Assembly: GCA_044356335.1 (NCBI GenBank)
Contig: JBIKWL010000006.1
Coordinates: forward strand, 9,848 to 73,847
Source: Candidatus Sericytochromatia bacterium
GTDB taxonomy: Bacteria > Cyanobacteriota > Sericytochromatia > UBA7694
Reading direction: 5' to 3'
DNA: 64,000 nt
Shown here: positions 1 through 64,000 of the stretch, piece by piece
How the letters are laid out: each line of letters starts with the position of its first letter
Numbering within the stretch: position 1 is the first letter of the stretch
The notes under the pieces: model-generated
Told to the model about the DNA's origin: nothing
The model's input: only the letters and a program-made list of their open reading frames with translations
The model's database searches: none
Program-made: the position numbers and the translations under genes

Positions 1-233
1 ATTTGGTCAAAGAACTCAAAGCCCCCGATCGCCGCGTGCGCAAGCGGGGCCTGTTTGTGACCCGCAAAACCAAGATGCCTTCGGTTTTGTTGGAGATTGG
101 CTTTCTCTCCAATCCCCAAGAAGAGGCGCAATTGAGCAATAGCAATTACCAGCGCCTCGTGGCCAAAGCGATTCGCGATGGGATTTACGACTATCTCTCC
201 AAACACAAACCCGTGCGCGGTGGGCAGCTCTAG
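1..233 (+). CDS. C-terminal fragment of N-acetylmuramoyl-L-alanine amidase (Amidase_3 family), truncated by window start
   Basis: The motif LLEIGFLSNPQEE is typical of the C-terminal region of AmiA/B/C-type amidases. The ORF runs in from the window edge. Confidence 0.55.
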   Translation, partial: LVKELKAPDRRVRKRGLFVTRKTKMPSVLLEIGFLSNPQEEAQLSNSNYQRLVAKAIRDGIYDYLSKHKPVRGGQL

Positions 234-2140
234 TCTGTTTTCACTGACGGCAACAGATGTTTGATCGTCTGTATTTTCCAACTTGTGCCACTGGGGATCA
301 GGGGCAGTTGGGGCTGGATTTTTTTCTGTGGCTCTGGTTTGGCCAGCATATTTTGAACGGCCATTCCCCCAGTTAGTTTGTCGGCCTCTGCTTTGAATTC
401 AGATTTTAGCGCCAATTTTAGCGCCAATGGGCTCCAGAGCCATTCGCGGATCAGTGGATGCCCATTTTCGAGCATTGTTTGCCATTGGCGGGTGCTAAAG
501 ACGGGGTCTGTGTGGGTTTTGCTCAGGTAATCTATCACTTCACGCTGGGCTTGGCGACTGAGTAAGAACCAAAGTTGCCCATCGTCCTGTGCTTGCCAGG
601 CGCTGAAAAAGGCGGCCGTGATGTCTTCGGCATTGCGTTTGGGCAGAGCATAGCTACCTGTGGGCAATTGCTGCAGTATCGGGGCGCCGACCCAGATCCC
701 AAAGCCATCGACAAAGAGTTCGGGCACGATGACCAACTCCAAGGGCTGGTTTCCTCCCAGCCCTGGATGGCGCTCCAGATTGAGGCTGTTTAAGGCCAAT
801 TCGGCCAGCCAATTGGTTTCGGCCATTTTGGCTTGAATTGGCAATTGGGCCTGGGCATTTAAACTTGTGTATCCTGAAAATTGCCTGACCAGATGGGTGC
901 TGAGCAAGGGGCCGCGCCGCGTGCCCTCTTGGGCGTAGACCCGCAACAGCAACTGGGCATTTTTCCCCTCGTTTTTTCCTTCACTTTGCCCGAGGCCCAC
1001 GGGCAGACTCAATTTGCCTTTTAAACTGAGTCCGTCTGTTTTGCCGGGGGGGGCGGTTTGTCCTGCCTCCGTTTCTGCCGGTTGTTGACTTGGCTTTGTG
1101 TCTGATTGGGGAGGGCTGTCGGATTTGGGCGGGAGAGTGGATGGCGCTTGCGGAATTGTGCTGAGGATGGGCACCGGTTTGCGCTGATCCACCACCATTT
1201 GTTCTTCTTCGACCGCGCCATCGTCGGGGTCTTCACCCCCTTGCAAGCGACGGCCCCAGGCTTCGGGTTGATTCAAAGAGCGGTTGGGCGGTGTGGGCGT
1301 TGCTGGTGCAGGAAGCCCGTTGATCGCGTCTTTGGCGACAAAGCCCTCACGCACCACACGGGCAAACCAGGCGTAGTCGATTTGGCCAAAGCCGCCATTG
1401 GCCCAGCGCGGCCCCCAGGAATTGATCACCTTAAAGCTGCGTTTGGCATCATCGTAGCCCACCAATACCAGGGCATGGCCGCCCAGGCTTTTGCCTTCGC
1501 GCTTTTTCCAAACATGGCCTTTGCGGGCCCTGTAAAAGCCCTGATCGATCACCGCACCCAACATGACTGGGTAGCCCGCATTGAGATGGGCCTTGAGTTC
1601 TTTCGGATCGAGCACATTGACCTGCCGCCAATAGTCGATGCGCCAGGCGCGGGCTTTTTGCAAGAGCGCTGGCGCCGGTTTGCTGCGGAAATCGTCGGGA
1701 TTGTAAGGCATTTCTGACCAGGGCACGACGCCTTGGCTGGAGAGTAAATTGAGCGCGTCGATATACGTGATGCCGCCATCGCGGCTGTTATTGAGCAAAT
1801 TATAGACAAAGGCTGGGCTGAAGACCTTTTGCCACTGCGGCGAGCCATCGGGTTTGGCCAAGAGGTGATTGTGCTCAATCCGCTCTTGGTACGATTTGAG
1901 CACATAGGCTGTGGCCCAGCCCACACAGGAGTTTTGCCCGCCTTGGTCCCCCGGTGGGGGCATATTGTCAGACAAATCCACTTTGCCTGGCAAATCTATC
2001 CCCGAATAGGGCATCGAAGCCAGGGGGATGGCACGCAATTGCTCTGGGCTGGCCAATTGCAGGCCGGTCGGCGCTGTTCCTGGAATCAGGCTGGGCAGCA
2101 GGCTGGCCGCCAATAAACTCAGCAATGGGGTTTTGAACAC
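230..2140 (-). CDS. secreted papain-like (C1 family) cysteine peptidase with Pro-rich linker and ~320-aa C-terminal domain of unknown function
   Basis: N-terminal signal peptide. Catalytic-residue motifs are present: QGGQNSCVGWA (oxyanion Gln plus catalytic Cys), GGHALVLVGYD (His) and NSWGPRWANGGF (Asn). A long PTPPNRS...SPPQSDTKPSQQP linker follows. Confidence 0.6.
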   Translation of the reverse strand: MFKTPLLSLLAASLLPSLIPGTAPTGLQLASPEQLRAIPLASMPYSGIDLPGKVDLSDNMPPPGDQGGQNSCVGWATAYVLKSYQERIEHNHLLAKPDGSPQWQKVFSPAFVYNLLNNSRDGGITYIDALNLLSSQGVVPWSEMPYNPDDFRSKPAPALLQKARAWRIDYWRQVNVLDPKELKAHLNAGYPVMLGAVIDQGFYRARKGHVWKKREGKSLGGHALVLVGYDDAKRSFKVINSWGPRWANGGFGQIDYAWFARVVREGFVAKDAINGLPAPATPTPPNRSLNQPEAWGRRLQGGEDPDDGAVEEEQMVVDQRKPVPILSTIPQAPSTLPPKSDSPPQSDTKPSQQPAETEAGQTAPPGKTDGLSLKGKLSLPVGLGQSEGKNEGKNAQLLLRVYAQEGTRRGPLLSTHLVRQFSGYTSLNAQAQLPIQAKMAETNWLAELALNSLNLERHPGLGGNQPLELVIVPELFVDGFGIWVGAPILQQLPTGSYALPKRNAEDITAAFFSAWQAQDDGQLWFLLSRQAQREVIDYLSKTHTDPVFSTRQWQTMLENGHPLIREWLWSPLALKLALKSEFKAEADKLTGGMAVQNMLAKPEPQKKIQPQLPLIPSGTSWKIQTIKHLLPSVKTD

Positions 2141-2336
2141 GGCGGCCTCCTTTGGCGGATGTTGTCTGGGCTGGGAGTGGTATCAGATCAGACTCAGACG
2201 GGCGTTGAGTTGTTCATTTTAATTTTAGCAGAGGGGAGGGGGCTAAACGCAAAGCTGACAGGAAGCTGTTGAGCTTTCTTACTGTCAGGGAGGAGCAAAA
2301 GCAGCAGAGTCACACGGAATTGCGGCAAAACATGCT

Positions 2337-2570
2337 CTACCGTTGGCGTTGTGAAGCCAAGATGGAGGGAACCGAAATAGCACGCCTGCGACGTGAATTG
2401 GCCAGTGTCAGTGTGTCTTTGACCTCCACCTCTAGTGTGTGGCCTGCCAAGCGATGGCGCAAGGTAAAACTAACCTGAGCTTGGCGGTCGGTGGGGCTGG
2501 ATTTGGTGATTTTCCAGTTTTTCAGGTTTTGCGGCAATAGGCTGGCGATCCAAAAGCCGTCCGCGTCCAC
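2337..2570 (-). pseudogene. orphan fragment duplicating the 3' end (last ~70 codons) of the 949-aa surface protein gene at 8068..10917
   Basis: The 77-aa ORF reads ...DADGFWIASLLPQNLKNWKITKSSPTDRQAQVSFTLRHRLAGHTLEVEV, almost identical to the C-terminus of the 8068..10917 product. DNA at 2396-2625 is ~95% identical to 8103-8315. Confidence 0.6.
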
Positions 2571-4075
2571 TGCTGGGCCGGGGTAAAAGGGCGCGTCATC
2601 GGCAAAGATTTTGAGGGATTGTCTTTGCCTGTGAGGGCTCTATTTGCCTTTGAATACTCAGCCAGTAGATCCTCCAGCCAGCGACGCAGGAGTGGGGCTT
2701 TGATATTCGGATCAAATCTGACGTTAAAAGTAACGTTGCCAAAGGGTATGTCCACAGGTGCTTCTTGGTACGGGGTAGGCGGTGTTTGGGCAATCTGAAA
2801 GGCGCTGATTTGGAAGGGATTCCGGGTTGGTGGTTTGGTGGAGCCATCGGGAAGAAGATAATCGTAAATATATTTTGAAAAATAACCCAAAAAGCGGATT
2901 CCTATGGGGCGATTGTGCTGAGAATCCCACTCAACTCCTGTCATTGAGGGGGGACGAATATCTGGAAAAAAGACTAAAAGATCTTGGTCTGTTTCCCAGG
3001 CATTGGTGTCCAGGGTTTCACTGTACATATAGCGAATAGACCAAGGCCCAATGATACCTACCCGCTCCATATTCGTAGGGAGGGACAAGCGCCCCGGTTG
3101 GTTTAAACGCAAGCCCATCGGCTGAATCTGAATGACAGGGCCCGCATAATCCAATGGCGGGCACATATCTTTGTTCCTGGGGCAAGAGGCTTCGATCGAG
3201 GGTGCGGAGAGCATTTGTTTGATGGAAAGTGTGGTCGTTTGATTCAAAGCCCCTGCAGGCAACTCCAGCTTGGCCACCCCCGGCAGCTCCACGACCCCAC
3301 CTGCTGGCCCAATCTGCTTGATCCCCGGCGGATACGCCGCCTGCTGGTTGGTGGTCCACCAAGCCATCTGAAACTCTTTCACCGTATCGGTCTTAAACTT
3401 GAGCACCAGCTTTTGCCCATCGGGGTTGTACCAATCACTCGGCACAGGCAAAGGCCGCACGCCCAGTAAAAACCAGCGGTTTAAATCCAGCAATTTGCCT
3501 TGCTTGGAGCTGAGCGTGTCTTTGACATAGTAGAGGTCATCGCTCACCTCCAGGCTGCTATTGGGTTTCCACGGGCCTTGCAGGTGCAGCAGGGTCTCGT
3601 AGGTCTGTTTGGGCAGGCGAATCGTGGCTTGGCCATCGCTGCCATCGCCATCGAGGATCTCCAGTTTCTTGCCGCTGCTTGCTTCGAGCACCAGTTTAAA
3701 TTCGCCATTCTCGGGAATCTTGACCTGCTGCTTGAGGTTCTGGGCCTGCGCCATAAAGCGCACCACAAAGATCTGGGGCAGATTAAAGCTCTGCACAGCA
3801 AAGCCTTCTTCTGCTGGCTTTTCGGCCAGGGCCTGCTCGAGGGCTTGGTTGAGCTGGTCGTTTTTATCGGTTGGCAGGTTTGTGTCCAAGGGTGTGGTTT
3901 TCACCATATTGGGAAAGGTGACCTTTTCAGGCGGCTTTTGGCCAGTATCCGCAGCGGTCTGCACCTGGGCTTGTGCCTGTCGTTGGCTGCTTTGCTGGGC
4001 CGGGGGAATCAAGCTGCAGGCAGCGAGAAAGCTGGCGAGCAGGGCTGCAGATACGGGTTTAAATAAGGCTTTCAT
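2522..4075 (-). CDS. lipoprotein, paralogue A (517 aa); shares its N-terminal ~290 aa with 5036..8041, has a unique ~190-aa C-terminal region, and its last ~40 aa are read through the duplicated fragment
   Basis: Signal peptide plus lipobox (LAACS). Residues 1-290 are near-identical to the 1001-aa paralogue. The 3' end overlaps repeat fragment 2396-2625 in another frame, suggesting a chimeric or truncated 3' end. Confidence 0.65.
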   Translation of the reverse strand: MKALFKPVSAALLASFLAACSLIPPAQQSSQRQAQAQVQTAADTGQKPPEKVTFPNMVKTTPLDTNLPTDKNDQLNQALEQALAEKPAEEGFAVQSFNLPQIFVVRFMAQAQNLKQQVKIPENGEFKLVLEASSGKKLEILDGDGSDGQATIRLPKQTYETLLHLQGPWKPNSSLEVSDDLYYVKDTLSSKQGKLLDLNRWFLLGVRPLPVPSDWYNPDGQKLVLKFKTDTVKEFQMAWWTTNQQAAYPPGIKQIGPAGGVVELPGVAKLELPAGALNQTTTLSIKQMLSAPSIEASCPRNKDMCPPLDYAGPVIQIQPMGLRLNQPGRLSLPTNMERVGIIGPWSIRYMYSETLDTNAWETDQDLLVFFPDIRPPSMTGVEWDSQHNRPIGIRFLGYFSKYIYDYLLPDGSTKPPTRNPFQISAFQIAQTPPTPYQEAPVDIPFGNVTFNVRFDPNIKAPLLRRWLEDLLAEYSKANRALTGKDNPSKSLPMTRPFTPAQQWTRTAFGSPAYCRKT

Positions 4076-4200
4076 TTAATTGCCTCCTAACTTCGGCATG
4101 CTCAGTTACCCTCCGGGTAGAGGATAGTGCGGCCTGTATTGACCAAGGTGTCTTGGACCTCCACCTCTAGCGTATGGCCAGCGAGGCGATTGGGCAAGTG
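3208..4200. repeat. direct repeat copy A (~1 kb) of segmental duplication: lipoprotein 5' module + intergenic + terminal ~100 nt of the big surface-protein gene
   Basis: Read by eye: 3208-4075 is ~97% identical to 7174-8041, and 4076-4200 is ~85-90% identical to 8042-8170. Antisense ORFs 3500..4066 and 3609..4079 are duplicated at 7575..8045 as expected. Confidence 0.85.
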
Positions 4201-4278
4201 AGGATTTGTTAAAATTGCCTCAAAACACTCACACAAAATTCATATTATTTTTGTATATACATATGATATATTTTAAGT

Positions 4279-4563
4279 ATGCGTTTGCCAGATCAAATCC
4301 GCACCATTTCATCAGCTCACAAGCATGGGGTAACCGAAACTCAGATTCTCGATAGCTTGTACAATCCCTACCAACGCCCCTTGTTGTTGCGTTCAGAGTC
4401 TGACCCGACTGTGGTGCTGGCTTTGGCGGAAACAGAAGATGGAGAATTGTTTGAAATTGGCTATGTACCTGAGCAAGAGGGGGTAGCCAGGGTGATTCAT
4501 GCCATGCCCATGCGCCCAAGTTACCAAAAACGCTATCACACCAAGAGGAAAAGGCGAAGATGA
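4279..4563 (+). CDS. BrnT-like (COG2929/DUF497) type II toxin
   Basis: 94 aa. KHGVTETQILDSLYNP plus a ...LFEIGYVPEQEGVARVIHAMPMRPS core resemble BrnT-family RNase toxins. It overlaps the downstream antitoxin-like gene by 4 nt (ATGA) and follows an AT-rich promoter-like region at 4200-4278. Confidence 0.5.
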   Translation: MRLPDQIRTISSAHKHGVTETQILDSLYNPYQRPLLLRSESDPTVVLALAETEDGELFEIGYVPEQEGVARVIHAMPMRPSYQKRYHTKRKRRR

Positions 4564-4832
4564 AACGAACTGTGCCCCAAACGCTTGCTGAATGTCAAAC
4601 AGATGAGCAACGTGCAGACTATCTTGTAAAGCAGGATGTCTTTGAAAGCGATGAATTTAAGTATGAAGGGGTTGCTGAGCCTCCCCGTCGTCGCTTGATG
4701 CAGCAATTGCATATGCGGATTGATGAAGAGACGATTGTTCGTCTGCGCAAAGTGGCTGACAGCAAGCGCATGGGGTATCAGACTTTGGCCAGGATGTGGC
4801 TGATAGAGCGCTTAGAACAAGAAGATGTCTGA
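4560..4832 (+). CDS. BrnA-like (COG3514) antitoxin with C-terminal RHH-like DNA-binding motif
   Basis: 90 aa. The C-terminus HMRIDEETIVRLRKVADSKRMGYQTLARMWLIER matches the RISIRLDxDVL...GYQTRINAxLRE signature of BrnA antitoxins. The toxin-first, overlapping gene order is typical of brnTA. Confidence 0.55.
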   Translation: MKRTVPQTLAECQTDEQRADYLVKQDVFESDEFKYEGVAEPPRRRLMQQLHMRIDEETIVRLRKVADSKRMGYQTLARMWLIERLEQEDV

Positions 4833-5035
4833 GCAAATGGGTTTGGCCGCAGAACGTCAAGAATTGAGAAAAATCATGCTTGAGTTGGTTAAAGAAGATG
4901 TTGAAAAACATTGCAAGCACGTGAACTTCAACGTAAACGCGAAAGCGCCCGCCAGATGAAAGCCGATGGCTTGCCTGTGGTCAGTATTTGCAAGTACACA
5001 GGGCTGAGCGCCGAAGATGTGGCGGGGCTTTAGGG

Positions 5036-8000
5036 CTATTGAGGGCAAGGCTTTTGAGCTGCTGTGCTGAAAGAGGCATTGGTGGGCAGCATATTGCAGG
5101 CGTAGGTGGTGTGTTCGATGCGGTTGCTGGGAATATTGGCTGAGCGCGCTTCAATCCAGCCCCCTTTTAAGGCCTGGTTGGGGATGTTGACAAACATATT
5201 TTGAATCTCTACCCCATCACTGTCGATTTTGGATTCTAAAAAGACAGGCTTTTGTTTGATTTCTTTGCCCACTTCTGAGCGGGGCTGAAAGATAATTTCT
5301 GTGTTGGATGGATCAAAGCCTGTACCTGTTAAGTCGAGTTGGGGAGCGGCCTTGTCAGTGGTGATATCTTGGCCGTCTTTCTCTTTGGGCCATTCAGCCG
5401 AGAGCAGTTTGGGGCCGAGGAAAACTTCGAGGTTCATGGTAAAGGCATTTTTCCGCGGATCATCCCAAAAAGCAACTTTCCAGAGGGTGTTATAAATTGA
5501 CAAAATCGCTGATTTAACCGGCTGTTCATGACCAAAGGAAGGTATCATTAAAAAACCTTCTTTACTGACTGAGAAATCACTGCTGATATAAGGTTTTCTG
5601 CGTAGTCTACCAGAATTATCCAATTCAGTTTTGACGGCTATCCCTTCAGTATTATTAACCCCGACCAAACCTGGATACAGAAATTCGCGAATTTTACGAC
5701 GTCCTTCCTGATTACTAATGAAAAAGGTTGTTTCTGGAGTAGGTGAAATGCTGCGGATATATAAATTGCGTGGCTGACGTATTTTTTGATCGGCTTGTAA
5801 GAGTAGATTCACAACAGAGAGCGGTTCCGTTCCTTCGCTGCTGACAAGCAATGGGTTTTGAACTGTGTGAGTATTGGAAATAGTATGCTTTTTTTTATAG
5901 GCAATATGGTTTAATTCAATTTCTGTGAACAAGCTGACATTCTTTTGAATAATGGCATCTTTCACAAAATTCAGATAATAATCATCGATGGTTGGGCTGC
6001 CACTTTTTTGTTTGAGAAGATCAGACAACGATGCGATTGAACGTGTCAATATTTCTTGAACTCGATGTTTAGAGCCATACAGATGAATGAGTTCCGCTAT
6101 CCCTTTTGTGCCATAACTGTTAAAAAGATAAGTCCAGAAAGCAACTGTGTCGTAGGCATCTCTTCCCACTGGCGCATTGTACTGATCCAGTCTTAAAAAA
6201 AGGCTTGTGTCCAGTGTTTCTAGATGTTTGACTCGTCCTGCATAATGGGATTTAGTTGGGTTAACCGTTGTGAATCCGAACGTTGTTTTGAGTTCTTCGG
6301 TTAAGAAAAAACCAGCGAATTCTGCCGTGCCTTCAATCATGGCGCGTTCTTCTTTTTTAAAGGTGTCTCTTTTATCAACCATATAAGCATCTTGAAAAGT
6401 GTGAAACAATTCGTGTAAGACAACTTCAGCACTGAAAGGATCATTAAACGGATTGGCTTCATTGACTGCAATATTTATCTGTGGCCCCAAATACTGGCCT
6501 GTAGGGCCAAAGAGAGGCAATACTTGAGCAAGAAAATCACCTGGAGGATTAAATTGAAATTGAACAGGTATTCTACTTTCGTCTAAACCTGCTGGCTGAA
6601 AAGAAAGTGGTGGTGGGCGCATTTCCCAACCACGCCCTATAAGTGCAGCATGACCAGTTTCCAGATATTTTTTGATATTTTCTAATGATTCTGGGCATGC
6701 TTTACCGCTATTGTCGACAAGATAAAAATGTTCGCTCAGAGCATATTGAACAGCTCCCTTAATTGCACATGGGGGGGAGGTTTCACTTTGAGTTTTGAAA
6801 CCTTGAGATTGATAAAACTCTTCAACACTTGAAGTGTAATACATTTGCCGAGAAATATAAGCAAATTGTTGTAGTGACATGATGAGATTATGATGAGTAA
6901 TATCACTAAATTTTCGGATATGTGGACGCTTTGCTAAGTAGGGGAAGTATTGCCAAGAGACAGTATTGTTGATTTCTAGGCTACCTACTTCTTCTATGCT
7001 TATCGGGCTATAGCGTTCAAAAAACGTGTAAACAGGCAAATCCAAGGGAGCCGGTTTATTTAATTTAAGGCCCAAGGGTTCAATTTTGACAATGGGAGCT
7101 GCAAAAACCCAGCCCAGGTAACATTGATTGGGGTCATATGGATTAGGGCAATAGTCTTTCCGTGAAGCCACTTCTTTTTGCTGGCGCATGACCACCACCG
7201 TCGGCGCGCTTAAAGCTCCCGCAGGTAGTTCCAGTTTGGCCACCCCCGGCAGCTCCACGATCCCGCCCGCAGGCCCAATCTGCTGAATTCCCGGCGGATA
7301 AGCAGCCTTCTGATTGGTCGTCCACCAGGCCATCTGAAACTCTTTCACCGTATCGGTCTTAAACTTGAGCACCAGCTTTTGCCCATCGGGGTTGTACCAA
7401 TCACTCGGCACAGGCAAAGGCCGCACGCCCAGCAAAAACCAGCGGTTGAGATCCAGCAACTTGCCCTGCTTGGAGCTGAGCGTGTCTTTGACATAGTAGA
7501 GGTCATCGCTTACCTCCAGGCTGCTATTGGGTTTCCAAGGCCCCTGCAGGTGCAGCAGGGTCTCGTAGGTCTGTTTGGGTAGGCGAATCGTGGCCTGGCC
7601 ATCGCTGCCATCGCCATCGAGGATCTCCAGCTTCTTGCCGCTGCTTGCTTCAAGCACCAGTTTAAATTCGCCATTTTCGGGAATCTTGACCTGCTGCTTG
7701 AGGTTCTTGGCCTGGGCCATAAAGCGCACCACAAAGATCTGGGGCAGATTAAAGCTCTGCACAGCAAAGCCCTCTTCGGCGGGTTTTTCGGCCAGGGCCT
7801 GCTCCAGCGCGGCATTGAGCTGGGCGTTTTTATCGGCGGGCAGATTTGTGTTCAAGGGTGTTGTTGTCACCATATTGGGAAAGGTGACCTTTTCAGGCGG
7901 CTTTTGGCCAGTATCCGCAGCGGTCTGCACCTGGGCTTGTGCCTGTCGTTGGCTGCTTTGCTGGGCTGGGGGAATCAAGCTGCAGGCAGCGAGAAAGCTG

Positions 8001-8041
8001 GCGAGCAGGGCTGCAGATACGGGTTTGAATAAGGCTTTCAT
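5036..8041 (-). CDS. lipoprotein, paralogue B (1001 aa): shared N-terminal module fused to a ~700-aa gluzincin-like HExxH metallopeptidase region
   Basis: Same signal peptide, lipobox and first ~290 aa as 2522..4075. The downstream unique region contains VVLHELFHTFQ (HExxH) with Glu residues 17-23 aa further on, a thermolysin-like spacing. Confidence 0.65.
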   Translation of the reverse strand: MKALFKPVSAALLASFLAACSLIPPAQQSSQRQAQAQVQTAADTGQKPPEKVTFPNMVTTTPLNTNLPADKNAQLNAALEQALAEKPAEEGFAVQSFNLPQIFVVRFMAQAKNLKQQVKIPENGEFKLVLEASSGKKLEILDGDGSDGQATIRLPKQTYETLLHLQGPWKPNSSLEVSDDLYYVKDTLSSKQGKLLDLNRWFLLGVRPLPVPSDWYNPDGQKLVLKFKTDTVKEFQMAWWTTNQKAAYPPGIQQIGPAGGIVELPGVAKLELPAGALSAPTVVVMRQQKEVASRKDYCPNPYDPNQCYLGWVFAAPIVKIEPLGLKLNKPAPLDLPVYTFFERYSPISIEEVGSLEINNTVSWQYFPYLAKRPHIRKFSDITHHNLIMSLQQFAYISRQMYYTSSVEEFYQSQGFKTQSETSPPCAIKGAVQYALSEHFYLVDNSGKACPESLENIKKYLETGHAALIGRGWEMRPPPLSFQPAGLDESRIPVQFQFNPPGDFLAQVLPLFGPTGQYLGPQINIAVNEANPFNDPFSAEVVLHELFHTFQDAYMVDKRDTFKKEERAMIEGTAEFAGFFLTEELKTTFGFTTVNPTKSHYAGRVKHLETLDTSLFLRLDQYNAPVGRDAYDTVAFWTYLFNSYGTKGIAELIHLYGSKHRVQEILTRSIASLSDLLKQKSGSPTIDDYYLNFVKDAIIQKNVSLFTEIELNHIAYKKKHTISNTHTVQNPLLVSSEGTEPLSVVNLLLQADQKIRQPRNLYIRSISPTPETTFFISNQEGRRKIREFLYPGLVGVNNTEGIAVKTELDNSGRLRRKPYISSDFSVSKEGFLMIPSFGHEQPVKSAILSIYNTLWKVAFWDDPRKNAFTMNLEVFLGPKLLSAEWPKEKDGQDITTDKAAPQLDLTGTGFDPSNTEIIFQPRSEVGKEIKQKPVFLESKIDSDGVEIQNMFVNIPNQALKGGWIEARSANIPSNRIEHTTYACNMLPTNASFSTAAQKPCPQ

Positions 8042-8170
8042 TTAATTGCCTCCTAACTTCGGCATGCTCAGTTACCCTCCGGGTAGAGGATATAGCGGCC
8101 AGTGTTGGCCAAGGTGTCTTGGACCTCCACCTCTAGTGTGTGGCCTGCCAGGCGATGGCGCAAGGTAAAA
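7174..8170. repeat. direct repeat copy B of the ~1 kb segmental duplication
   Basis: See copy A. The 8103-8170 stretch (3' end of the big gene) is present three times (also 2396-2465 and 4135-4200). Confidence 0.85.
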
Positions 8171-10917
8171 CTGACCTGAGCTTGGCGGCCGGTGGGGCTG
8201 GATTTGGTGAGTTTCCAGTTTTTCAGGTTTTGCGGCAATAGGCTGGCGATCCAAAAGCCGTCCGCGTCCACTGCCGGGCTGGTGTAAAAGGGCGCGTCAT
8301 CGGCAAAGATCTGCAGGGCCCCAGCCTCTAATTGGGTTGCGTCTGGCAAAGTGCTCCCGCTTTCGTTGACTTTGGGGTCCACCAGGGTAAAGGAGACATC
8401 TGTTTCGTAAATCTCTGCTTGAGCATCAACCACCCTTTCGGTGATCACCAGATTTTTCACCACGGGCGGGGTATTGTCCACACGGAAGGGAATTTTGTCT
8501 TTTTCTTTGATAAAGACCGTGGTGGGAACTGCGTATTTATATTTAGGAACCTGCACATAAATTTGAGGCGGGTTTTCTTCGAGATAGGGTTTGGGTTGCA
8601 ATATCAGGCTCAAAGAATATTCGCCATCAATCAGACAGTCTTTGGATGATTGCCAACCATCATAGACAATGGTTTGCAGGCCCTCTTGGCCTTTAAACAC
8701 ATCAGGGCTTTTCCAGTTGGGATCTTTCTTGGATGCAATAGCCATATCCCAGCGAACATAATGGAGGCCAGGAAAAGAGTTGATATCACCTGCCGTAATA
8801 AAATGCACTTTGTCGGCAACACCGTTAATATCTCTCGGTGAAAAGGTGACAGGATTAAAAGGCGCTCCCAGAGGGGGATTGGGAGCATGTTCCACTTTAA
8901 AGAACATTTTTAAATAACACCCGTTGTCTTCATCATAGTCAAAATACTCCTTTGGGCAATAATCGCATTCTCCGCCAATTGAGTTACCATTGGCATCAAT
9001 TTTAGGGACATAAATATATCCATCAGAGCAACTTCCATCTGGTTTCGGCGTGGGTGATGGGGGAGGCAGACAGATGGCTCCCTGAGGGCAGGGTGTGGGG
9101 TTTGGGTCTGGGCAAGTACTGCCAGAACAGGTGGGGGGAGGGCAAATGCCCGCAGGCGGACAGGCCACTTCTGGAGGCACAGGGGGTCTCGGTCCCGGGG
9201 TTGGTGGTTTAGGCTTACCGCTACAGATAGAACCTACAGGGCATTCTAAACACAGAGCAGGGATGTCCTCACAGCCAGAGCGTGATGTCGGGGGGGCTGT
9301 TGGTTCTTCGCTAGGATTTTTACGCGGACGGTTAGTCTGTTTGGGTGGTGTGGGTGGACCTGTTGGTCCTGTTCCTTCGGGTTCGATTCTGACGGTGGCC
9401 GTATCGCTTTTCCCGGCAGCTTCCAACTTAAATTCGACTTGTCCAATGCCACTCACATCGCCATTGGGGCCTTGGCATATCCCATCCCAGGTAAACTGGC
9501 TGCCAGCGGTGCCGAAGTCTTCGGGTTGACACGTCACCTCTTGAGACCCGGCCGCAATACTTTTGAGGGTGCCGCTGATCAGGGTGATTTTGCCTTTGGG
9601 GCAGACGGGTTGTTTGATTGTAAAAGTAAAAGGGACGGGGAGCCCAAAGGTGACAAGATAACCGCCAGGATTAAATGCGACCTCGCTGCTCGCCGTCACA
9701 GTGGTTTGACCCGGTTCTTTGGGGGCATTGGCGTCGTCGTATTCGGCGATCAGCTCGTATTCTCCATCGGGCACTTCGCCCCCAAAGGGAATGTCTGTTT
9801 TTGTGCCTTGACCACTGCTGAGAGTTGTCTCTGCAAATGTGCAATCCCCTTTCAGGCTTTTGGCCTTGGCTTTGAGGGTCCAAGGCCGACTGTCGTTAAC
9901 GGGATCCACAGTGATTTTGACTTGTTCACTATCTGCAGGCGAAAAACTGCCGGGAAAGGCCTGAACATCAATCAAATCAGGGCTCTCTTCGACAAAAGGG
10001 ACACGCACTGTTCCTTCAATCCGAAAATTCGCTGATCCCGTTGCACCAATATTCATGCAGGCATATTGCGGTTCTTCTTGCTCAGGACCAGCCACATTCA
10101 ACCAGTTCTGGCCGCTGGTCGTTGTGGGGCCGCTGGCACTGACCTTGAGCGTGGCGGTTTTATTGCCGGGAGTGAGCGTCAATGAAGAAGTCGGAGAAAA
10201 AGAGATCAGACCTGAGCTTTGCCAGAATTGGCAGACAGTGGGGCTCACACCTGTAATATTGTTCACATTATAGATACTGAACGAGAGAAAAGAATTGCCC
10301 CCATTGCTGACAGGTTGATAGGTTTTTCCATCTGTGCTGCTAAATTGCATGATGGAAGAGATCACCGAGCGATCGGTAAAAGGGGGATTGCCCCCTGTTG
10401 TATTCACCGCTTGGATATTGAGCGCCATGCGTATTTCTGTGGCAATGGTAAAACCCGATTCATTTTTACCCGTACTCAATACCTGAAACCCATAATCGAG
10501 ACTTGTGGCTTGGTCCGCACTGATACTGGAACTGTTGATTCCCCCTACACTCGGCCAGCCCATACTGGCACTCAAAGCAACCAGCCCACAGTCTTCAGCA
10601 GAACAGCTTTGGGGATAATCTTGGATTTTGAAGCCTTCAGGCACAAAAGGGTAGGAGCTGGGGTGTCCCTGGGGCCATTTCAATTCTTTTGGGTCGAGCC
10701 ATTTCCCTTGCCGGTAATGAAAATCCTTGGGAGCCAAAATATACGAGGCCTTGCGTGTGGCTTTTTTCAGAAGGGCGGGTGTCGGGTCCGGCGCTTTGAC
10801 CGCTGGCGGCTGCGCAGTACAAGAGAGCAGAAATAGCACCAACACCAGCCAGGTCGTACACGCGCGCCCAAATAGACCATTGACCCAAATTTGCATAAAA
10901 GCCCCCAAAGCAGCCAA
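8068..10917 (-). CDS. large secreted/lipid-anchored Cys- and Pro-rich surface protein (949 aa), function unknown
   Basis: N-terminal hydrophobic segment with LLSCT lipobox-like motif. Central PTGPPTPPK...CPPAGICPPPTCSGSTCPDPNPTPCPQGAICLPPPSPTPKP Cys/Pro-rich region. The track start is TTG at 10917; the first ATG (MQIWVNGL...) is at 10896. Confidence 0.6.
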   Translation of the reverse strand: MAALGAFMQIWVNGLFGRACTTWLVLVLFLLSCTAQPPAVKAPDPTPALLKKATRKASYILAPKDFHYRQGKWLDPKELKWPQGHPSSYPFVPEGFKIQDYPQSCSAEDCGLVALSASMGWPSVGGINSSSISADQATSLDYGFQVLSTGKNESGFTIATEIRMALNIQAVNTTGGNPPFTDRSVISSIMQFSSTDGKTYQPVSNGGNSFLSFSIYNVNNITGVSPTVCQFWQSSGLISFSPTSSLTLTPGNKTATLKVSASGPTTTSGQNWLNVAGPEQEEPQYACMNIGATGSANFRIEGTVRVPFVEESPDLIDVQAFPGSFSPADSEQVKITVDPVNDSRPWTLKAKAKSLKGDCTFAETTLSSGQGTKTDIPFGGEVPDGEYELIAEYDDANAPKEPGQTTVTASSEVAFNPGGYLVTFGLPVPFTFTIKQPVCPKGKITLISGTLKSIAAGSQEVTCQPEDFGTAGSQFTWDGICQGPNGDVSGIGQVEFKLEAAGKSDTATVRIEPEGTGPTGPPTPPKQTNRPRKNPSEEPTAPPTSRSGCEDIPALCLECPVGSICSGKPKPPTPGPRPPVPPEVACPPAGICPPPTCSGSTCPDPNPTPCPQGAICLPPPSPTPKPDGSCSDGYIYVPKIDANGNSIGGECDYCPKEYFDYDEDNGCYLKMFFKVEHAPNPPLGAPFNPVTFSPRDINGVADKVHFITAGDINSFPGLHYVRWDMAIASKKDPNWKSPDVFKGQEGLQTIVYDGWQSSKDCLIDGEYSLSLILQPKPYLEENPPQIYVQVPKYKYAVPTTVFIKEKDKIPFRVDNTPPVVKNLVITERVVDAQAEIYETDVSFTLVDPKVNESGSTLPDATQLEAGALQIFADDAPFYTSPAVDADGFWIASLLPQNLKNWKLTKSSPTGRQAQVSFTLRHRLAGHTLEVEVQDTLANTGRYILYPEGN

Positions 10918-10980
10918 ATTTTCTTAAATATACCTTTAGGAGGTATTTTGAATCAAAGGGCATTTTGGGCCATAATTCCG

Positions 10981-11005
10981 ATTGGATTGGATTGGATTGG
11001 ATTGG
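10981..11005. repeat. pentanucleotide tandem repeat (ATTGG)x5 (= CCAAT x5 on the minus strand) in the promoter region of the 949-aa surface protein gene
   Basis: Seen directly: attggattggattggattggattgg, 76-109 nt upstream of the first ATG (10896) of the minus-strand gene. Confidence 0.8.
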
Positions 11006-11042
11006 CGATGTTCTCTGTTTTTTGCCGTTAGGTGCCAAAATC

Positions 11043-11070
11043 CAGACAAAAAAAAGGAGAGGCGAACCTC
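11043..11070 (-). terminator. rho-independent terminator downstream of aceA
   Basis: The minus strand reads GGAGAGG-ttcgc-CCTCTCC followed by TTTTTTTT, located ~50 nt after the aceA stop. Confidence 0.55.
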
Positions 11071-11117
11071 TCCCAGGGATTTCAAGGGATAAAAGACGCA
11101 GAAGACGCGTCGACCGA

Positions 11118-12392
11118 TTAATGGAATTGAGCTTCTTCGGTGGAACCCGCCAGGGCCGTGGTGGAGCTGAGCCCCCCCGTGATCACCTGTTGAATTTCAT
11201 CAAAATAACCGGCACCGACAAAACGCTGATGCTTGACGGCACTAAACCCGTGCTGCTTTTCGAGCGCAAATTCGCGTTCTTGCAGGCGGGAATAGGCAGC
11301 CATGCCTTCGCGGCTGTAAGCTTCGGCCAGCTCAAAAGCGGCTGTATTCAGGGCATGAAAGCCCGCCAGGGTCACAAACTGGAAGCGGTAGCCCAGTTCA
11401 CCCAGGTTCTCTTGGAAGCGGGCAATCTCTGTTTCGGAGAGGTGGCGCTGCCAATTAAAAGACGGAGAGCAATTGTAGGCCAGCATTTTGCCCGGATACT
11501 GGGCGTGAATGGCCTGGGCAAATTCGCGGGCTTCACCCAGATCGGGGGTGGAGGTCTCACACCAGATCAGATCGGCATAAGGGGCATAAGCCAAACCTCT
11601 GGCTATGGCACAGTCGTTGCCACCTTTGAGGCGGAAAAAGCCCTCGCTGGTGCGCTCGCCGGTCAAAAAGGGCTGGTCGCGTTCGTCGATATCGCTGGTG
11701 AGGAGTTGGGCGGCCTGGGCGTCGGTGCGGGCCACCAGCACGGTGGGCACGTTCATCACGTCGGCAGCCAGGCGGGCGGCCACGAGTTTGCGGATAAATT
11801 CAGAGGTGGGTACCAGCACCTTGCCGCCCATATGGCCACATTTTTTTTCAGAGGCCAATTGGTCTTCAAAATGCACACCGGCGGCCCCGGCTTCGATCAG
11901 GGCTTTCATCAGCTCGTGGGCGTTGAGCACGCCGCCAAAACCAGCTTCGGCATCGGCCACAATCGGGGCAAACCAATCGCGGCTGGCCTCTCCCTGCAGA
12001 CATTCGATCTGATCGGCCCGTTGCAAAGCATTGTTGATCCGGCGCACCACAGCGGGCACGCTGTCGACCGGATACAGGCTCTGGTCGGGATAGGTTTGGC
12101 CTGCGCTATTGGCGTCACCAGCCACCTGCCAGCCACTCAGGTAAATGGCCTGCAGACCCGCTTGCACGTATTGAACAGCCTGATTGCCTGTTAAAGCGCC
12201 CAGGGCGCGCACAAAGGCCTGTTGCTTGATGCGCTGCCAGAGGGTTTCGGCACCATGGCGGGCCAATGTGTATTCGGGGGTGAGGCTGCCGCGCAAACGC
12301 AGCACCTGCTCGGCACTGTAAGGGCGTTGAATGCCTTGCCAGCGCTCACTTTGCCAGGATTTTTCGAGAGCTTGAATCGATTCGGGAGTCAT
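11118..12392 (-). CDS. aceA: isocitrate lyase
   Basis: 424 aa with the KKCGHMGGK signature and overall ICL architecture. Confidence 0.9.
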
Positions 12393-12404
12393 ATTTTTAT
12401 TCCT

Positions 12405-14021
12405 TTACAGACGTTGATACGCCAAGAGCGTTAAAAATTCGGGGAAATTCTCTGCTTGGAGCAATTGCTCCAGCAATTCGGCTGCGGCAGTATAGGCCCC
12501 GGCCTGATAGCGTTCGGCTCCGAGCAAATTGCGGATTTTGGCCAGTTCTTCGGGCAGCCAGGCCATCACTTTGGCAGGGTTCATTGCTTCGCCATTGCTG
12601 AAGCGGATCTCGGGCCGGTGCAGCCAGAGCCAGAGTTGGGCGCGGGAGATTTCCGCGGTGGCGGCATCTTCCATTAAATTGTTGATTGCCACTGCGCCTT
12701 GGCCCTGCAGCCAGGCCGAGAGGTATTGCAGTGCCACGCTGATATTCGTGCGCACACCGGTTTCGCTGATCTGCCCACCCGTTATTTCAAAATTGAGCAG
12801 GTCTTCGGCGGCAATCGTCGCCTCTGAACGCGAGACTTCTTTCTGGTGGGGCTTTGACCCCAAGGCGGCAAATGCCTCTCGGGCCACAGGCACCAGATCG
12901 GGGTGGGCCACCCAGGTGCCGTCAAAGCCCTGGCTCACTTCGCGCTCTTTGTCGGCCCGCACCTGTTTCAGCGCCATTTCGGTGATCTCAAGCTGGCGGC
13001 GATTGGGAATAAAGGCCGCCATGCCGCCCATGGCGTGGGCGCCGCGCCTGTGGCAGGTTTGCACGAGTAAATCGCAATAGGCGCGCATAAACGGCACCTG
13101 CATGGTGATCTGGGAGCGATCGGGCAGCACAAAGCCGGGGCGGTTGCGGAACTTTTTGATCACGCTGAAGATATAGTCCCAGCGGCCGGCGTTGAGCCCG
13201 GCGATGTGTTCGCGCAGGGCATAGAGGATTTCGTCCATTTCAAAGGCTGCCAGAATGGTTTCGATCAGCACCGTCGCTTTGATACTGCCCTGTGGGATGC
13301 CGAGCAGATTTTGGGCCCGCACAAAGACGTCGTTCCAGAGCGCGGCCTCTTGATAGCTTTCGAGTTTGGGCAAATAAAACCAGGGGCCCCGGCCTTGCTC
13401 CAGCAATGCTTTGGCATTGTGGAAAAAATACAAACCGAAGTCAAAGAGTGAGGCGGAGATGCCCTCGCCATTGACCCTTACATGTTTTTCGTCCAAATGC
13501 CAGCCGCGGGGACGCACCAGCAAGACTGCCGTTTCGGCCTTGAGGCTGTACACTTTTTCTCCACTCTGGTGGCTGAGGCTGCCGCGCACGGCTTGGTAGA
13601 GATTGGCCTGGCCTTGGACCATGTTTTCCCAGGTCGGGCTGGAGGCGTCTTCGCAATCGGCCATAAAGACATCTGCCCCCGAGTTCAGGGCGTTGATAAT
13701 CATCTTGGCGTCAATCGGCCCTGTGATTTCCACGTGGCGCTTTTGCAAGGCGGCAGGAATAGGGGCGATTTGCCAATCCCCGGCCCGCAGATCGGCACTT
13801 TCTGGCAAAAAGCCGGGCAGTTGGCCGGCATCGATCTGCTTTTGACGCTCTTGGCGCCGGGCCAAAAGGGCCTGACGGCGGGGATTAAATTCGCGTTGCA
13901 AGGTGGCAATAAATTCCAGGGCGGCGGGGGTCAAAATCTCGGGCTGGGTATGGGGAACATGGGCGGTGATTTCAAGGCCAGTGGGGAGGCTCAAAACGGG
14001 CATGGGGGAATCTCCTTTCAA
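12405..14021 (-). CDS. aceB: malate synthase A
   Basis: 538 aa, malate-synthase-A-like throughout, lying 12 nt upstream of aceA. This is the aceBA operon arrangement. Confidence 0.9.
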
Positions 14022-14121
14022 TTATGCGCTGCATCAAACGTAGTCAGAATAACGCCTTTAACTTACAGTATCCTTACAAACGAATTACAGCCTGCAAAGC
14101 TGGGCGTGTTATTCTAAACAG

Positions 14122-16339
14122 ATGAGTTATTCAGACGCCCTTGCAGCCCTTGAGCCGGTTTTGCAGCAGGCCTCCTCAGCCGAGGCCCGCGTGCAGTTGT
14201 TGGCCTTGCTCGCTGAATATCCCCAAGAGCCGGAACTGCATTACCGCTTGGGGGTGCTCTGCCAAGCCCAGAACTGGCCCGAGGCCCAGAATCACTACCA
14301 GGCCGTCTTGGCCCGTTTGCCAGCCCATGCCCCCAGTTGGTTTGGGTTGGGTTTTTTGGCTTTTCGCCAAGCGGATTATCCACGGGCTGAGGATTATTTT
14401 CGCCAGGCCCTGCGCTTTCATCCGGATTTTGTTTTGGCCCTGGATTATCTCGCCCAAGTATTTTTGCTCAAAGGGGCGCTCTCAGCGGCTGTGGAGCTGT
14501 GGGAGCGTTGTTCTCAATTGGAAAAGGATCCTCCGCGCTGGCACCCCAAATTGACACTCTATTACCAGGAGCTCAAACGTTGGTCAGATGCCTATCGCCA
14601 TGTCCAGGCCTGGCTGGCAGACGCCCCCGATAATGCCGATGCCCACAACGAAGCCGGGCTGATCTTGATTCAATTGCGCCAGCCCGAAGCTGCTCGCCAG
14701 GCCTTTGAACAGGCCTTGCAACGGGCCCCTGAATTCGCCGAGGTCTGGACCAATTTGGGGCGTCTGGCCAAAAGCTGTGGCCTAATGAATGAGGCGCTGG
14801 ATGCTTATAAAAGGGCGGTGGAGATACGGCCCGATTATGTCGAGGGCTGGTACAATCTGGGCATGTTATACGACAAGAACGGGCAAACCCTGGCTGCTCG
14901 CCAGGCTGTTGGCCGGGCCTTGAGTCAACAGCCGATGCTTTTTCGCCCCGCCCAAACCGGCCCGTCCTTTTTGCCCACCCCTGCCAGTGAACGCGCTTTG
15001 CTGCTCTTGCGGCAGTCCATGATCCTGCCCCGTGTCTATGCCGATCAATCTGAAATCGAAGCTTACCGCGCGCAATTGTTTGAATGTTTCAACGCTTTGC
15101 AGGGCATTGATTTACAGGTGGCAGTGCCCGAGCGTGAGTTGATGGGGCTCACCCCCTTTTATTTGGCCTACCAAGGCCAGAATGACCGCGACATAAACAG
15201 CGCCTTGGCGCGACTTTTGGCCCCGGTTTTGGACCTGGCTCCCCCCTTGCCGGCCTCCCCGCGCGGACCACTGCGGATTGGCCTGGTCTCGGCTTTTTTT
15301 CAGGACCATTCCGTGACCCATTGTTTTGGCTCCATGATTCAGGCCCTGGCTGCTGAACCCGATTGGGAGGTCACGCTTTTTTTGACCCCCGCTGCCCAGC
15401 CCGACGCGGTCACACACCTTGGCGCAAAAGCTCAAGTTGGTTCATTTGCCTGCTGACTTGGCCCAGGCCCGTCAAACGCTGAGCGAACATCAGCTCGATT
15501 TGCTGATTTACCCCGAACTGGGCATGGACTCTTTCTCCTGGCTTTTGGCCTTTGCTCGGCTTGCCCCGGTGCAAGCGGTCTTGTCGGGGCATCCGGTCAC
15601 CAGTGGGATTCCCAACGTCGATTATTTTATTTCCCACAGCAGTCTCGAAACGGCCGAGGCCCAGCTTCATTATTCCGAAACCCTGATTGGCTTGCCCGGC
15701 GTGCCGGTGAACTATACGGCCCCTCCCCGGCGCAGCGCTTCGCGTACGCGGGCTGAGTTGGGCCTGTCTGAGTCCGCCCATCTTTACTTTTGCCCGATGA
15801 CCCTGTTTAAGCTGCACCCAGATTTTGATGCGGTTTTGGCCGAGATTCTGGCCCGCGATCCCTTGGCCGAGATTCTGCTCTTTCGCTATCACCACAGTCT
15901 TTTGCACCAAATTTTGCAGGCGCGTTTGCAGCGGCGATTGCCCAGGCCAGATGTGGCTCGGATTCGATTCTTGCCCTGGGCCCGCTGGGAGACCTTTATG
16001 GCCCTGCTCGAAAACGCCGATGTGGTACTCGACACCCCCCATTTTGGCGGTGGCAATACCCTGTACATGGCCTTTTCGCGCGCTTTGCCAGTGGTCACTT
16101 GGCCAGCGCCTTTTCAGCGCGGGCGTGGGGGCACAGGTCTCTACCAAGCGATGGGGTTGGATTTTGGCGTGGCCACAGATTTGGCCGACTATGCCCGCCG
16201 GGCCGTGCAATTGGCAAGTGAACCCGAGTGGAATCGTCTGTGTCGCAATCAATTGGCTGAGCGGCAGCATCAACTCTTTGGTCAAACACAAAGCACAGCG
16301 GCCCTGATTGACTGGGTGCGCAGCTTGAAACGCGTTTAA
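14122..16339 (+). pseudogene. TPR-repeat + GT41 (O-GlcNAc-transferase-like) glycosyltransferase gene interrupted by a +1 frameshift (ORFs 14122..15456 and 15419..16339)
   Basis: N-terminal ORF: TPR repeats then ...LRIGLVSAFFQDHSVTHCFG.... Second ORF: ...LDLLIYPELGMDSFSWLLAFARLAPVQAVLSGHPVTSGIPNVDYFISH... (GT41 C-terminal lobe). The frames join around an AAAA run at 15426-15429, and the second ORF has only a TTG start. Confidence 0.6.
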
Positions 16340-16341
16340 AC

Positions 16342-17541
16342 GTGAATCCGGCCCGGGCCAATCTCTGGAAACTCAGGCTCTATTGGTTTGGCCACAGCTT
16401 GGTTTTTGCCTATGTGATCGAGCGGGTCTTTGGCCTGGCGCGGGGCTTGAGCGTGCAGGACATGGTCACTGTCGAAATCTTTTATGCGCTCGCGGCTTTG
16501 GTTCTAGAAGTGCCAACCGGGGCCCTGGCCGACCGCTGGAGCCGCAAAAAGACCTTATTGCTCAGTTCTTTTTGTATTTTCTTTGAGTTTTTCCTGTTGA
16601 TTTTTGCCTACAATCTCTGGGGGTTTTTGGCTTCGGCCCTGGCAGCGGCCCTCGGGGGAGCCCTGGCGAGTGGCACAGCCAATGCCCTGCTCTACGATTC
16701 TCTGCTCGAAACGGGCGAACAGGGCGACTTTGAGCGCCAATTGGGGCGGATTGGCCTGTGGGAGAGCCTGGCGGGACTGATTGGCGCCCTGGGCGGCGCT
16801 TGGGTGGCTGTGCGCTGGGGACTTGTTTCGCCCTATTGGCTCTCGCTGCTGGGGGTGGTGCTGGCCTTTGGCACGGCCCTGAGCCTCTATGAACCAAACA
16901 AACAGAGCGATCATTCTCCCGCAGAGAATATCTGGGCGCATATGGGCGAGGCCTTTACTTTTTTACGCGGCCAGCCAGTTTTGCAAAAAATCGTGCTCTT
17001 GGCCACCTGTTTGGCGGCGGTTTTTGAATATGTCGATGAATACCTGCAAATTTATATGCAGGGGGTGGGCGTGCCTGTGGCGTTTTTTGGCCTCTTTTAT
17101 GCCTGTTATATGGGCGGAGAGGCTGGGTTTCGCAGTTTGGCTTACCGGCTCAAAGAGATCAAACAGCCCCGCTGGCTCTTTGTCGGATTCTTGGGGGGCT
17201 TTGCCCTGTTTTTGCTTTGGGCAGCAGCTCTGCGTTCGCTCTGGGGGTTATTGCCGCTATTTCTGGCTTTGGCCTGTGTCTGGCTGAGTCAACCCTTGAC
17301 CACTGGCTATTTGCACCACCGCACGCCTTCCAGCCACCGCGCCACGGTGGAGTCGTTTGCCCATTTGCTGACCAGTTTACTGGCTGTGGGGGTGGGATTG
17401 GCTTTCGGTCAAATTACCACCCGTTGGAATATTTTTAGCGGTTACCGATTTTTGGCCGTCATTTTATTGGGGTTTGCACTCTATTGGGCGCTGGCCGCCC
17501 GACATTTGCCCGCTTATGCCGCCATTGAGTATGATGACTGA
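16342..17541 (+). CDS. MFS-type transporter
   Basis: 399 aa with about 12 predicted TM segments and a D-R-x-x-R-K-like motif (ALADRWSRKK) after TM2. Confidence 0.65.
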   Translation: MNPARANLWKLRLYWFGHSLVFAYVIERVFGLARGLSVQDMVTVEIFYALAALVLEVPTGALADRWSRKKTLLLSSFCIFFEFFLLIFAYNLWGFLASALAAALGGALASGTANALLYDSLLETGEQGDFERQLGRIGLWESLAGLIGALGGAWVAVRWGLVSPYWLSLLGVVLAFGTALSLYEPNKQSDHSPAENIWAHMGEAFTFLRGQPVLQKIVLLATCLAAVFEYVDEYLQIYMQGVGVPVAFFGLFYACYMGGEAGFRSLAYRLKEIKQPRWLFVGFLGGFALFLLWAAALRSLWGLLPLFLALACVWLSQPLTTGYLHHRTPSSHRATVESFAHLLTSLLAVGVGLAFGQITTRWNIFSGYRFLAVILLGFALYWALAARHLPAYAAIEYDD

Positions 17542-17552
17542 GACGGATGAAT

Positions 17553-17999
17553 TTAATCGCGAAATTGATAGCGCAGTTGGAGTTGCTTCTGGGTTTGGTT
17601 GGGACTGGGTTTCCAGACCAATCTGCCACCAGCGGCATACCAATCCCCGTGATAACTCTCTTTAAACGCGCCCTGCAACTTCCAACCGGTGTATTTTTTG
17701 CCACCTTCGTGCAATTCCAACTCACCGTGGCCATGGCCCTGCATTTCCAAATCGAGGCCATGCACATGGGCTGAGCCTGAGTAGATCAAAGGTATTTCCT
17801 GAGCTTTGCTCAGATTGAGCTCTGTCTTTGTGGGGCTTGAACAGCCTACCAAGAGGAGCAGACAAACCCAGGCGAAGAGCGGCTGGCCCCGTGTAAGCAG
17901 ACCGAATGGGCGGAGGGATATTTGCGCTAAAATCTCAATCATAAGCCTCTTTTTTTGCGGTACAATACCATTATTCCAGTATAGTCTGTTTAAAAACAA
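17553..17999 (-). CDS. small lipoprotein with His-rich motif (HGHGELELHEGG), possible metal-binding; likely true start at internal Met (17942)
   Basis: Signal peptide ending LLLVGCSS (lipobox), then the His-rich stretch HVHGLDLEMQGHGHGELELHEGG. Confidence 0.4.
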   Translation of the reverse strand: MFLNRLYWNNGIVPQKKRLMIEILAQISLRPFGLLTRGQPLFAWVCLLLLVGCSSPTKTELNLSKAQEIPLIYSGSAHVHGLDLEMQGHGHGELELHEGGKKYTGWKLQGAFKESYHGDWYAAGGRLVWKPSPNQTQKQLQLRYQFRD

Positions 18000-18008
18000 G
18001 GAAGTAAG

Positions 18009-18533
18009 ATGTCGTCTGTCTCTGAGCCCTTATCTGCATTCGAAACGTCTTCCCTCGAAATCGCTTCATGGGAAAGCCAACGTGCGCCTGAGCCCGTGGG
18101 AGCTTATCCCCACGCTCGGCGGGTGGGCAATTTGCTCTTTTTGTCTGGTTTGGGGCCCCGGCAGCGCGGCAGCAAAACCATTCCGGGTGTGACCCTCGGC
18201 CCCAGCGGCGAAATTCTGGCTTACGATATCTCGCTCCAATGCCATTCGGTTTTTGCCAATGTGCGCACGGTGCTGCAAGAAGCGGGGGCCCGCTGGGAAG
18301 ATCTCGTCGATGTCACGGTCTACCTCACCGATATGCAGGCAGATTTTCAGACCTTTAACCGCCTCTGGGCTGAGTATTTTCCCGATCCGGCTACGCGTCC
18401 CTGCCGCACAACAGTTGAGGTGGGCGCTTTGCCCACGCCGATTGCGATTGAACTCAAATGCCTGGCCGAATTTAAATCCACCCAAGCCACTCAATCTGCT
18501 CAAGGAGCATCCCATGCTGCCCATCCCGATTAA
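18009..18533 (+). CDS. RidA/YjgF-family deaminase, probably 2-aminomuconate deaminase of the kynurenine branch
   Basis: 174 aa with a YjgF/RidA fold signature (...AYPHARRVGNLLFLSGL..., ...DVTVYLTDM...). The 2-aminomuconate deaminases AmnD and NbaF belong to this family. Its 3' end overlaps the HAAO gene start. Confidence 0.7.
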   Translation: MSSVSEPLSAFETSSLEIASWESQRAPEPVGAYPHARRVGNLLFLSGLGPRQRGSKTIPGVTLGPSGEILAYDISLQCHSVFANVRTVLQEAGARWEDLVDVTVYLTDMQADFQTFNRLWAEYFPDPATRPCRTTVEVGALPTPIAIELKCLAEFKSTQATQSAQGASHAAHPD

Positions 18534-19044
18534 TTTTATGCAGTGGATCGAAGACCACCGCGAATTGCTCAAGCCGCCTGTGGGCAATCAGGTGGTCTGG
18601 CAAGACACCGAATTTATGATCATGGTGGTGGGTGGGCCGAATACGCGCAAAGATTACCATATTAATCAGGGTGAAGAGTTCTTTTACCAGCTCGAAGGGG
18701 ATATCACCCTGAAAGTGATCGAGCAGGGCCAGCCCCGCGATTTACCGATTCGCCAGGGTGAGATTTTTCTCTTGCCGGGCAATGTGCCACACTCGCCCCG
18801 CCGTCCGGCCCACACCATCGGACTGGTGATCGAGCGCAAGCGCCGCGCTGACGAAATTGATGGCTTTCAGTGGTACTGTGAAAACTGTGGTCACAAGCTC
18901 TATGAGGAGTTTTTGCCCGTAACCGACATTGTCAGCCAATTGCCACCCGTCTTTGAGCGTTTTTTTAGCGACCCTGCCCATACCACCTGTGGCCAATGTG
19001 GCACAGTCATGGAACGTCCCGTCTCCCCTTCGGAGGAAAAATGA
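18514..19044 (+). CDS. 3-hydroxyanthranilate 3,4-dioxygenase
   Basis: Cupin with C-terminal rubredoxin-like CxxC...CxxC (CENCGHK...CGQCG). The AAGGAG RBS at 18503-18508 precedes ATG 18514; the track ORF 18253..19044 is over-extended at its N-terminus. Confidence 0.8.
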   Translation: MLPIPINFMQWIEDHRELLKPPVGNQVVWQDTEFMIMVVGGPNTRKDYHINQGEEFFYQLEGDITLKVIEQGQPRDLPIRQGEIFLLPGNVPHSPRRPAHTIGLVIERKRRADEIDGFQWYCENCGHKLYEEFLPVTDIVSQLPPVFERFFSDPAHTTCGQCGTVMERPVSPSEEK

Positions 19045-20057
19045 AAATAGATATCCACACCCATATTTTACCCGAAAAGCTGCCCAATTTTGTCGAAAAA
19101 TTTGGCTATCCAGGTTTTGTCGAACTGCATCACCACACGCCGGGCAAAGCCCTGATGGTCAAAGGCGGCAAGGTTTTTCGCGAAATCGACAGCAATTGCT
19201 GGGACCCGGCTGTGCGCCTGCTGGAATGTGATCAACACGCTGTCGATGTGCAGGTTTTGTCCACCATTCCGGTTTTGTTTAATTATTGGGCCGTGCCCGA
19301 AGACGCCCTCGAAGTTTCGCGCTATCTCAACGATCACTTGGCCGAAGTCGTGCGGGAGAACCCCCGCCGTTTTGTGGCCTTGGGCACCTTGCCTTTGCAA
19401 GAACCCAAGTTGGCGATTGCCGAACTCGAACGCTGCATGACCGAATTGGGGTTTGCCGGGATTGAAATTGGCACCCATGTCAACGATTGGAATCTCGATG
19501 AGCCTGCGCTCTTTCCGATTTTAGAGGCCTGTCAAGACCTCGGCGCTGCGGTTTTTGTCCACCCTTGGGACATGCGCGGCGTGAAAAATCTACAAAAATA
19601 CTGGCTGCCCTGGTTGGTGGCCATGCCCTTTGAAACCGCTGCTGCGATTTGTTCGCTGATCTTTGGCGGCGTGATGGAGCGTCTGCCCAAGCTGCGTTTG
19701 GCCTTTGCCCATGGGGGCGGGTCTTTTCCCTGCTTGGTGGGCCGGATTGAACACGGCTTTCAGGTGCGGCCCGATCTCTGTGCCGTGAATCAAATCCGCA
19801 ACCCGCGTGAGTATATTCGCCAGTTTTGGGTCGATTCACTGGTGCATGATGCCGGTTCGATGCGTGGTTTATTGGAGATCTTCGGTGAAAACCGGATTAT
19901 TTTGGGCAGCGATTATCCCTTCCCGCTGGGTGAAGATCATCCTGGCAGTCTGATTGAGTCGATGTCCGAAATTTCACCCGCGCTGCGTGAGAAACTGTTG
20001 TTTAGCAATGCGCTGGAGTGGCTCGGGCGCGAATCCCAGCATTTTTGCTGTAATTGA
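19041..20057 (+). CDS. 2-amino-3-carboxymuconate-6-semialdehyde decarboxylase (amidohydrolase_2 family)
   Basis: MKIDIHTHILPE... metal-binding HxH start and overall ACMSD-like sequence. ATG 19041 is preceded by GGAGGAAAA and overlaps the HAAO stop by 4 nt. Confidence 0.8.
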   Translation: MKIDIHTHILPEKLPNFVEKFGYPGFVELHHHTPGKALMVKGGKVFREIDSNCWDPAVRLLECDQHAVDVQVLSTIPVLFNYWAVPEDALEVSRYLNDHLAEVVRENPRRFVALGTLPLQEPKLAIAELERCMTELGFAGIEIGTHVNDWNLDEPALFPILEACQDLGAAVFVHPWDMRGVKNLQKYWLPWLVAMPFETAAAICSLIFGGVMERLPKLRLAFAHGGGSFPCLVGRIEHGFQVRPDLCAVNQIRNPREYIRQFWVDSLVHDAGSMRGLLEIFGENRIILGSDYPFPLGEDHPGSLIESMSEISPALREKLLFSNALEWLGRESQHFCCN

Positions 20058-20155
20058 CAAGTTTAAACAAAGACGCTTTACTGGATTGATACAGAGGGGC
20101 AGAACCTGAATCTTTGCGCGCTTATTTTTAGCCTATCAAGAGAAGGGTTCCTGTT

Positions 20156-21919
20156 ATGTTCAATTGTGGTAAAAAGTTTCAGCGATCTTCCCTGTCTATT
20201 TGCTTGGCCCTCTGTACCTGTCTGCTTCAGGCCTGTAATCCTGGCGACTTAGAGCGCCTCTTCAACCCTGCTGATTCTGAGCGCAATTCAACCCCCAATC
20301 AGGTCATTCCCGATGCAGAAACCCAAAGCAAGCCCAGTGCCGCTCCCTCGGGAGGTTTGCAAATTCCCTCGCCCCGTCCCAGTTTGTTTCGGCCACCGGG
20401 CCAGCAGAGTCCGATCCCCGTGTTGGCATCGGCTTCTCCGGGGGATGTCATCGCGATTTTGCCTGATCTGTACAATACCCGCATGCCGTTTAATTTTGGC
20501 TCTGTGGGTGCGCCGATGATCGGACGCCGCCATGAATTTTATGCGGGTCCCACCAGCCAATTTGCGCTGGATATTGAATTTAAAGCGCCATTGCCTGAGC
20601 TCGAAGGCAACGGTCTGATCGTCAAATCGGGTTCGGGTCAAATCTTGAAAAACCTGCGCAATTCAAATACGGTGTTGGTCAATGGCAACCTTGCTATTTT
20701 GGAATTAAATTGGAATGGCAAAGGCGACAAGCCCGAGGTCACGCTGCGGGCCTTGGGCAAAAAGAATTCAGGCGGGACATTCCCTGCCAAAGTCACAGCC
20801 TTGGGGGATCAGGTCAAGAGTATGCCTGTCACCCTTAATCAGCCGATCGAGGTTTTTTCGAACCCTGGTAACCAGGCCCAATTGCATTTTTTCACAGTCA
20901 CGGGCGTTCGGGGCAAAGACCTGGACATCATCGCAGATGGGCCGAGCACCGTCTATGTCAATCATGAGAGCCGGGGTTTTTTCTTTCCGAATGAAGGGAC
21001 CGCCCCCGATGAACGTATCGATGCGGGGAATCAGGGATTTGTGCATATCCCGGCCTCGCAGCAGGACACCCTGCTGGTGACGCTGGAAACCCCAGGCAAT
21101 TCCAAAGAGGCTGTTCATACGCGCTTCAGTGTCAACGAAGTCAAAGAGTTGATTGATTTAACCGTGCGTTTTCCGCGTCCACCCGCTGAATATGATATGG
21201 CTGGCCCGCAGACCTTGCTCGATCGAATGAGCGAAATTACCCGCTATGCCTCCTTGTCGCTCTACCAGATCACGGCAGGCCACACCCGCATTCGCAGTCT
21301 CAAAGTCTTGCTGGGGCAGGCCCAGCCTTTGGCCAAAATTGATGTGCGGGTCGATTCCAATTCCATCGCCCGTGATTTTATTCCTGAACATGCCGTTTTG
21401 GGGGGAACCCCTTTTGCTTTGATTGAACTTGAGAAAAAATGGTGGCTGCGTTTTAATACCCTCAGGGATCACCCCGGATTTGTCTTGGCGCACGAACTGA
21501 TCCACCACCGCTACGCGATTATGGATGAATATCTTGGCTCTTGGAAAATTGACGTGGAATTTCAATCGGGAAGTCTGGATGTCGGAATCGATCGTACCAG
21601 TACCAATTATTGTCCGAACTCTGTCATGTCTTCCCCTGTGGCTGAATTCTGCTGGCAGGGAAACCACAATCCCACGGGCAATCAAACCATTGCCTCACGT
21701 TTTGACAATCCCTTGACGCCCGGTGTGGTCGAAAAAAATTCCACCTGGGATCTCTATGCCTTTCGGGTGGGGGTGACTCCGCCCAATCATCACCCGCCTT
21801 TGATTCTCAAAGAGATTAAAAGATTGGAGCGCGACACCCAAACCAATGTGGTTTTGCCTTTGAGCAGCAGCATCGAAATGGGCACATTTTTGCCCGAGCT
21901 CAAAATCCCAACGCCTTAA
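20156..21919 (+). CDS. lipoprotein with HExxH motif (putative zinc metallopeptidase)
   Basis: Signal peptide with lipobox (LLQACN). FVLAHELIHHRYAIMDEY contains HExxH. Confidence 0.5.
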   Translation: MFNCGKKFQRSSLSICLALCTCLLQACNPGDLERLFNPADSERNSTPNQVIPDAETQSKPSAAPSGGLQIPSPRPSLFRPPGQQSPIPVLASASPGDVIAILPDLYNTRMPFNFGSVGAPMIGRRHEFYAGPTSQFALDIEFKAPLPELEGNGLIVKSGSGQILKNLRNSNTVLVNGNLAILELNWNGKGDKPEVTLRALGKKNSGGTFPAKVTALGDQVKSMPVTLNQPIEVFSNPGNQAQLHFFTVTGVRGKDLDIIADGPSTVYVNHESRGFFFPNEGTAPDERIDAGNQGFVHIPASQQDTLLVTLETPGNSKEAVHTRFSVNEVKELIDLTVRFPRPPAEYDMAGPQTLLDRMSEITRYASLSLYQITAGHTRIRSLKVLLGQAQPLAKIDVRVDSNSIARDFIPEHAVLGGTPFALIELEKKWWLRFNTLRDHPGFVLAHELIHHRYAIMDEYLGSWKIDVEFQSGSLDVGIDRTSTNYCPNSVMSSPVAEFCWQGNHNPTGNQTIASRFDNPLTPGVVEKNSTWDLYAFRVGVTPPNHHPPLILKEIKRLERDTQTNVVLPLSSSIEMGTFLPELKIPTP

Positions 21920-22042
21920 AAAGGCTGAGGAAATATTAAAAAAGATCTAAAATTCTGTAAAGACACACATCTGCGATCGGTTTTAAGCCTATAAATTGGG
22001 GGTATAAAGATCGTATCCCATTTCTTTGGAGTTATTTAAGCT

Positions 22043-23149
22043 ATGTCGAGTGCTGCTATCCGTGGAACTGGCCCTCTGAATCCCGCTCTTTTGCCAGCGG
22101 CCCCTGCTGCTCCGGCCCGTCCAAAATCTGCAACTTCTGCTGCCCCTGCGCCCGCCAGCGCGGCTCCTGCTGGTACGGCTTCCAGCGCCAAAATCAGTAG
22201 TGTGGATATGTGTCAGGGCTCTGCCAAAGCGGCCTGCAGCCTCGAAACGCCCGAAGCCTGTGTTGAGCCCTCTACGAGCAAACCCCCCAAGACCTTTTTT
22301 ATCAACGGCATTCGCACCCCCGAGCGCAGTGCCAAAGAAACCCAGGCGCTGATCTCCGAACGCTTGGGCGGTACCCTCGTGGAATTGGTGTACAACCCCA
22401 CCCACGGTCTGGTTGCTGATGCTGCAGAATCGCTGATGAATATTACCGGCGTGGACACCCAGATCTCCAAAGATATGCAGGGCCGTTTGCGCAAAGCCCT
22501 GGATGCTGGCGAAAAGGTGCGCGTCTTTGCCCACAGCCAAGGTGCAGCCATTACAGGGGATGCCTTACATGATATCGCCGCAGCCTATAAAAAAGTGGGC
22601 AAGTCAGACGCCGATGTGGCCAAGATTATGTCGCGCGTTGAGGTGATCAGCTTTGGGGGCTTTGCCGACAAAGACAGCTTTCCTGATGGGGTTAAATTTA
22701 ATCTCAACCGCGAGAAAGACGATTCGATTCCACAATTGGCGACCTCGTGTCTGGCCATTGGCAAAGATTATCGCGAGGTCTGCGCCGAGCCCAAAAAGCT
22801 CAAAAATTGGCTTGATCTCGGTGGCAGCGTACTCTCGGGCCTCGAAACCACGGGACGCAATGCTGCTCACAATGCCGGTCAAGCGGTTGTGAGTGCCTAT
22901 CGCAACAGCGATAAGCTTTGGGATGCCTTTGGCAAAGGCAAGTTCTTCGACAATCTCTTTAAAGGGGATGTCGATACTGCTTGCAGCCAATTTAATGCCA
23001 AGAGTTTGGACGCCTATTGTGCCCAGATTGGCAAAGATGTTACCTCGGACCATGTCACCGTGCTTTTGGACGCCAAAGGCAAGGCTTCAGCCGGTTATGT
23101 GGTGAAATACTTTGATGGCCTGCGTGGCCGCCAAGACAAAGTGGCCTAA
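22043..23149 (+). CDS. putative serine hydrolase/lipase with Ala/Pro-rich disordered N-terminus
   Basis: Nucleophile-elbow GxSxG motif in VRVFAHSQGAAITG. A PAAPAAPARPKSATSAAPAPASAAPAG low-complexity N-terminus precedes an alpha/beta-hydrolase-like core. Confidence 0.45.
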   Translation: MSSAAIRGTGPLNPALLPAAPAAPARPKSATSAAPAPASAAPAGTASSAKISSVDMCQGSAKAACSLETPEACVEPSTSKPPKTFFINGIRTPERSAKETQALISERLGGTLVELVYNPTHGLVADAAESLMNITGVDTQISKDMQGRLRKALDAGEKVRVFAHSQGAAITGDALHDIAAAYKKVGKSDADVAKIMSRVEVISFGGFADKDSFPDGVKFNLNREKDDSIPQLATSCLAIGKDYREVCAEPKKLKNWLDLGGSVLSGLETTGRNAAHNAGQAVVSAYRNSDKLWDAFGKGKFFDNLFKGDVDTACSQFNAKSLDAYCAQIGKDVTSDHVTVLLDAKGKASAGYVVKYFDGLRGRQDKVA

Positions 23150-23198
23150 TTCCACCTTTGGCCACTTTGCTTTTGACGTGTCTGTTGCTGACTTTTGC

Positions 23199-24314
23199 TT
23201 AGCAATTCTGATCACAAAAGCGCGACTGCGGTTGTTTTTGGCCGGGGATCCAAAGTGGACGTGGGGTCATGGTTACAATCAGGGCATTGGTAACGGGGCG
23301 GGGGCCATGTTTGATGCCTTTGTCTGAGACATAGAGAGAGGTGGAACCGCCGCCATCCAGCCCGAGGGCCTCAACGGCTCCCAGTCGTTTCATAATTTGT
23401 GCCAAACGGGTATAAGTCACCCCCCCTTTGCTTTTGCCTTCGGGAAAGACATTGAGCAGCAGCAATTTCTGATTGTGGGTATAACCCACGGCGCTGCGCG
23501 AATTGGGCGCTTTGAGTGAGGCCTGGAGTTTTTCTTGGTAGTAGGTATTGTGAATGCGGCCTTCGTGTACCAAATGTGGGGCACCCGTGATAATCGTGCG
23601 AACTTTGCTCCACTCGCCGCTTTTTTCGGCGTGAATGCTGAGCCGTGTGCCAACAGGATAGAGCTTTTGAATTTCTGTTTTGCTTTTGCCGTGGGTCGAG
23701 ATCACAAAACCATTGCGCGGAATAAAGCTATTGCCCCGTCCGTAACGTGCGATCCGGTTTTTTTCGACGATCACCTCTTGGCCATATTGATTGGTCTGGG
23801 TGTGTTTGCCAAAGCGGGGGGTGTAGACGACCGTCTGTTTGGGTTTGCGCGGCTGGTTGATACCACTGACCAGCTGAAAACGATTTTTTTCGGGAAAATG
23901 TAAACCCGTTTTGATCTTGGGAATGCCAATCACAAAGCGGCGATCCGAAGTGATGCCCAGCGAGGTTCGGCGGTGGCGGGAGTCGGCGATGATTTCTCCC
24001 TCACGCATGACCAAACCGACTGAGCTGGTGATGCGGTTTCCGTGAAAAAAACTGCCGTTGATTGCGGCCACGGCGTTGGTGCGTTCGGCCATGCCACGGA
24101 TCCGTTCTTCACCACTGGCTTTGCCATGGGCCAGGGCCACGCCGACGATCATGCGTGGGTCTTGCAAATTGATTTCAACCAGGTGTACGCGCAGACTGCG
24201 TCCCCGCTCTTGGTCTTTAAAGGAGCGGTATTGTAAGGGCTCTGGTGTGGCTGCTTGCAGTGGCGCAAAGCTGGCTAAGATGCCCGCCAAAAGAAAAATA
24301 ATAAACTTGTACAT
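23199..24314 (-). CDS. phosphodiester glycosidase family protein (DUF2233/NAGPA-like), secreted
   Basis: Signal peptide, then a C-terminal ...ALGLDGGGSTSLYV... motif typical of this family. Confidence 0.55.
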   Translation of the reverse strand: MYKFIIFLLAGILASFAPLQAATPEPLQYRSFKDQERGRSLRVHLVEINLQDPRMIVGVALAHGKASGEERIRGMAERTNAVAAINGSFFHGNRITSSVGLVMREGEIIADSRHRRTSLGITSDRRFVIGIPKIKTGLHFPEKNRFQLVSGINQPRKPKQTVVYTPRFGKHTQTNQYGQEVIVEKNRIARYGRGNSFIPRNGFVISTHGKSKTEIQKLYPVGTRLSIHAEKSGEWSKVRTIITGAPHLVHEGRIHNTYYQEKLQASLKAPNSRSAVGYTHNQKLLLLNVFPEGKSKGGVTYTRLAQIMKRLGAVEALGLDGGGSTSLYVSDKGIKHGPRPVTNALIVTMTPRPLWIPGQKQPQSRFCDQNC

Positions 24315-24483
24315 GCATTCCCCCTTTCACTACCATACCCTTTAACGAGAACAAGAAATAGCGCAGGTATCACAGGTATTGGGTTGCTTGGACAGACGTG
24401 TGTGAATGTTGCGTAAATCAAGCTGCTGTCGATGTGCCCGAAATAAAGACAACAAGGCTATTATAGCCTGTTTTCTTTTGGCC

Positions 24484-27400
24484 CTACAAGCAGATCGCAA
24501 AAGCCTTTTCCATCGCTGTTTTAAGCTCTGCAAAAGCGCTTTCTAGTCGCGGCCAATCCTGCTCTAAGGCTTCCTGATTGTGATCCAATGCCGCTTGCTC
24601 CATGGTTTTGACCAATCTCAGCAGGTGGGAATTGCTGACATTGGAGGTCGCCCCTTTGATTTTATGCAATTGTTGTGCCGCTTGATCGAGATTTCCCGCT
24701 TTGAGACTTTGAGCCAGATATTCTAATTGGGGGGGAATTTCACTTAAATACAGGGTCACCAACTCGCGGGCCCAATCGGAATCCATCATGACCCTTTCGA
24801 GCAGGTATTGAAGATCGAAGGCTTGGCTGTTGACGTTTTCGGGTTGTGGATTTTCGGCAGCCCCATTTTCCAGGCTGGGAAGTTTATCCAGGTATTTTCT
24901 CAGGACCATTTCTAATTCTTTGAACAAGAGCGGTTTACTCAGGTAATCGTTCATGCCCGTACTCAGACAGCGCTCACGGGTGCCTTCTTGAATATCTGCC
25001 GTCAGGGCCACAATCGGCACTTCTGAATTGAGCACCTCTGCTGTTTGGTTGCGAATTTGCCGTGTGGCTTCAAAGCCATCCATACCCGGCATTTGGCAGT
25101 CCATCAAAACCAAAGCATACGGAATTGTCGAAAGAGCCAGTAAAACCTCTTCGCCACTGGCAACAGCATCGGCTTGATAGCCCAGTTTATCGAGCATGCG
25201 CAGGGCCACCAATTGATTGGTGGGATTGTCCTCTGCCACCAAAATGCGCCCCTGGCGTTGGGGCCGATTTTGGCCATTTTCTTGTTCTGTGGGCAAAAAA
25301 AGCTGCCAGCAGTTGCCGTCTCTGTTGAGTAAGCTCAATGCCTCCTCTAAGACGGGTTTGCGTAAGGGTTTGGTCAAACAGCCTTTAAATCCCAATTGTT
25401 TCAGGTTTTCAATCTGGGTATAACCGGTCATGGGGGTTAAAAGCAAGGTTTGGGCCTGAAGCAGATCTGAGTTTTTGCTGAATTGGTGGCCCCACAAGGT
25501 GCCTTTGCCGTCAGGCAGTGTCAAATCGAGCAGGACGATGTCAAACGGGGTGTCTTGACGTTTGGCCTGCCAGGCTGTTTCTAAGGCCGCTTCTCCATTG
25601 CCGACACTGCTTAATTCGCAGTTCCAGCTTTGGCACCAATTGTGCAAGGCCTGATGGGTGGCTTGGCTGGGAGAGGCCAAGAGCAGCCGTTGACCTGTGA
25701 AGGACAACTCTTTGGCGGGCAATGACCGATGGGCGGCTGTTTCAAGTGGAATGCTGAAATAAAAGCAGGCACCTTCACCCTCTTGGCTGTTTAAATGAAG
25801 ACTGCCACCCATTAACTCAACCAATTGTTTGCAAATGGCGAGCCCCAGGCCCGTTCCTCCATATTTGCGCGTGGTCGAGCCATCAGCCTGCATAAATGGC
25901 GAGAAAATTGCATTTTGGCGATCGACGGGAATGCCAATCCCGGTATCTTGGACTTGGAATTCAATCTCTTGTCCTCCGTGCTCGCCGGTGTGCTGGGATG
26001 TGCTCTGTGATGTACTCTGTGCGGCCAAAACAATTTGTCCCTGTTTGGTGAATTTGACGGCATTTCCACCCAGATTGAGCAAGACCTGGCGCAGACGGGC
26101 CGGATCACCCCGCACCCAGAGGGGAACATCGGGGGAGATCAAACAAACCAGATCGAGGCCTTTTTCTTGGGCTTTGACGGCCAACATTTCTGCGGTATCT
26201 TCCAGCAGGGCATGTAAGTCAAAATCCAGCCATTCCAAATCCAGTTTTTGGGCCTCCATTTTTGAGAAATCCAGTAAATCGTTGAGCAGGGTCAAAAGTG
26301 ACTCGCCACTGCGGTGCACAATACTGGCGTATTGCCGCTGCTCAGTATTTAAATTGCCCTCCAATAAAAGTCCACTCATCCCAATAATGCCATTCATGGG
26401 CGTGCGCAATTCGTGGCTGATATTCGCCAAAAATTCACTTTTGGCCTGATTGGCCTGCTGGGCTTCAACGGCCATTGCCTGAGCGCGGCAGCGGCTTTCT
26501 TCGAGCTGAAAATTGGATTCCAGCAGGGCCTCTTCGGCCTTTTTGCGGGCCAGCGTTTGGGCCAGCATATTGGCAAAGGTTTCCAGCACCTGCAACTCTT
26601 CTTTACGCCAATGACGGGTTTGCGTGGCTGAATCAAAACTGATAAACCCTTCCAGGCTGTTTTGCCACACCATAGGCACCACCAGCAAAGCGCGAATCCC
26701 CATATCTTGCCAGAGCTCTTTTTCACGCCAGGCCTCTGAAGGCAGGGCCTGAATATCTGGTACTTCGAGGATTTTAAACTGTTTGAGTGAAGCCATGCCC
26801 CAGGGAAAGAGTTCGGCTGAAACCCCCTGCATTTCGTGAAGGATTGGACGCACCCCTTCGGCATGCCATTCGTGGCTGCTGTAGATTTTATTCTGGGCCC
26901 TGAGATGAAAGAGCAGGCAGCGATCCACACCCAGCAGGCGGCCAATTTCACCCAGGGCCACATCCAGCGCCGTGTCGATTTCTCCCACCGGCAGGTGAAT
27001 AAAACGGGTTGAGAGATGGGTGATTAATGAGAGCAACTCGACTTGGTAGTGTAGAATTTTTTCGACCTGCTCCTGTTCGGTAATGTCTTGCAGCAGAACC
27101 AATTCAGCCTCTTTTTCAGCAAAGAGCAGGGGGTGACTGGTGGTTTTTACCAAAATTTGCCTGCCTGTTTGGGTAATATGCCTTTGTAATTCGACATTTT
27201 CTTGGTTTCCAGGCTGGGGAATATATGCGCTGCCAGTGGCTTTTTGAATCTGATCCAGCCGGAGTGTAAGAAAGGCCTCCTGGCTCCAGCCATAATGGCT
27301 GACAGCAGCTTCATTGACCGCCAAAAAGTACTGGCTTTTGCGGTCGTAGATCCACATCGGCAGCGGATTGTTTTCAAAGAGTTGGCGGTAGCGGGTTTCA

Positions 27401-28446
27401 CTCTCACGCAGATCGCGTTGGGCCTGATATTCTTGGGTTATTTCTCGCAGTAAGCAGATATAACCCAGGTGTTTTTCCTTTTGGTAGACGGGTTCTATTT
27501 TGAGATCAAAGCCCCGAAAATGGCCAGCGAGGGTTTGGGTCAACTCAGAGTGAAAATTTGACCAGGGGGTTTGTTCCCAAAGGGGTTCGGCGCTTTCCCA
27601 GTCACCCAGGCAGAGTTTAATTGGGGTTCCCAGGTTTTTGATGCTCAGGCCCAGCTGTCTTTGAGCCGCTGGGTTAAAATCCACCAGCCGTTCCTGGGGG
27701 TCGGCAATCAGAACGGCGTCTGATAATTTTTCAAAGAGCAGGGTTCGGGCCAGGGGGGGGAGTTCGAGAAAGTTGAGTCGCAGCCCCCAGAGAAACAAGA
27801 GACAACTGATTCCCAAGGCAAACGGTGTGGGGTCAATATTCCATGGGCTATTGCCTGTTAGATAGAGCAGATTTGCCAGCCAGGGGACCAAAGAACCGAT
27901 TAAGAGCACCACAAAGTTTTGGCGATAAGGGGTTCCGACCTGACGCCAGCTCATAAAAAAAAGCAGATTACTGAACAAAACCGCCAGGCCTGAATAAATT
28001 TGAGCAGGCCAATACCAAGGGCCTTTCTCAGACATAAAAACCGGGAAGGGACCCGAGGTGTCGACCCAGGTGTGGACATAAAAGAGGTGATGGCTTGAAT
28101 TGCTATATAACATGAGCAGGATCATGCTCGAAAAACTGAACAAGAGAAGATAGACAGAGGCTCTCAGCCATTGAGAGCGATAGGTATACGAGAGGCTAAA
28201 GACGATTAAAAACGTGGGCAAAAAGCTGGTGCCCAGGTATTCCATATAAATCCAAGGCATCATACTTTTAATTTCAAAAGCACAGAGTTCGCCCGCATAT
28301 CCAGCCGCATAAAGGGTGCTGGCAATTAACAGAGCACTAAAACTCCAGGAACCTGGTTTGCTGCGAAAGCGCCAAGTGCTACCCGCCATACGTAAAAGCA
28401 GGATGGCCGTCCCCAGTAAAAACAGGGAAAAATTATTAAAGTACAT
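24484..28446 (-). CDS. hybrid sensor histidine kinase (multi-TM sensor, PAS/GAF, HisKA, HATPase_c, two receiver domains, C-terminal Hpt)
   Basis: H-box [17 protein letters not shown], then HATPase G-boxes. Receivers are recognisable at [11 protein letters not shown]...[11 protein letters not shown]; Hpt at [10 protein letters not shown]. The true start is likely ATG at 28446 (strong AAGGAGAGG RBS); the track ORF extends to 28602. Confidence 0.85.
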
Positions 28447-28623
28447 ACCTCTCCTTTGTGTGCTGGCTTTTGTGCGGACTTCATTTAAAGCCTGTCTGAC
28501 TCTCATTTCTATTTTAACTGCCTTTTGTTTGTTTTTGATAAAGCGAGATGGGGGGCGGTTCAGGCAAAATGCGGCCCCCTTGACGATTGCACGCTGCATC
28601 ACCTATCTTGAAGGTGACGAATA

Positions 28624-29030
28624 AAAGTGGACCGGGTGATTGCGTGCAGTTTCGGCTGTGCGAGGAAAGTCCGGGCTCCGCAGGGCAGGACGCTGGATAA
28701 CGACCAGTGGGGGGAACCCCAGGACAGTGCCACAGAAAAAAACCGCCCTAAACGCAGCAGACTGTGAGCAAGATACGCAGCAAATACGCAGCACTGAATA
28801 CAGCACACACAGACGCAGGGCAAGGGTGCAAAGGTGGTGTAAGAGACCACCGGCAATTGGGTGACCAATTGGCCAGGCAAACCCCGTTCGGAGCAAGGCA
28901 AACAGAGATAACGGGCTGCCCGCCCAGGTCTCGGGTATGCTGCTAGAGGTGGTCGGCAACGGCCATCCCAGAGGGATAATCACCCCTTGCCTTCGGGCAG
29001 GGACAGAACCCGGCTTATAGGTCCACTTTT
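28624..29030 (+). ncRNA. rnpB: RNase P RNA (bacterial type A)
   Basis: P4 strand GAGGAAAGTCCGGGCTCC at 28661-28679 and ACAGAACCCGGCTTA at 29003-29017. The P1 helix pairs 5' AAGTGGACC with 3' GGTCCACTT. ORFs 28599..28901 and 28603..28983 (minus) overlap the RNA and are judged spurious. Confidence 0.9.
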
Positions 29031-29065
29031 ATTCTTTCTCTCCAGCTTTTTTCAGGAGTCCCGTC

Positions 29066-30244
29066 ATGCCTACCGCCCTTCATGAACGCGTTCGCGCGGC
29101 CCTCAAACAGCATTTGCCCCAGGTGCGCCAGGTCGCATTGGAGATTCACGCCCGTCCCGAACTGCGCTACGAAGAATTTTATGCCAGTCAGCACTTGGCC
29201 GACCATTTGGCGGCAGCGGGTCTGCCTGTGGAAAAGCCTTTTGGTGGACTCGAAACCGCTTTTTGTGCCAAACTGGGCAATTCCGCGGGCCCACGGGTTG
29301 CCATTTTAGCGGAATACGATGCCCTGCCAGAGATTGGCCATGCCTGTGGGCATAATTTAATTGCCACCGCTGCCCTCGGGGCCGGTTTGGCTTTGGCCAG
29401 CATACGAGCAGAGCTGCCGGGTGAGATTTGGATCATGGGTACCCCTGCTGAAGAGGGTGGGGGCGGCAAGATCAAATTGATCGAAGCCGGTGCCTTTCAA
29501 GGACTCGACGCAGCGATGATGTTTCATCCCTTTGATCAGCATCTGCTCGGCCTGGATTCGTTGGCCATGCACGTCTTGCAGGTGGATTTTAAAGGCCAGC
29601 CCAGCCATGCCGCTGCCGCCCCCTGGGATGGCAAGAGCGCCCTCTCTGGCGTGATTCAGACCTTTAATTTGGTCGATGCTGCACGTGTCCATTTTCGCGA
29701 TGGTACACGGGTGCATGGGATTATTACCAATGGTGGGCAGGCTGTGAATATCATTCCCGAGACCGCTTCTGCGCGTTTCTCCGTGCGGGCCCGCACCGCG
29801 ACCTATCTTGATGATGTGGTCATGCCTCAAGTCATGTGCTGCGCTCAAGCCGCGGCTTTGGCCACGGGCACCGAGGTGACTTTAACGATCGAAAAAGGCT
29901 ATAAAAACGTTGTCAATAATTGGACATTGGCCCGGCGCTTTGGCCAGTATTTACAGGCCCAGGATGCATCTTTTCTGGAAACAGATCCCGATTCGGGCAT
30001 CGGCAGCACAGATATGGGCGATGTCAGCCAAGTGGTGCCTTCGATTCATCCCTATTTGGGTATTTGTGCCAAAGGTGAGAGCCTTTGTCATCAGCACAGC
30101 TTTGCCCGGCTCGCAGGCAGTGAACCGGGGCTGGACACCATGGCCCTGGCCGCTGAGAGTTTGGCCCTCACCGCTCTCGACGTCTTGCTCGACGGGGATT
30201 TGCGCGCAGCGGCAAAAGCTGAGTTTGAGGCCCAGCGGGCTTAA
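29066..30244 (+). CDS. M20D-family amidohydrolase (hippurate hydrolase/aminobenzoyl-glutamate utilisation AbgB-like)
   Basis: 392 aa; ...ILAEYDALPEIGHACGHNLI... is the metal-binding motif typical of M20D amidohydrolases. Confidence 0.8.
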   Translation: MPTALHERVRAALKQHLPQVRQVALEIHARPELRYEEFYASQHLADHLAAAGLPVEKPFGGLETAFCAKLGNSAGPRVAILAEYDALPEIGHACGHNLIATAALGAGLALASIRAELPGEIWIMGTPAEEGGGGKIKLIEAGAFQGLDAAMMFHPFDQHLLGLDSLAMHVLQVDFKGQPSHAAAAPWDGKSALSGVIQTFNLVDAARVHFRDGTRVHGIITNGGQAVNIIPETASARFSVRARTATYLDDVVMPQVMCCAQAAALATGTEVTLTIEKGYKNVVNNWTLARRFGQYLQAQDASFLETDPDSGIGSTDMGDVSQVVPSIHPYLGICAKGESLCHQHSFARLAGSEPGLDTMALAAESLALTALDVLLDGDLRAAAKAEFEAQRA

Positions 30245-30250
30245 GCTTTG

Positions 30251-31672
30251 CTAACGCAAGACCTGTTCAAAGACGCGCATAAAGCTCCCGCCGAGAATCA
30301 GCTGAATGTCTTCGTCGCTGTATTTGCGCTTGCGCAATTCTGCGGTGATACCCGGGAACTTTGAGGCATTTTCCAGGCCCACTGGCGGCGCGCTATCGAG
30401 TCCATCAAAGTCCGAGCCCAAACCCACATGGGCGGCGCCCACCTGTTTGACGGCGGCATCGATATGGTCCACAACCTTGGCCAAATTGGAGCTGCGACGC
30501 ACGTCAATATACGGTGGGTAAAAATAAATGCCCACCGTGCCACCATTTTTGGCCAATTGTTTGAGCATCTCGTTTGTCAGATTGCGGGCATGGAGCCGCA
30601 CCGAACGCACGCCAGAGTGGGAGGCAATCACCGGTTGTGTTGAAATTTTGAGTACATCGGCAAAGGCCGCGTCGGAGATATGTGAGACATCCACCAACAT
30701 GCCGAGTTCATTCATGCGTTTGACTACGTCTTTGCCAAATTTGCTCAGGCCTTTCCAATAGGCCTTTTGGCTGGCACTGTCGGCCAAAAGGGTGTTGGCG
30801 CTCCAGGTCGGGCTGAGATAGCGCACGCCCTGTTTGTAAAAATAGTCCACGTTTTTGAGGTCGCTGCCGAGTGGTTCTCCCCCTTCCATGCCCATCAGAG
30901 CAGCAATTTTGCCCTGGGCGACGATCCGTTGAATATCTGCGTGGCTATAGGCCAAAGCGATCTCTTTGGGGTGAGCCGCGACCTGCTCTTTGATCGATTT
31001 GATAATAAAATCGGCATGGCTTTTGGCGATTTTGCGGTAGCGCCAGGGATTGACAAAAACCGAGAAAAAGACCACGTCTACGCCGCCCTGTTTGAGTTTG
31101 ATCAAGTCCACTTGGCCACGGGGATTGTTGCCCAGTTTGGCGCGATTTTCGGTAAAGAGCAGTGGGGTTTCGACATGGGTGTCCACGACCACGGCTTGGG
31201 CATGTAAGGTCTTGAGGTCGAGGTCAGAGCTGGGCCGGGGGGTTGGGCTGGTGCTGTCGGTTGGGCTGGCAGAGGGGGTGCTGGACGCACTACCGGATGC
31301 GCTACTGGAAGCACTGGGGGAGGGTCTGCGATCCAAAAACATCATGGGCGTGGGGGTGGCCGAGCTATTTGGCCCAGTGGGACTGGCACTGGCTTTGCTG
31401 GCGTCGGCTTTGAGTTGGGCACGGGCCAAGCGCAGGCGCCGATGCCAATCGCTTTCGTTGGGAGGGGGCCCTTCGGCTGTGCTCTGGCTGGAAAGGGGAG
31501 ATCTTTGCAGTTCGCCTTCTGCGCTCACGACCTGTGGCTCGGGTTGGCTACCACCGACTTTAATCGACAGTGTTTGCACGGGGGCTGGGCTCTCAAAGGA
31601 GGTGCGAATCAGGGCTGCACCGCCCATTAGCATGATCGCTGTCCCAAATAAAATCACGGCTTTGCTGCTCAT
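30251..31672 (-). CDS. membrane-anchored dipeptidase (peptidase M19 / renal dipeptidase family) with Ser/Pro/Thr-rich linker
   Basis: N-terminal TM segment, then a low-complexity SASPTGPNSSATPTP...SASSSASGSASSTPSASPTDSTSPTPRPSS linker. The C-terminal M19 core is recognisable (...VDVSHISD..., ...GLGSDFDG...). Confidence 0.75.
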   Translation of the reverse strand: MSSKAVILFGTAIMLMGGAALIRTSFESPAPVQTLSIKVGGSQPEPQVVSAEGELQRSPLSSQSTAEGPPPNESDWHRRLRLARAQLKADASKASASPTGPNSSATPTPMMFLDRRPSPSASSSASGSASSTPSASPTDSTSPTPRPSSDLDLKTLHAQAVVVDTHVETPLLFTENRAKLGNNPRGQVDLIKLKQGGVDVVFFSVFVNPWRYRKIAKSHADFIIKSIKEQVAAHPKEIALAYSHADIQRIVAQGKIAALMGMEGGEPLGSDLKNVDYFYKQGVRYLSPTWSANTLLADSASQKAYWKGLSKFGKDVVKRMNELGMLVDVSHISDAAFADVLKISTQPVIASHSGVRSVRLHARNLTNEMLKQLAKNGGTVGIYFYPPYIDVRRSSNLAKVVDHIDAAVKQVGAAHVGLGSDFDGLDSAPPVGLENASKFPGITAELRKRKYSDEDIQLILGGSFMRVFEQVLR

Positions 31673-33342
31673 GGCTGCTCTCCTCTGGGTTCATTTCCAC
31701 TGCTGGGGGGTGGGAGGGGTTTTTTCCCGACAATAAAGGTATCGTTCCAACCAAATTCTTCAAAGCCCCCAGCCAATACTTCAAACCCAGCGTCTTTGAG
31801 CACTTGCTCGAGCAGCGGCAAGGGGTAGGGGCGAACATGGGTAATGTCTAGCCAAAAGCCCTCCTGACGCACTGTCGCGTTGCGCCAATTGGGGGTGCGA
31901 ATGACCAGTAATCCGCCCGGACGCAGGGCGGTCAGGGCATTTTCGATCATGGCAATGGCCCGTGTGCCATCGATGTGTTCGATAATATGGCTGGCATGAA
32001 TACCGCCCAGACTGTTTTCGCCACAGTCCGCCAGCAGACGCTCGTCGCCAGGTAGGGCCTGGAGTCCGAGTTCGCGGCAGACGTCGACCATATCCGAATC
32101 GGGATCGACGCCAAAGGCGGGTACCTGGGCATCGCGCAGAATTTCAAGAAAAATGCCCGAGCCTGAACCTATGTCGACAACCTCGCCTGGGGCGGCCATA
32201 AAATAGGCAGCGTAACGCTCATGCCAAGCCCGCCGGGCTTTGAGTTCATCACTTTGGTAATCGGAGTGAAAGAGGCTGTATTTTTGTTTGCGGCCCTCGC
32301 GGGAGGCCTCTTTGCGTTGCAAACGTTCGGCTTTGGCCTGGGCCCGCCGGTTGGGCAGGTCGATCTGATTGGCGAGTTCTTGCAATTGCGTTAAGAGGAG
32401 CTTGACCACATTTTCGGGACTGTGGGTTTGAAAAACGTCTGGTTCAAGCCCCTGAGCCTGTGTCTGTAAAGCCTGTTGGAGGGTGTTGTGGTTGGCCGCT
32501 GGGCTCTCTTGCCAGGGCAGACAGCCCCATTGGGATTCAACCCGCTTTGGCTGGGCCAGCACGGTTTTGCCCAAAGCGCGGCCAATCAAGGCCTGGAGTG
32601 GATGATAGGGCAGGAGCAGCAGCTCGCTGCACTGCAGCAGACCCCGCTGGGATTCGGCATCAAGTGGGCCAATCAGGGTGTGAATATTCAGGCTCTCGGG
32701 ATCGGCAATCTGGTTTTCTTGGCAGAGGCGTTCGATCTCCGCCAGCAATTGATCTTCAAAGGCCGGTAAAACCTGATCCAATTGCAAAACCAGCACGGCG
32801 TCAGGCCAATCTGCTGAGAGGGGGATAAACGCCGCCAAGAGGGCTGATAGGTCGGCATGTGTTGTTTCGGCTTTGGCTTGTGGGGAAGCCTGCCAAAGCA
32901 AGATGCGTTGGCCTGATTCCCATTCCAGGTCGCTGGGAGGGGTGGCTGGGCTTTGCCAAAGGCCCATATCCAGACACAGGGGCAAGGCCCCTGAATCCGT
33001 GGGGAATGTTTTGATAAGCTCTGCCAGGCCTGTTGCGGTCCAGCTCCAGCGCTGATCGGCAGAAGCCAAATGGCTGGGCTGCTCGAAACCGGAGCCCCAC
33101 CAGATATTGATACAGGCAGGATCGGGTTTAAATCGGGGGCCTGAATGCAAATAAAAATCGCTCTGCAGCAGGGGTTTTGAGAAAAGTCCGTAGAGTTTGG
33201 GATTGTTTAAAACAAGGGCCTGGGCTGTATGGCTGCTTTCCAGTTTCAACTCAAGCTGCTCAGACAGAGCCGTTGCCAAGTTCTGGGCAAGCAGGCTGTC
33301 AAAAAAGCAGGTCGTGTCAAAGGCATAACGAAGGGTAAACAT
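31669..33342 (-). CDS. class I SAM-dependent methyltransferase with ~380-aa N-terminal domain of unknown function
   Basis: C-terminal VVDIGSGSGIFLE (motif I) ... LRPGGLLVIRTPN. The N-terminal 380 aa show no recognisable motif. The gene overlaps the M19 gene by 4 nt. Confidence 0.6.
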   Translation of the reverse strand: MFTLRYAFDTTCFFDSLLAQNLATALSEQLELKLESSHTAQALVLNNPKLYGLFSKPLLQSDFYLHSGPRFKPDPACINIWWGSGFEQPSHLASADQRWSWTATGLAELIKTFPTDSGALPLCLDMGLWQSPATPPSDLEWESGQRILLWQASPQAKAETTHADLSALLAAFIPLSADWPDAVLVLQLDQVLPAFEDQLLAEIERLCQENQIADPESLNIHTLIGPLDAESQRGLLQCSELLLLPYHPLQALIGRALGKTVLAQPKRVESQWGCLPWQESPAANHNTLQQALQTQAQGLEPDVFQTHSPENVVKLLLTQLQELANQIDLPNRRAQAKAERLQRKEASREGRKQKYSLFHSDYQSDELKARRAWHERYAAYFMAAPGEVVDIGSGSGIFLEILRDAQVPAFGVDPDSDMVDVCRELGLQALPGDERLLADCGENSLGGIHASHIIEHIDGTRAIAMIENALTALRPGGLLVIRTPNWRNATVRQEGFWLDITHVRPYPLPLLEQVLKDAGFEVLAGGFEEFGWNDTFIVGKKPLPPPSSGNEPRGEQP

Positions 33343-33395
33343 GCATAGTAATTTAACACAATTGGGTATACTGAAACAAAAACTGGGAGGCCACC

Positions 33396-34187
33396 ATGAC
33401 GCTGATTCTTGCGATTCCCACTGCCCAAGGCATTGTTTTGGCTTCAGATACGCAATACACCAGCGGTGAGGTGCGCACCACTGGGCCCAAAATTTACCCG
33501 CTTAATGGCCAATGCGCCTGGGCCGGTGCTGGTGAAATTGCCCTGATTCAGCGCGTTCAGGAGGCCATTGAGGCCGCTTCGGCCCGCCATTCTTTGGCCG
33601 ATCTGCGCGACAGTCTTGCGCGGATGGTGCAGCAATCGGTCAGGGCCCTACTCGAACTCGATGTCTTAACCGAGTTTGTTCAAAGCGATCCCTCACTTTT
33701 GCTTTCGCTGCATCCCGGGGATTTTATTTTTGCTGAATTTAATCAAGGTCAGCCGCGCATGTTACACATTACGAGCAGCGGTACGCCCGAATGGATTTCA
33801 AGTCTCTTTGCCAGTGGCAATGGGGCCAATTTTGCCTATGCCCTGATGCAAAAATACCAAACCACTCAACTCAGCTTGGAAAGCGCGAGTTTATTGGCGT
33901 TTAAGGTGATCGATGAAACCATTCAGGTCGGGGCTTATGGCCTGGATTACCCCATCGATATCTGGCTGATCCGTGAAACGGGTCTGGCCCGCTTGGAAGA
34001 AAAAGAATTGTTTTTATTGGCCGAGGCCACCGAGACCCTGCGCCAAAAAGAAATTCGGCTCTTGCGCCAAGTGCCCTTTCAGTTTGAACCGACAAAACCC
34101 GCTAAAGAAAACAAGGACAGCAAAAAAGACCCAAATAGGGGCAAACTGAAAAAAACCGAAAAATCAGGTCCGGTTGTAGGAGCTTAG
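33396..34187 (+). CDS. proteasome-type Ntn-hydrolase (HslV/Anbu/BPH-like beta-subunit homologue) with Lys-rich C-terminal tail
   Basis: MTLILAIPTAQGIVLASDTQYTSG...GPKIYPL supplies Thr2, Asp18 and Lys32 at the positions of the proteasome beta catalytic Thr1/Asp17/Lys33. There is no propeptide. The tail reads ...KPAKENKDSKKDPNRGKLKKTEKSG. Confidence 0.55.
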   Translation: MTLILAIPTAQGIVLASDTQYTSGEVRTTGPKIYPLNGQCAWAGAGEIALIQRVQEAIEAASARHSLADLRDSLARMVQQSVRALLELDVLTEFVQSDPSLLLSLHPGDFIFAEFNQGQPRMLHITSSGTPEWISSLFASGNGANFAYALMQKYQTTQLSLESASLLAFKVIDETIQVGAYGLDYPIDIWLIRETGLARLEEKELFLLAEATETLRQKEIRLLRQVPFQFEPTKPAKENKDSKKDPNRGKLKKTEKSGPVVGA

Positions 34188-34786
34188 TTTTTGGAGACGG
34201 TTTCGTCGGCAATCACGGCTTTCTGCTGAGACTTGAGGCCCGCCAATTCCTGTTTGAGCGAAGCGATTTGCTGTTCCAACGAAGTGATGCGCTCGGCTTT
34301 GCTGACGGGTTCAGCGCTGATGGCTTCCTCTTCTTCTTTGTCCGAGGGATGGGCCACTTTGTCCATCACTTTGTGGATATTCTCAGTGCCTTTTTCGAGC
34401 AATTCTTTTACGAAGCGGGCCCGCTGATCTTCGGCCAATTCGCCGCGTTTGACCAGTTCATTGACAATTTCATCGAGTTTTTCACGGGTCAGAGAGGCCA
34501 AGCCAATCCCGCCGAGCAGGAATTTTTTAATGACTGACTCAATGTTCTGACCTTCTTGGATCAGCCCCTGCAGCACAAATTTATTTAAAAAGAGCTGCTT
34601 GGTTTCGAGATTTTCTTGCAAAAAGATCTGGCCGAGAATCTTGGGGGTGATGTCGTGGCCCTGGCTATCGATCACCTGGATATCGTCGCCCTGGCGGATC
34701 ATATCGGCAATTTCACCCAGGTTAACCGTTTTGCTGGTCTGGGTATCATATAGTTTGCGGTTATCGTAACGCTTAATGACTCGCAC
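34184..34786 (-). CDS. PhaR-like PHA/PHB accumulation regulator (N-terminal PHB_acc_N DNA-binding domain + coiled-coil/phasin-like C-terminus)
   Basis: N-terminus VIKRYDNRKLYDTQTSKTVNLGEIADMIRQGDDIQVIDSQGHDITPKILGQI matches the PhaR N-terminal domain. Convergent with the proteasome-like gene; the stops overlap by 4 nt. Confidence 0.65.
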   Translation of the reverse strand: MRVIKRYDNRKLYDTQTSKTVNLGEIADMIRQGDDIQVIDSQGHDITPKILGQIFLQENLETKQLFLNKFVLQGLIQEGQNIESVIKKFLLGGIGLASLTREKLDEIVNELVKRGELAEDQRARFVKELLEKGTENIHKVMDKVAHPSDKEEEEAISAEPVSKAERITSLEQQIASLKQELAGLKSQQKAVIADETVSKN

Positions 34787-34921
34787 AGTGAGGATTCTCC
34801 CTTGTTTTCTGGCTCAGATGGGTACACTATGGTATGCGATCTTTATCACTGACGTCAAACCCAAGCTGTTTCTTTGGAGCCAATTGCCATGGAGTTTGAA
34901 CAACCACTAAGATAGAGGTTC

Positions 34922-35983
34922 ATGTGGTATCAAAATTTACTCGAAGCAAATCAAATTCCCGATCCCCTGCTGCGCTGGGGAATCCGCTATTACAATTCAA
35001 TGCATCTGCGTCGCCTGGCCAGAGGGGGAGCAGAGGCTCATGAGGCCCGCTTTCAGGCCTTTTTGAAGCAGCTTGAAAAGGCCCCGCTTGCAGCCCTGCC
35101 CGAAAAAGCCAACGAACAGCATTACGAGGTACCCGCTGCTTTTTATCAAAAGGTGCTGGGCCCCCATTTAAAATACAGCTGTGGTTATTGGCCGAGTGGC
35201 CAAGAGAGTCTGGCCGAATCTGAAGCCAAAATGTTGGCCCTGACCTGTGAGCGGGCCCAATTGGAGCAACTCAAACCCGGTCAACAGATCTTGGAATTGG
35301 GCTGTGGCTGGGGCTCGCTCAGCCTTTATATGGCTCAACACTTCCCTGAGAACCCCATCACGGCGGTCTCTAATTCCCACAGTCAGCGTGCCTATATCGA
35401 AACCCAGGCCCAGAGCCGGGGTTTAACCAATCTGCGCGTGATCACCCAGGATATCAACCAGTTTGAACCCGAGCAGGGTTTTGATCGGATTGTCTCGGTT
35501 GAAATGTTTGAACACCTGCGCAATTATCCCGAACTCTTTCGCCGTTTAGAGCGCTGGCTCTTGCCTGGTGCATTGCTCTTTGTGCATATCTTTGGCCACC
35601 ACACCCATGCCTATCTCTTTGAGGTGGAACACGAGCGGGATTGGATGGCTCGCTATTTTTTCAGTGGCGGCACCATGCCCTCACGGGATTTGCTCTTACA
35701 TGTCTGTGAGCCGCTGATCGCCCGCAATCTCTGGGTCGTCAATGGCCAACACTACCAAAAGACCTGTGAGGCCTGGCTGGCCCAAATGGACGCCCAAGAA
35801 GCGGTCATTCGTCCGATTCTGGCAGCCACCTATGGGGCCGAGCAGACCACCCGTTGGTGGGTCTATTGGCGCGTGTTTATGCTGGCCTGCGCTGAACTCT
35901 TTGGCCACAGAGCAGGCCAGGAGTGGCAGGTCTATCATTATTTATTTGAAAAACCCGAGCAGGCAATCAGTTCAACTGACTGA
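34922..35983 (+). CDS. cyclopropane-fatty-acyl-phospholipid synthase family methyltransferase
   Basis: ILELGCGWGSL (SAM motif I) with CMAS-family features: ...RIVSVEMFEH... and ...YFFSGGTMPS.... Confidence 0.75.
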   Translation: MWYQNLLEANQIPDPLLRWGIRYYNSMHLRRLARGGAEAHEARFQAFLKQLEKAPLAALPEKANEQHYEVPAAFYQKVLGPHLKYSCGYWPSGQESLAESEAKMLALTCERAQLEQLKPGQQILELGCGWGSLSLYMAQHFPENPITAVSNSHSQRAYIETQAQSRGLTNLRVITQDINQFEPEQGFDRIVSVEMFEHLRNYPELFRRLERWLLPGALLFVHIFGHHTHAYLFEVEHERDWMARYFFSGGTMPSRDLLLHVCEPLIARNLWVVNGQHYQKTCEAWLAQMDAQEAVIRPILAATYGAEQTTRWWVYWRVFMLACAELFGHRAGQEWQVYHYLFEKPEQAISSTD

Positions 35984-36884
35984 TCACGCTGTTCATGCGG
36001 TGTAAGTGGTTGGCCACTTCGGCCGAGGTCTCATCAATGATCGTCATGATGCCTTTGGCTTGTACCTGTTGGCCCTGCCATTCTTTCTGAAAGCTGCCAT
36101 TCCAACGGCTCCAGGCGTCGTCAAGCTCGCCTTTGATCTGTTGGCGGGCATTGGCATCGATGGTATCGATAAAAGGGCCCTGAGTGGTAAAAAACTGATT
36201 GTAGATCAGATTGGCCTTGAGGGCCTCGTTATAGGTGGTGATGCCTTGTTTCTTGGCTTCGTTGAGCAAGCTGACTGCCTGATCGCGAAACTCCGTGACA
36301 CGGGCCATCATCACTTGTTTTTGCTGAGGGTCCATTTTTCCCCATTGGGAATAAACCTGTTCAGCGGTTTCTGCGGCCTGAGCGGCATAATAGCGGGCAC
36401 CCCAGGTAAATCGGTTGGCTGTTTCGCGGGATTGTTTGGCCGCGTCACTGTGGGCGGCAATTAATTGCACTGCCTGTTGGGGGGCCTGCACGGGTTGGGT
36501 CTCCTGTTGAAGGATTTCCTGGATATTGGCCATGGCTGGCCCTTCGGGAATGTCTTTGGGCAGGGTAAATATAATTTTGGCGGGCTCAGCCGGTTTTGTT
36601 GGGCCTGCCGGCTGGGACGGCTGCTGGGGTTTGTTGAGATAGTCCACGGGCTTGCCATCGGGGCGGTGAAAGGGCGAGAGGGTGGATTGTTTGTCGCGCA
36701 GCAGATTGATATTCGGCTGAATGCCACGGGCCATCGGCTGGGTGCTGACACTGTCTCCACTGAAACCTGAGGGAGGAGCGCTGGGAGGCTCATTGCCGCG
36801 TGCAAAGGGCGACATCGGGGAGCGGTTGGGGGATGCTCCCGGTATGGAGGGGTTAGAAGCGGGCTGCGGTTGTACCGAATTCAT
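35967..36884 (-). CDS. hypothetical protein with Pro/Gln/Ser-rich disordered N-terminal half and helical C-terminal domain; paralogue of 36889..37902
   Basis: 305 aa. The C-terminal region (...ITTYNEALKANLIYNQFF...DDAWSRWNGSFQKEWQ) aligns with the neighbour's ...ATYDEALYANLAMDELL...QEAWKGWTTGVEE. Confidence 0.5.
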   Translation of the reverse strand: MNSVQPQPASNPSIPGASPNRSPMSPFARGNEPPSAPPSGFSGDSVSTQPMARGIQPNINLLRDKQSTLSPFHRPDGKPVDYLNKPQQPSQPAGPTKPAEPAKIIFTLPKDIPEGPAMANIQEILQQETQPVQAPQQAVQLIAAHSDAAKQSRETANRFTWGARYYAAQAAETAEQVYSQWGKMDPQQKQVMMARVTEFRDQAVSLLNEAKKQGITTYNEALKANLIYNQFFTTQGPFIDTIDANARQQIKGELDDAWSRWNGSFQKEWQGQQVQAKGIMTIIDETSAEVANHLHRMNSVISQLN

Positions 36885-36888
36885 GGGA

Positions 36889-37902
36889 CTACCTCTGGAT
36901 CATGACCCGGCCGAGGATCTGGTCTACCTGATTGAGGTAAGCCGTCACCGTACCAACCGAGCGGGTAAATACCTCGGGCGCTGCAGGCAGCTTCTTGGAG
37001 AAGAAGAGATACTGGCTCTCTTCGACACCCGTGGTCCAACCTTTCCAGGCTTCTTGAACGCTGCGGTTGGCATCTTGGGCCAAACCGGGCACCTGTGGGA
37101 AGCGCGGCAGCAATTCATCCATGGCCAAATTGGCGTAGAGGGCTTCGTCGTAAGTGGCTTTGGTGTACTCTTCGGCGCGTTTGAGGGATTCCAGAGCTTG
37201 GCTTTTTTTGGACTCCAACTCGCTCAGGGTTTGATTCAATTGCTGAGGAGGCATCCGGCCTTGGCTCTGTTCAATGCGCTGAGCCAAAACAGCGGCTTCT
37301 TTGGCAAGGCCTTCGGCATGGCGTGATTCTTCTTCAGCGTGGCGGCGGTTGTCCAAGGACTTTTTGGCGTGCAAATCGATGTGGCGGAAAGCAGTGCCAG
37401 GATCTTGAACCTGTTGTAGGTCACCAGCCACCACTTGGCGGGCCTGGTTGATATCGGTTCCGGGAGGAGCAGCAGGCATAGAGCTTGGGGGGGGCATGCC
37501 CGGCGGGGGCATACCTGGGCCGCCCTGACCCGGCTGTTGGGGTTGGGGTTGCTGGGCTTTGTCTTTGCCAAAGCCAAACATCCCAAAAATACCTTTAAAG
37601 AGTTTGACCACAAGGCTGACGATTGTATTCAGAATTTTGGCGATAATGCTGGTCAGAGAGGTGAAGATATTGGCCATGCCGGTGGCCGCGCCACCAATGG
37701 AAGAAGAGGCACCAGATGCTGCCATGGCTCCCTGTACATACCCTGTTTGCTGAGGGCCGGTGGGGCGATAGACGTCATTGGCATAGCCGGGGGCACCATA
37801 AGGAACTTGGCCAGAGGGCACATAAGGACCATTTTGATTGCCATAATTGGGGACAGGGGGTCCGTAGGCCTGGTACTGGGGCGAAATATTCACTTTAGAC
37901 AC
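36889..37902 (-). CDS. hypothetical protein with Tyr/Pro/Gln/Gly-rich prion-like N-terminus, one hydrophobic helix, poly-Pro/Gln linker and helical C-terminal domain
   Basis: 337 aa. N-terminus MSKVNISPQYQAYGPPVPNYGNQNGPYVPSGQVPYGAPGYANDVYRPTGPQQTGY. Hydrophobic segment NIFTSLTSIIAKILNTIVSLVVKLFKGIFGMF, then QQPQPQQPGQGGPGMPPPGMPPP. A 4-nt gap separates it from the downstream paralogue. Confidence 0.5.
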   Translation of the reverse strand: MSKVNISPQYQAYGPPVPNYGNQNGPYVPSGQVPYGAPGYANDVYRPTGPQQTGYVQGAMAASGASSSIGGAATGMANIFTSLTSIIAKILNTIVSLVVKLFKGIFGMFGFGKDKAQQPQPQQPGQGGPGMPPPGMPPPSSMPAAPPGTDINQARQVVAGDLQQVQDPGTAFRHIDLHAKKSLDNRRHAEEESRHAEGLAKEAAVLAQRIEQSQGRMPPQQLNQTLSELESKKSQALESLKRAEEYTKATYDEALYANLAMDELLPRFPQVPGLAQDANRSVQEAWKGWTTGVEESQYLFFSKKLPAAPEVFTRSVGTVTAYLNQVDQILGRVMIQR

Positions 37903-38002
37903 CTCCGCATGATCGTGCTCTCTGATCTGACTGATCTATACATAGCCACTTGAGCGTGCTTTCTTGTTTATCTTTAAACAAAAATTAGTAATTTCTTTAG
38001 AT

Positions 38003-38554
38003 CTACTTATGTTTTTTTTTGTGTTTTTTTGCTGGGCGTCGGCCGGATCTGCGCCGGAGACGCTTCAACATCGAAACAATTTCATCGGCGAGTGTATGGC
38101 TAAAACCGCCCAACCACAAGCCCACAAACCCCACTCCCACATAAACAGGATTCTGAAAAAAGACGGCCGTCTGCTTGGCGAGGCCAAAACCCTGCTCTGC
38201 CAATTGAGCTTGGTCAAGGGCCAGGGCCACACGGGTCAGGGTGGCAAAAAGCAGGGCGACCCAAACCGAAAGGTAGAGCAAACGCGTCAGCACGCCCAGA
38301 ACCGGTCCGTGCGAAAAAGGGGAACGGTGAGGAACCAGTTTGCGGTAGGGGATCCAAATCCAGCGAAACCAGCCCCAACGCTTATATTGTACACTTTTTG
38401 TATCCAGATCTCCACTAAACATCAAGCCTGCGAACAAAAAGCAGGCAACCAGAAGGGCTGTAACACTCAATTCGTGCGAGATCATCCAGCCGAGCCAGGC
38501 CATTGGCAGGGCCGTGAACCATGTGATTTTGTCATGGGTTTTACCACTGGGCAC
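38003..38554 (-). CDS. DUF457/YdjM-like membrane-bound metal-dependent hydrolase
   Basis: 183 aa, multi-TM, with conserved His motifs (GKTHDK, SGDLDTKS...HRSPFSHG, FSHTLADEIV) matching the YdjM-family pattern. Basic C-terminal tail RRRSGRRPAKKHKKKHK. Confidence 0.45.
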   Translation of the reverse strand: MPSGKTHDKITWFTALPMAWLGWMISHELSVTALLVACFLFAGLMFSGDLDTKSVQYKRWGWFRWIWIPYRKLVPHRSPFSHGPVLGVLTRLLYLSVWVALLFATLTRVALALDQAQLAEQGFGLAKQTAVFFQNPVYVGVGFVGLWLGGFSHTLADEIVSMLKRLRRRSGRRPAKKHKKKHK

Positions 38555-38563
38555 AGGCAGAAC

Positions 38564-40021
38564 TCAATCGCTGCGAAGGCGTTCGACAAAAATATGTTTG
38601 CGGTCTTCCAATTCGCGAATGCCCCAGAGAATGGAGAGGCGATCGTGGGGCATCACAGCAAAGAGTTGGCCAATGCAGCGTTGGCCATCGACCCAGCCAA
38701 AAACAGCCTGGGCCAATTTGGAGAAAACCTCGTTTTTGGCGGGTTCGCGAATCAATTCCGGGATGTCCCGATCCTGATAATCGGGCCAGAGGGTTTCCAT
38801 CTCCTGCAGATAATTCTGGGCCTCTGCGAGCAGCACTTTCTGATCATAATCCAGGTATTGGCCAGAGCCTTCGGTAGGCGTGCCGGGAATAAATGAAAAA
38901 TTCCCGCTTTCCCAGGAGAGCAAATCCATCAGCAGCAAATCGCCGCCGAGGTGTTTGCCTTTGATATCCGCGTAGTGAATATTCCCGTGATTAAACCCAA
39001 TGCTGCCCTGTTGCCAGGCATTCCAGATCAGGCATAAACCATCTACTTGGGCCTGCATCAGGCGTGTCACGGCCTGCATGAGACGAAAGGATTCAAACAG
39101 GCGAATGCGGGGCAATATTGCTGGGCTCACCGATGTGGGGCTGGGTTCTGATTCGGGGTAGGCTTTGTCTAAGACGACCCGAACCATCTGTTGCAATTGG
39201 CGGCTGCTGGCAAAGCGGTGTTGGGGGAATTTTTGCATACAGCTCAGAATCAATTGGTTGAGATCGGGGCCGACGCTGGGGTTGAGTTGCATCGGCGGGA
39301 TGGGATCGCGACTGAAAATTTCGAGCACGGCGGTGCCAGGGTTGGAGGCATTAAAGGGCATTTTGCCCGTGAACAATTCGTACATCAACACACCCAACGC
39401 GTAGAGATCGCTCTGAGCGGTGATCAGACGGCTGTTTTGGATTTGTTCGGGCGACATATAAGCCACGGTTCCCAAGAGGCTACCATCAATCGTGAGTTGG
39501 TTTTGTCCCTCAATTTTGGCAATCCCAAAATCCAGTAATTTGACCTGTTTTCCCGTTATAATCATCACATTTTCGGGTTTAATGTCCCTGTGAATAATGT
39601 GTTTGGAGTGGGAGTATTCTAAGGCGTCCAATAATTGTTCGATCCAGAGCAGAATTTCGCGGTGGGAAGGGGCATGTCTTTCGACATATTCTTTTAGGCT
39701 CAACCCCTGTAAAAACTCCACCACCATAAAATAATCACTGCCAATTTGCTTAAAATCATAGACCGACATGATATTGGTATGGCGCAATAATTGCATCGTC
39801 AGGGCTTCATTGCGGAAACGCATAATCCGCATTTCGCGATCCGGGCCTGACATATCCGGAGAGAGAGTGAGATGTTTGACCGCCACTGTCTCACCCGAAG
39901 CAATGTCCATGGCTCTAAAAATGGCAGCTGTTGCGCCGCGGCCAATTTCTTCAATCAGAACATAGCGCCGATTCACCTCAAACCCTGGAGAAATATGCGA
40001 TGAATACAGGGAATCAGACAT
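38564..40021 (-). CDS. Ser/Thr protein kinase (Hanks-type) with C-terminal DUF4388-like domain
   Basis: Kinase subdomains IGRGATAAIFRA (Gly loop), VAVK, HRDIKPENVMI and DFGIAK. The C-terminal ~200 aa (...GLCLIWNAWQQGSIGFNHGNIHYADIKGKHLGGDLLLMDLLSWESGNFSFIPG) fit the DUF4388 pattern. Confidence 0.75.
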   Translation of the reverse strand: MSDSLYSSHISPGFEVNRRYVLIEEIGRGATAAIFRAMDIASGETVAVKHLTLSPDMSGPDREMRIMRFRNEALTMQLLRHTNIMSVYDFKQIGSDYFMVVEFLQGLSLKEYVERHAPSHREILLWIEQLLDALEYSHSKHIIHRDIKPENVMIITGKQVKLLDFGIAKIEGQNQLTIDGSLLGTVAYMSPEQIQNSRLITAQSDLYALGVLMYELFTGKMPFNASNPGTAVLEIFSRDPIPPMQLNPSVGPDLNQLILSCMQKFPQHRFASSRQLQQMVRVVLDKAYPESEPSPTSVSPAILPRIRLFESFRLMQAVTRLMQAQVDGLCLIWNAWQQGSIGFNHGNIHYADIKGKHLGGDLLLMDLLSWESGNFSFIPGTPTEGSGQYLDYDQKVLLAEAQNYLQEMETLWPDYQDRDIPELIREPAKNEVFSKLAQAVFGWVDGQRCIGQLFAVMPHDRLSILWGIRELEDRKHIFVERLRSD

Positions 40022-40085
40022 GGGCCGAGACAGTTAACAAAGGGGAATTAAACATATTTCTTATTGTACAGGAAGACAAGCAATC

Positions 40086-40478
40086 TCATGAAGCCTGTCT
40101 AAATAAGCGCTGTAACTCACGCAGCATAAACTGATCATCGATCGGCTTGAGCCAAGTTGCCAGGGGTTGGATATCTTTAATGCGGCTGTCTTTGCGCAGA
40201 ATGTCTGAATTACCCGTTAAAAAAATAACCGGAATATTGTACCGCTGACGCAACAGCAAAGCCGCTTCGACGCCGTTCATCTGGCCTGAAAGGCCAATGT
40301 CCATTAAGACGCAGTCAGGGGGCGTTCTGGCCGCTGCTGATAGCACTGCTTCGCCGCTGTTGACAGTGGCCAGGACCTGATGCCCTGCTTCGATTAAAAC
40401 AGTTTCCAAAAACATACTGATCACAAAATTGTCTTCGGCCACAATAAATGAATTTATCTGTTTGCTTGGATCCTTCAC
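40086..40478 (-). CDS. single-domain response regulator (CheY-like receiver)
   Basis: 130 aa with the receiver-domain pattern FIVAEDNFVISM...CVLMDIGLSGQMNGVE...PVIFLTGNS. Overlaps the upstream kinase gene by 4 nt. Confidence 0.8.
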   Translation of the reverse strand: MKDPSKQINSFIVAEDNFVISMFLETVLIEAGHQVLATVNSGEAVLSAAARTPPDCVLMDIGLSGQMNGVEAALLLRQRYNIPVIFLTGNSDILRKDSRIKDIQPLATWLKPIDDQFMLRELQRLFRQAS

Positions 40479-41938
40479 GAAGCGGTTTCCACCTCTTGAA
40501 AAGAGATTTTATAACAGCATCCCCGCTCTTGGGGGAGTTGCTCCAATCTGCCTTGCAATTGTTTTACCAAATTTTGGATCAAACGCAAACCGAGAGAGGG
40601 ACTCTTTGGCAAGTTCAGTTCGGCAGGCAGGCCGGGCCCATCATCGCTAAAAATCAAACAATAGCCGCCATGGAGCTGTTTGGCCAATTCCACCCGAATA
40701 CAACCTTCTAAGCGGTCCACAAAGGCATGTTTGAGGGCATTGGCGGTGAGCTCATTTAAGATCAATCCCAGCGGGATGGCTGTATCAATTTGAAAGAAGA
40801 TCTCATCAATCTTTAATTGCAGGCTTATTTTTTGTGCCGGAGAGGTCAGAATCTGCACCATTTGCTCCAAAAGCCGCTGTACATAATCTTTGTAAGGAAT
40901 ATGGCTGAGGCTGTCGGAGTCATATAACATCTCATGTACCATCGCAATGGAGGAGATCCGATGTTGGGTTTGGCGAATGGTTTCAACCGCTTCGGGGTTT
41001 TTGATATGGTTCATTTGCAGCGCCATTAAAGAGACAATCACCTGCAAATTATTTTTGACCCGGTGGTGAATTTCTTGTAAGAGAATTTCTTTTTCTTGGA
41101 GCGAGGCCCGAATTATTTCTTCGCTGACTTTGCGATTAAAAAACAAAGGGGTTTCTGCTGAACTGTGGTAGGTATCTGTAGCCAAATATTCACTGATGCG
41201 GTGGGGGGGAGCCATAATAAAGGTGCAGGAAGCATCTCCCCGCGCCCGGCAAGCAATTTCGACGGCTGTCAGCGGTATGCCAAAACTGGCCTCACACCAG
41301 CCTGATGAATAAGCCGCATTCATAATACACACGGCATCTTGAGAGCGTTGTCCGCGCGAAAGCCACGAGTCGGCTTCAAAGGAATACGGGTGATGGTATT
41401 TGAGAAAATAATTTTCATCGGGGCTGGGGTTGCTCTCTGGCAATATTTCGACAAAGCCCCAGCCCGCATAGGCAAAGTGAACAGGGCCTGCTGAGAGTTT
41501 TTCAACCGGGTCATGTAGTCCCATTTTGGCATGAAAACATTTGGCGTCGGCAATGCCAAGCACATGCCCGATATCAAAGAGAAAATCCTGTCCCGTCTGA
41601 AAGGCGGTTTGAGCATCTCGATCACTGTAGAGATGGCGCAGATAATTAAAAAAATCACAGGACAAGGATGACGCGCGCACCAAAACATAGCGTTCGTTTT
41701 CAACCTCGATTAAACCTTGAGTGGGTTTAAATACCAGATTTTCGAAATAGCGTTGGACGTTGTCTTGGGCCTGTTGAAAAATGGCTGAAAACGGCTCCGG
41801 GACGCTGACGGTTGCGCCGATTTCAGCGTGAATCACGGGTTGATGCTGCAGATCCTGTATTTCTTGTTCTAAAACGGCGATCCGCGCTAACAATTCTTCC
41901 CGTGAAAAATCTGCATAGTCCTGAATTTGTGTGCCCAT
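40475..41938 (-). CDS. sensor histidine kinase, HisKA_2/HWE-type, with N-terminal XylR-N/V4R (4-vinyl-reductase-like) ligand-sensing domain
   Basis: The N-terminal ~250 aa resemble the XylR/DmpR effector-sensing region and include the Cys-containing V4R-like segment GWCEASFGIPLTAVEIACRARGDASCTFIM. H-box LLQEIHHRVKNNLQVIVSL; ATPase LILNELTANALKHAF ... DDGPGLP. No TM segments, so cytoplasmic. Confidence 0.65.
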   Translation of the reverse strand: MGTQIQDYADFSREELLARIAVLEQEIQDLQHQPVIHAEIGATVSVPEPFSAIFQQAQDNVQRYFENLVFKPTQGLIEVENERYVLVRASSLSCDFFNYLRHLYSDRDAQTAFQTGQDFLFDIGHVLGIADAKCFHAKMGLHDPVEKLSAGPVHFAYAGWGFVEILPESNPSPDENYFLKYHHPYSFEADSWLSRGQRSQDAVCIMNAAYSSGWCEASFGIPLTAVEIACRARGDASCTFIMAPPHRISEYLATDTYHSSAETPLFFNRKVSEEIIRASLQEKEILLQEIHHRVKNNLQVIVSLMALQMNHIKNPEAVETIRQTQHRISSIAMVHEMLYDSDSLSHIPYKDYVQRLLEQMVQILTSPAQKISLQLKIDEIFFQIDTAIPLGLILNELTANALKHAFVDRLEGCIRVELAKQLHGGYCLIFSDDGPGLPAELNLPKSPSLGLRLIQNLVKQLQGRLEQLPQERGCCYKISFQEVETAS

Positions 41939-42126
41939 ATTTTTAGGATTATATTTAGGGTTATTTTAATACTCTGCTTGAATACTCTGTGTTAACAGAA
42001 ATCTGCCAATCTCATTAGGCCATATTTTGAAGTTAAAAGCAATCTGCCGAAAAAAAGGCAATCCAGTATAATCAAGACTGAGCTTTGCGTTCGCATTTTC
42101 GTGGGGAGATCATTCAGGTTTAATTT

Positions 42127-44052
42127 ATGTCAATATCACAAGCTGAAGTCTATTTTCAGGCTGCCCAGGCCCTCCAAGCGCAGGGCAATTTGGATGCGGC
42201 TGTCAGCCAATATCAGCAGGCCCTGCAATGCGATCCGCGTTTGGCCGCTGCTTATTTGCAATTGGCTCAGATGCAACAGACCTTGGGGCAGCCTGCACAA
42301 GCTGTGCAAAACCTCTTAAAATACATCCAATTTCGGCCTAACGAAGTGGCTGTGTATGTGGTGATTGGGAATCTATTGCTGTTTTTGAAACAACCGGAAC
42401 AGGCCCAGCGCTATTTTTTAAAGGCCCTTGAACTTGAACCGGGCCATCCCGAGGCGCTGAGTACCTGGCTGACAATTAAAACCGATCACGATCCCGCCAA
42501 AATGTTGGATCTTTTGCTGAGTATGGCTCAGTCTCAGCCCGAATTGCGGAGTATTATCGCCTGTCAAGTGGGTCGCATGATGGAGACTGTTCATAACAGT
42601 CAAGAAGCAGCTAAATGTTATGCTTTTGCTCTCGAAGATCCCCTTTTGATGGAGCGTCAAGCATGGGAATTAAAAAGCCAATTGCTCGTACCTGTGATCT
42701 CTCCCGATCGGGCCTATCAAGAAAAATACCTGCAAGGCACCCAAGCTTGGTTGGACCATTGGGAACAGGCTCCAGCACCTGAAACACCCTGGATTTTGCC
42801 TGATTTTAGCAATGTGGAGGCCTATTTCTTAAATTGGTTACCCCTTGAAGGCATGGCCTATACCTATCTCAATCCCTACCGTGAGCGTCAGCGTTTGGGG
42901 GCGATTCTCAAACGCTGGCTGCCGGTCTTGCCTCAAAGCAGCCGGACGTCTTTGCGCCCAGAGCGCCGCCGGGTTGGGTTTGTGCTTGGGCCCTCAGGCG
43001 CAGTTTTGAATTTTATGGTGGGTCTCTTGCAGCGTTTGCCTCCAGCTGATCTGGATGTGCATATTTTGCACACCCACCGCATCAGCGCTGCCCATTTTTC
43101 CCAAGAGCAGCTGCGCCCAGAATTTAACTACCATTTGCTGGCTGATGATTTGGCTGCGGCCTATCAGCAGGTTTTAGCCTTGGATTTGGATATTCTCTAT
43201 TTGACCGAACCCAATGCTCAGCAGCCCCTGCAATCGCTGCTTTCATCCTTTCGCCTGGCCCCGGTTCAGGTTACTTCTTGGTTGAGTTCAGGCAGTACAG
43301 GCCAGCCCGAAATGGATTATTTTCTCTCTTCTCATGTGCTTGAACAAGCTGAAAATCCCCAGCGTTTTTATAGCGAGCAACTGGTTTTACACCAAACCAT
43401 TCCGACTTATTTCTTTCGGCCCGAAACAGTCAATACTTATACTCGGGCGGATTATGGCTTGCCTGAAGCGGACCATTTGTATATTTGTCCCCATGTGATG
43501 AGTAAAATTCAGCCCGATTTGGACACGCTTTTTGAAGGCATTTTGCGCCAAGACCCGCTGGGCCATCTGGTCTTGCTCACCAATCCCGACAATCGCCACT
43601 ACCAGCGAATTTTGTTGCAGCGCTTTGAAAATACATTTCCCGATCTGATGTCTCGGATTTGGTTTCTGCCCTATCTCAAGCCGCAAGAGTATTTGAATTT
43701 ATTGACGCTGGGCGACGTGATGCTCGACCCACTCTATTTTGGGGGCGGCACCACGACCTATGAAGCTCTCTCAGCAGGGATTCCCATTATCACTTGGCCT
43801 GCCGATCGCCTGCATGGGCGGATTACCCATGCCTGTTATCTCAAAATGGGCCTGTCTGATTGTGTCGCACATTCTGCCGAGGACTATATTCAAAAAGCTG
43901 TTGCAATCGCCTCAGACCCCACACTCAATCAACGCATGCGTACGCAGATTCTGGCTCAGGCACCGCTGATCTTTGAAGAAGATCTTGCCGTGGACGAACT
44001 GATCGCTTTTTTATGCCAAGTAGAGGTGCGCGCCCGAAAGACGGCAACCTGA
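42127..44052 (+). CDS. TPR-repeat + GT41 (O-GlcNAc-transferase-like) glycosyltransferase, intact paralogue of the frameshifted gene at 14122..16339
   Basis: 641 aa. N-terminal TPRs, then ...RVGFVLGPS..., ...LDLDILYLTEPNAQ..., ...LAPVQVTSWLSSGSTGQPEMDYFLSSH... and ...FGGGTTTYEALSAGIPIITWPAD..., parallel to the other copy. Confidence 0.7.
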   Translation: MSISQAEVYFQAAQALQAQGNLDAAVSQYQQALQCDPRLAAAYLQLAQMQQTLGQPAQAVQNLLKYIQFRPNEVAVYVVIGNLLLFLKQPEQAQRYFLKALELEPGHPEALSTWLTIKTDHDPAKMLDLLLSMAQSQPELRSIIACQVGRMMETVHNSQEAAKCYAFALEDPLLMERQAWELKSQLLVPVISPDRAYQEKYLQGTQAWLDHWEQAPAPETPWILPDFSNVEAYFLNWLPLEGMAYTYLNPYRERQRLGAILKRWLPVLPQSSRTSLRPERRRVGFVLGPSGAVLNFMVGLLQRLPPADLDVHILHTHRISAAHFSQEQLRPEFNYHLLADDLAAAYQQVLALDLDILYLTEPNAQQPLQSLLSSFRLAPVQVTSWLSSGSTGQPEMDYFLSSHVLEQAENPQRFYSEQLVLHQTIPTYFFRPETVNTYTRADYGLPEADHLYICPHVMSKIQPDLDTLFEGILRQDPLGHLVLLTNPDNRHYQRILLQRFENTFPDLMSRIWFLPYLKPQEYLNLLTLGDVMLDPLYFGGGTTTYEALSAGIPIITWPADRLHGRITHACYLKMGLSDCVAHSAEDYIQKAVAIASDPTLNQRMRTQILAQAPLIFEEDLAVDELIAFLCQVEVRARKTAT

Positions 44053-44073
44053 CTCTAGACAGTGCCAGAGGGC

Positions 44074-45231
44074 TTAGTTTTGAACAGGGGCTTCCTGTGG
44101 AAAATGCAGGATTACGGTTGTGCCTGCTCCTGCTTCGGAATCGATCGTCATGCTGCCTCCGAGGACCGAGCTGACGAGGTTATCGACAATGGCCAGTCCC
44201 ATGCCGCTATAGCCTTCCTGTTTGCGGGTCGAGAAAAACGGGGAGCACACCTGGGGCAAAATCTCAGGGGCCATACCCAGTCCAAAATCCTGCACGCGCA
44301 AGACAAACCGTGAATCTTCAAAGTCCAGAATCAAGCGCACGGGTTCATCATCGAGCGGATAAGCATGGGCTTCACAATTATTGAGCAAATGCATCAGGGC
44401 TTCTGCCAATTGGGCCGGGTACCCCTGCCAAACTTGACTGGCGGCATCAGCTGAGACATGGAGTTCGAGCGGCAGTCGGCGCAAACTGGTCACCCGGTAC
44501 AATTCCTGCAGGCGGCTCCAAAATTGGGGCCAATTGACGGCTTGGCGGCGGGAGAGTACCTCAGCAGGGGCCACAGATTGCAGCGATTGCACCAACATCA
44601 GAGCGCGTCCGAGTAAGCTGCGAATATCTTCACAGGCCTCTTGTTTGGCTTCGGGCAGGCCGATCAGGAGCTTTTCGAGCTGGCTTTGGGCCTCGACCAG
44701 GGGCACTGCGACCTCTTGGGAGAGGCCTTGGACCATGCGGGTAATGGTCTGACGCTGAACCCGCCCCATTTCCAATTGCAGGGTTTGCTTTTGCAATTGC
44801 TCTTGAAAGAGGTGGTGATTCACGCCGCGCACTTTTTGGCTGATGGCTCCAATCACCTGCGAGAGCAATTCGGGCGAGGCTGCCAATTGGCGGAAAAAAG
44901 CATCGCGGTTGAGGGCAAAGAGTTGGCAGGGGCTTAACGTGACTGCTGTAGCGGTGCGTAGGCCCCCTTCGGCCAAGGCCAATTCGCCAAAAAACTCTCC
45001 GGCAGTTAAGGTGGCCAGGGGAGCGTCCTCGCCCTGGTCGTTGCGGGCCAGAATGGAGACCTCACCGGTCAAGATCAGGTAGAGGGCATCACCTGGATCG
45101 TCTTCACGAAAGAGCAGGTGATCCGCTTCATGGTTGATCACAGCACCACTGTCGACCAGCGATTTTAAGGTCTCGAAGGGAAGATTCTGAAAAAAGGGAA
45201 TTTTATGAAGCAATCCATACAATAATTCCAT
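44074..45231 (-). CDS. cyclic-nucleotide-binding (cNMP) domain protein fused to histidine-kinase-like ATPase (HATPase_c)
   Basis: N-terminus FFQNLPFETLKSLVDSGAVINHEADHLLFREDDPGDALYLILTGEV...FFGELAL (CAP/cNMP fold). C-terminus ...DFGLGMAPEILPQVCSPFFSTRK..GMGLAIV (G1/G2 boxes). The dimerisation/His region is non-canonical. Confidence 0.65.
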   Translation of the reverse strand: MELLYGLLHKIPFFQNLPFETLKSLVDSGAVINHEADHLLFREDDPGDALYLILTGEVSILARNDQGEDAPLATLTAGEFFGELALAEGGLRTATAVTLSPCQLFALNRDAFFRQLAASPELLSQVIGAISQKVRGVNHHLFQEQLQKQTLQLEMGRVQRQTITRMVQGLSQEVAVPLVEAQSQLEKLLIGLPEAKQEACEDIRSLLGRALMLVQSLQSVAPAEVLSRRQAVNWPQFWSRLQELYRVTSLRRLPLELHVSADAASQVWQGYPAQLAEALMHLLNNCEAHAYPLDDEPVRLILDFEDSRFVLRVQDFGLGMAPEILPQVCSPFFSTRKQEGYSGMGLAIVDNLVSSVLGGSMTIDSEAGAGTTVILHFPQEAPVQN

Positions 45232-45308
45232 GGTTTAAGCCCCTGCAAAAGAATTGAAGGTCGATAGACCTCTTTCAATTGTAGGCCCAAGCGCAACAGG
45301 ATGCAAAT

Positions 45309-46148
45309 TCAGAGTTTTTCGAGACAGAGCACAGGCAATTTGCCACTGCGCAGATCGCTGAGAAAAGAAATGGCTGTGCGGTCGAGGTCGATCTCGCCGC
45401 CTTTTTGCAAGAAGTTGCGCTGTCTGCCGATATCGGGTAAGTAAATCGGCTCTTGGCCAAAGGCCTTTTGCAAATAGCCTGGAAACTCCGTATGTAAAAG
45501 TTGCAGGCCGAGTTCGGCCAATTGCACAGGCGGGGCTGAGTGTTCACTGACTGAACCAATCAGGGCCAGTTTGAGGGCCACATGTTGATCTTCGAGTTTG
45601 GGGGGAATCACCCCCGGACTGTCGAGCAATTCCAGGTCTTTGGCAATACTCACCCATTGCATGCTCTTGGTCACGCCGGGTTTGTCGCCCACTTTCATCG
45701 AGCGCTTGTTGATCAGGGCATTGATCAGGGTCGATTTGCCCACATTGGGCAGCCCCATGATCAATGTGCGCAATTTGCGGGGGATGCGTCCCCGCTGTTT
45801 CATCTTGGCAGACAGCGCAGCATGATAGAGACCCAGCTCTTTGCGTAATTCCTGTACACCCTCACGGCCTGGAATATTCAGGGCCACTGTTGGGAACCCC
45901 TTTTCGCGCCAATAGGCCAAAGCCGCTTCAAGGCTTTCTTGTGGAGCCAGATCGGATTTGTTGATGGCCATGATGCGGGGTTTTTGTCCGAGCAATTCAT
46001 CGACAAAGGGAAAATGACTGCTTTTGGGCAGACGGGCATCCACCAATTCAACCACACAGTCGACGAGGGTGAGTTTTTCTTTGAGTTGGCGTTGGGCCTT
46101 GGCAATATGCCCAGGGTACCATTGAATCAAGCGGTCTTCGGTGGTCAT
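45309..46148 (-). CDS. rbgA: ribosome biogenesis GTPase A (YlqF/RbgA), circularly permuted GTPase
   Basis: The G4 motif (AINKSDL) precedes G1 (GLPNVGKSTLIN), and the N-terminus is WYPGHIAKA, as expected for RbgA. Confidence 0.8.
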   Translation of the reverse strand: MTTEDRLIQWYPGHIAKAQRQLKEKLTLVDCVVELVDARLPKSSHFPFVDELLGQKPRIMAINKSDLAPQESLEAALAYWREKGFPTVALNIPGREGVQELRKELGLYHAALSAKMKQRGRIPRKLRTLIMGLPNVGKSTLINALINKRSMKVGDKPGVTKSMQWVSIAKDLELLDSPGVIPPKLEDQHVALKLALIGSVSEHSAPPVQLAELGLQLLHTEFPGYLQKAFGQEPIYLPDIGRQRNFLQKGGEIDLDRTAISFLSDLRSGKLPVLCLEKL

Positions 46149-46171
46149 GAATTTTTCTGGTTTCTGTGGGT

Positions 46172-47902
46172 TTAGTGGGGAGCGATTTCAACAAAACTCA
46201 TCTCATTGCGGATCAGCGGGTGCATTTGCTGGCCGCGCACATAGGGCTGCACGAGTTTGTATTCGACATTGGTGTACAAGAAGATCCAGGGGGCATCTTC
46301 GATGATCATGCTCTCAGCGTCTTGGTAGAGTTTTTCACGCTCAGACCAGTTGACGGTGGTGCGGGCCTTGTTCACCAAGGTGTCAAAAGTTGGGTTTTTA
46401 TAGCGGGTCACGTTATCCTGGCCAATGTTTTTGCTGTTAAACAGGGTCCAGAGATAATTGTCGGGATCGGGATAATCTGCGGCCCAGCCGAATCTGAAAA
46501 AAGTCGCTTCGTTGCGTTTGATCTTTTCGATATACGAGGCCCATTCCATCGATTTGACCTCGATGTCTACACCGAGATCGCGCAAATCGGCCTGGACTGC
46601 GGCACCCAACATGGCATAGATTGCGCTCTGGTTGTGCCAAAAGGTCACTTTTAAAGGCTTGCCATTTTTGTCGAGAATGCCGTCACCATTGCTGTCGGTC
46701 CAACCGGCTTGGGCCATCATCGCTTTGGCTTTGTTTAAATCGTAGGGGTAGGGAATGGCGCGGTCGGCTTTAAAGGCGGGGAAGCCATTTGGCAAGACAC
46801 CGCGTGCAGGAATCCCGCGCCCGTTGCGCACCACGTCGATGATCTTGCGTTTATTCACGGCAAAATTAAAGGCCTGGCGCACGGTTTTGTCTTTAAAGGG
46901 CTCAGACTGGGTGTCCATACCCAGATACTGAATGGTCCACTCTTTGTCTTTGATCACGTTGGATTGGGCGGGATCATTCAGGCTTTCGATTTTACGAATC
47001 GCTTTGTTGCCGAGTTTGTTCCAGTGCGGATCGGTCAGGATGCGGTCAAAACTGGCGGCGGGAATCGGGGGCTCGAGATGCTCCAATTCGCCGTTTTCAA
47101 ACCAGAGCAGGCGAATATCTTCGCTGGGCACGATATAAAAGCGCAGTTCGTCGAGTTTTGGAATGCCAGGCTCAAAGAAATTCGGGTTTTTGACCAGCAC
47201 CAATTTTTGGTTGGACTTCCACTCTTTGAGCATAAAGGGGCCTGTGCCGGTGGCGTGAAAAGAAAATTGATCTTTCCATTTTTTGACTTCGTTTTGAGGC
47301 ACGACGTAATAATAAGACATTGCGAGCACGTGTAAGGCAAAGGGAATGACATCTTTGAGGGTAATCGAGACGGTGTAGTCGTCGATCACTTTGACACTGT
47401 CGAGGTGAACGGTCTGGCCCGCTTGGCAGGCCTTTTGGTACGCTTCGAGCCCGGCCAATGAAAGTCCATCGAGGGTCCACATGCCTTTGGAGGCATTGCG
47501 GGGATCCGCCAGGCGCTCAATCGAAAATTTGACATCCGAAGCGGTGAATGCGTCGCCATTGTGGAATTTAACGCCTTTGCGCAGTTGAAAGGTATAGGTT
47601 TTGCCATCGGGCGAAATTTTCCAGGACTCTGCCAGATCGGGCACCAGATCTGAGAGCTTTTGGTTGGGGCCCGTGATCCGGGGACGGTAGCGCACAAGGC
47701 CGTTGTAAATATTGTGGCCGACATCGTGGGACTGCGTATCGCCGATTTGAATCGGGTCAAGCGAGGGCACATCTCCTTCAAAGGCACTGCGGTAGACTTT
47801 TTTATTGCTGTCGGGAGGGCGACAGGCGCTCAGCGGAGAGAGCAATGCCCCTGTGCACAAAGCGGCGATACTCAAGCGAATCCACGGTTTAACGAGCTGC
47901 AT
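46172..47902 (-). CDS. ABC transporter substrate-binding lipoprotein, peptide/nickel (family 5, OppA/DppA-like)
   Basis: SBP_bac_5-like throughout. The likely start is MQLVKPWIRLSIAALCTGALLSPLSAC (lipobox) at 47902; the track ORF extends to 47983. Confidence 0.75.
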   Translation of the reverse strand: MQLVKPWIRLSIAALCTGALLSPLSACRPPDSNKKVYRSAFEGDVPSLDPIQIGDTQSHDVGHNIYNGLVRYRPRITGPNQKLSDLVPDLAESWKISPDGKTYTFQLRKGVKFHNGDAFTASDVKFSIERLADPRNASKGMWTLDGLSLAGLEAYQKACQAGQTVHLDSVKVIDDYTVSITLKDVIPFALHVLAMSYYYVVPQNEVKKWKDQFSFHATGTGPFMLKEWKSNQKLVLVKNPNFFEPGIPKLDELRFYIVPSEDIRLLWFENGELEHLEPPIPAASFDRILTDPHWNKLGNKAIRKIESLNDPAQSNVIKDKEWTIQYLGMDTQSEPFKDKTVRQAFNFAVNKRKIIDVVRNGRGIPARGVLPNGFPAFKADRAIPYPYDLNKAKAMMAQAGWTDSNGDGILDKNGKPLKVTFWHNQSAIYAMLGAAVQADLRDLGVDIEVKSMEWASYIEKIKRNEATFFRFGWAADYPDPDNYLWTLFNSKNIGQDNVTRYKNPTFDTLVNKARTTVNWSEREKLYQDAESMIIEDAPWIFLYTNVEYKLVQPYVRGQQMHPLIRNEMSFVEIAPH

Positions 47903-47965
47903 AAGGGTCTCTCTCCCGGCGAAATAATGATGGGGTTTGCTCTGTAGTTTAGCATATTCCTTTTT

Positions 47966-47990
47966 TTTGCCGATTGGAATCAAGCTGAAG
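47966..47990. repeat. left copy of imperfect 21-bp direct repeat flanking the AT-rich island (tttgcCgattGGaatcaagctgaag)
   Basis: Compared by eye with 51094-51118 (tttgcTgattAAaatcaagctctgc): 18 of 21 core positions are identical. Confidence 0.4.
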
Positions 47991-48099
47991 TGGCTATTGT
48001 TGCTTTAAACTGCGATTGAATTTACAATTCCTACGTTCGATTGCTCTGTCTGCTTATTGAAGATTAATAGCAAAATAAAAGTAATATAAACATAAGCCT

Positions 48100-51072
48100 G
48101 TGCACCCTCTCGAAAAACTTTATCCACAGCTCAAAAACAGTGAGCCCTCCTCTCTGCAAATGGATTCTTTTTTGGCACATATGGATCTGATGCAAAGCTA
48201 TTTGGTTTTTTGCTTTGGTCTGCAGGCTGAAAAAAAGATGAGCTTCTACCATTTGGGTGAAATGCATTTTTATTCAAATCAAGTTTATTTATCTGACAGA
48301 TATGACTCTTTGGACATCATCAAAAAAAGTCTCTTTTCTGCCCAGGATTATTTTCAAAAGGGATATGCCTCTTATGAGAGAAATAATTCAGATTTTTATT
48401 TATTGGAAGATGAAATTGTTGGATTTGAATTAACTTGTAATTATTACATTGTGTTATTTGATTTTTTAATTGGAGACAGAGCTAAAAGTGTCGAAATGGC
48501 CAGATCCGAATTGGATAAAAATAAGGATCTGATGCATGAAGACTTGAAGTCCATCTATAAATACATCATAGAGCATGATTTAAACTGTTCTCCTTTCGAG
48601 ATTTTAAGTGCATTCTACCGAGGTGATTTTAAAAATATTTTTTTTAAAACGATAAAATTATCTCAATATCAATTAGATGAAGATGATTTTTCTCGTTCAA
48701 TTAAATTAAAAATGGATTTACTCTTTTACACAGAAGAGTATGGTTTTAATTATCAACAGGTAACATGGCGTTCCTCTCTTTTAAAGCATCTCTATGCATC
48801 TGAATACCCTGAATCAGAAAAAGTAAACGTCTTGAGCCTGATTCAAAATGATCACAGCTTCAAAGATAGCTGTTTAAAAAGCCAACTCAATTATTTTGAA
48901 CTCAATCAGACACTGCCTGAATCCATCGATATTTTGGTTGATTGGCAATGCCAAGATCTAAACCGGCTGACATCGTCTTTGCGGATGGTCAAAGACGGAG
49001 GTCTCTGTTTAATTGCTGTACCGCGTTCCTGTACAAATCCCGAAGTCATCAGAAAAGAAATGGAAATTGGAATTCAAGCAAGCTGTTTTTTAATAGACAG
49101 GGAAAGCTTTTCTGATATTTTAATTGTCTATGGTTTTAAAAATAGAAAATTTAATCTGCATACCCGCCTTTTGATTTTGATGCGTCCGGATTCTGTTCAA
49201 GCCATGGGTGGCGCTGATATACAGCTATTCAAAAGCCGTGCAAGGCTTAAACATGCGGGTATTTGCTCAGATATTTCACTGGCTTGCCGCTTAGATAGCA
49301 GAGTTTATGCTTGTATCTATGTTGTTGGCTACTACCATGAAATATATAAATTTAATTATCTAAATCAAAGTAATCTGCCAAAATTATGCATGCCCATCGC
49401 TTCTCTCTGCTTTGAAGAGAGTCAGGTTTCGGACTACTTTATTGGTATGTTTAAGCATGATCTGCAAGAAAAAATTACTTCTAATCACAAAAATTTGCTT
49501 TGTATTGAAAATATAAATTTTTTAAGACAATCAATTTTAAATAAGTTAGCATTAGATTCAAATTGGAATAATCGCTTTTACAAGGAACTGGCCAAGTCCT
49601 GTGATTATTTTATTCCACAAAGTCAAAAAGAAATGGATCTATTATTCCCCCAACGGGATTACAAAGAATTCGAACTGGTTTTTAATGGCTGTAATTTTGC
49701 GGGTGTTGTCGAAGAAAAGTCAAACATTTTTGTGGATACACACAAAATTAATGATTATATCATTTGTGTCGGACGGATCCAAGCCAACAAAAATCAACTT
49801 TTTTTGGCTTATGCCTTACGGGAAACCGAGATCCCACTTGTCTTAATTGGCAGAGAATTTCAGCAAGGCTATCTCAAATTATGCCAAGATCTGGGCAATA
49901 ATCAGGTTTATCATTTTGAGGATGTATCTTCGGACATGTTGCTCTCGGCGTTACAAAACGCCCGACTATTTGTTTTACCGAGTTTTTCAGAGGTCTCTCC
50001 CCTTTCTTCTATTGAGGCAGCAATGATCGGTGTGCCTGTGGTTTTAACCCAAAATTCAGGCCAAGATGAGCAATTTAAAGATGCTTTTTATTATTGTGAT
50101 CCCTGGGATCCAGAAAACATAAAAGAGGTAATTGTTAAGGCTTTTTATGCTGATAACAGCGATAAAATAAAAAGAGCTAAAGAAATAGCTGAAAAAACGT
50201 CGTCATGGTCGATTATGTCTGATAAAATTGCAAATATAATTTATATGCTGATTGGAAGAGAGAACGGCGATAATTATATTCAATATCAGGACAAGTGGTT
50301 TAAACTCCTCCCAGCTTTGGCAGAACAGGATAAATCCGTTGATATCGCACATTCAGCTTATCAGCCGAGTATTTATCCAATTGCCAATGTCGGTACCTTT
50401 CTTGCCCAACAATATGATCCGCTCATATACAAAGACGTGTTTTTAATTGTCAATACAGACCTTGCGGAATTCAAAATGAAACAATTGGGTTTTGAAAACA
50501 CCATTAAACAAATACCAAGTCCCAATCAATCAACTTATTTGGGTGGGGTGAGTCTGGCCCTTGAAGATGCTTGCCAAAGGAATTTGCTCTGTTTCTATGA
50601 CCCTGAAAATATCTTTTCATGGCAAGAAACCATCCTGGCTTATATTGAGGGGCACAGTCCAGAAGATAACTGTGTTTTATTTATTTGCACGTATGATTGT
50701 GATGACAGCCACTATCCAGAAGAAGAGATCTCAGATTATTTAATCAGCCAAGGATGTGACCTTGAAAGTATTCCAAACATCTCCATCTTGACGGATTTTA
50801 AAGCACAAAAACAATTAAAAGACCTGTTTAAATCTGTCGACATCCTTGTTTTTCCAGCCAAGACCCTCTGGGGATACGAGTCTTTGTACTATCAAATCAT
50901 TTACTCTGAAAAAACAGTCATTACCCACCCGTTTAATAGGGGGATTCACACTCAGAAAATTATTTATTTAGAGCCATTTGAATCACTTTGCCAACTCCCT
51001 TCTTTTGCGGAGATTCCAGTTTCTGTTCAGACCCTGAGCCAGTGCTTAAAATTGGCCGATCCCTCTCGCTGA
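48100..51072 (+). CDS. 990-aa multidomain glycosyltransferase (central GT4 domain with EX7E motif) encoded in an AT-rich island; N- and C-terminal domains unassigned
   Basis: GT4 C-terminal core: ...ICVGRIQANKNQLFLAYAL...LVLIGR...FVLPSFSEVSPLSSIEAAMIGVPVVLTQNSG.... Codon/amino-acid usage is strongly AT-biased (K, N, I, F, Y rich), unlike the flanking genes. Confidence 0.6.
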   Translation: MHPLEKLYPQLKNSEPSSLQMDSFLAHMDLMQSYLVFCFGLQAEKKMSFYHLGEMHFYSNQVYLSDRYDSLDIIKKSLFSAQDYFQKGYASYERNNSDFYLLEDEIVGFELTCNYYIVLFDFLIGDRAKSVEMARSELDKNKDLMHEDLKSIYKYIIEHDLNCSPFEILSAFYRGDFKNIFFKTIKLSQYQLDEDDFSRSIKLKMDLLFYTEEYGFNYQQVTWRSSLLKHLYASEYPESEKVNVLSLIQNDHSFKDSCLKSQLNYFELNQTLPESIDILVDWQCQDLNRLTSSLRMVKDGGLCLIAVPRSCTNPEVIRKEMEIGIQASCFLIDRESFSDILIVYGFKNRKFNLHTRLLILMRPDSVQAMGGADIQLFKSRARLKHAGICSDISLACRLDSRVYACIYVVGYYHEIYKFNYLNQSNLPKLCMPIASLCFEESQVSDYFIGMFKHDLQEKITSNHKNLLCIENINFLRQSILNKLALDSNWNNRFYKELAKSCDYFIPQSQKEMDLLFPQRDYKEFELVFNGCNFAGVVEEKSNIFVDTHKINDYIICVGRIQANKNQLFLAYALRETEIPLVLIGREFQQGYLKLCQDLGNNQVYHFEDVSSDMLLSALQNARLFVLPSFSEVSPLSSIEAAMIGVPVVLTQNSGQDEQFKDAFYYCDPWDPENIKEVIVKAFYADNSDKIKRAKEIAEKTSSWSIMSDKIANIIYMLIGRENGDNYIQYQDKWFKLLPALAEQDKSVDIAHSAYQPSIYPIANVGTFLAQQYDPLIYKDVFLIVNTDLAEFKMKQLGFENTIKQIPSPNQSTYLGGVSLALEDACQRNLLCFYDPENIFSWQETILAYIEGHSPEDNCVLFICTYDCDDSHYPEEEISDYLISQGCDLESIPNISILTDFKAQKQLKDLFKSVDILVFPAKTLWGYESLYYQIIYSEKTVITHPFNRGIHTQKIIYLEPFESLCQLPSFAEIPVSVQTLSQCLKLADPSR

Positions 51073-51093
51073 GAGGCAGATCGCTGCCCCTGA

Positions 51094-51118
51094 TTTGCTG
51101 ATTAAAATCAAGCTCTGC
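51094..51118. repeat. right copy of imperfect direct repeat flanking the AT-rich island
   Basis: See 47966-47990. Confidence 0.4.
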
Positions 51119-51196
51119 GCTTGACGTCTCTCAAGGAGGGCCAGCCCAAAAGCCCCTACACTGAGGATGGAGAGATCTTCTCAGGAGGAACACATC

Positions 51197-52750
51197 ATGG
51201 CTGCGCGTTGGCTGGGACTTTTGGCTTTGATCATCAGCTTGGGAGGCTGTCAGCTTCGTGCCGTGTCACCTCTGCCAGCGGGGCAATTGGCTTTTCGTTG
51301 GCAACATCCCTCTGCCAGCTTCACGCTGGCTGCAATACCTGAGCAGACCCGCTTCTTTCAGATTTCCATTCGTGGTGCAGGCCTGAGCCAGCCACTGGAA
51401 ACCGAAATAAACGCTTTATTGCCCAGTGCGCGCAGCTACCGTCTGTCTTTGCCCGTGGGCCCCAAAGAGGTCACCGTCGTGGCCTATGATCAGCACAAGG
51501 CCTTGAGCCGGGCCCAGGTGTCGGTGGAGATCCGTCCAGCCATGCTGACCCAGGCCGAAATGGAGCTGGTCGGGATTTTAAATCCCTTGCAACTCGACTT
51601 GCAGGCTGCTTGGCCTTTGCCTTTGGAATTGGAGTTGGAACTCAGTGGCAAGGCCCTTCGAGATGCACAGCCCTGGCGTTTTTCTTTGCTTTTGCCTGCC
51701 GGTCAAACGACGCTGAATCTGCCAGATATCCCCGCTGAAGAGGCCTTCTTGCGTCTGCGTACACGTCCCCAAGGGCAGGCACAATGGGGACAATGGCTTG
51801 AGCAAAAACTGACAGGCAGCTTGCCGCTGAAGGCTCCCTTTTTGGCTGAAAGGGTCTTGGAGAGCTGGCAGGCCTTTGTGCCTGAATGGCTCTCCGGCCA
51901 ACCCGAAGGCGTGCAGGTGCGTATTTTGGCTCTGATGGGCAGTCTCCAATTGACGCGTTTGCTTCGCTCTGCTCAATTAAACCCTGTTTTGCGGGCCCGA
52001 ATTCAAGCCGAACTGGATCGCAAACGCAGTGCGGGCAATGCCTCTGGCTTGCCATCCCCGGTTATTGCCCCGCCTCTTGTGGCCTCTGGTTCTCCTGCCC
52101 CGCAGATTTCGGCCTCTCCGCAAGTGACACCTTCTCCCAGCCCAGTGGTCAGTGGCTTGCCGAACACGGTGCCCACCTCTCCTTTGGCTTTTTATCTGGT
52201 CGAAGCGGGAGACAGCTATTTGCGTTTGGCCTGGGAGCCTGTCAATGGCGCAAGCGCCTACAGCCTCAGGCTGGATGGGCAATTATTGAGTAATAGTCTT
52301 AACTATACAACCTATTCCCTGAATGGGCTCAGCCCACAGACCCGTTATCATTTTCTGCTGCGGGCCCACAACCAAGCGGGTGAGAGTGGGGCGGTGACCC
52401 TGGTCGCTCAAACCCTGGCTACAGGTGCCCGCACCACAGGGGGTGGAAGTGACCCCGCTCCAACGGCAACGCCCTTGCCGGCCCCTGTGCTGGAGTCGGT
52501 CAGTCCGCTTCATGCCAATATTGGCAGCCGTTTGATCCTGCGGGGACAACATTTTTATCCGCCAGTTCAGGTTCAATTTGATGGGCTTTACCCCGCTGCA
52601 GTTGTCTCTCTGACCGAACATGAGATTCAAGTGGAAATTCCTGCTTTGGCCCGCTTGGGTCAGATCCAGGTCCAGACAGCCAGTGGGGCTTTTTCGACGG
52701 CAATTTTGATTCAAATGGGCGCGGTACAACTTGATGGAGGTTATCATTAA
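51197..52750 (+). CDS. surface lipoprotein with fibronectin-III-like and C-terminal IPT/TIG domains
   Basis: AGGAGG RBS at 51181-51186, then ATG 51197. Signal peptide with LGGC lipobox; the track ORF starts earlier, at 51167. Fn3-like ...YLRLAWEPVNGASAYSLRLDG...YHFLLRAHNQAGES, and TIG-like ...VLESVSPLHANIGSRLILRGQHF.... Confidence 0.6.
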   Translation: MAARWLGLLALIISLGGCQLRAVSPLPAGQLAFRWQHPSASFTLAAIPEQTRFFQISIRGAGLSQPLETEINALLPSARSYRLSLPVGPKEVTVVAYDQHKALSRAQVSVEIRPAMLTQAEMELVGILNPLQLDLQAAWPLPLELELELSGKALRDAQPWRFSLLLPAGQTTLNLPDIPAEEAFLRLRTRPQGQAQWGQWLEQKLTGSLPLKAPFLAERVLESWQAFVPEWLSGQPEGVQVRILALMGSLQLTRLLRSAQLNPVLRARIQAELDRKRSAGNASGLPSPVIAPPLVASGSPAPQISASPQVTPSPSPVVSGLPNTVPTSPLAFYLVEAGDSYLRLAWEPVNGASAYSLRLDGQLLSNSLNYTTYSLNGLSPQTRYHFLLRAHNQAGESGAVTLVAQTLATGARTTGGGSDPAPTATPLPAPVLESVSPLHANIGSRLILRGQHFYPPVQVQFDGLYPAAVVSLTEHEIQVEIPALARLGQIQVQTASGAFSTAILIQMGAVQLDGGYH

Positions 52751-52751
52751 A

Positions 52752-55520
52752 ATGAAAAAAATCTATGGACTCTGCTTGACTCTTGCCCTGGCTGCTTGTC
52801 AGGCGCTTCCTCCCTCTGTCAGTGGGCCTCAGACTCTTGCGGGTATTTCTCAGGCCCATTCTGCCCCGGTCCTGATGCCGGGTAAAAAGAATTCTCCAGC
52901 TCTTTCGGGGACCGTTGAAATTCATGTTGCGGGCCGCCAAGGAACCACCGTTCAAATGCGGATTCAGGTTCCGCGCGCTTTGTTTCAAGGCTTTCGCACC
53001 CAAGATTCCGAAAGCCATTTTGCCAATTTTGCCTATTTGCGTTTCAGTCTCAAGGCCCCCCCACTTGTGGACCCGATTTATCCACTGAATGCCCTGCGCG
53101 ATCCGGAACATCCTGAACAGGACTATTTGATTGAAAATACAGGCCAACCTTTGAATATTGTCTTTGAAAATATTCCCGCAGGTGAATTGCGTTTTGCCAG
53201 CATTACTGCATTTGACAGCCATAAACAGCCCATACCGGGTTCGACCATCGAAGCGGTTTTTCCCGTGGGGCTCGACAGCACACCCGTGAGCCGGGAAGTG
53301 ACTTTTCGGACCACCCCTTTGGCCCAGATTTTGAGCCTTCTTTTACAGGCTTCACTCGATTTAGCCAAGGGGCTCGACTTGGCTGGGTTACAGGCCTTTC
53401 TCGATCAGATCACGGGTCTGCAGGGCACGCGCCCCAATTATCTCTATACCCTGCAACATCCTTTGCAGCTCGATGTGGCCCTGTTGGTTGCAGATTTATT
53501 GGCCTTCAATGGCAATCTGGGTCTTTTGGACCCCCATAAAAATTACGCTTTGCCTTTGGGTCAATTGGTGGGACATGTACAGGGCCTGGCAGAAGGGGAT
53601 CACCTGGTGATTCAAACCTCTGATCTCAGTCAGCCGATTTTAGAAGTGACGGCCAATGGCGTTTTTCGTTTGGATGGCCTGCGTTCGGGTCTGTGGGATC
53701 TGTCTTATTGGGTTGAAGGGGGAGCAGAATATAACACGCCTCCCGATCGCCAAGTGGTGGTCAGTGGGGGGCACGATTTGGATTTGGGCCTGATTCCTGT
53801 GCTGGCAGAAAAACCTGTGATTGACTCCCTTTCTCGCTTTTCGGTTCCTGCGGGAGAATCATTTAGGATCTATGGCAGTGGTTTTCATGAGACTTTGGCT
53901 GGCAATCGGGTCTGGATTGGTGAACAACAAGCAGAAATACTCAATGCCTCTGATGAAGAATTGGAAGTCCGTGTGCCTGATGGCCCTGTGGGTGAGCAGG
54001 TGATTCGGCTTGAAATTGGCTCATCCTCGGAAAGTTATACTGGTTTTACGCGTACAGGGTTGGATGCGGTGACGCCCAACAGGGGGCGGATTGGCGATTG
54101 GATCACCCTCACAGGTTTGGCGCTGGACAATATCTTTCGCGTTAAAGTGAATCAAACCGAGGCCTCTTTTCAGCAGATCTCGGAGACAGAATTGCTGGTT
54201 CAGATTCCTGCAGGAGCAAGCAGTGGCAAGATCACGCTCCTTTATGGCGAAGGAGGACAAATGACTTCACCAGAGAACTTTGAAGTGACCAATAAAGTGC
54301 TCTTTGTGGCTCAACATCTGATGAGCGTGGCTGGTTTTGGTGAGGGAGAAGAAGCCTGGATCGGCGTTTCCCCTTCTTTGCAGGCTGCTTTGGCCAATGC
54401 TGACAGTGGGGATGAAATCTGGGTTGCGGAAGGGATCTATACCCCCGACCAGGCAGAAGGGGATCGCCATCTCTCTTTTCAGCTCAAAAATAACGTGGGT
54501 GTGTATGGGGGCTTTGCAGGTCATGAGCGAAACCGCCTAGATCGCGAGATCAGAAACAATCCCACGGTTTTGAGTGGGGATCTCAACGAAAATGATCAGG
54601 CTGAGGGAACTTCGCGGGAGGACAATAGTTATCACGTGGTGACCGCTTCAGGGGTATCTGCCACCACGGTTTTGGATGGCTTTATCCTTCAGGCTGGTCA
54701 AGCGGAGACCGGCGGTCTAATTTTGCAAGGCGGTGGGCTCTTGTGTCAAAACGCCTCTCCCAGCTTACGCAATTTGGTCATCAGAGACAATCACGCTGAT
54801 CGCAGTGGCGGTGGCATGGCCATTTTGGGAAGTGGTTCTCCACAGCTTGAGAATATGGTCTTTGAAAACAATCAGGCTGCCAATTCCGATCAGCAAGAGG
54901 CCACTGGGGGGGGGCTGCAGATCGAAACCGCCAGTGATTCCACACCCGTACTCAAAAATGTGGTTTTTGTGAATAATTTTGCCTTGAGTGATGGTGGGGC
55001 CCTGTTTGTTGCGGGGGCTCAACCTCGTCTGACCCAAGGCAGCTTTGTGGGCAATGGCACTGAAAACAGTGATGGCGGGAATGCCATTGGCATCCAGCAA
55101 AATGGCAGCCGCCTGGAATTACATAACAGTCTTTTCTGGCACAACCCAGGTCGGGATATTTCTGTGGCAGGAGGCCAATTGCAATTGGCGTATAATGGCC
55201 TTGAAGAAGGGTTGGCGGGGGTTTTGACCCATCCAGTGACGGGAGCGAGTTTTCAAGATCTGGGTGGAAATAGGACGCTCTCTCAAACTCCCTTTGCAGA
55301 TCTCTATCAACCACGGGGCAATGATCAGCGCTGGATGACTGCAGACGATGGCTTGATTCCGCCTTTGGAAAGTGATGTGGCTGATGCTGGCAATGGGGCT
55401 TTGGCTCCCAGTTTTGACATCGTGGGGCGGGCCCGGCCTTTTGGGGCGGGTTTTAGCATGGGGGCTTATGAAGAGGCTGAACTGCCTTATTCTTCTGGCT
55501 GTTATCCCTATGGCTGTTGA
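52752..55520 (+). CDS. large surface lipoprotein with two IPT/TIG domains and a C-terminal right-handed beta-helix (Pmp/pectin-lyase-like repeats)
   Basis: GGAGG RBS, then ATG 52752 (MKKIYGLCLTLALAAC lipobox); the track ORF starts at 52731. TIG: ...VIDSLSRFSVPAGESFRIYGSGF... and ...LDAVTPNRGRIGDWITLTGL.... Beta-helix repeats: GGGLLCQNASP / SGGGMAILGSGSP / DGGALFVAGAQP. Confidence 0.6.
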   Translation: MKKIYGLCLTLALAACQALPPSVSGPQTLAGISQAHSAPVLMPGKKNSPALSGTVEIHVAGRQGTTVQMRIQVPRALFQGFRTQDSESHFANFAYLRFSLKAPPLVDPIYPLNALRDPEHPEQDYLIENTGQPLNIVFENIPAGELRFASITAFDSHKQPIPGSTIEAVFPVGLDSTPVSREVTFRTTPLAQILSLLLQASLDLAKGLDLAGLQAFLDQITGLQGTRPNYLYTLQHPLQLDVALLVADLLAFNGNLGLLDPHKNYALPLGQLVGHVQGLAEGDHLVIQTSDLSQPILEVTANGVFRLDGLRSGLWDLSYWVEGGAEYNTPPDRQVVVSGGHDLDLGLIPVLAEKPVIDSLSRFSVPAGESFRIYGSGFHETLAGNRVWIGEQQAEILNASDEELEVRVPDGPVGEQVIRLEIGSSSESYTGFTRTGLDAVTPNRGRIGDWITLTGLALDNIFRVKVNQTEASFQQISETELLVQIPAGASSGKITLLYGEGGQMTSPENFEVTNKVLFVAQHLMSVAGFGEGEEAWIGVSPSLQAALANADSGDEIWVAEGIYTPDQAEGDRHLSFQLKNNVGVYGGFAGHERNRLDREIRNNPTVLSGDLNENDQAEGTSREDNSYHVVTASGVSATTVLDGFILQAGQAETGGLILQGGGLLCQNASPSLRNLVIRDNHADRSGGGMAILGSGSPQLENMVFENNQAANSDQQEATGGGLQIETASDSTPVLKNVVFVNNFALSDGGALFVAGAQPRLTQGSFVGNGTENSDGGNAIGIQQNGSRLELHNSLFWHNPGRDISVAGGQLQLAYNGLEEGLAGVLTHPVTGASFQDLGGNRTLSQTPFADLYQPRGNDQRWMTADDGLIPPLESDVADAGNGALAPSFDIVGRARPFGAGFSMGAYEEAELPYSSGCYPYGC

Positions 55521-55606
55521 GGGCGAATTCTGGATTTCCCGTCACTGAACCGGTCTGGGTCTCATGTTAGAATAGTCAGACACCCAAGCTTTTCAGGAGC
55601 AACCCC

Positions 55607-56296
55607 ATGCTGCGCGTGCTGATTCGATTCGAAGGGATGGCCCTCTTTCTCACCCTTCTCATTCTCTCGACCTTTGTGCATTTGCGCATGCCCTATTTTT
55701 CTGTTCTGGCCCCCCAATTGCCCGATGCTGAGCCCTGGTTAACCAGCTCCTGGTTCTATGTGGGCAGCTATACTGCCAATTTGCAATTGCTGGTGGTGAT
55801 GGCCTGTATCTTGCTTTTGAGTACGCCTTTGGCCACATTGACGTTGATTGTTTATTTATCGTTGGGCTTGATGGGCCTGCCGATTTATTATAACGGCGGT
55901 GGCTTGGCGTATTTGCAACAGCCCACCACGGGCTATTTGATCAGCCTGATTCCGGCGGCTTGGTTTTGTGGTCTTTTGTTGCATCGTCACCCCCGCCGCG
56001 TGCCTTTGCCGGGCCCTTATTTGTTGGCGGCGGTGTTGACCTTGGTGATGATCCACGTTTTGGGGGCAATCTATGCCGCTGTCTATTTTCAGATGGTGCC
56101 CGTGCAATTTATCGGTGCCTATGTCTTACCCCAATTGCCCTGGCAGATCACCCTGCTCTGCCTGATGGCATTGGCCATTTTTCAGTGGAACCGCTACCGT
56201 TTCAGCCATTTGCGCAAAGGCAAAGCACCTGTCGGAAAACAAAAATCCACAGCTGGGCCTGCTGCCCGTCGCCGTCTCAGCCCTGGGCGCGCCTGA
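55607..56296 (+). CDS. bioY: BioY-family biotin transporter (ECF S-component-like)
   Basis: Five or six TM segments plus the BioY signature GLMGLPIYYNGGGLAYLQQPTTGYL. Confidence 0.65.
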   Translation: MLRVLIRFEGMALFLTLLILSTFVHLRMPYFSVLAPQLPDAEPWLTSSWFYVGSYTANLQLLVVMACILLLSTPLATLTLIVYLSLGLMGLPIYYNGGGLAYLQQPTTGYLISLIPAAWFCGLLLHRHPRRVPLPGPYLLAAVLTLVMIHVLGAIYAAVYFQMVPVQFIGAYVLPQLPWQITLLCLMALAIFQWNRYRFSHLRKGKAPVGKQKSTAGPAARRRLSPGRA

Positions 56297-56321
56297 TTTG
56301 GGCACTTAAGGTGTTTTTTTA

Positions 56322-57323
56322 GTGCGGGCCCTGTTGCAGGTAATTTCGGGGCTGTTTGTGCTGACCTTGGTCTGGTTGGGGGTTTGGGGCTGGGGCACTG
56401 GCCCTGATTTGCCCCGTTGGCATGAGGTCTGGCTGCTTTTAAGTGGTTCTCCGGCTTTGGCCGAGACCGATCAGCTAATTTTATTGCAATTGCGTTTGCC
56501 GCGCATGGTTTTGGCGACCTTGGCTGGGGCTGGTCTGGCCTCTGCAGGTTTGGCCTTGCAGGGGCTTTTTCGCAACCCCTTGGTCGATCCCTTTGTGATT
56601 GGGGTTTCTGGGGGCGCAGCCTTGGGGGCTGGCTTGGCCTTGGTCCTCAACTGGCAGTTTCAGCTCTGGGGCATTAACACGGTGCCTTTGGCAGCGTTTT
56701 TGGGGGCCTTGGGCATGATGGCGCTGGTCTATCGCCTGGGCCAGGTACAGGGCCAAATGGTGATTGAACGCCTGCTTTTGGCAGGGGTGGCTTTAAGTGC
56801 GCTCAGCTCTTCGTTGCTTTCCTTGGTTTTGGTTTTGCGCGGCGAAGGGATGGAGGCCGTGGTCTATTGGATCATGGGTAGTTTTGCGGGCCGCACTTGG
56901 GAGGATGCCTGGGTGCTTTTGCCCTTTTGGGGGGTGGGCACACTTTTGCTTGTGAGGCACCTCAAAGCGCTCAATGCCCTGCAGGTGGGTGAAGAGTCGG
57001 CCACTTATCTGGGGGTGGAGGTTGATCGGCTCAAAAACCAGGTCATTTTTTCAGCCACGTTGCTGGCTGCTGCCGTGGTCTCGGTCAGTGGTGTGATTGG
57101 CTTTGTGGGCCTGATTGTGCCGCATATGGCACGCTTTTTGTGCCGCAGCACAGATTTTCGCATCCTTTTTCTGCCCTCGCTTTTTGCGGGTGCAGCCTTG
57201 TTGGTCTTGGCCGATGGGCTTTCACGCAATCTGCTCCCGGCCCAAGAGATCCCCGTTGGTATTTTTACGGCGCTCTTGGGGGTGCCTTTTTTCTTGGGGT
57301 TGTTATTGCGTCAGCAGCGCTGA
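56322..57323 (+). CDS. FecCD-family ABC permease (iron-siderophore/cobalamin-type, BtuC/FepD-like)
   Basis: 333 aa with FecCD signature regions (...LAGAGLASAGLALQGLFRNPLVDPFVIGVSGGAALGAGLAL...). No ATPase or substrate-binding partner is adjacent. Confidence 0.75.
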   Translation: MRALLQVISGLFVLTLVWLGVWGWGTGPDLPRWHEVWLLLSGSPALAETDQLILLQLRLPRMVLATLAGAGLASAGLALQGLFRNPLVDPFVIGVSGGAALGAGLALVLNWQFQLWGINTVPLAAFLGALGMMALVYRLGQVQGQMVIERLLLAGVALSALSSSLLSLVLVLRGEGMEAVVYWIMGSFAGRTWEDAWVLLPFWGVGTLLLVRHLKALNALQVGEESATYLGVEVDRLKNQVIFSATLLAAAVVSVSGVIGFVGLIVPHMARFLCRSTDFRILFLPSLFAGAALLVLADGLSRNLLPAQEIPVGIFTALLGVPFFLGLLLRQQR

Positions 57324-59165
57324 ATGCTTGACCAAAGGTCGGCTTTCACCCCTGAGCAAGCCCTGATAGACCTCTTCCAGATTCCACTGGGACTGGAGAC
57401 GTCGGTGCGGCAATTGGTAGCTGGCTTTAAATTGAGAACGCGCCATTTCGAGACTTTCTGCCAGCACCCCTTGGGGCAAACGCGGTGCTTTCAACGCCTG
57501 CCATTCATCCAGTAGCCAGTCAGACGTCTCGTCAAAAAAGCGATCGAGCAATTCGTTTTCGATCAGGCCGTGGTAGACCAAATTAATCGCTGAAAGCCAG
57601 ATTTTCTCGGGCTGACCAGGAATCGCGGGGCCAGGAGAATAGAGTGGCTCTCCTTTCAAAATTCCCGCCACACGGGCCTGCAAAAATGTGTGGATCTGAT
57701 GCGAGAGCGGGGCGCGCTCGGCTTTTAAGTTTTGCCATTGCTGGAGCAAATAAACCAAAGACAGCTCTTCGATTTCCATCAGCAAGAGCAAGGGCAATTG
57801 CAGGGCCCTTTGGTAAAAATAGAGCAAATCTGTGATCCAGGCCAAAATGCGCATTTGGGCCCAGTCATTGCGGCTGAAGCTGCTGCTGCCCACCACCAAT
57901 TCATAGGTCTCAAAGGGTTTCTGCCAGTCCTCAAGTGGGCCCCAGGGAATCACCGCGGGCACAAACAGGGTTTCCAATTGGTGGGTTTTGCGGTATTCCG
58001 GCTGGGCCATTGGCGCATTGGGCAGCAGCGAAATTTCATAAAAACGCAATTGCTCGTGTTGGCCACCGCGAATCACGGCTTCCAGACCTTGGGCAAATGA
58101 GTCCAAGGTTTCGCCAGGCACGCCGATCAGCAGATCGGTATAGGTCGGAACCCCCGCCGCTTTAAAGCGCTTTTGCAGCTCCTGGTAACTCTCGAGGGAG
58201 ATATTCTCGCGCTGAATGGCCTGCAAGGCATTGGGAGAAAGGGATTGAAAAGAAAGTGTCGCACCTCGGCTGAGGCCATTTTCGGAGAGGGTGGTCTGGA
58301 TGCGGTAGACCTTTTCGGTGGCATTTTTGGCACTTTGGGTATGTACATCGGTTGGGAATCCGGTCTGTTTGTGTTGTGCGACAATTTCAGCGATCAGTTC
58401 TTCGTCGCGCTGCAACATGCCAAAATTGGCGTCACAGCAGAAGAGCGAGTGAATGCGGCGCTGAGAAAACCACTCGATTTCGGCCATCAGGCGCTCCAGC
58501 GGAAAGCGCAGCACCTTGCTGCCGGTCGCCGAACCCCAATCACAAAAGCTGCAAGAAAACGGGCAGCCCCGATTGGTTTCCCAGGAGGCGATCCAATGTT
58601 CATCGGGGTGAGCTGCCAAAAGCGGATCCAGCACCCCCGAAAGATAGGGCGAGGCTATTTCTGCCAGATCGCGTTTCCAGGGTGCGCGCGGTACGTGCAC
58701 AAATTGAGCCTGCGCATCTAAATAGCTCACGCCTGGCAGTTCTGACCAAGGGCGCAGGGGATAGGCTTCGAGTAGGGCCAAAAAGAGCTCTTCGCCGGGG
58801 CCATGGCAGCAGAGATCGACCTGGGGGTGTTGTCTTAAGAACGTCTCGGCCCGATCCGGGACTTGGGGACCGCCAAAGACAATCCAAATCTCCGGTTTGA
58901 TTTTTTTGAGGGCCGCAGCCACTGCCAGGGAGCGCTCAATATTCCAAACATAGACACTGAATGCGACAAGATCTGCAGCCAGCAATTTTTCCACAGTCTT
59001 TTCCACAGCTTCGATTTGAAAGACCGGCAATAAAAAGAGATAGCGCTGTGGATTCTGGCTCTGGGCCAGAACCTGGGCCTGCAAAAGGGCCACCGAATAG
59101 GGCAAAAAACGCTGATCAAAGAAGCGCTGGTTCATTTGAACCAAACCAATCACAATCGGCTTCAT
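57303..59165 (-). CDS. B12-binding domain radical SAM protein
   Basis: N-terminal cobalamin-binding-like domain, then the CxxxCxxC radical SAM motif (NRGCPFSCSFCDW). Confidence 0.8.
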   Translation of the reverse strand: MKPIVIGLVQMNQRFFDQRFLPYSVALLQAQVLAQSQNPQRYLFLLPVFQIEAVEKTVEKLLAADLVAFSVYVWNIERSLAVAAALKKIKPEIWIVFGGPQVPDRAETFLRQHPQVDLCCHGPGEELFLALLEAYPLRPWSELPGVSYLDAQAQFVHVPRAPWKRDLAEIASPYLSGVLDPLLAAHPDEHWIASWETNRGCPFSCSFCDWGSATGSKVLRFPLERLMAEIEWFSQRRIHSLFCCDANFGMLQRDEELIAEIVAQHKQTGFPTDVHTQSAKNATEKVYRIQTTLSENGLSRGATLSFQSLSPNALQAIQRENISLESYQELQKRFKAAGVPTYTDLLIGVPGETLDSFAQGLEAVIRGGQHEQLRFYEISLLPNAPMAQPEYRKTHQLETLFVPAVIPWGPLEDWQKPFETYELVVGSSSFSRNDWAQMRILAWITDLLYFYQRALQLPLLLLMEIEELSLVYLLQQWQNLKAERAPLSHQIHTFLQARVAGILKGEPLYSPGPAIPGQPEKIWLSAINLVYHGLIENELLDRFFDETSDWLLDEWQALKAPRLPQGVLAESLEMARSQFKASYQLPHRRLQSQWNLEEVYQGLLRGESRPLVKHSALLTQ

Positions 59166-59182
59166 TGTCTCCCCCTAAAATA

Positions 59183-59216
59183 AAAACAGGGCCAGTTGGC
59201 CCTGATATCTGTTATG
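59183..59216 (-). terminator. rho-independent terminator downstream of the glycine-zipper protein gene
   Basis: The minus strand reads CAGGGCC-aact-GGCCCTG followed by TTTTTATTTT, located ~25 nt after the stop at 59241. Confidence 0.55.
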
Positions 59217-59240
59217 AAAATCTTTGTTTAAAATCGACGC

Positions 59241-60116
59241 TTAACGGCGCTGCATGCTCATCATTTGTTGCGGAGACATCATGCTGCTGACGCTGCTGAA
59301 ACCACCTTGGGGGGTGATTTGGATATTGATCCCAATCGGTTGACCGACAGCCGGACCATTGTTGCCAGGCAAGCTGGGCAGGGTGGAATAACCATTGCCG
59401 GGATTAAAGTTGGTCAGGGCAGCTCCGCCATTGGTGGGGCGGCTGCCGTCTTCGGTGATGCTGGCAATGGTGCTGAGGTCTTTGTTGGTGCTTTTGGCTT
59501 CCATGGCGCCTTTGATGGCGCCATAGGTCATGGTGATACCGGCACCGACGCCACCTGCGATGGCGATCAGCTTCAAGCCGCCGACAACCCCTGATTTCAG
59601 GGCGTCTAAAATACCACCGGCAAATCCGGGGGGCATACCAACGGGAGCTGCGGCCAAACTGGCACCAACGGCACCGACTGCGGCGCCTTGGCCTGAGGCT
59701 TTGACCATCTGATAAATGCTGTAGCCAGCGAGACCCACACCACCGGCCACACCTGCGGTTGGACCAATCGTGGTAATGATATTCTTGACGGCACCAAAGA
59801 CGGCGTCGCTGCTGTCTTTGATCGCTTTGATGGCGCCCAATTTGGCCCCTTCCATCATGCTGTTGGCTTCGTCGTCATAGGCCACGATATCTGCTTTTTG
59901 GCTGTCGAAAGCCACGGTGGGAATATTGTTCTTTTTGAGTGCGCTGATATTCAAAGAATCGCCATAAGCCACATAGGCTTTGCCGTTGGAGGTGAAAAAA
60001 ACTTCATCTAAGCCATTATTTTTGGTCTTTAAGGCGGCCTGTTCAATTGTGATACCGGGCTTGAGGGCCCTTACTCCCTGAACGGCGATGCTGACTCCGT
60101 TAATGGTCAAACTCAT
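59241..60116 (-). CDS. Gly/Ala-rich glycine-zipper protein of unknown function (no signal peptide)
   Basis: 291 aa. Central GxxxG/AxxxG zipper stretches (GPTAGVAGGVGLAGYSIY...GAAVGAVGASLAAAPVG...GGLKLIAIAGGVGAGITMTYGAIKGA). C-terminal Gly/Asn/Pro/Ser/Met-rich tail. Confidence 0.5.
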   Translation of the reverse strand: MSLTINGVSIAVQGVRALKPGITIEQAALKTKNNGLDEVFFTSNGKAYVAYGDSLNISALKKNNIPTVAFDSQKADIVAYDDEANSMMEGAKLGAIKAIKDSSDAVFGAVKNIITTIGPTAGVAGGVGLAGYSIYQMVKASGQGAAVGAVGASLAAAPVGMPPGFAGGILDALKSGVVGGLKLIAIAGGVGAGITMTYGAIKGAMEAKSTNKDLSTIASITEDGSRPTNGGAALTNFNPGNGYSTLPSLPGNNGPAVGQPIGINIQITPQGGFSSVSSMMSPQQMMSMQRR

Positions 60117-60410
60117 GGCGCATTACCTTTTACAACAATATTCTCAAAACAGATATGGGTCTTACTGAAGAAGTTATCGTTATCACACGAATAAAACTTG
60201 CTTAAAAAAACATTAAAAACAGATCAAGATGTCAAAAAAGAGTCTGATTGTGGCTTCGCTTAAACCCTGACTTGATCAAGATCCCCTGGATTGATTGATA
60301 TAGATCAAAGTGCAAACGGTCTGAAATAGGCTATAAAATATGATAGATTAATGGATAGAATGAATAAATAAAACTCATCTTCGCTGCACACAATACAGAA
60401 GGACAGTTTC

Positions 60411-61757
60411 GTGCAATTTATTTTACTGGGACTCAATCACCGCACAGCCTCTCTCGATATCCGAGAACGCTTTGCTTTTTCAGGTGATACGCTTACGCAG
60501 GCCTTGGCGGCCTGTCAACAGGCCCCTGAAATCAGTGAAGCAGTCATTCTCTCGACCTGCAATCGCACCGAGATCTATGCTTTAACCGAACAATTAAGTG
60601 CCTCACGCGAAGTGCTCAAAAACCTGCTCTGTGAACATGCGGCTTTGAGTCCTGACTGTTTTGAGGATATTTCGTATACCGCTTACAATAAATTTGCAGC
60701 CCAACATCTGTTTCAGGTGGCTGCAGGCCTCGATTCGATGGTCTATGGCGAAAATGAAATTCTGCGCCAGGTCAAAGATGCCCTTTTGGATGCCCAGGTG
60801 GCTGAAGCCTCTGGCGCCGTCCTCAATCAATTGTTTACCTCCGCGATTCGGGCCGGAAAACGGGTCCGCAGCGAAACCGCGATCAATCAGGGTGCCGCCT
60901 CGATTGGCTCGGTCTCTGCCCGTTTGATCCGTGAATATGCCCAGGCCCTGCAGCGGGAACCCCGGATTCTCTTGCTGGGCACAGGCAAAATGGGTGAGGT
61001 CACTCTGATGCATTTGGCCCAAACGCCGTGTTCCCTGACCTTGGCCAATCGCTCCCGTGCCAAGGCCGAAGAACTGGCGGCCGCCTACGGACGTGGCAGC
61101 GTGGTTGACCTGGCAGAGATGCCAGATCAATTGGCCCAACACGATGTGGTCATTACCTGCACGGCTGCCGATCATTATTTGGTCGATTATAGCCATCAAG
61201 CGGCCTTTTCTCAGCGCAAGCAGCCTGTTCTGCTCATCGATTTATCCGTTCCCCGCAATATCGATCCCCATTTGGCTGAAATTGAAGGGGTTTCTTATTA
61301 CGATATGGACCGCCTCCAGCAGGTGGTGGAGCGTTCTTACGAAAATCGCATGTTGTGTCAGGACTTGGCCGAGACGATTCTGGCCGACGAAATGGCGCGT
61401 TTCTTGGAGTGGTTTAATACCCGCGACGTGGTGCCCACGATTCAATCCCTGTACGAAATGTTTAACGAGATCCGTAGCCGGGAAATGGAACGTGGCCTGA
61501 AAAAATACCAGGGCGAAGTCGCTCCCGAGGTCCACGATTTGCTGGATCGGGTCAGCCGTGCGATTACCCAAAAGATCCTTCATTACCCGGTTGTACAGCT
61601 CAAGGTTGAACGGGATCCCGAGCGCAAGCAATTGTATACAGATGTGCTCTCCGCGCTGTTTAAACTCGATGCCCAAGATGGCATTGACCGCTTTGTGCAT
61701 ACCGAGCTTTCTGAGCCTGCCAAGTCTCCTCACCGACACGTTCACAAACATGACTGA
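60411..61757 (+). CDS. hemA: glutamyl-tRNA reductase
   Basis: GTG start. The N-terminus (ILLGLNHRTASLDIRERFAF...LSTCNRTEIYA) is diagnostic for HemA. Confidence 0.9.
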   Translation: MQFILLGLNHRTASLDIRERFAFSGDTLTQALAACQQAPEISEAVILSTCNRTEIYALTEQLSASREVLKNLLCEHAALSPDCFEDISYTAYNKFAAQHLFQVAAGLDSMVYGENEILRQVKDALLDAQVAEASGAVLNQLFTSAIRAGKRVRSETAINQGAASIGSVSARLIREYAQALQREPRILLLGTGKMGEVTLMHLAQTPCSLTLANRSRAKAEELAAAYGRGSVVDLAEMPDQLAQHDVVITCTAADHYLVDYSHQAAFSQRKQPVLLIDLSVPRNIDPHLAEIEGVSYYDMDRLQQVVERSYENRMLCQDLAETILADEMARFLEWFNTRDVVPTIQSLYEMFNEIRSREMERGLKKYQGEVAPEVHDLLDRVSRAITQKILHYPVVQLKVERDPERKQLYTDVLSALFKLDAQDGIDRFVHTELSEPAKSPHRHVHKHD

Positions 61758-62673
61758 ACTTCTGCGCCCCCGCCTGGGCACCCGCGGGAGTCCGCTGGCC
61801 CTGTGGCAGACCGAGCAAGTGGCTTTGCGCCTCAAACAGCAATTGCCGGGCTGTGAACCCCAGATCTGCGTGATCAAAACCCAGGGCGACCGCATTTTGG
61901 ATTTGCCCCTGGCCCAAATTGGCGACAAAGGCCTGTTTACCCAAGAATTGGAAACGGCCCTGCTGCAAAACGAAATTGATCTGGCTGTGCACAGCTTAAA
62001 AGATCTGCCGACAGAATTGCCCCCCGGCTTGGCCCTGGGCGCCATATTAGAGCGGCACTCGCCCCACGATGTCTTGGTCTCTCAGGGCAATCTTCAACTC
62101 GAAGACTTGCCCGCCGGTGCTTTGGTGGGCACGGGCAGCCAGCGCCGCCGCACCCAATTGATGCAGGCCCGGCCCGATCTGGTTTTTCAGGATCTGCGCG
62201 GCAATATTCAAACCCGTTTGAACAAATTGGACCGGGGCGATTACGCCGCGATTGTGATGGCCCAAGCCGCACTGGATCGCCTGCAAATGAGCCACCGTAT
62301 CAGCCAAGTCTTGCCTTTGGCCCTGATGTTGCCCGCCGTCGGTCAAGGGGCGATTGGGATTGAAATCTCTGAATCCCGCGCCGATCTTAAAACGGTTTTA
62401 AGCGCTTTACACGATCTGCCCACCGGTTTTGCTTGCAGTGCCGAGCGGGCGTTTTTGCGCGCCTTGGGGGGCGGCTGCCAGACCCCTCTGGGGGCCTATG
62501 CCCTGTTTTCAAGCGACAATCCCGAGCACCTGCTGCTCTATGGCTATTTGTCCAGCGAAGATGGCGCCCATTTTTGGCGCGATCGCATCGAAGGGCCCGC
62601 CACCGAGCCCGAAGCCCTGGGCAGACAGTTGGCTGAGCGCATGAAAGCCCAAGCTGGCCCACTTTTTCATTGA
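61750..62673 (+). CDS. hemC: porphobilinogen deaminase (hydroxymethylbilane synthase)
   Basis: MTELLRPRLGTRGSPLALWQTEQV... from ATG 61750, overlapping the hemA stop by 8 nt. The track ORF 61558..62673 is over-extended at its N-terminus. Confidence 0.9.
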   Translation: MTELLRPRLGTRGSPLALWQTEQVALRLKQQLPGCEPQICVIKTQGDRILDLPLAQIGDKGLFTQELETALLQNEIDLAVHSLKDLPTELPPGLALGAILERHSPHDVLVSQGNLQLEDLPAGALVGTGSQRRRTQLMQARPDLVFQDLRGNIQTRLNKLDRGDYAAIVMAQAALDRLQMSHRISQVLPLALMLPAVGQGAIGIEISESRADLKTVLSALHDLPTGFACSAERAFLRALGGGCQTPLGAYALFSSDNPEHLLLYGYLSSEDGAHFWRDRIEGPATEPEALGRQLAERMKAQAGPLFH

Positions 62674-62738
62674 GCCTTTGCGTGCTTTGGCTAAAATTTG
62701 GGTAAAATAGAAACAGATCCAATCTCTGAGAAAGACTG

Positions 62739-63758
62739 ATGACCATGAAAAAGAAGTACACCGTTGGAATTTTAGGCGCAACCGGCTTGGTGGGGCGTGA
62801 AATGATCAAGACCCTGCTGGAGCGCAAATTCCCGGTGGCCAAATGGGTGCCGCTGGCCTCTGCCCGTTCTGCGGGCACTGTCGTCAGTGTGGGCAAACAG
62901 CATTTGCCTGTGCAAATTGCCGAGCCCGAAGCGTTTAAAGGCATCGACTTTCTCTTTTCTTCGGCTGGCGGCAGTGTGAGCAAGGCCCTGGTGCCCGCCG
63001 CTGTCGAGCAGGGCTGTATCGTGATCGACAATACCAGCGCCTTTCGCATGCAAGATTGGGTGCCCTTGGTGGTGCCCGAAGTCAATGCCGAAGCCCTGCG
63101 CAACCACAAAGGCCTGATTGCCAATCCCAATTGCTCCACTGCGCAACTCGTGGTGGTGCTCAAGCCCCTGCACGATGCCTTTGGCATCAAACGCATTGTC
63201 TGCTCGACCTATCAAGCCGTCTCGGGTGCCGGCAAGAAGGCCATCGAAGAACTGTATACCCAGTCCGAACAGGTCTTGAGCGGCCAGCCCGCCCTGCCTC
63301 AGGTCTTGCCTTATCCGATTGCCTTTAATGTGATTCCCTTTATCGGGGAATTTGAGCCCAATGGCTATACCAACGAAGAGATGAAAATGACCCACGAAGT
63401 GGCCAAGATCATGGGCGAGGCGATTCCGACCACAGCCACCTGTGTGCGGGTGCCCGTGGCCAATGGCCACAGTGAGTCGGTGAATATTGAATTTTCGCGT
63501 CCTGTCTCGCCGCAAGAGGCCCGGTTGGTGCTGCAAGAGGCCCCGCTGATCACGATCCGCGACGACCGCCAACTCAGGCACTTTCCCTATCCGCTGGATG
63601 TCTCGGGTACGGATTCGGTCTATGTGGGCCGGATTCGCGAAGATGTCTCGCATCCCCATGGTCTGAATCTCTGGATTGTGGCCGACAATCTGCGCAAAGG
63701 TGCGGCCCTCAATGCCGTGCAAATTGCCGAAAAAATGGTTGAGATGGGGCTGGTTTAA
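62739..63758 (+). CDS. asd: aspartate-semialdehyde dehydrogenase
   Basis: N-terminus GILGATGLVGREM and the catalytic region ...IANPNCSTAQLVVVLKPL... Confidence 0.9.
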   Translation: MTMKKKYTVGILGATGLVGREMIKTLLERKFPVAKWVPLASARSAGTVVSVGKQHLPVQIAEPEAFKGIDFLFSSAGGSVSKALVPAAVEQGCIVIDNTSAFRMQDWVPLVVPEVNAEALRNHKGLIANPNCSTAQLVVVLKPLHDAFGIKRIVCSTYQAVSGAGKKAIEELYTQSEQVLSGQPALPQVLPYPIAFNVIPFIGEFEPNGYTNEEMKMTHEVAKIMGEAIPTTATCVRVPVANGHSESVNIEFSRPVSPQEARLVLQEAPLITIRDDRQLRHFPYPLDVSGTDSVYVGRIREDVSHPHGLNLWIVADNLRKGAALNAVQIAEKMVEMGLV

Positions 63759-63763
63759 TCTCT

Positions 63764-64000
63764 CTGGAGCGCTATTCCTGGACAGGGGCCCAGTTTCGCC
63801 GGGCCCGTGAAGCCGCAGCCTGGAGCCAAGTAGAACTGGCGGCGCGGGCCCATCTCTTTGTCTACGAGGTGCAAAAGCTCGAAGCGGGCCAAAAAATCCC
63901 GCCGAATAAATTTCCGCGTCTCTTGACCTGTCTGCAGCCCTATCTGGAAAAACCCAAGCGTGGGCCTGTGCGGCAGGCGTTTAAGCCAACACCGCCTCTT
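63764..64000 (+). CDS. partial ORF with HTH (XRE-like) motif, non-ATG start, truncated by window end
   Basis: The frame reads ...WTGAQFRRAREAAAWSQVELAARAHLFVYEVQKLEAGQKIP..., an XRE/Cro-like helix-turn-helix. No in-frame ATG and no stop before the window end. Confidence 0.3.
   Translation, partial: MERYSWTGAQFRRAREAAAWSQVELAARAHLFVYEVQKLEAGQKIPPNKFPRLLTCLQPYLEKPKRGPVRQAFKPTPPL

Follow-up and report, generated by a model that had tools for sequence, protein, structure and literature searches.

How a single AT-rich gene came to lie between a solute-binding-protein gene and a pair of surface-lipoprotein genes, and what its product does there, are the questions raised by a locus in a Sericytochromatia ('Blackallbacteria'-like) genome, a representative of a class of non-photosynthetic cyanobacterial relatives. 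Along the 64,000-nucleotide stretch analyzed here (the window), GC content falls to 0.29-0.41 across approximately 47900-51100, against 0.50-0.58 on either side. The exact insert (47961..51075, + strand; 3115 bp) has a GC content of 0.361, while windows of the same size elsewhere average 0.526 (sd 0.028) and never fall below 0.438. This inserted cassette consists of a leader and one intact open reading frame (48100-51072, + strand) encoding 990 amino acids from a GTG start, an assignment backed by ATG starts and a conserved N-terminal LYPQLKN in other alleles. When the 39 open reading frames of at least 200 amino acids in the window were ranked by composition, this glycosyltransferase gene was the extreme in every measure, with the lowest GC (0.363; next lowest 0.461), the lowest GC3 (0.347; next lowest 0.459), the lowest G+A+R+P (0.148; next lowest 0.180) and the highest F+Y+M+I+N+K (0.335; next highest 0.303). 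A first-pass annotation made from the sequence alone had described an AT-rich single-gene island whose product is richer in K, N, I, F and Y than any other in the window. Both descriptions are borne out (GC 36% at 47961-51075 versus 53% elsewhere; one 990-residue gene), and the GC and codon-usage comparisons that it proposed show a composition unlike that of the host, whose genomic GC3 is close to 0.6 (~0.62).

The borders of the cassette were established by alignment with an unoccupied site, designated A, in three related genomes (L005, L007 and L001), the right border carrying an uncertainty of approximately 2 bp. No duplication is present at the junctions in these alignments, and the insert took the place of 30 native bp, which read CGGTTCTGGCTCTGCGGGCCCGAAGGCAAG in L005 and L007 and would sit between 47960 and 51076. 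All three genomes, L005, L007 and L001, conserve this segment at their unoccupied site A, and it has no significant similarity to the gene. Its conservation in all unoccupied genomes indicates that the empty state is ancestral at site A and that the unoccupied sites did not arise through independent deletions.

The relatives are all metagenome-assembled genomes, and gene absence is established at sites A and B rather than for whole genomes. In the window, in L002 and L003 (identical), in L004 and in L083, the cassette is at site A. It is missing from both sites, with the same genes on either side, in L007, in the outgroup L088 and in L005, which is the closest relative (flank proteins 97-99.5% identical) yet lacks the gene. 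In L001, site A is empty and a 51%-identical, equally AT-rich allele occupies site B, on the other side of the lipoprotein pair, with the cassette at both sites in the same orientation as that pair. Synonymous divergence of the flanks from the window is 0.17 for L005, 0.28 for L004, 0.31 for L007 and approximately 0.8 for L001, so that presence of the gene is not monophyletic on the flank tree. The gene itself differs from the L001 allele by a saturated dS of 1.73 versus 0.55-0.8 in the flanks, with both alleles at GC 0.36 and GC3 0.34-0.35, and from the 90% allele by a dS of 0.18. Both allele groups long predate the host genomes and are still at 36% GC; given the allele and flank dS values and the non-monophyletic presence, the history of the gene is discordant with that of its hosts. 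The comparison with related genomes suggested by the first-pass annotation therefore recovers the same flanking genes with and without the island. Its proposal of horizontal exchange is upheld by the foreign composition, by three relatives without the gene (L005, L007 and L088), by two with it at the same site (L004 and L083) and by one with it at the other site (L001); nor does the gene acquire native composition in its closest carriers, which are also at 36% GC.

The genes on either side are as originally described, an OppA-like gene to the left and two large surface lipoproteins to the right. The conserved left flank is a SBP_bac_5 (OppA-like) lipoprotein gene (46172..47902, - strand) that is 98-99% identical in the relatives; its true ATG is at 47902, and a longer TTG reading frame to 47983 overlaps the repeat described below only as an artefact. 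The first lipoprotein on the right (51167..52750, + strand; likely true start ATG 51197, after AGGAGG) combines fn3 and TIG domains with a Ser/Pro/Thr-rich linker, lies 94-124 bp downstream of the glycosyltransferase in the same orientation, and is 93% identical to its counterpart in L005 and 79% to that in L001. The second (52731..55520, + strand; TIG plus right-handed beta-helix) is hypervariable, at 65-67% identity to every relative and dS 1.26-1.54. Both of these TIG/fn3/beta-helix proteins carry lipoprotein signal sequences with lipoboxes. Between the window and L005 the DNA is approximately 95% identical everywhere except in the second lipoprotein gene, where identity drops to 62-80% with sharp borders, and site B lies on the right border of this gene. 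A TPR plus GT41 (O-GlcNAc-transferase-like) gene is located 4 kb upstream (42127..44052, + strand). No terminator was found between the glycosyltransferase and lipoprotein genes, neither oligosaccharyltransferase nor accessory secretion genes were seen in the vicinity, and no transporter or polymerase genes accompany the glycosyltransferase.

An imperfect 21-bp direct repeat at the two borders had been read as an attachment-site or target-duplication scar. The repeat itself is real and survives careful alignment: TTTGCCGATTGGAATCAAGCT (47966-47986) and TTTGCTGATTAAAATCAAGCT (51094-51114) agree at 18 of 21 positions, a match equalled in 1/400 simulated and 1/395 real-sequence pairs of 160-bp zones, or approximately 1 in 400 by chance, and reached in 0 of 1000-2000 shuffles of both leaders. 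Elsewhere in the 64 kb the motif is absent even at three mismatches. The left copy (+ strand) lies within the cassette at its 5' tip, after a T run, and its core is a GATT-NN-AATC palindrome with two of the three mismatches in the spacer. The right copy (+ strand) belongs to the leader of the lipoprotein operon, where it is native and conserved: it lies 18 bp beyond the junction, does not vary among the unoccupied genomes, and has its first 19 nt (TTTGCTGATTAAAATCAAG) identical in L005, L007, L001 and L083. It was not made by the insertion. A conserved hairpin, TCAAGC-TCTGC-GCTTGA (51108..51124, + strand; judged by eye), overlaps the right copy upstream of the first lipoprotein gene; no T-run follows and it was not called as a terminator. 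The stem recurs in L001 and L083, and in L007 it is maintained as ATCAAGT-GCAGA-ACTTGAT through a compensatory C-G to T-A change. Hybrid core-site copies were not found at either junction: the right copy is native throughout, and the left flank offers no native counterpart. With the right copy native, the left copy inside the insert, 30 bp replaced and nothing duplicated, the scar interpretation does not hold, and it is further weakened by the sister alleles in L004 and L083, in which the left copy reads TTTGCCGATTTGGAATCAAGCG and is altered by one indel and one substitution. The observation that no integrase or transposase is present was confirmed: no recombinase or transposase domain occurs in any open reading frame of at least 200 amino acids in the window, which also contains no tRNA gene, so that none of the mobility hallmarks (integrase or transposase, tRNA target, junction duplication) was found.

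The AT-rich leader (47987..48099, + strand) moves with the gene; its palindrome ATTGAATTTACAAT (48015-48028) and the element TAGCAAAATAAAAGTA (48068-48083) also occur upstream of the L001 allele at site B (15/16 match; score reached in 1/1000 shuffles). The full cassette leader before the GTG is 139 bp long; no convincing sigma-70 promoter is present in it, and an Rfam search gave no match. Directly outside the right junction, 18 native nucleotides found in all unoccupied genomes (GCAGATCGCTGCCCCTGA; 51076..51093, + strand) resemble the last 18-19 nt of the glycosyltransferase reading frame, in-frame TGA included, and the read-through allele P0002 terminates at that TGA. In L005 and L007 the segment matches the cassette 3' end at 15/19 positions, which is marginal alone (p ~0.02). 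These 18 nt may be a remnant of the 3' end of an earlier cassette or a reused recombination site. At unoccupied site B, the motif GGATTTCCCGTCACTGAA (55532..55549, + strand) agrees with the final codons and the stop codon of the L001 allele (CGATCCCCGTCACTGAA), which is located exactly here, through an exact 12-mer whose score was reached in 4/2000 shuffles.

The encoded protein is assembled from four modules. Residues 1-235 (48100..48804, + strand) form an all-helical domain with a beta-hairpin in the AF2 model, conserved in the family and without a match to PDB sequences or Pfam. Residues 236-352 (48805..49155, + strand) resemble a class-I methyltransferase Rossmann domain: all 18 weak PDB profile matches are SAM methyltransferases (E from 0.009 at best to 1.9), and the modelled beta-alpha topology is compatible with this class. 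The Gly-rich SAM-binding motif I is degenerate, the window protein having VNVLSLIQNDHS there, and the stretch is deleted in P0007-P0009; this domain is probably non-catalytic. Residues 353-721 (49156..50262, + strand) constitute the catalytic GT4 domain with a two-Rossmann GT-B fold, in which the catalytic and nucleotide-binding motifs (EX7E, G-R...K and the Gly-Gly loop) are conserved; G370-G371, G558-R559, K564 and the EX7E pair E631/E639 are invariant in 11/11 family members. Identity of the protein to solved structures is only 12-18%. The clear Pfam call is limited to this domain (Glycos_transf_1, residues 552-695; 69.2 bits against a cut-off of 26.4). Residues 722-990 (50263..51069, + strand) form a second, diverged GT-B-like module that keeps a W-G-x-E motif and is probably non-catalytic, as it has neither a second EX7E glutamate nor the phosphate-binding R/K motif. 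In structural comparisons it matches Gap1 and Asp1, both of them inactive GT-B-like proteins, as well as GtfA, among dozens of equally good generic GT-B folds. The first-pass annotation had recognized the GT4 domain alone and left approximately 600 residues unassigned; Pfam indeed sees only Glycos_transf_1, but structure modelling with profile and fold searches reduces the unassigned part to approximately 235 residues. Purifying selection acts on the gene, with dN/dS values of 0.30 in the comparison with the 90% allele and 0.23 in that with the 51% allele, and the former value at a dS of 0.18 indicates that it is functional.

The full-length architecture is rare: 1.84 billion representatives yielded approximately 8 clusters, and a set of 5.8 billion yielded 11 proteins. 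The members that can be placed are all from Sericytochromatia. The nearest non-orthologous relatives are only 29-33% identical, and the donor was not found. Distant homologues in L084-L087 have GC contents matching their hosts, and a neighbor gene in L084 has its closest matches (69% identity) in proteins carrying a Sericytochromatia label. The conserved context of these distant members is a TPR-GT41 gene and cell-wall genes, not lipoproteins; in L084, L085 and L087 a full-length TPR-GT41 counterpart, 33% identical to that of the window, directly adjoins the glycosyltransferase. Beyond the full-length family, the catalytic core has its best sequence relatives in proteins of 1000-3400 residues that combine Methyltransf_11, GT2 and GT4, or several GT4 modules. 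Searches of phage, viral-contig, defence-system and plasmid collections returned nothing beyond a generic GT4 half-domain.

These observations are probably best explained by an accessory, laterally exchanged single-gene cassette, the 139-bp leader with its gene, that has spread by homologous recombination within a hypervariable surface locus. Site A is the divergent intergenic region between the solute-binding-protein gene and the two-gene surface-lipoprotein operon, and the alleles would derive from a pool of low-GC genes that most likely belongs to other Sericytochromatia, since the placeable family members all belong to that class and some have native composition. The first insertion may have been illegitimate or guided by short homology, replacing the 30 bp, with later spread and loss among related species proceeding through the conserved flanks. 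Alternatively, the gene could be an old resident beside the lipoprotein operon, repeatedly deleted to leave 3' remnants, with internal causes, regulation or expression level for instance, keeping its GC low. The remnant-like last ~18 nt with an in-frame stop at both sites of gene-less genomes would fit such a history, as would the confinement of the placeable family to Sericytochromatia, the TPR-GT41 gene 4 kb away at similar divergence (33% versus 30%), and a dS against the 90% allele that is similar to flank dS. We nevertheless regard it as unlikely, because long residence should have shifted the composition of saturated alleles that keep GC3 ~0.34 in genomes of GC3 ~0.62, because the 30 bp at site A are conserved in L005, L007 and L001 and lack significant similarity to the gene, and because the outgroup L088 is without the gene at both sites.

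One relation, that of the cassette ends to their target, is left unexplained by lateral exchange as formulated above. Placed end to end, the cassette termini are collinear with the empty site A in L005 and L007, agreeing at 33/40 positions with a single 8-nt gap, and the alignment score of 32 exceeds the maximum of 23 in 2000 shuffles, so that a purely illegitimate first insertion does not account for it. A recombinase encoded elsewhere might move a circular form between docking sites A and B flanking the operon, recognizing at site A a composite of a ~19-nt element (G-GAT-YYC...CTGA) and the 21-nt element; besides the collinearity, the similar ~18-nt right-junction motif resembling the cassette 3' end at both sites and the shared orientation of the cassette would agree with this. 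Such a mechanism appears decidedly unlikely, however, as the topology is wrong for attL/attR, with the native 40-mer complete to the right of the cassette, none of it duplicated to the left and 30 bp missing. The 64 kb contain no recombinase or transposase in open reading frames of at least 200 amino acids and no tRNA, no significant repeat flanks the L001 cassette (267/2000 shuffles matched or beat its score), L004 and L083 do not conserve the left 21-mer, and the 3' similarity by itself is marginal. A broader version, in which units with a common 5' element, the 21-mer, and a common 3' one, G-GAT-YYC...CTGA, which overlaps the stop codon, are swapped between two docks beside the hypervariable operon by a putative recombination mechanism, is less probable still.

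As to function, the preferred reading of a laterally exchanged cassette predicts a cytoplasmic, retaining GT4 enzyme that would move a sugar from a nucleotide sugar to a surface-bound lipid-linked glycan or protein acceptor, its substrate, acceptor and cellular target being wholly inferred; the helical, methyltransferase-like and second GT-B-like modules could serve as scaffold or acceptor-binding parts. A more specific proposal is that the enzyme glycosylates the adjacent TIG lipoproteins, its active GT4 and degenerate GT-B-like modules working like a fused GtfA/GtfB and possibly extending a sugar placed by the TPR-GT41 protein. The same lipoprotein pair adjoins the gene, co-oriented and without an intervening terminator, at both independent sites, which weakly favors this proposal, as do the Ser/Pro/Thr-rich linker of the first lipoprotein, the Gap1, Asp1 and GtfA fold matches and the nearby GT41 gene. 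It is doubtful all the same, since gene-less relatives retain both lipoproteins, distant family members do not adjoin TIG proteins, the three fold matches are few among dozens of equal generic ones, and oligosaccharyltransferase or accessory secretion genes were not seen nearby. A role for the gene in anti-phage defence or in conflict between genomes, where it might glycosylate DNA or a toxin target, is scarcely credible: Pfam PF20706 'GT4-conflict' is matched weakly, at 27.7 bits with the cut-off at 26 (more strongly in some homologues), and this match overlaps the generic Glycos_transf_1 one and is far weaker, PADLOC models matched neither the gene nor its neighbors, and this single-gene cassette has no partner genes and no phage relatives.

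Several known systems come close to the protein or its locus. The retaining GT4 GT-B enzymes PglA, PimA, BshA, HepE, WbnH and WaaG are single modules of approximately 350-400 residues, to which the window protein adds the 235-residue helical, the degenerate methyltransferase-like and the second degenerate GT-B-like parts. Multidomain polysaccharide enzymes fuse methyltransferase, GT2 and GT4 modules, as in the WbdA/WbdD type (E. coli O9a polymannan) and TagF-like proteins such as Cps3D. Cps3D is among the fold matches of the window protein, but the latter has one competent-looking module, no SAM-binding motif and no transporter or polymerase genes alongside. In Gram-positive bacteria, the GtfA/GtfB pair, an active GT4 with an inactive GT-B-like partner, O-glycosylates serine-rich-repeat adhesins. 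The succession of an active GT4 module and a motif-less GT-B-like module, the adjoining surface-protein genes and the presence of GtfA, Gap1 and Asp1 among the fold matches recall this pair; here, however, the modules are fused in one chain, there is no serine-rich-repeat substrate and there are no accessory Sec genes, and the resemblance is one of generic fold only. With integron or att-site cassettes the locus shares a promoter-poor single-gene unit, joined ends that resemble the unoccupied target and alternative docking positions, but it has no integrase and no hybrid sites, and the native site is intact on one side with 30 bp lost on the other.

A parallel in genome organization is with flexible or replacement islands for surface glycans, such as the low-GC O-antigen and capsule clusters between conserved flanks in enterobacteria and the hypervariable glycosyltransferase islands of marine Prochlorococcus, Synechococcus and Alteromonas, which are linked to phage pressure. 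As in those islands, low GC in a higher-GC genome coincides with a gene that close relatives either lack or carry as deeply diverged alleles, the flanks being conserved; mobility genes are absent and a hypervariable surface-protein gene adjoins; unlike them, the present locus comprises one gene with two alternative insertion points around one operon, in an uncultured non-photosynthetic host. Gain and loss through conserved flanks is the usual pattern for surface-glycan genes in flexible genomic islands, and in this respect the cassette is unexceptional, although its lineage has received little study. The gene is probably co-transcribed with the adjacent variable lipoproteins, and together they would constitute a strain-specific surface type, plausibly under phage or grazer pressure. 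Were units indeed swapped between two docks, surface types in Sericytochromatia would be combinatorial, each pairing a lipoprotein allele with or without a glycosyltransferase allele.

The 300-bp sliding profile falls from a GC content of 0.50-0.58 to 0.29-0.41 across roughly 47900-51100 and then recovers. Comparison with the corresponding sites of relatives sets the borders of the insert at 47961-51075, with a GC of 0.361, compared with 0.526 on average (sd 0.028, minimum 0.438) in equal-sized windows elsewhere. The insert is filled by a single ORF (48100-51072, + strand) encoding a 990-aa glycosyltransferase from a GTG start, which is supported by the ATG at the same place and the common N-terminus LYPQLKN in other alleles. 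This ORF is the extreme in GC, GC3, F+Y+M+I+N+K and G+A+R+P among the 39 window ORFs of at least 200 aa. Profile, ORF and ranking thus bear out the first-pass annotation of an AT-rich single-gene island with an unusual protein composition. A second, milder low-GC patch (GC 0.40-0.47) lies around 5036-8041 on the - strand, where a 1001-aa ORF without a Pfam match is adjoined by further large ORFs without matches (2522-4075 and 8068-10917); small ORFs are found nearby at 4279-4832, one of them weakly CopG antitoxin-like. Paralogy of the glycosyltransferase with the 5036-8041 ORF was rejected, the two being unrelated.

The identical protein occurs on JGI metagenome contigs, and a 51% homologue is present in an NCBI genome labelled Candidatus Sericytochromatia. 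Using a conserved left-flank gene as an anchor in a species-representative genome collection, we recovered four close relatives, labelled Sericytochromatia or 'Blackallbacteria', and a metagenome scan for further syntenic loci added one more distant relative, L088. All relatives share the gene order sensor kinase, GTPase, solute-binding lipoprotein, two TIG lipoproteins, BioY, FecCD and radical-SAM. The glycosyltransferase gene occupies site A, between the solute-binding gene and the first TIG lipoprotein gene, in the window and at loci L002, L003, L004 and L083, and site B, between the second TIG lipoprotein gene and BioY, at L001, where the 51%-identical allele has a GC of 0.36 in a 0.54 background. 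Both sites are empty in L005, L007 and L088, and L005 is the closest relative of the window, with flank proteins 97-99.5% identical. Concatenated flank dS against the window increases from L005 (0.17, without the gene) through L004 (0.28, with the gene) to L007 (0.31, without it), so that presence of the gene is not monophyletic on the flank tree; the simplest account would be transfer or loss by homologous recombination via the conserved flanks. The L004 contig ends inside the low-GC gene (positions 1-406), and the 3280-bp L083 contig holds little beyond it; the suggestion is that the cassette disrupts assembly or binning, and absence from metagenome-assembled genomes may consequently be overestimated.

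Between the window and L083, whose alleles are about 90% identical, the gene has a dS of 0.18 and a dN/dS of 0.30, compared with 0.24-0.31 and 0.02-0.04, respectively, in housekeeping neighbours. The gene is accordingly functional, with constraint that is relaxed but real, and it either co-diverged with these lineages or moved among them recently. Between the window and L001, dS reaches 1.73 in the gene (saturated) and 0.55-0.8 in the flanks, and both alleles have a GC3 of about 0.34 in genomes with a GC3 of about 0.62. Since two alleles so old could not both have remained at 36% GC under continuous residence, the comparison would favour separate import of the two from a low-GC pool rather than one gene of long residence. 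The horizontal acquisition proposed in the first-pass annotation is accordingly supported by foreign composition, by presence and absence between the same flanks, and by discordant allele age.

The locus around the gene is itself hypervariable. Window and L005 DNA is about 95% identical throughout, the exception being the second lipoprotein gene (TIG/beta-helix, 52731-55520); here identity falls to 62-80%, changing sharply at either end of the gene, and the divergent block has site B as its right border. The encoded protein is 65-67% identical to that of every relative, L005 included (dS 1.26-1.54), and the L005 and L007 versions are 92% identical to each other. On these alignments, the second lipoprotein gene is an apparent hot spot of allele replacement, which casts the glycosyltransferase as optional cargo where a surface protein undergoes such replacement.

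An imperfect direct repeat at both borders had been likened to attachment-site or target-duplication scars. The repeat is real, with 18/21 positions identical between 47966-47986 and 51094-51114; an equally good match arises in about 1/400 comparisons of 160-bp zones, and a match of this quality was reached in 0 of 1000-2000 shuffles of the two leaders. Yet it represents neither kind of scar. Alignment of occupied and unoccupied sites shows that the unoccupied site A of three genomes reads TAGCATATTCC, then 30 bp, then GCAGATC..., with the 30-bp native segment the same in L005 and L007 and a similar one in L001. The window has a 3115-bp insert in place of these 30 bp, with no duplication at the junctions. 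The right 21-mer lies beyond the insert, 18 bp from the junction, and its first 19 nt are unchanged across all genomes, whether occupied or empty; the left 21-mer is inside the insert, at the 5' tip, and in L004 and L083 differs by one indel and one substitution. A target-site duplication is rejected by the 30-bp replacement and the native right copy, and a simple attL/attR product by a topology that does not fit. We also rejected an operator common to many genes, as the 21-mer occurs in just these two copies in the 64-kb window, a shorter core is not enriched, and the spacing differs in L004 and L083. No significant direct repeat flanks the L001 cassette. A hairpin at 51108-51124, overlapping the right 21-mer upstream of the first lipoprotein gene, is conserved in L005, L007, L001 and L083; by eye, its stem is kept in L007 by a compensatory change of one C-G pair to T-A on both sides; the hairpin lacks a T-run and matches nothing in Rfam.

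The cassette ends themselves resemble their targets. Joined, they read ...GGCCGATCCCTCTCGCTGA + GAGTTTTT + TTTGCCGATTGGAATCAAGCT..., and the unoccupied site A in L005 and L007 reads GGCAGATCCCTGCCCCTGA + TTTGCTGATTAAAATCAAGCT; the two are collinear, with 33/40 matches and one 8-nt gap (score 32; best of 2000 shuffles, 23). Taken by itself, the 3' part agrees at 15/19 positions, which is only marginal (p ~0.02 in an unconstrained search), but this alignment keeps register from one end to the other and takes in an in-frame TGA that serves a read-through allele as its stop. In that allele, P0002 (L083, 3100-3152), the normal stop is lost and 7 extra codons extend into the native flank, terminating on the TGA in the native GCAGATCGCTG(C/T)CCCTGA element. 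Where the gene is missing, site B has GGATTTCCCGTCACTGAA, which nearly reproduces the final codons and stop of the allele found at that site in L001. No significant similarity links the 30 replaced bp to the 3' region of the gene. The likeness of ends and targets may reflect traces left at both sites by the deletion of earlier cassettes, a recombination site reused by cassettes, or boundary elements common to gene units of this locus, and L088 is too diverged to choose among these three readings. That gene units with common boundary elements are exchanged between two docking sites strikes us as quite improbable; if true, it would make the locus considerably more interesting.

In agreement with the first-pass annotation, no recombinase, integrase or transposase domain was found in any window ORF of at least 200 aa. 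The window contains no tRNA gene as a target, and phage, viral-contig and plasmid records hold no relative of the gene beyond a generic GT4 half-domain. PADLOC returned no match, and a defence role for the gene has no support. Searches for structured RNA in the leader gave microRNA matches at chance level only, and promoter and terminator calls did not exceed shuffled expectation.

For the 990-aa protein, Pfam recognizes Glycos_transf_1 only and NCBIfam yields generic GT4 families alone, far below threshold. An AlphaFold model built from an 11-member family alignment (pLDDT 77, pTM 0.66), together with one made for the C-terminus alone (pLDDT 77), divides the protein into four modules. Residues 1-235 form a helical module with no relative in PDB sequences or Pfam. 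Residues 236-352 adopt a methyltransferase-like topology in the model, and their weak PDB profile matches are all SAM methyltransferases (best E 0.009); in the window protein the SAM-binding motif is missing, and three family members have a deletion of the corresponding stretch. The sequence comparisons show an intact GT4 catalytic centre under selection (residues 353-721, EX7E at E631/E639). The C-terminal module (722-990), degenerate and GT-B-like, is resolved by fold only and has no PDB relative by sequence. Inspected by eye, neither the sequence nor the model shows a signal peptide or membrane helix, and the enzyme is probably cytoplasmic.

Full-length similarity and common words identify 11 proteins in 5.8 billion, and an HMM scan of 1.84 billion cluster representatives finds the whole architecture in about 8 clusters; the next-best relatives share the catalytic core only, within giant methyltransferase + GT2 + GT4 or multi-GT4 proteins. 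Distant homologues from four other lineages (L084-L087, 29-33% identical) have the GC of their hosts. In three of these, the homologue is convergent to an adjoining TPR-GT41 (O-GlcNAc-transferase-like) gene in conserved synteny (L084 12957-15005, L085 12925-14985, L087 10511-12574), and LysM/M23 peptidase, GGDEF and PBP1 genes adjoin it as well. The window has its own TPR-GT41 gene 4 kb upstream (42127-44052), 33% identical over its full length to these three, 97% to the L005 copy and 59-63% to that of L001; none was detected in the L088 region examined. Elsewhere in the window, a second TPR protein (14122-15456) and a GT41-domain ORF (15419-16339) overlap by 38 bp and resemble a TPR-GT41 gene that has been split or frameshifted. 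Near the L085 homologue, a sulfotransferase gene (18494-20332) has a local GC of 0.35-0.39 in a 0.49 background, possibly another small island in a different Sericytochromatia lineage. The closest proteins to an L084 housekeeping neighbour (69% identity) are labelled Sericytochromatia, which puts all placeable family members within this class. In some branches, then, the family is native; in the branch of the window it is a low-GC import. A literature search on Sericytochromatia glycosyltransferases found nothing relevant.

The enzyme would most likely add a sugar to a strain-variable cell-envelope glycan or glycoconjugate, with the non-catalytic modules perhaps serving as scaffold or acceptor-binding parts. 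Glycosylation of the adjoining lipoproteins, raised in the first-pass annotation, is a more specific proposal that we consider unlikely: whether at site A or site B, the gene is co-oriented with and directly beside their operon, no terminator was called in between, and the first lipoprotein (51167-52750) has a Ser/Pro/Thr-rich linker, but the distant family contexts give such a role no support.

In its low GC, lack of mobility genes, hypervariable adjoining surface gene and deep allelic divergence between conserved flanks, the cassette resembles flexible surface-glycan islands. Low-GC glycosyltransferase genes in such islands are well known and would not greatly surprise specialists; two features are unusual here: the cassette is found on one side or the other of a single operon, and its ends are collinear with the target. 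The cassette is therefore a known flexible-island pattern in an understudied class, carrying a rare, uncharacterized four-module GT4 family. Sericytochromatia are uncultured, non-photosynthetic sister lineages of oxygenic cyanobacteria, and to our knowledge almost nothing is known of their cell surface and genome variation. The locus provides a concrete case of strain-level surface variation in this class, combining beta-helix lipoprotein allele replacement with an optional, laterally exchanged glycosyltransferase that can occupy either flank of the operon, and the rare four-module family, recurrently linked to TPR-GT41, might offer a way into protein or envelope glycosylation in Sericytochromatia.
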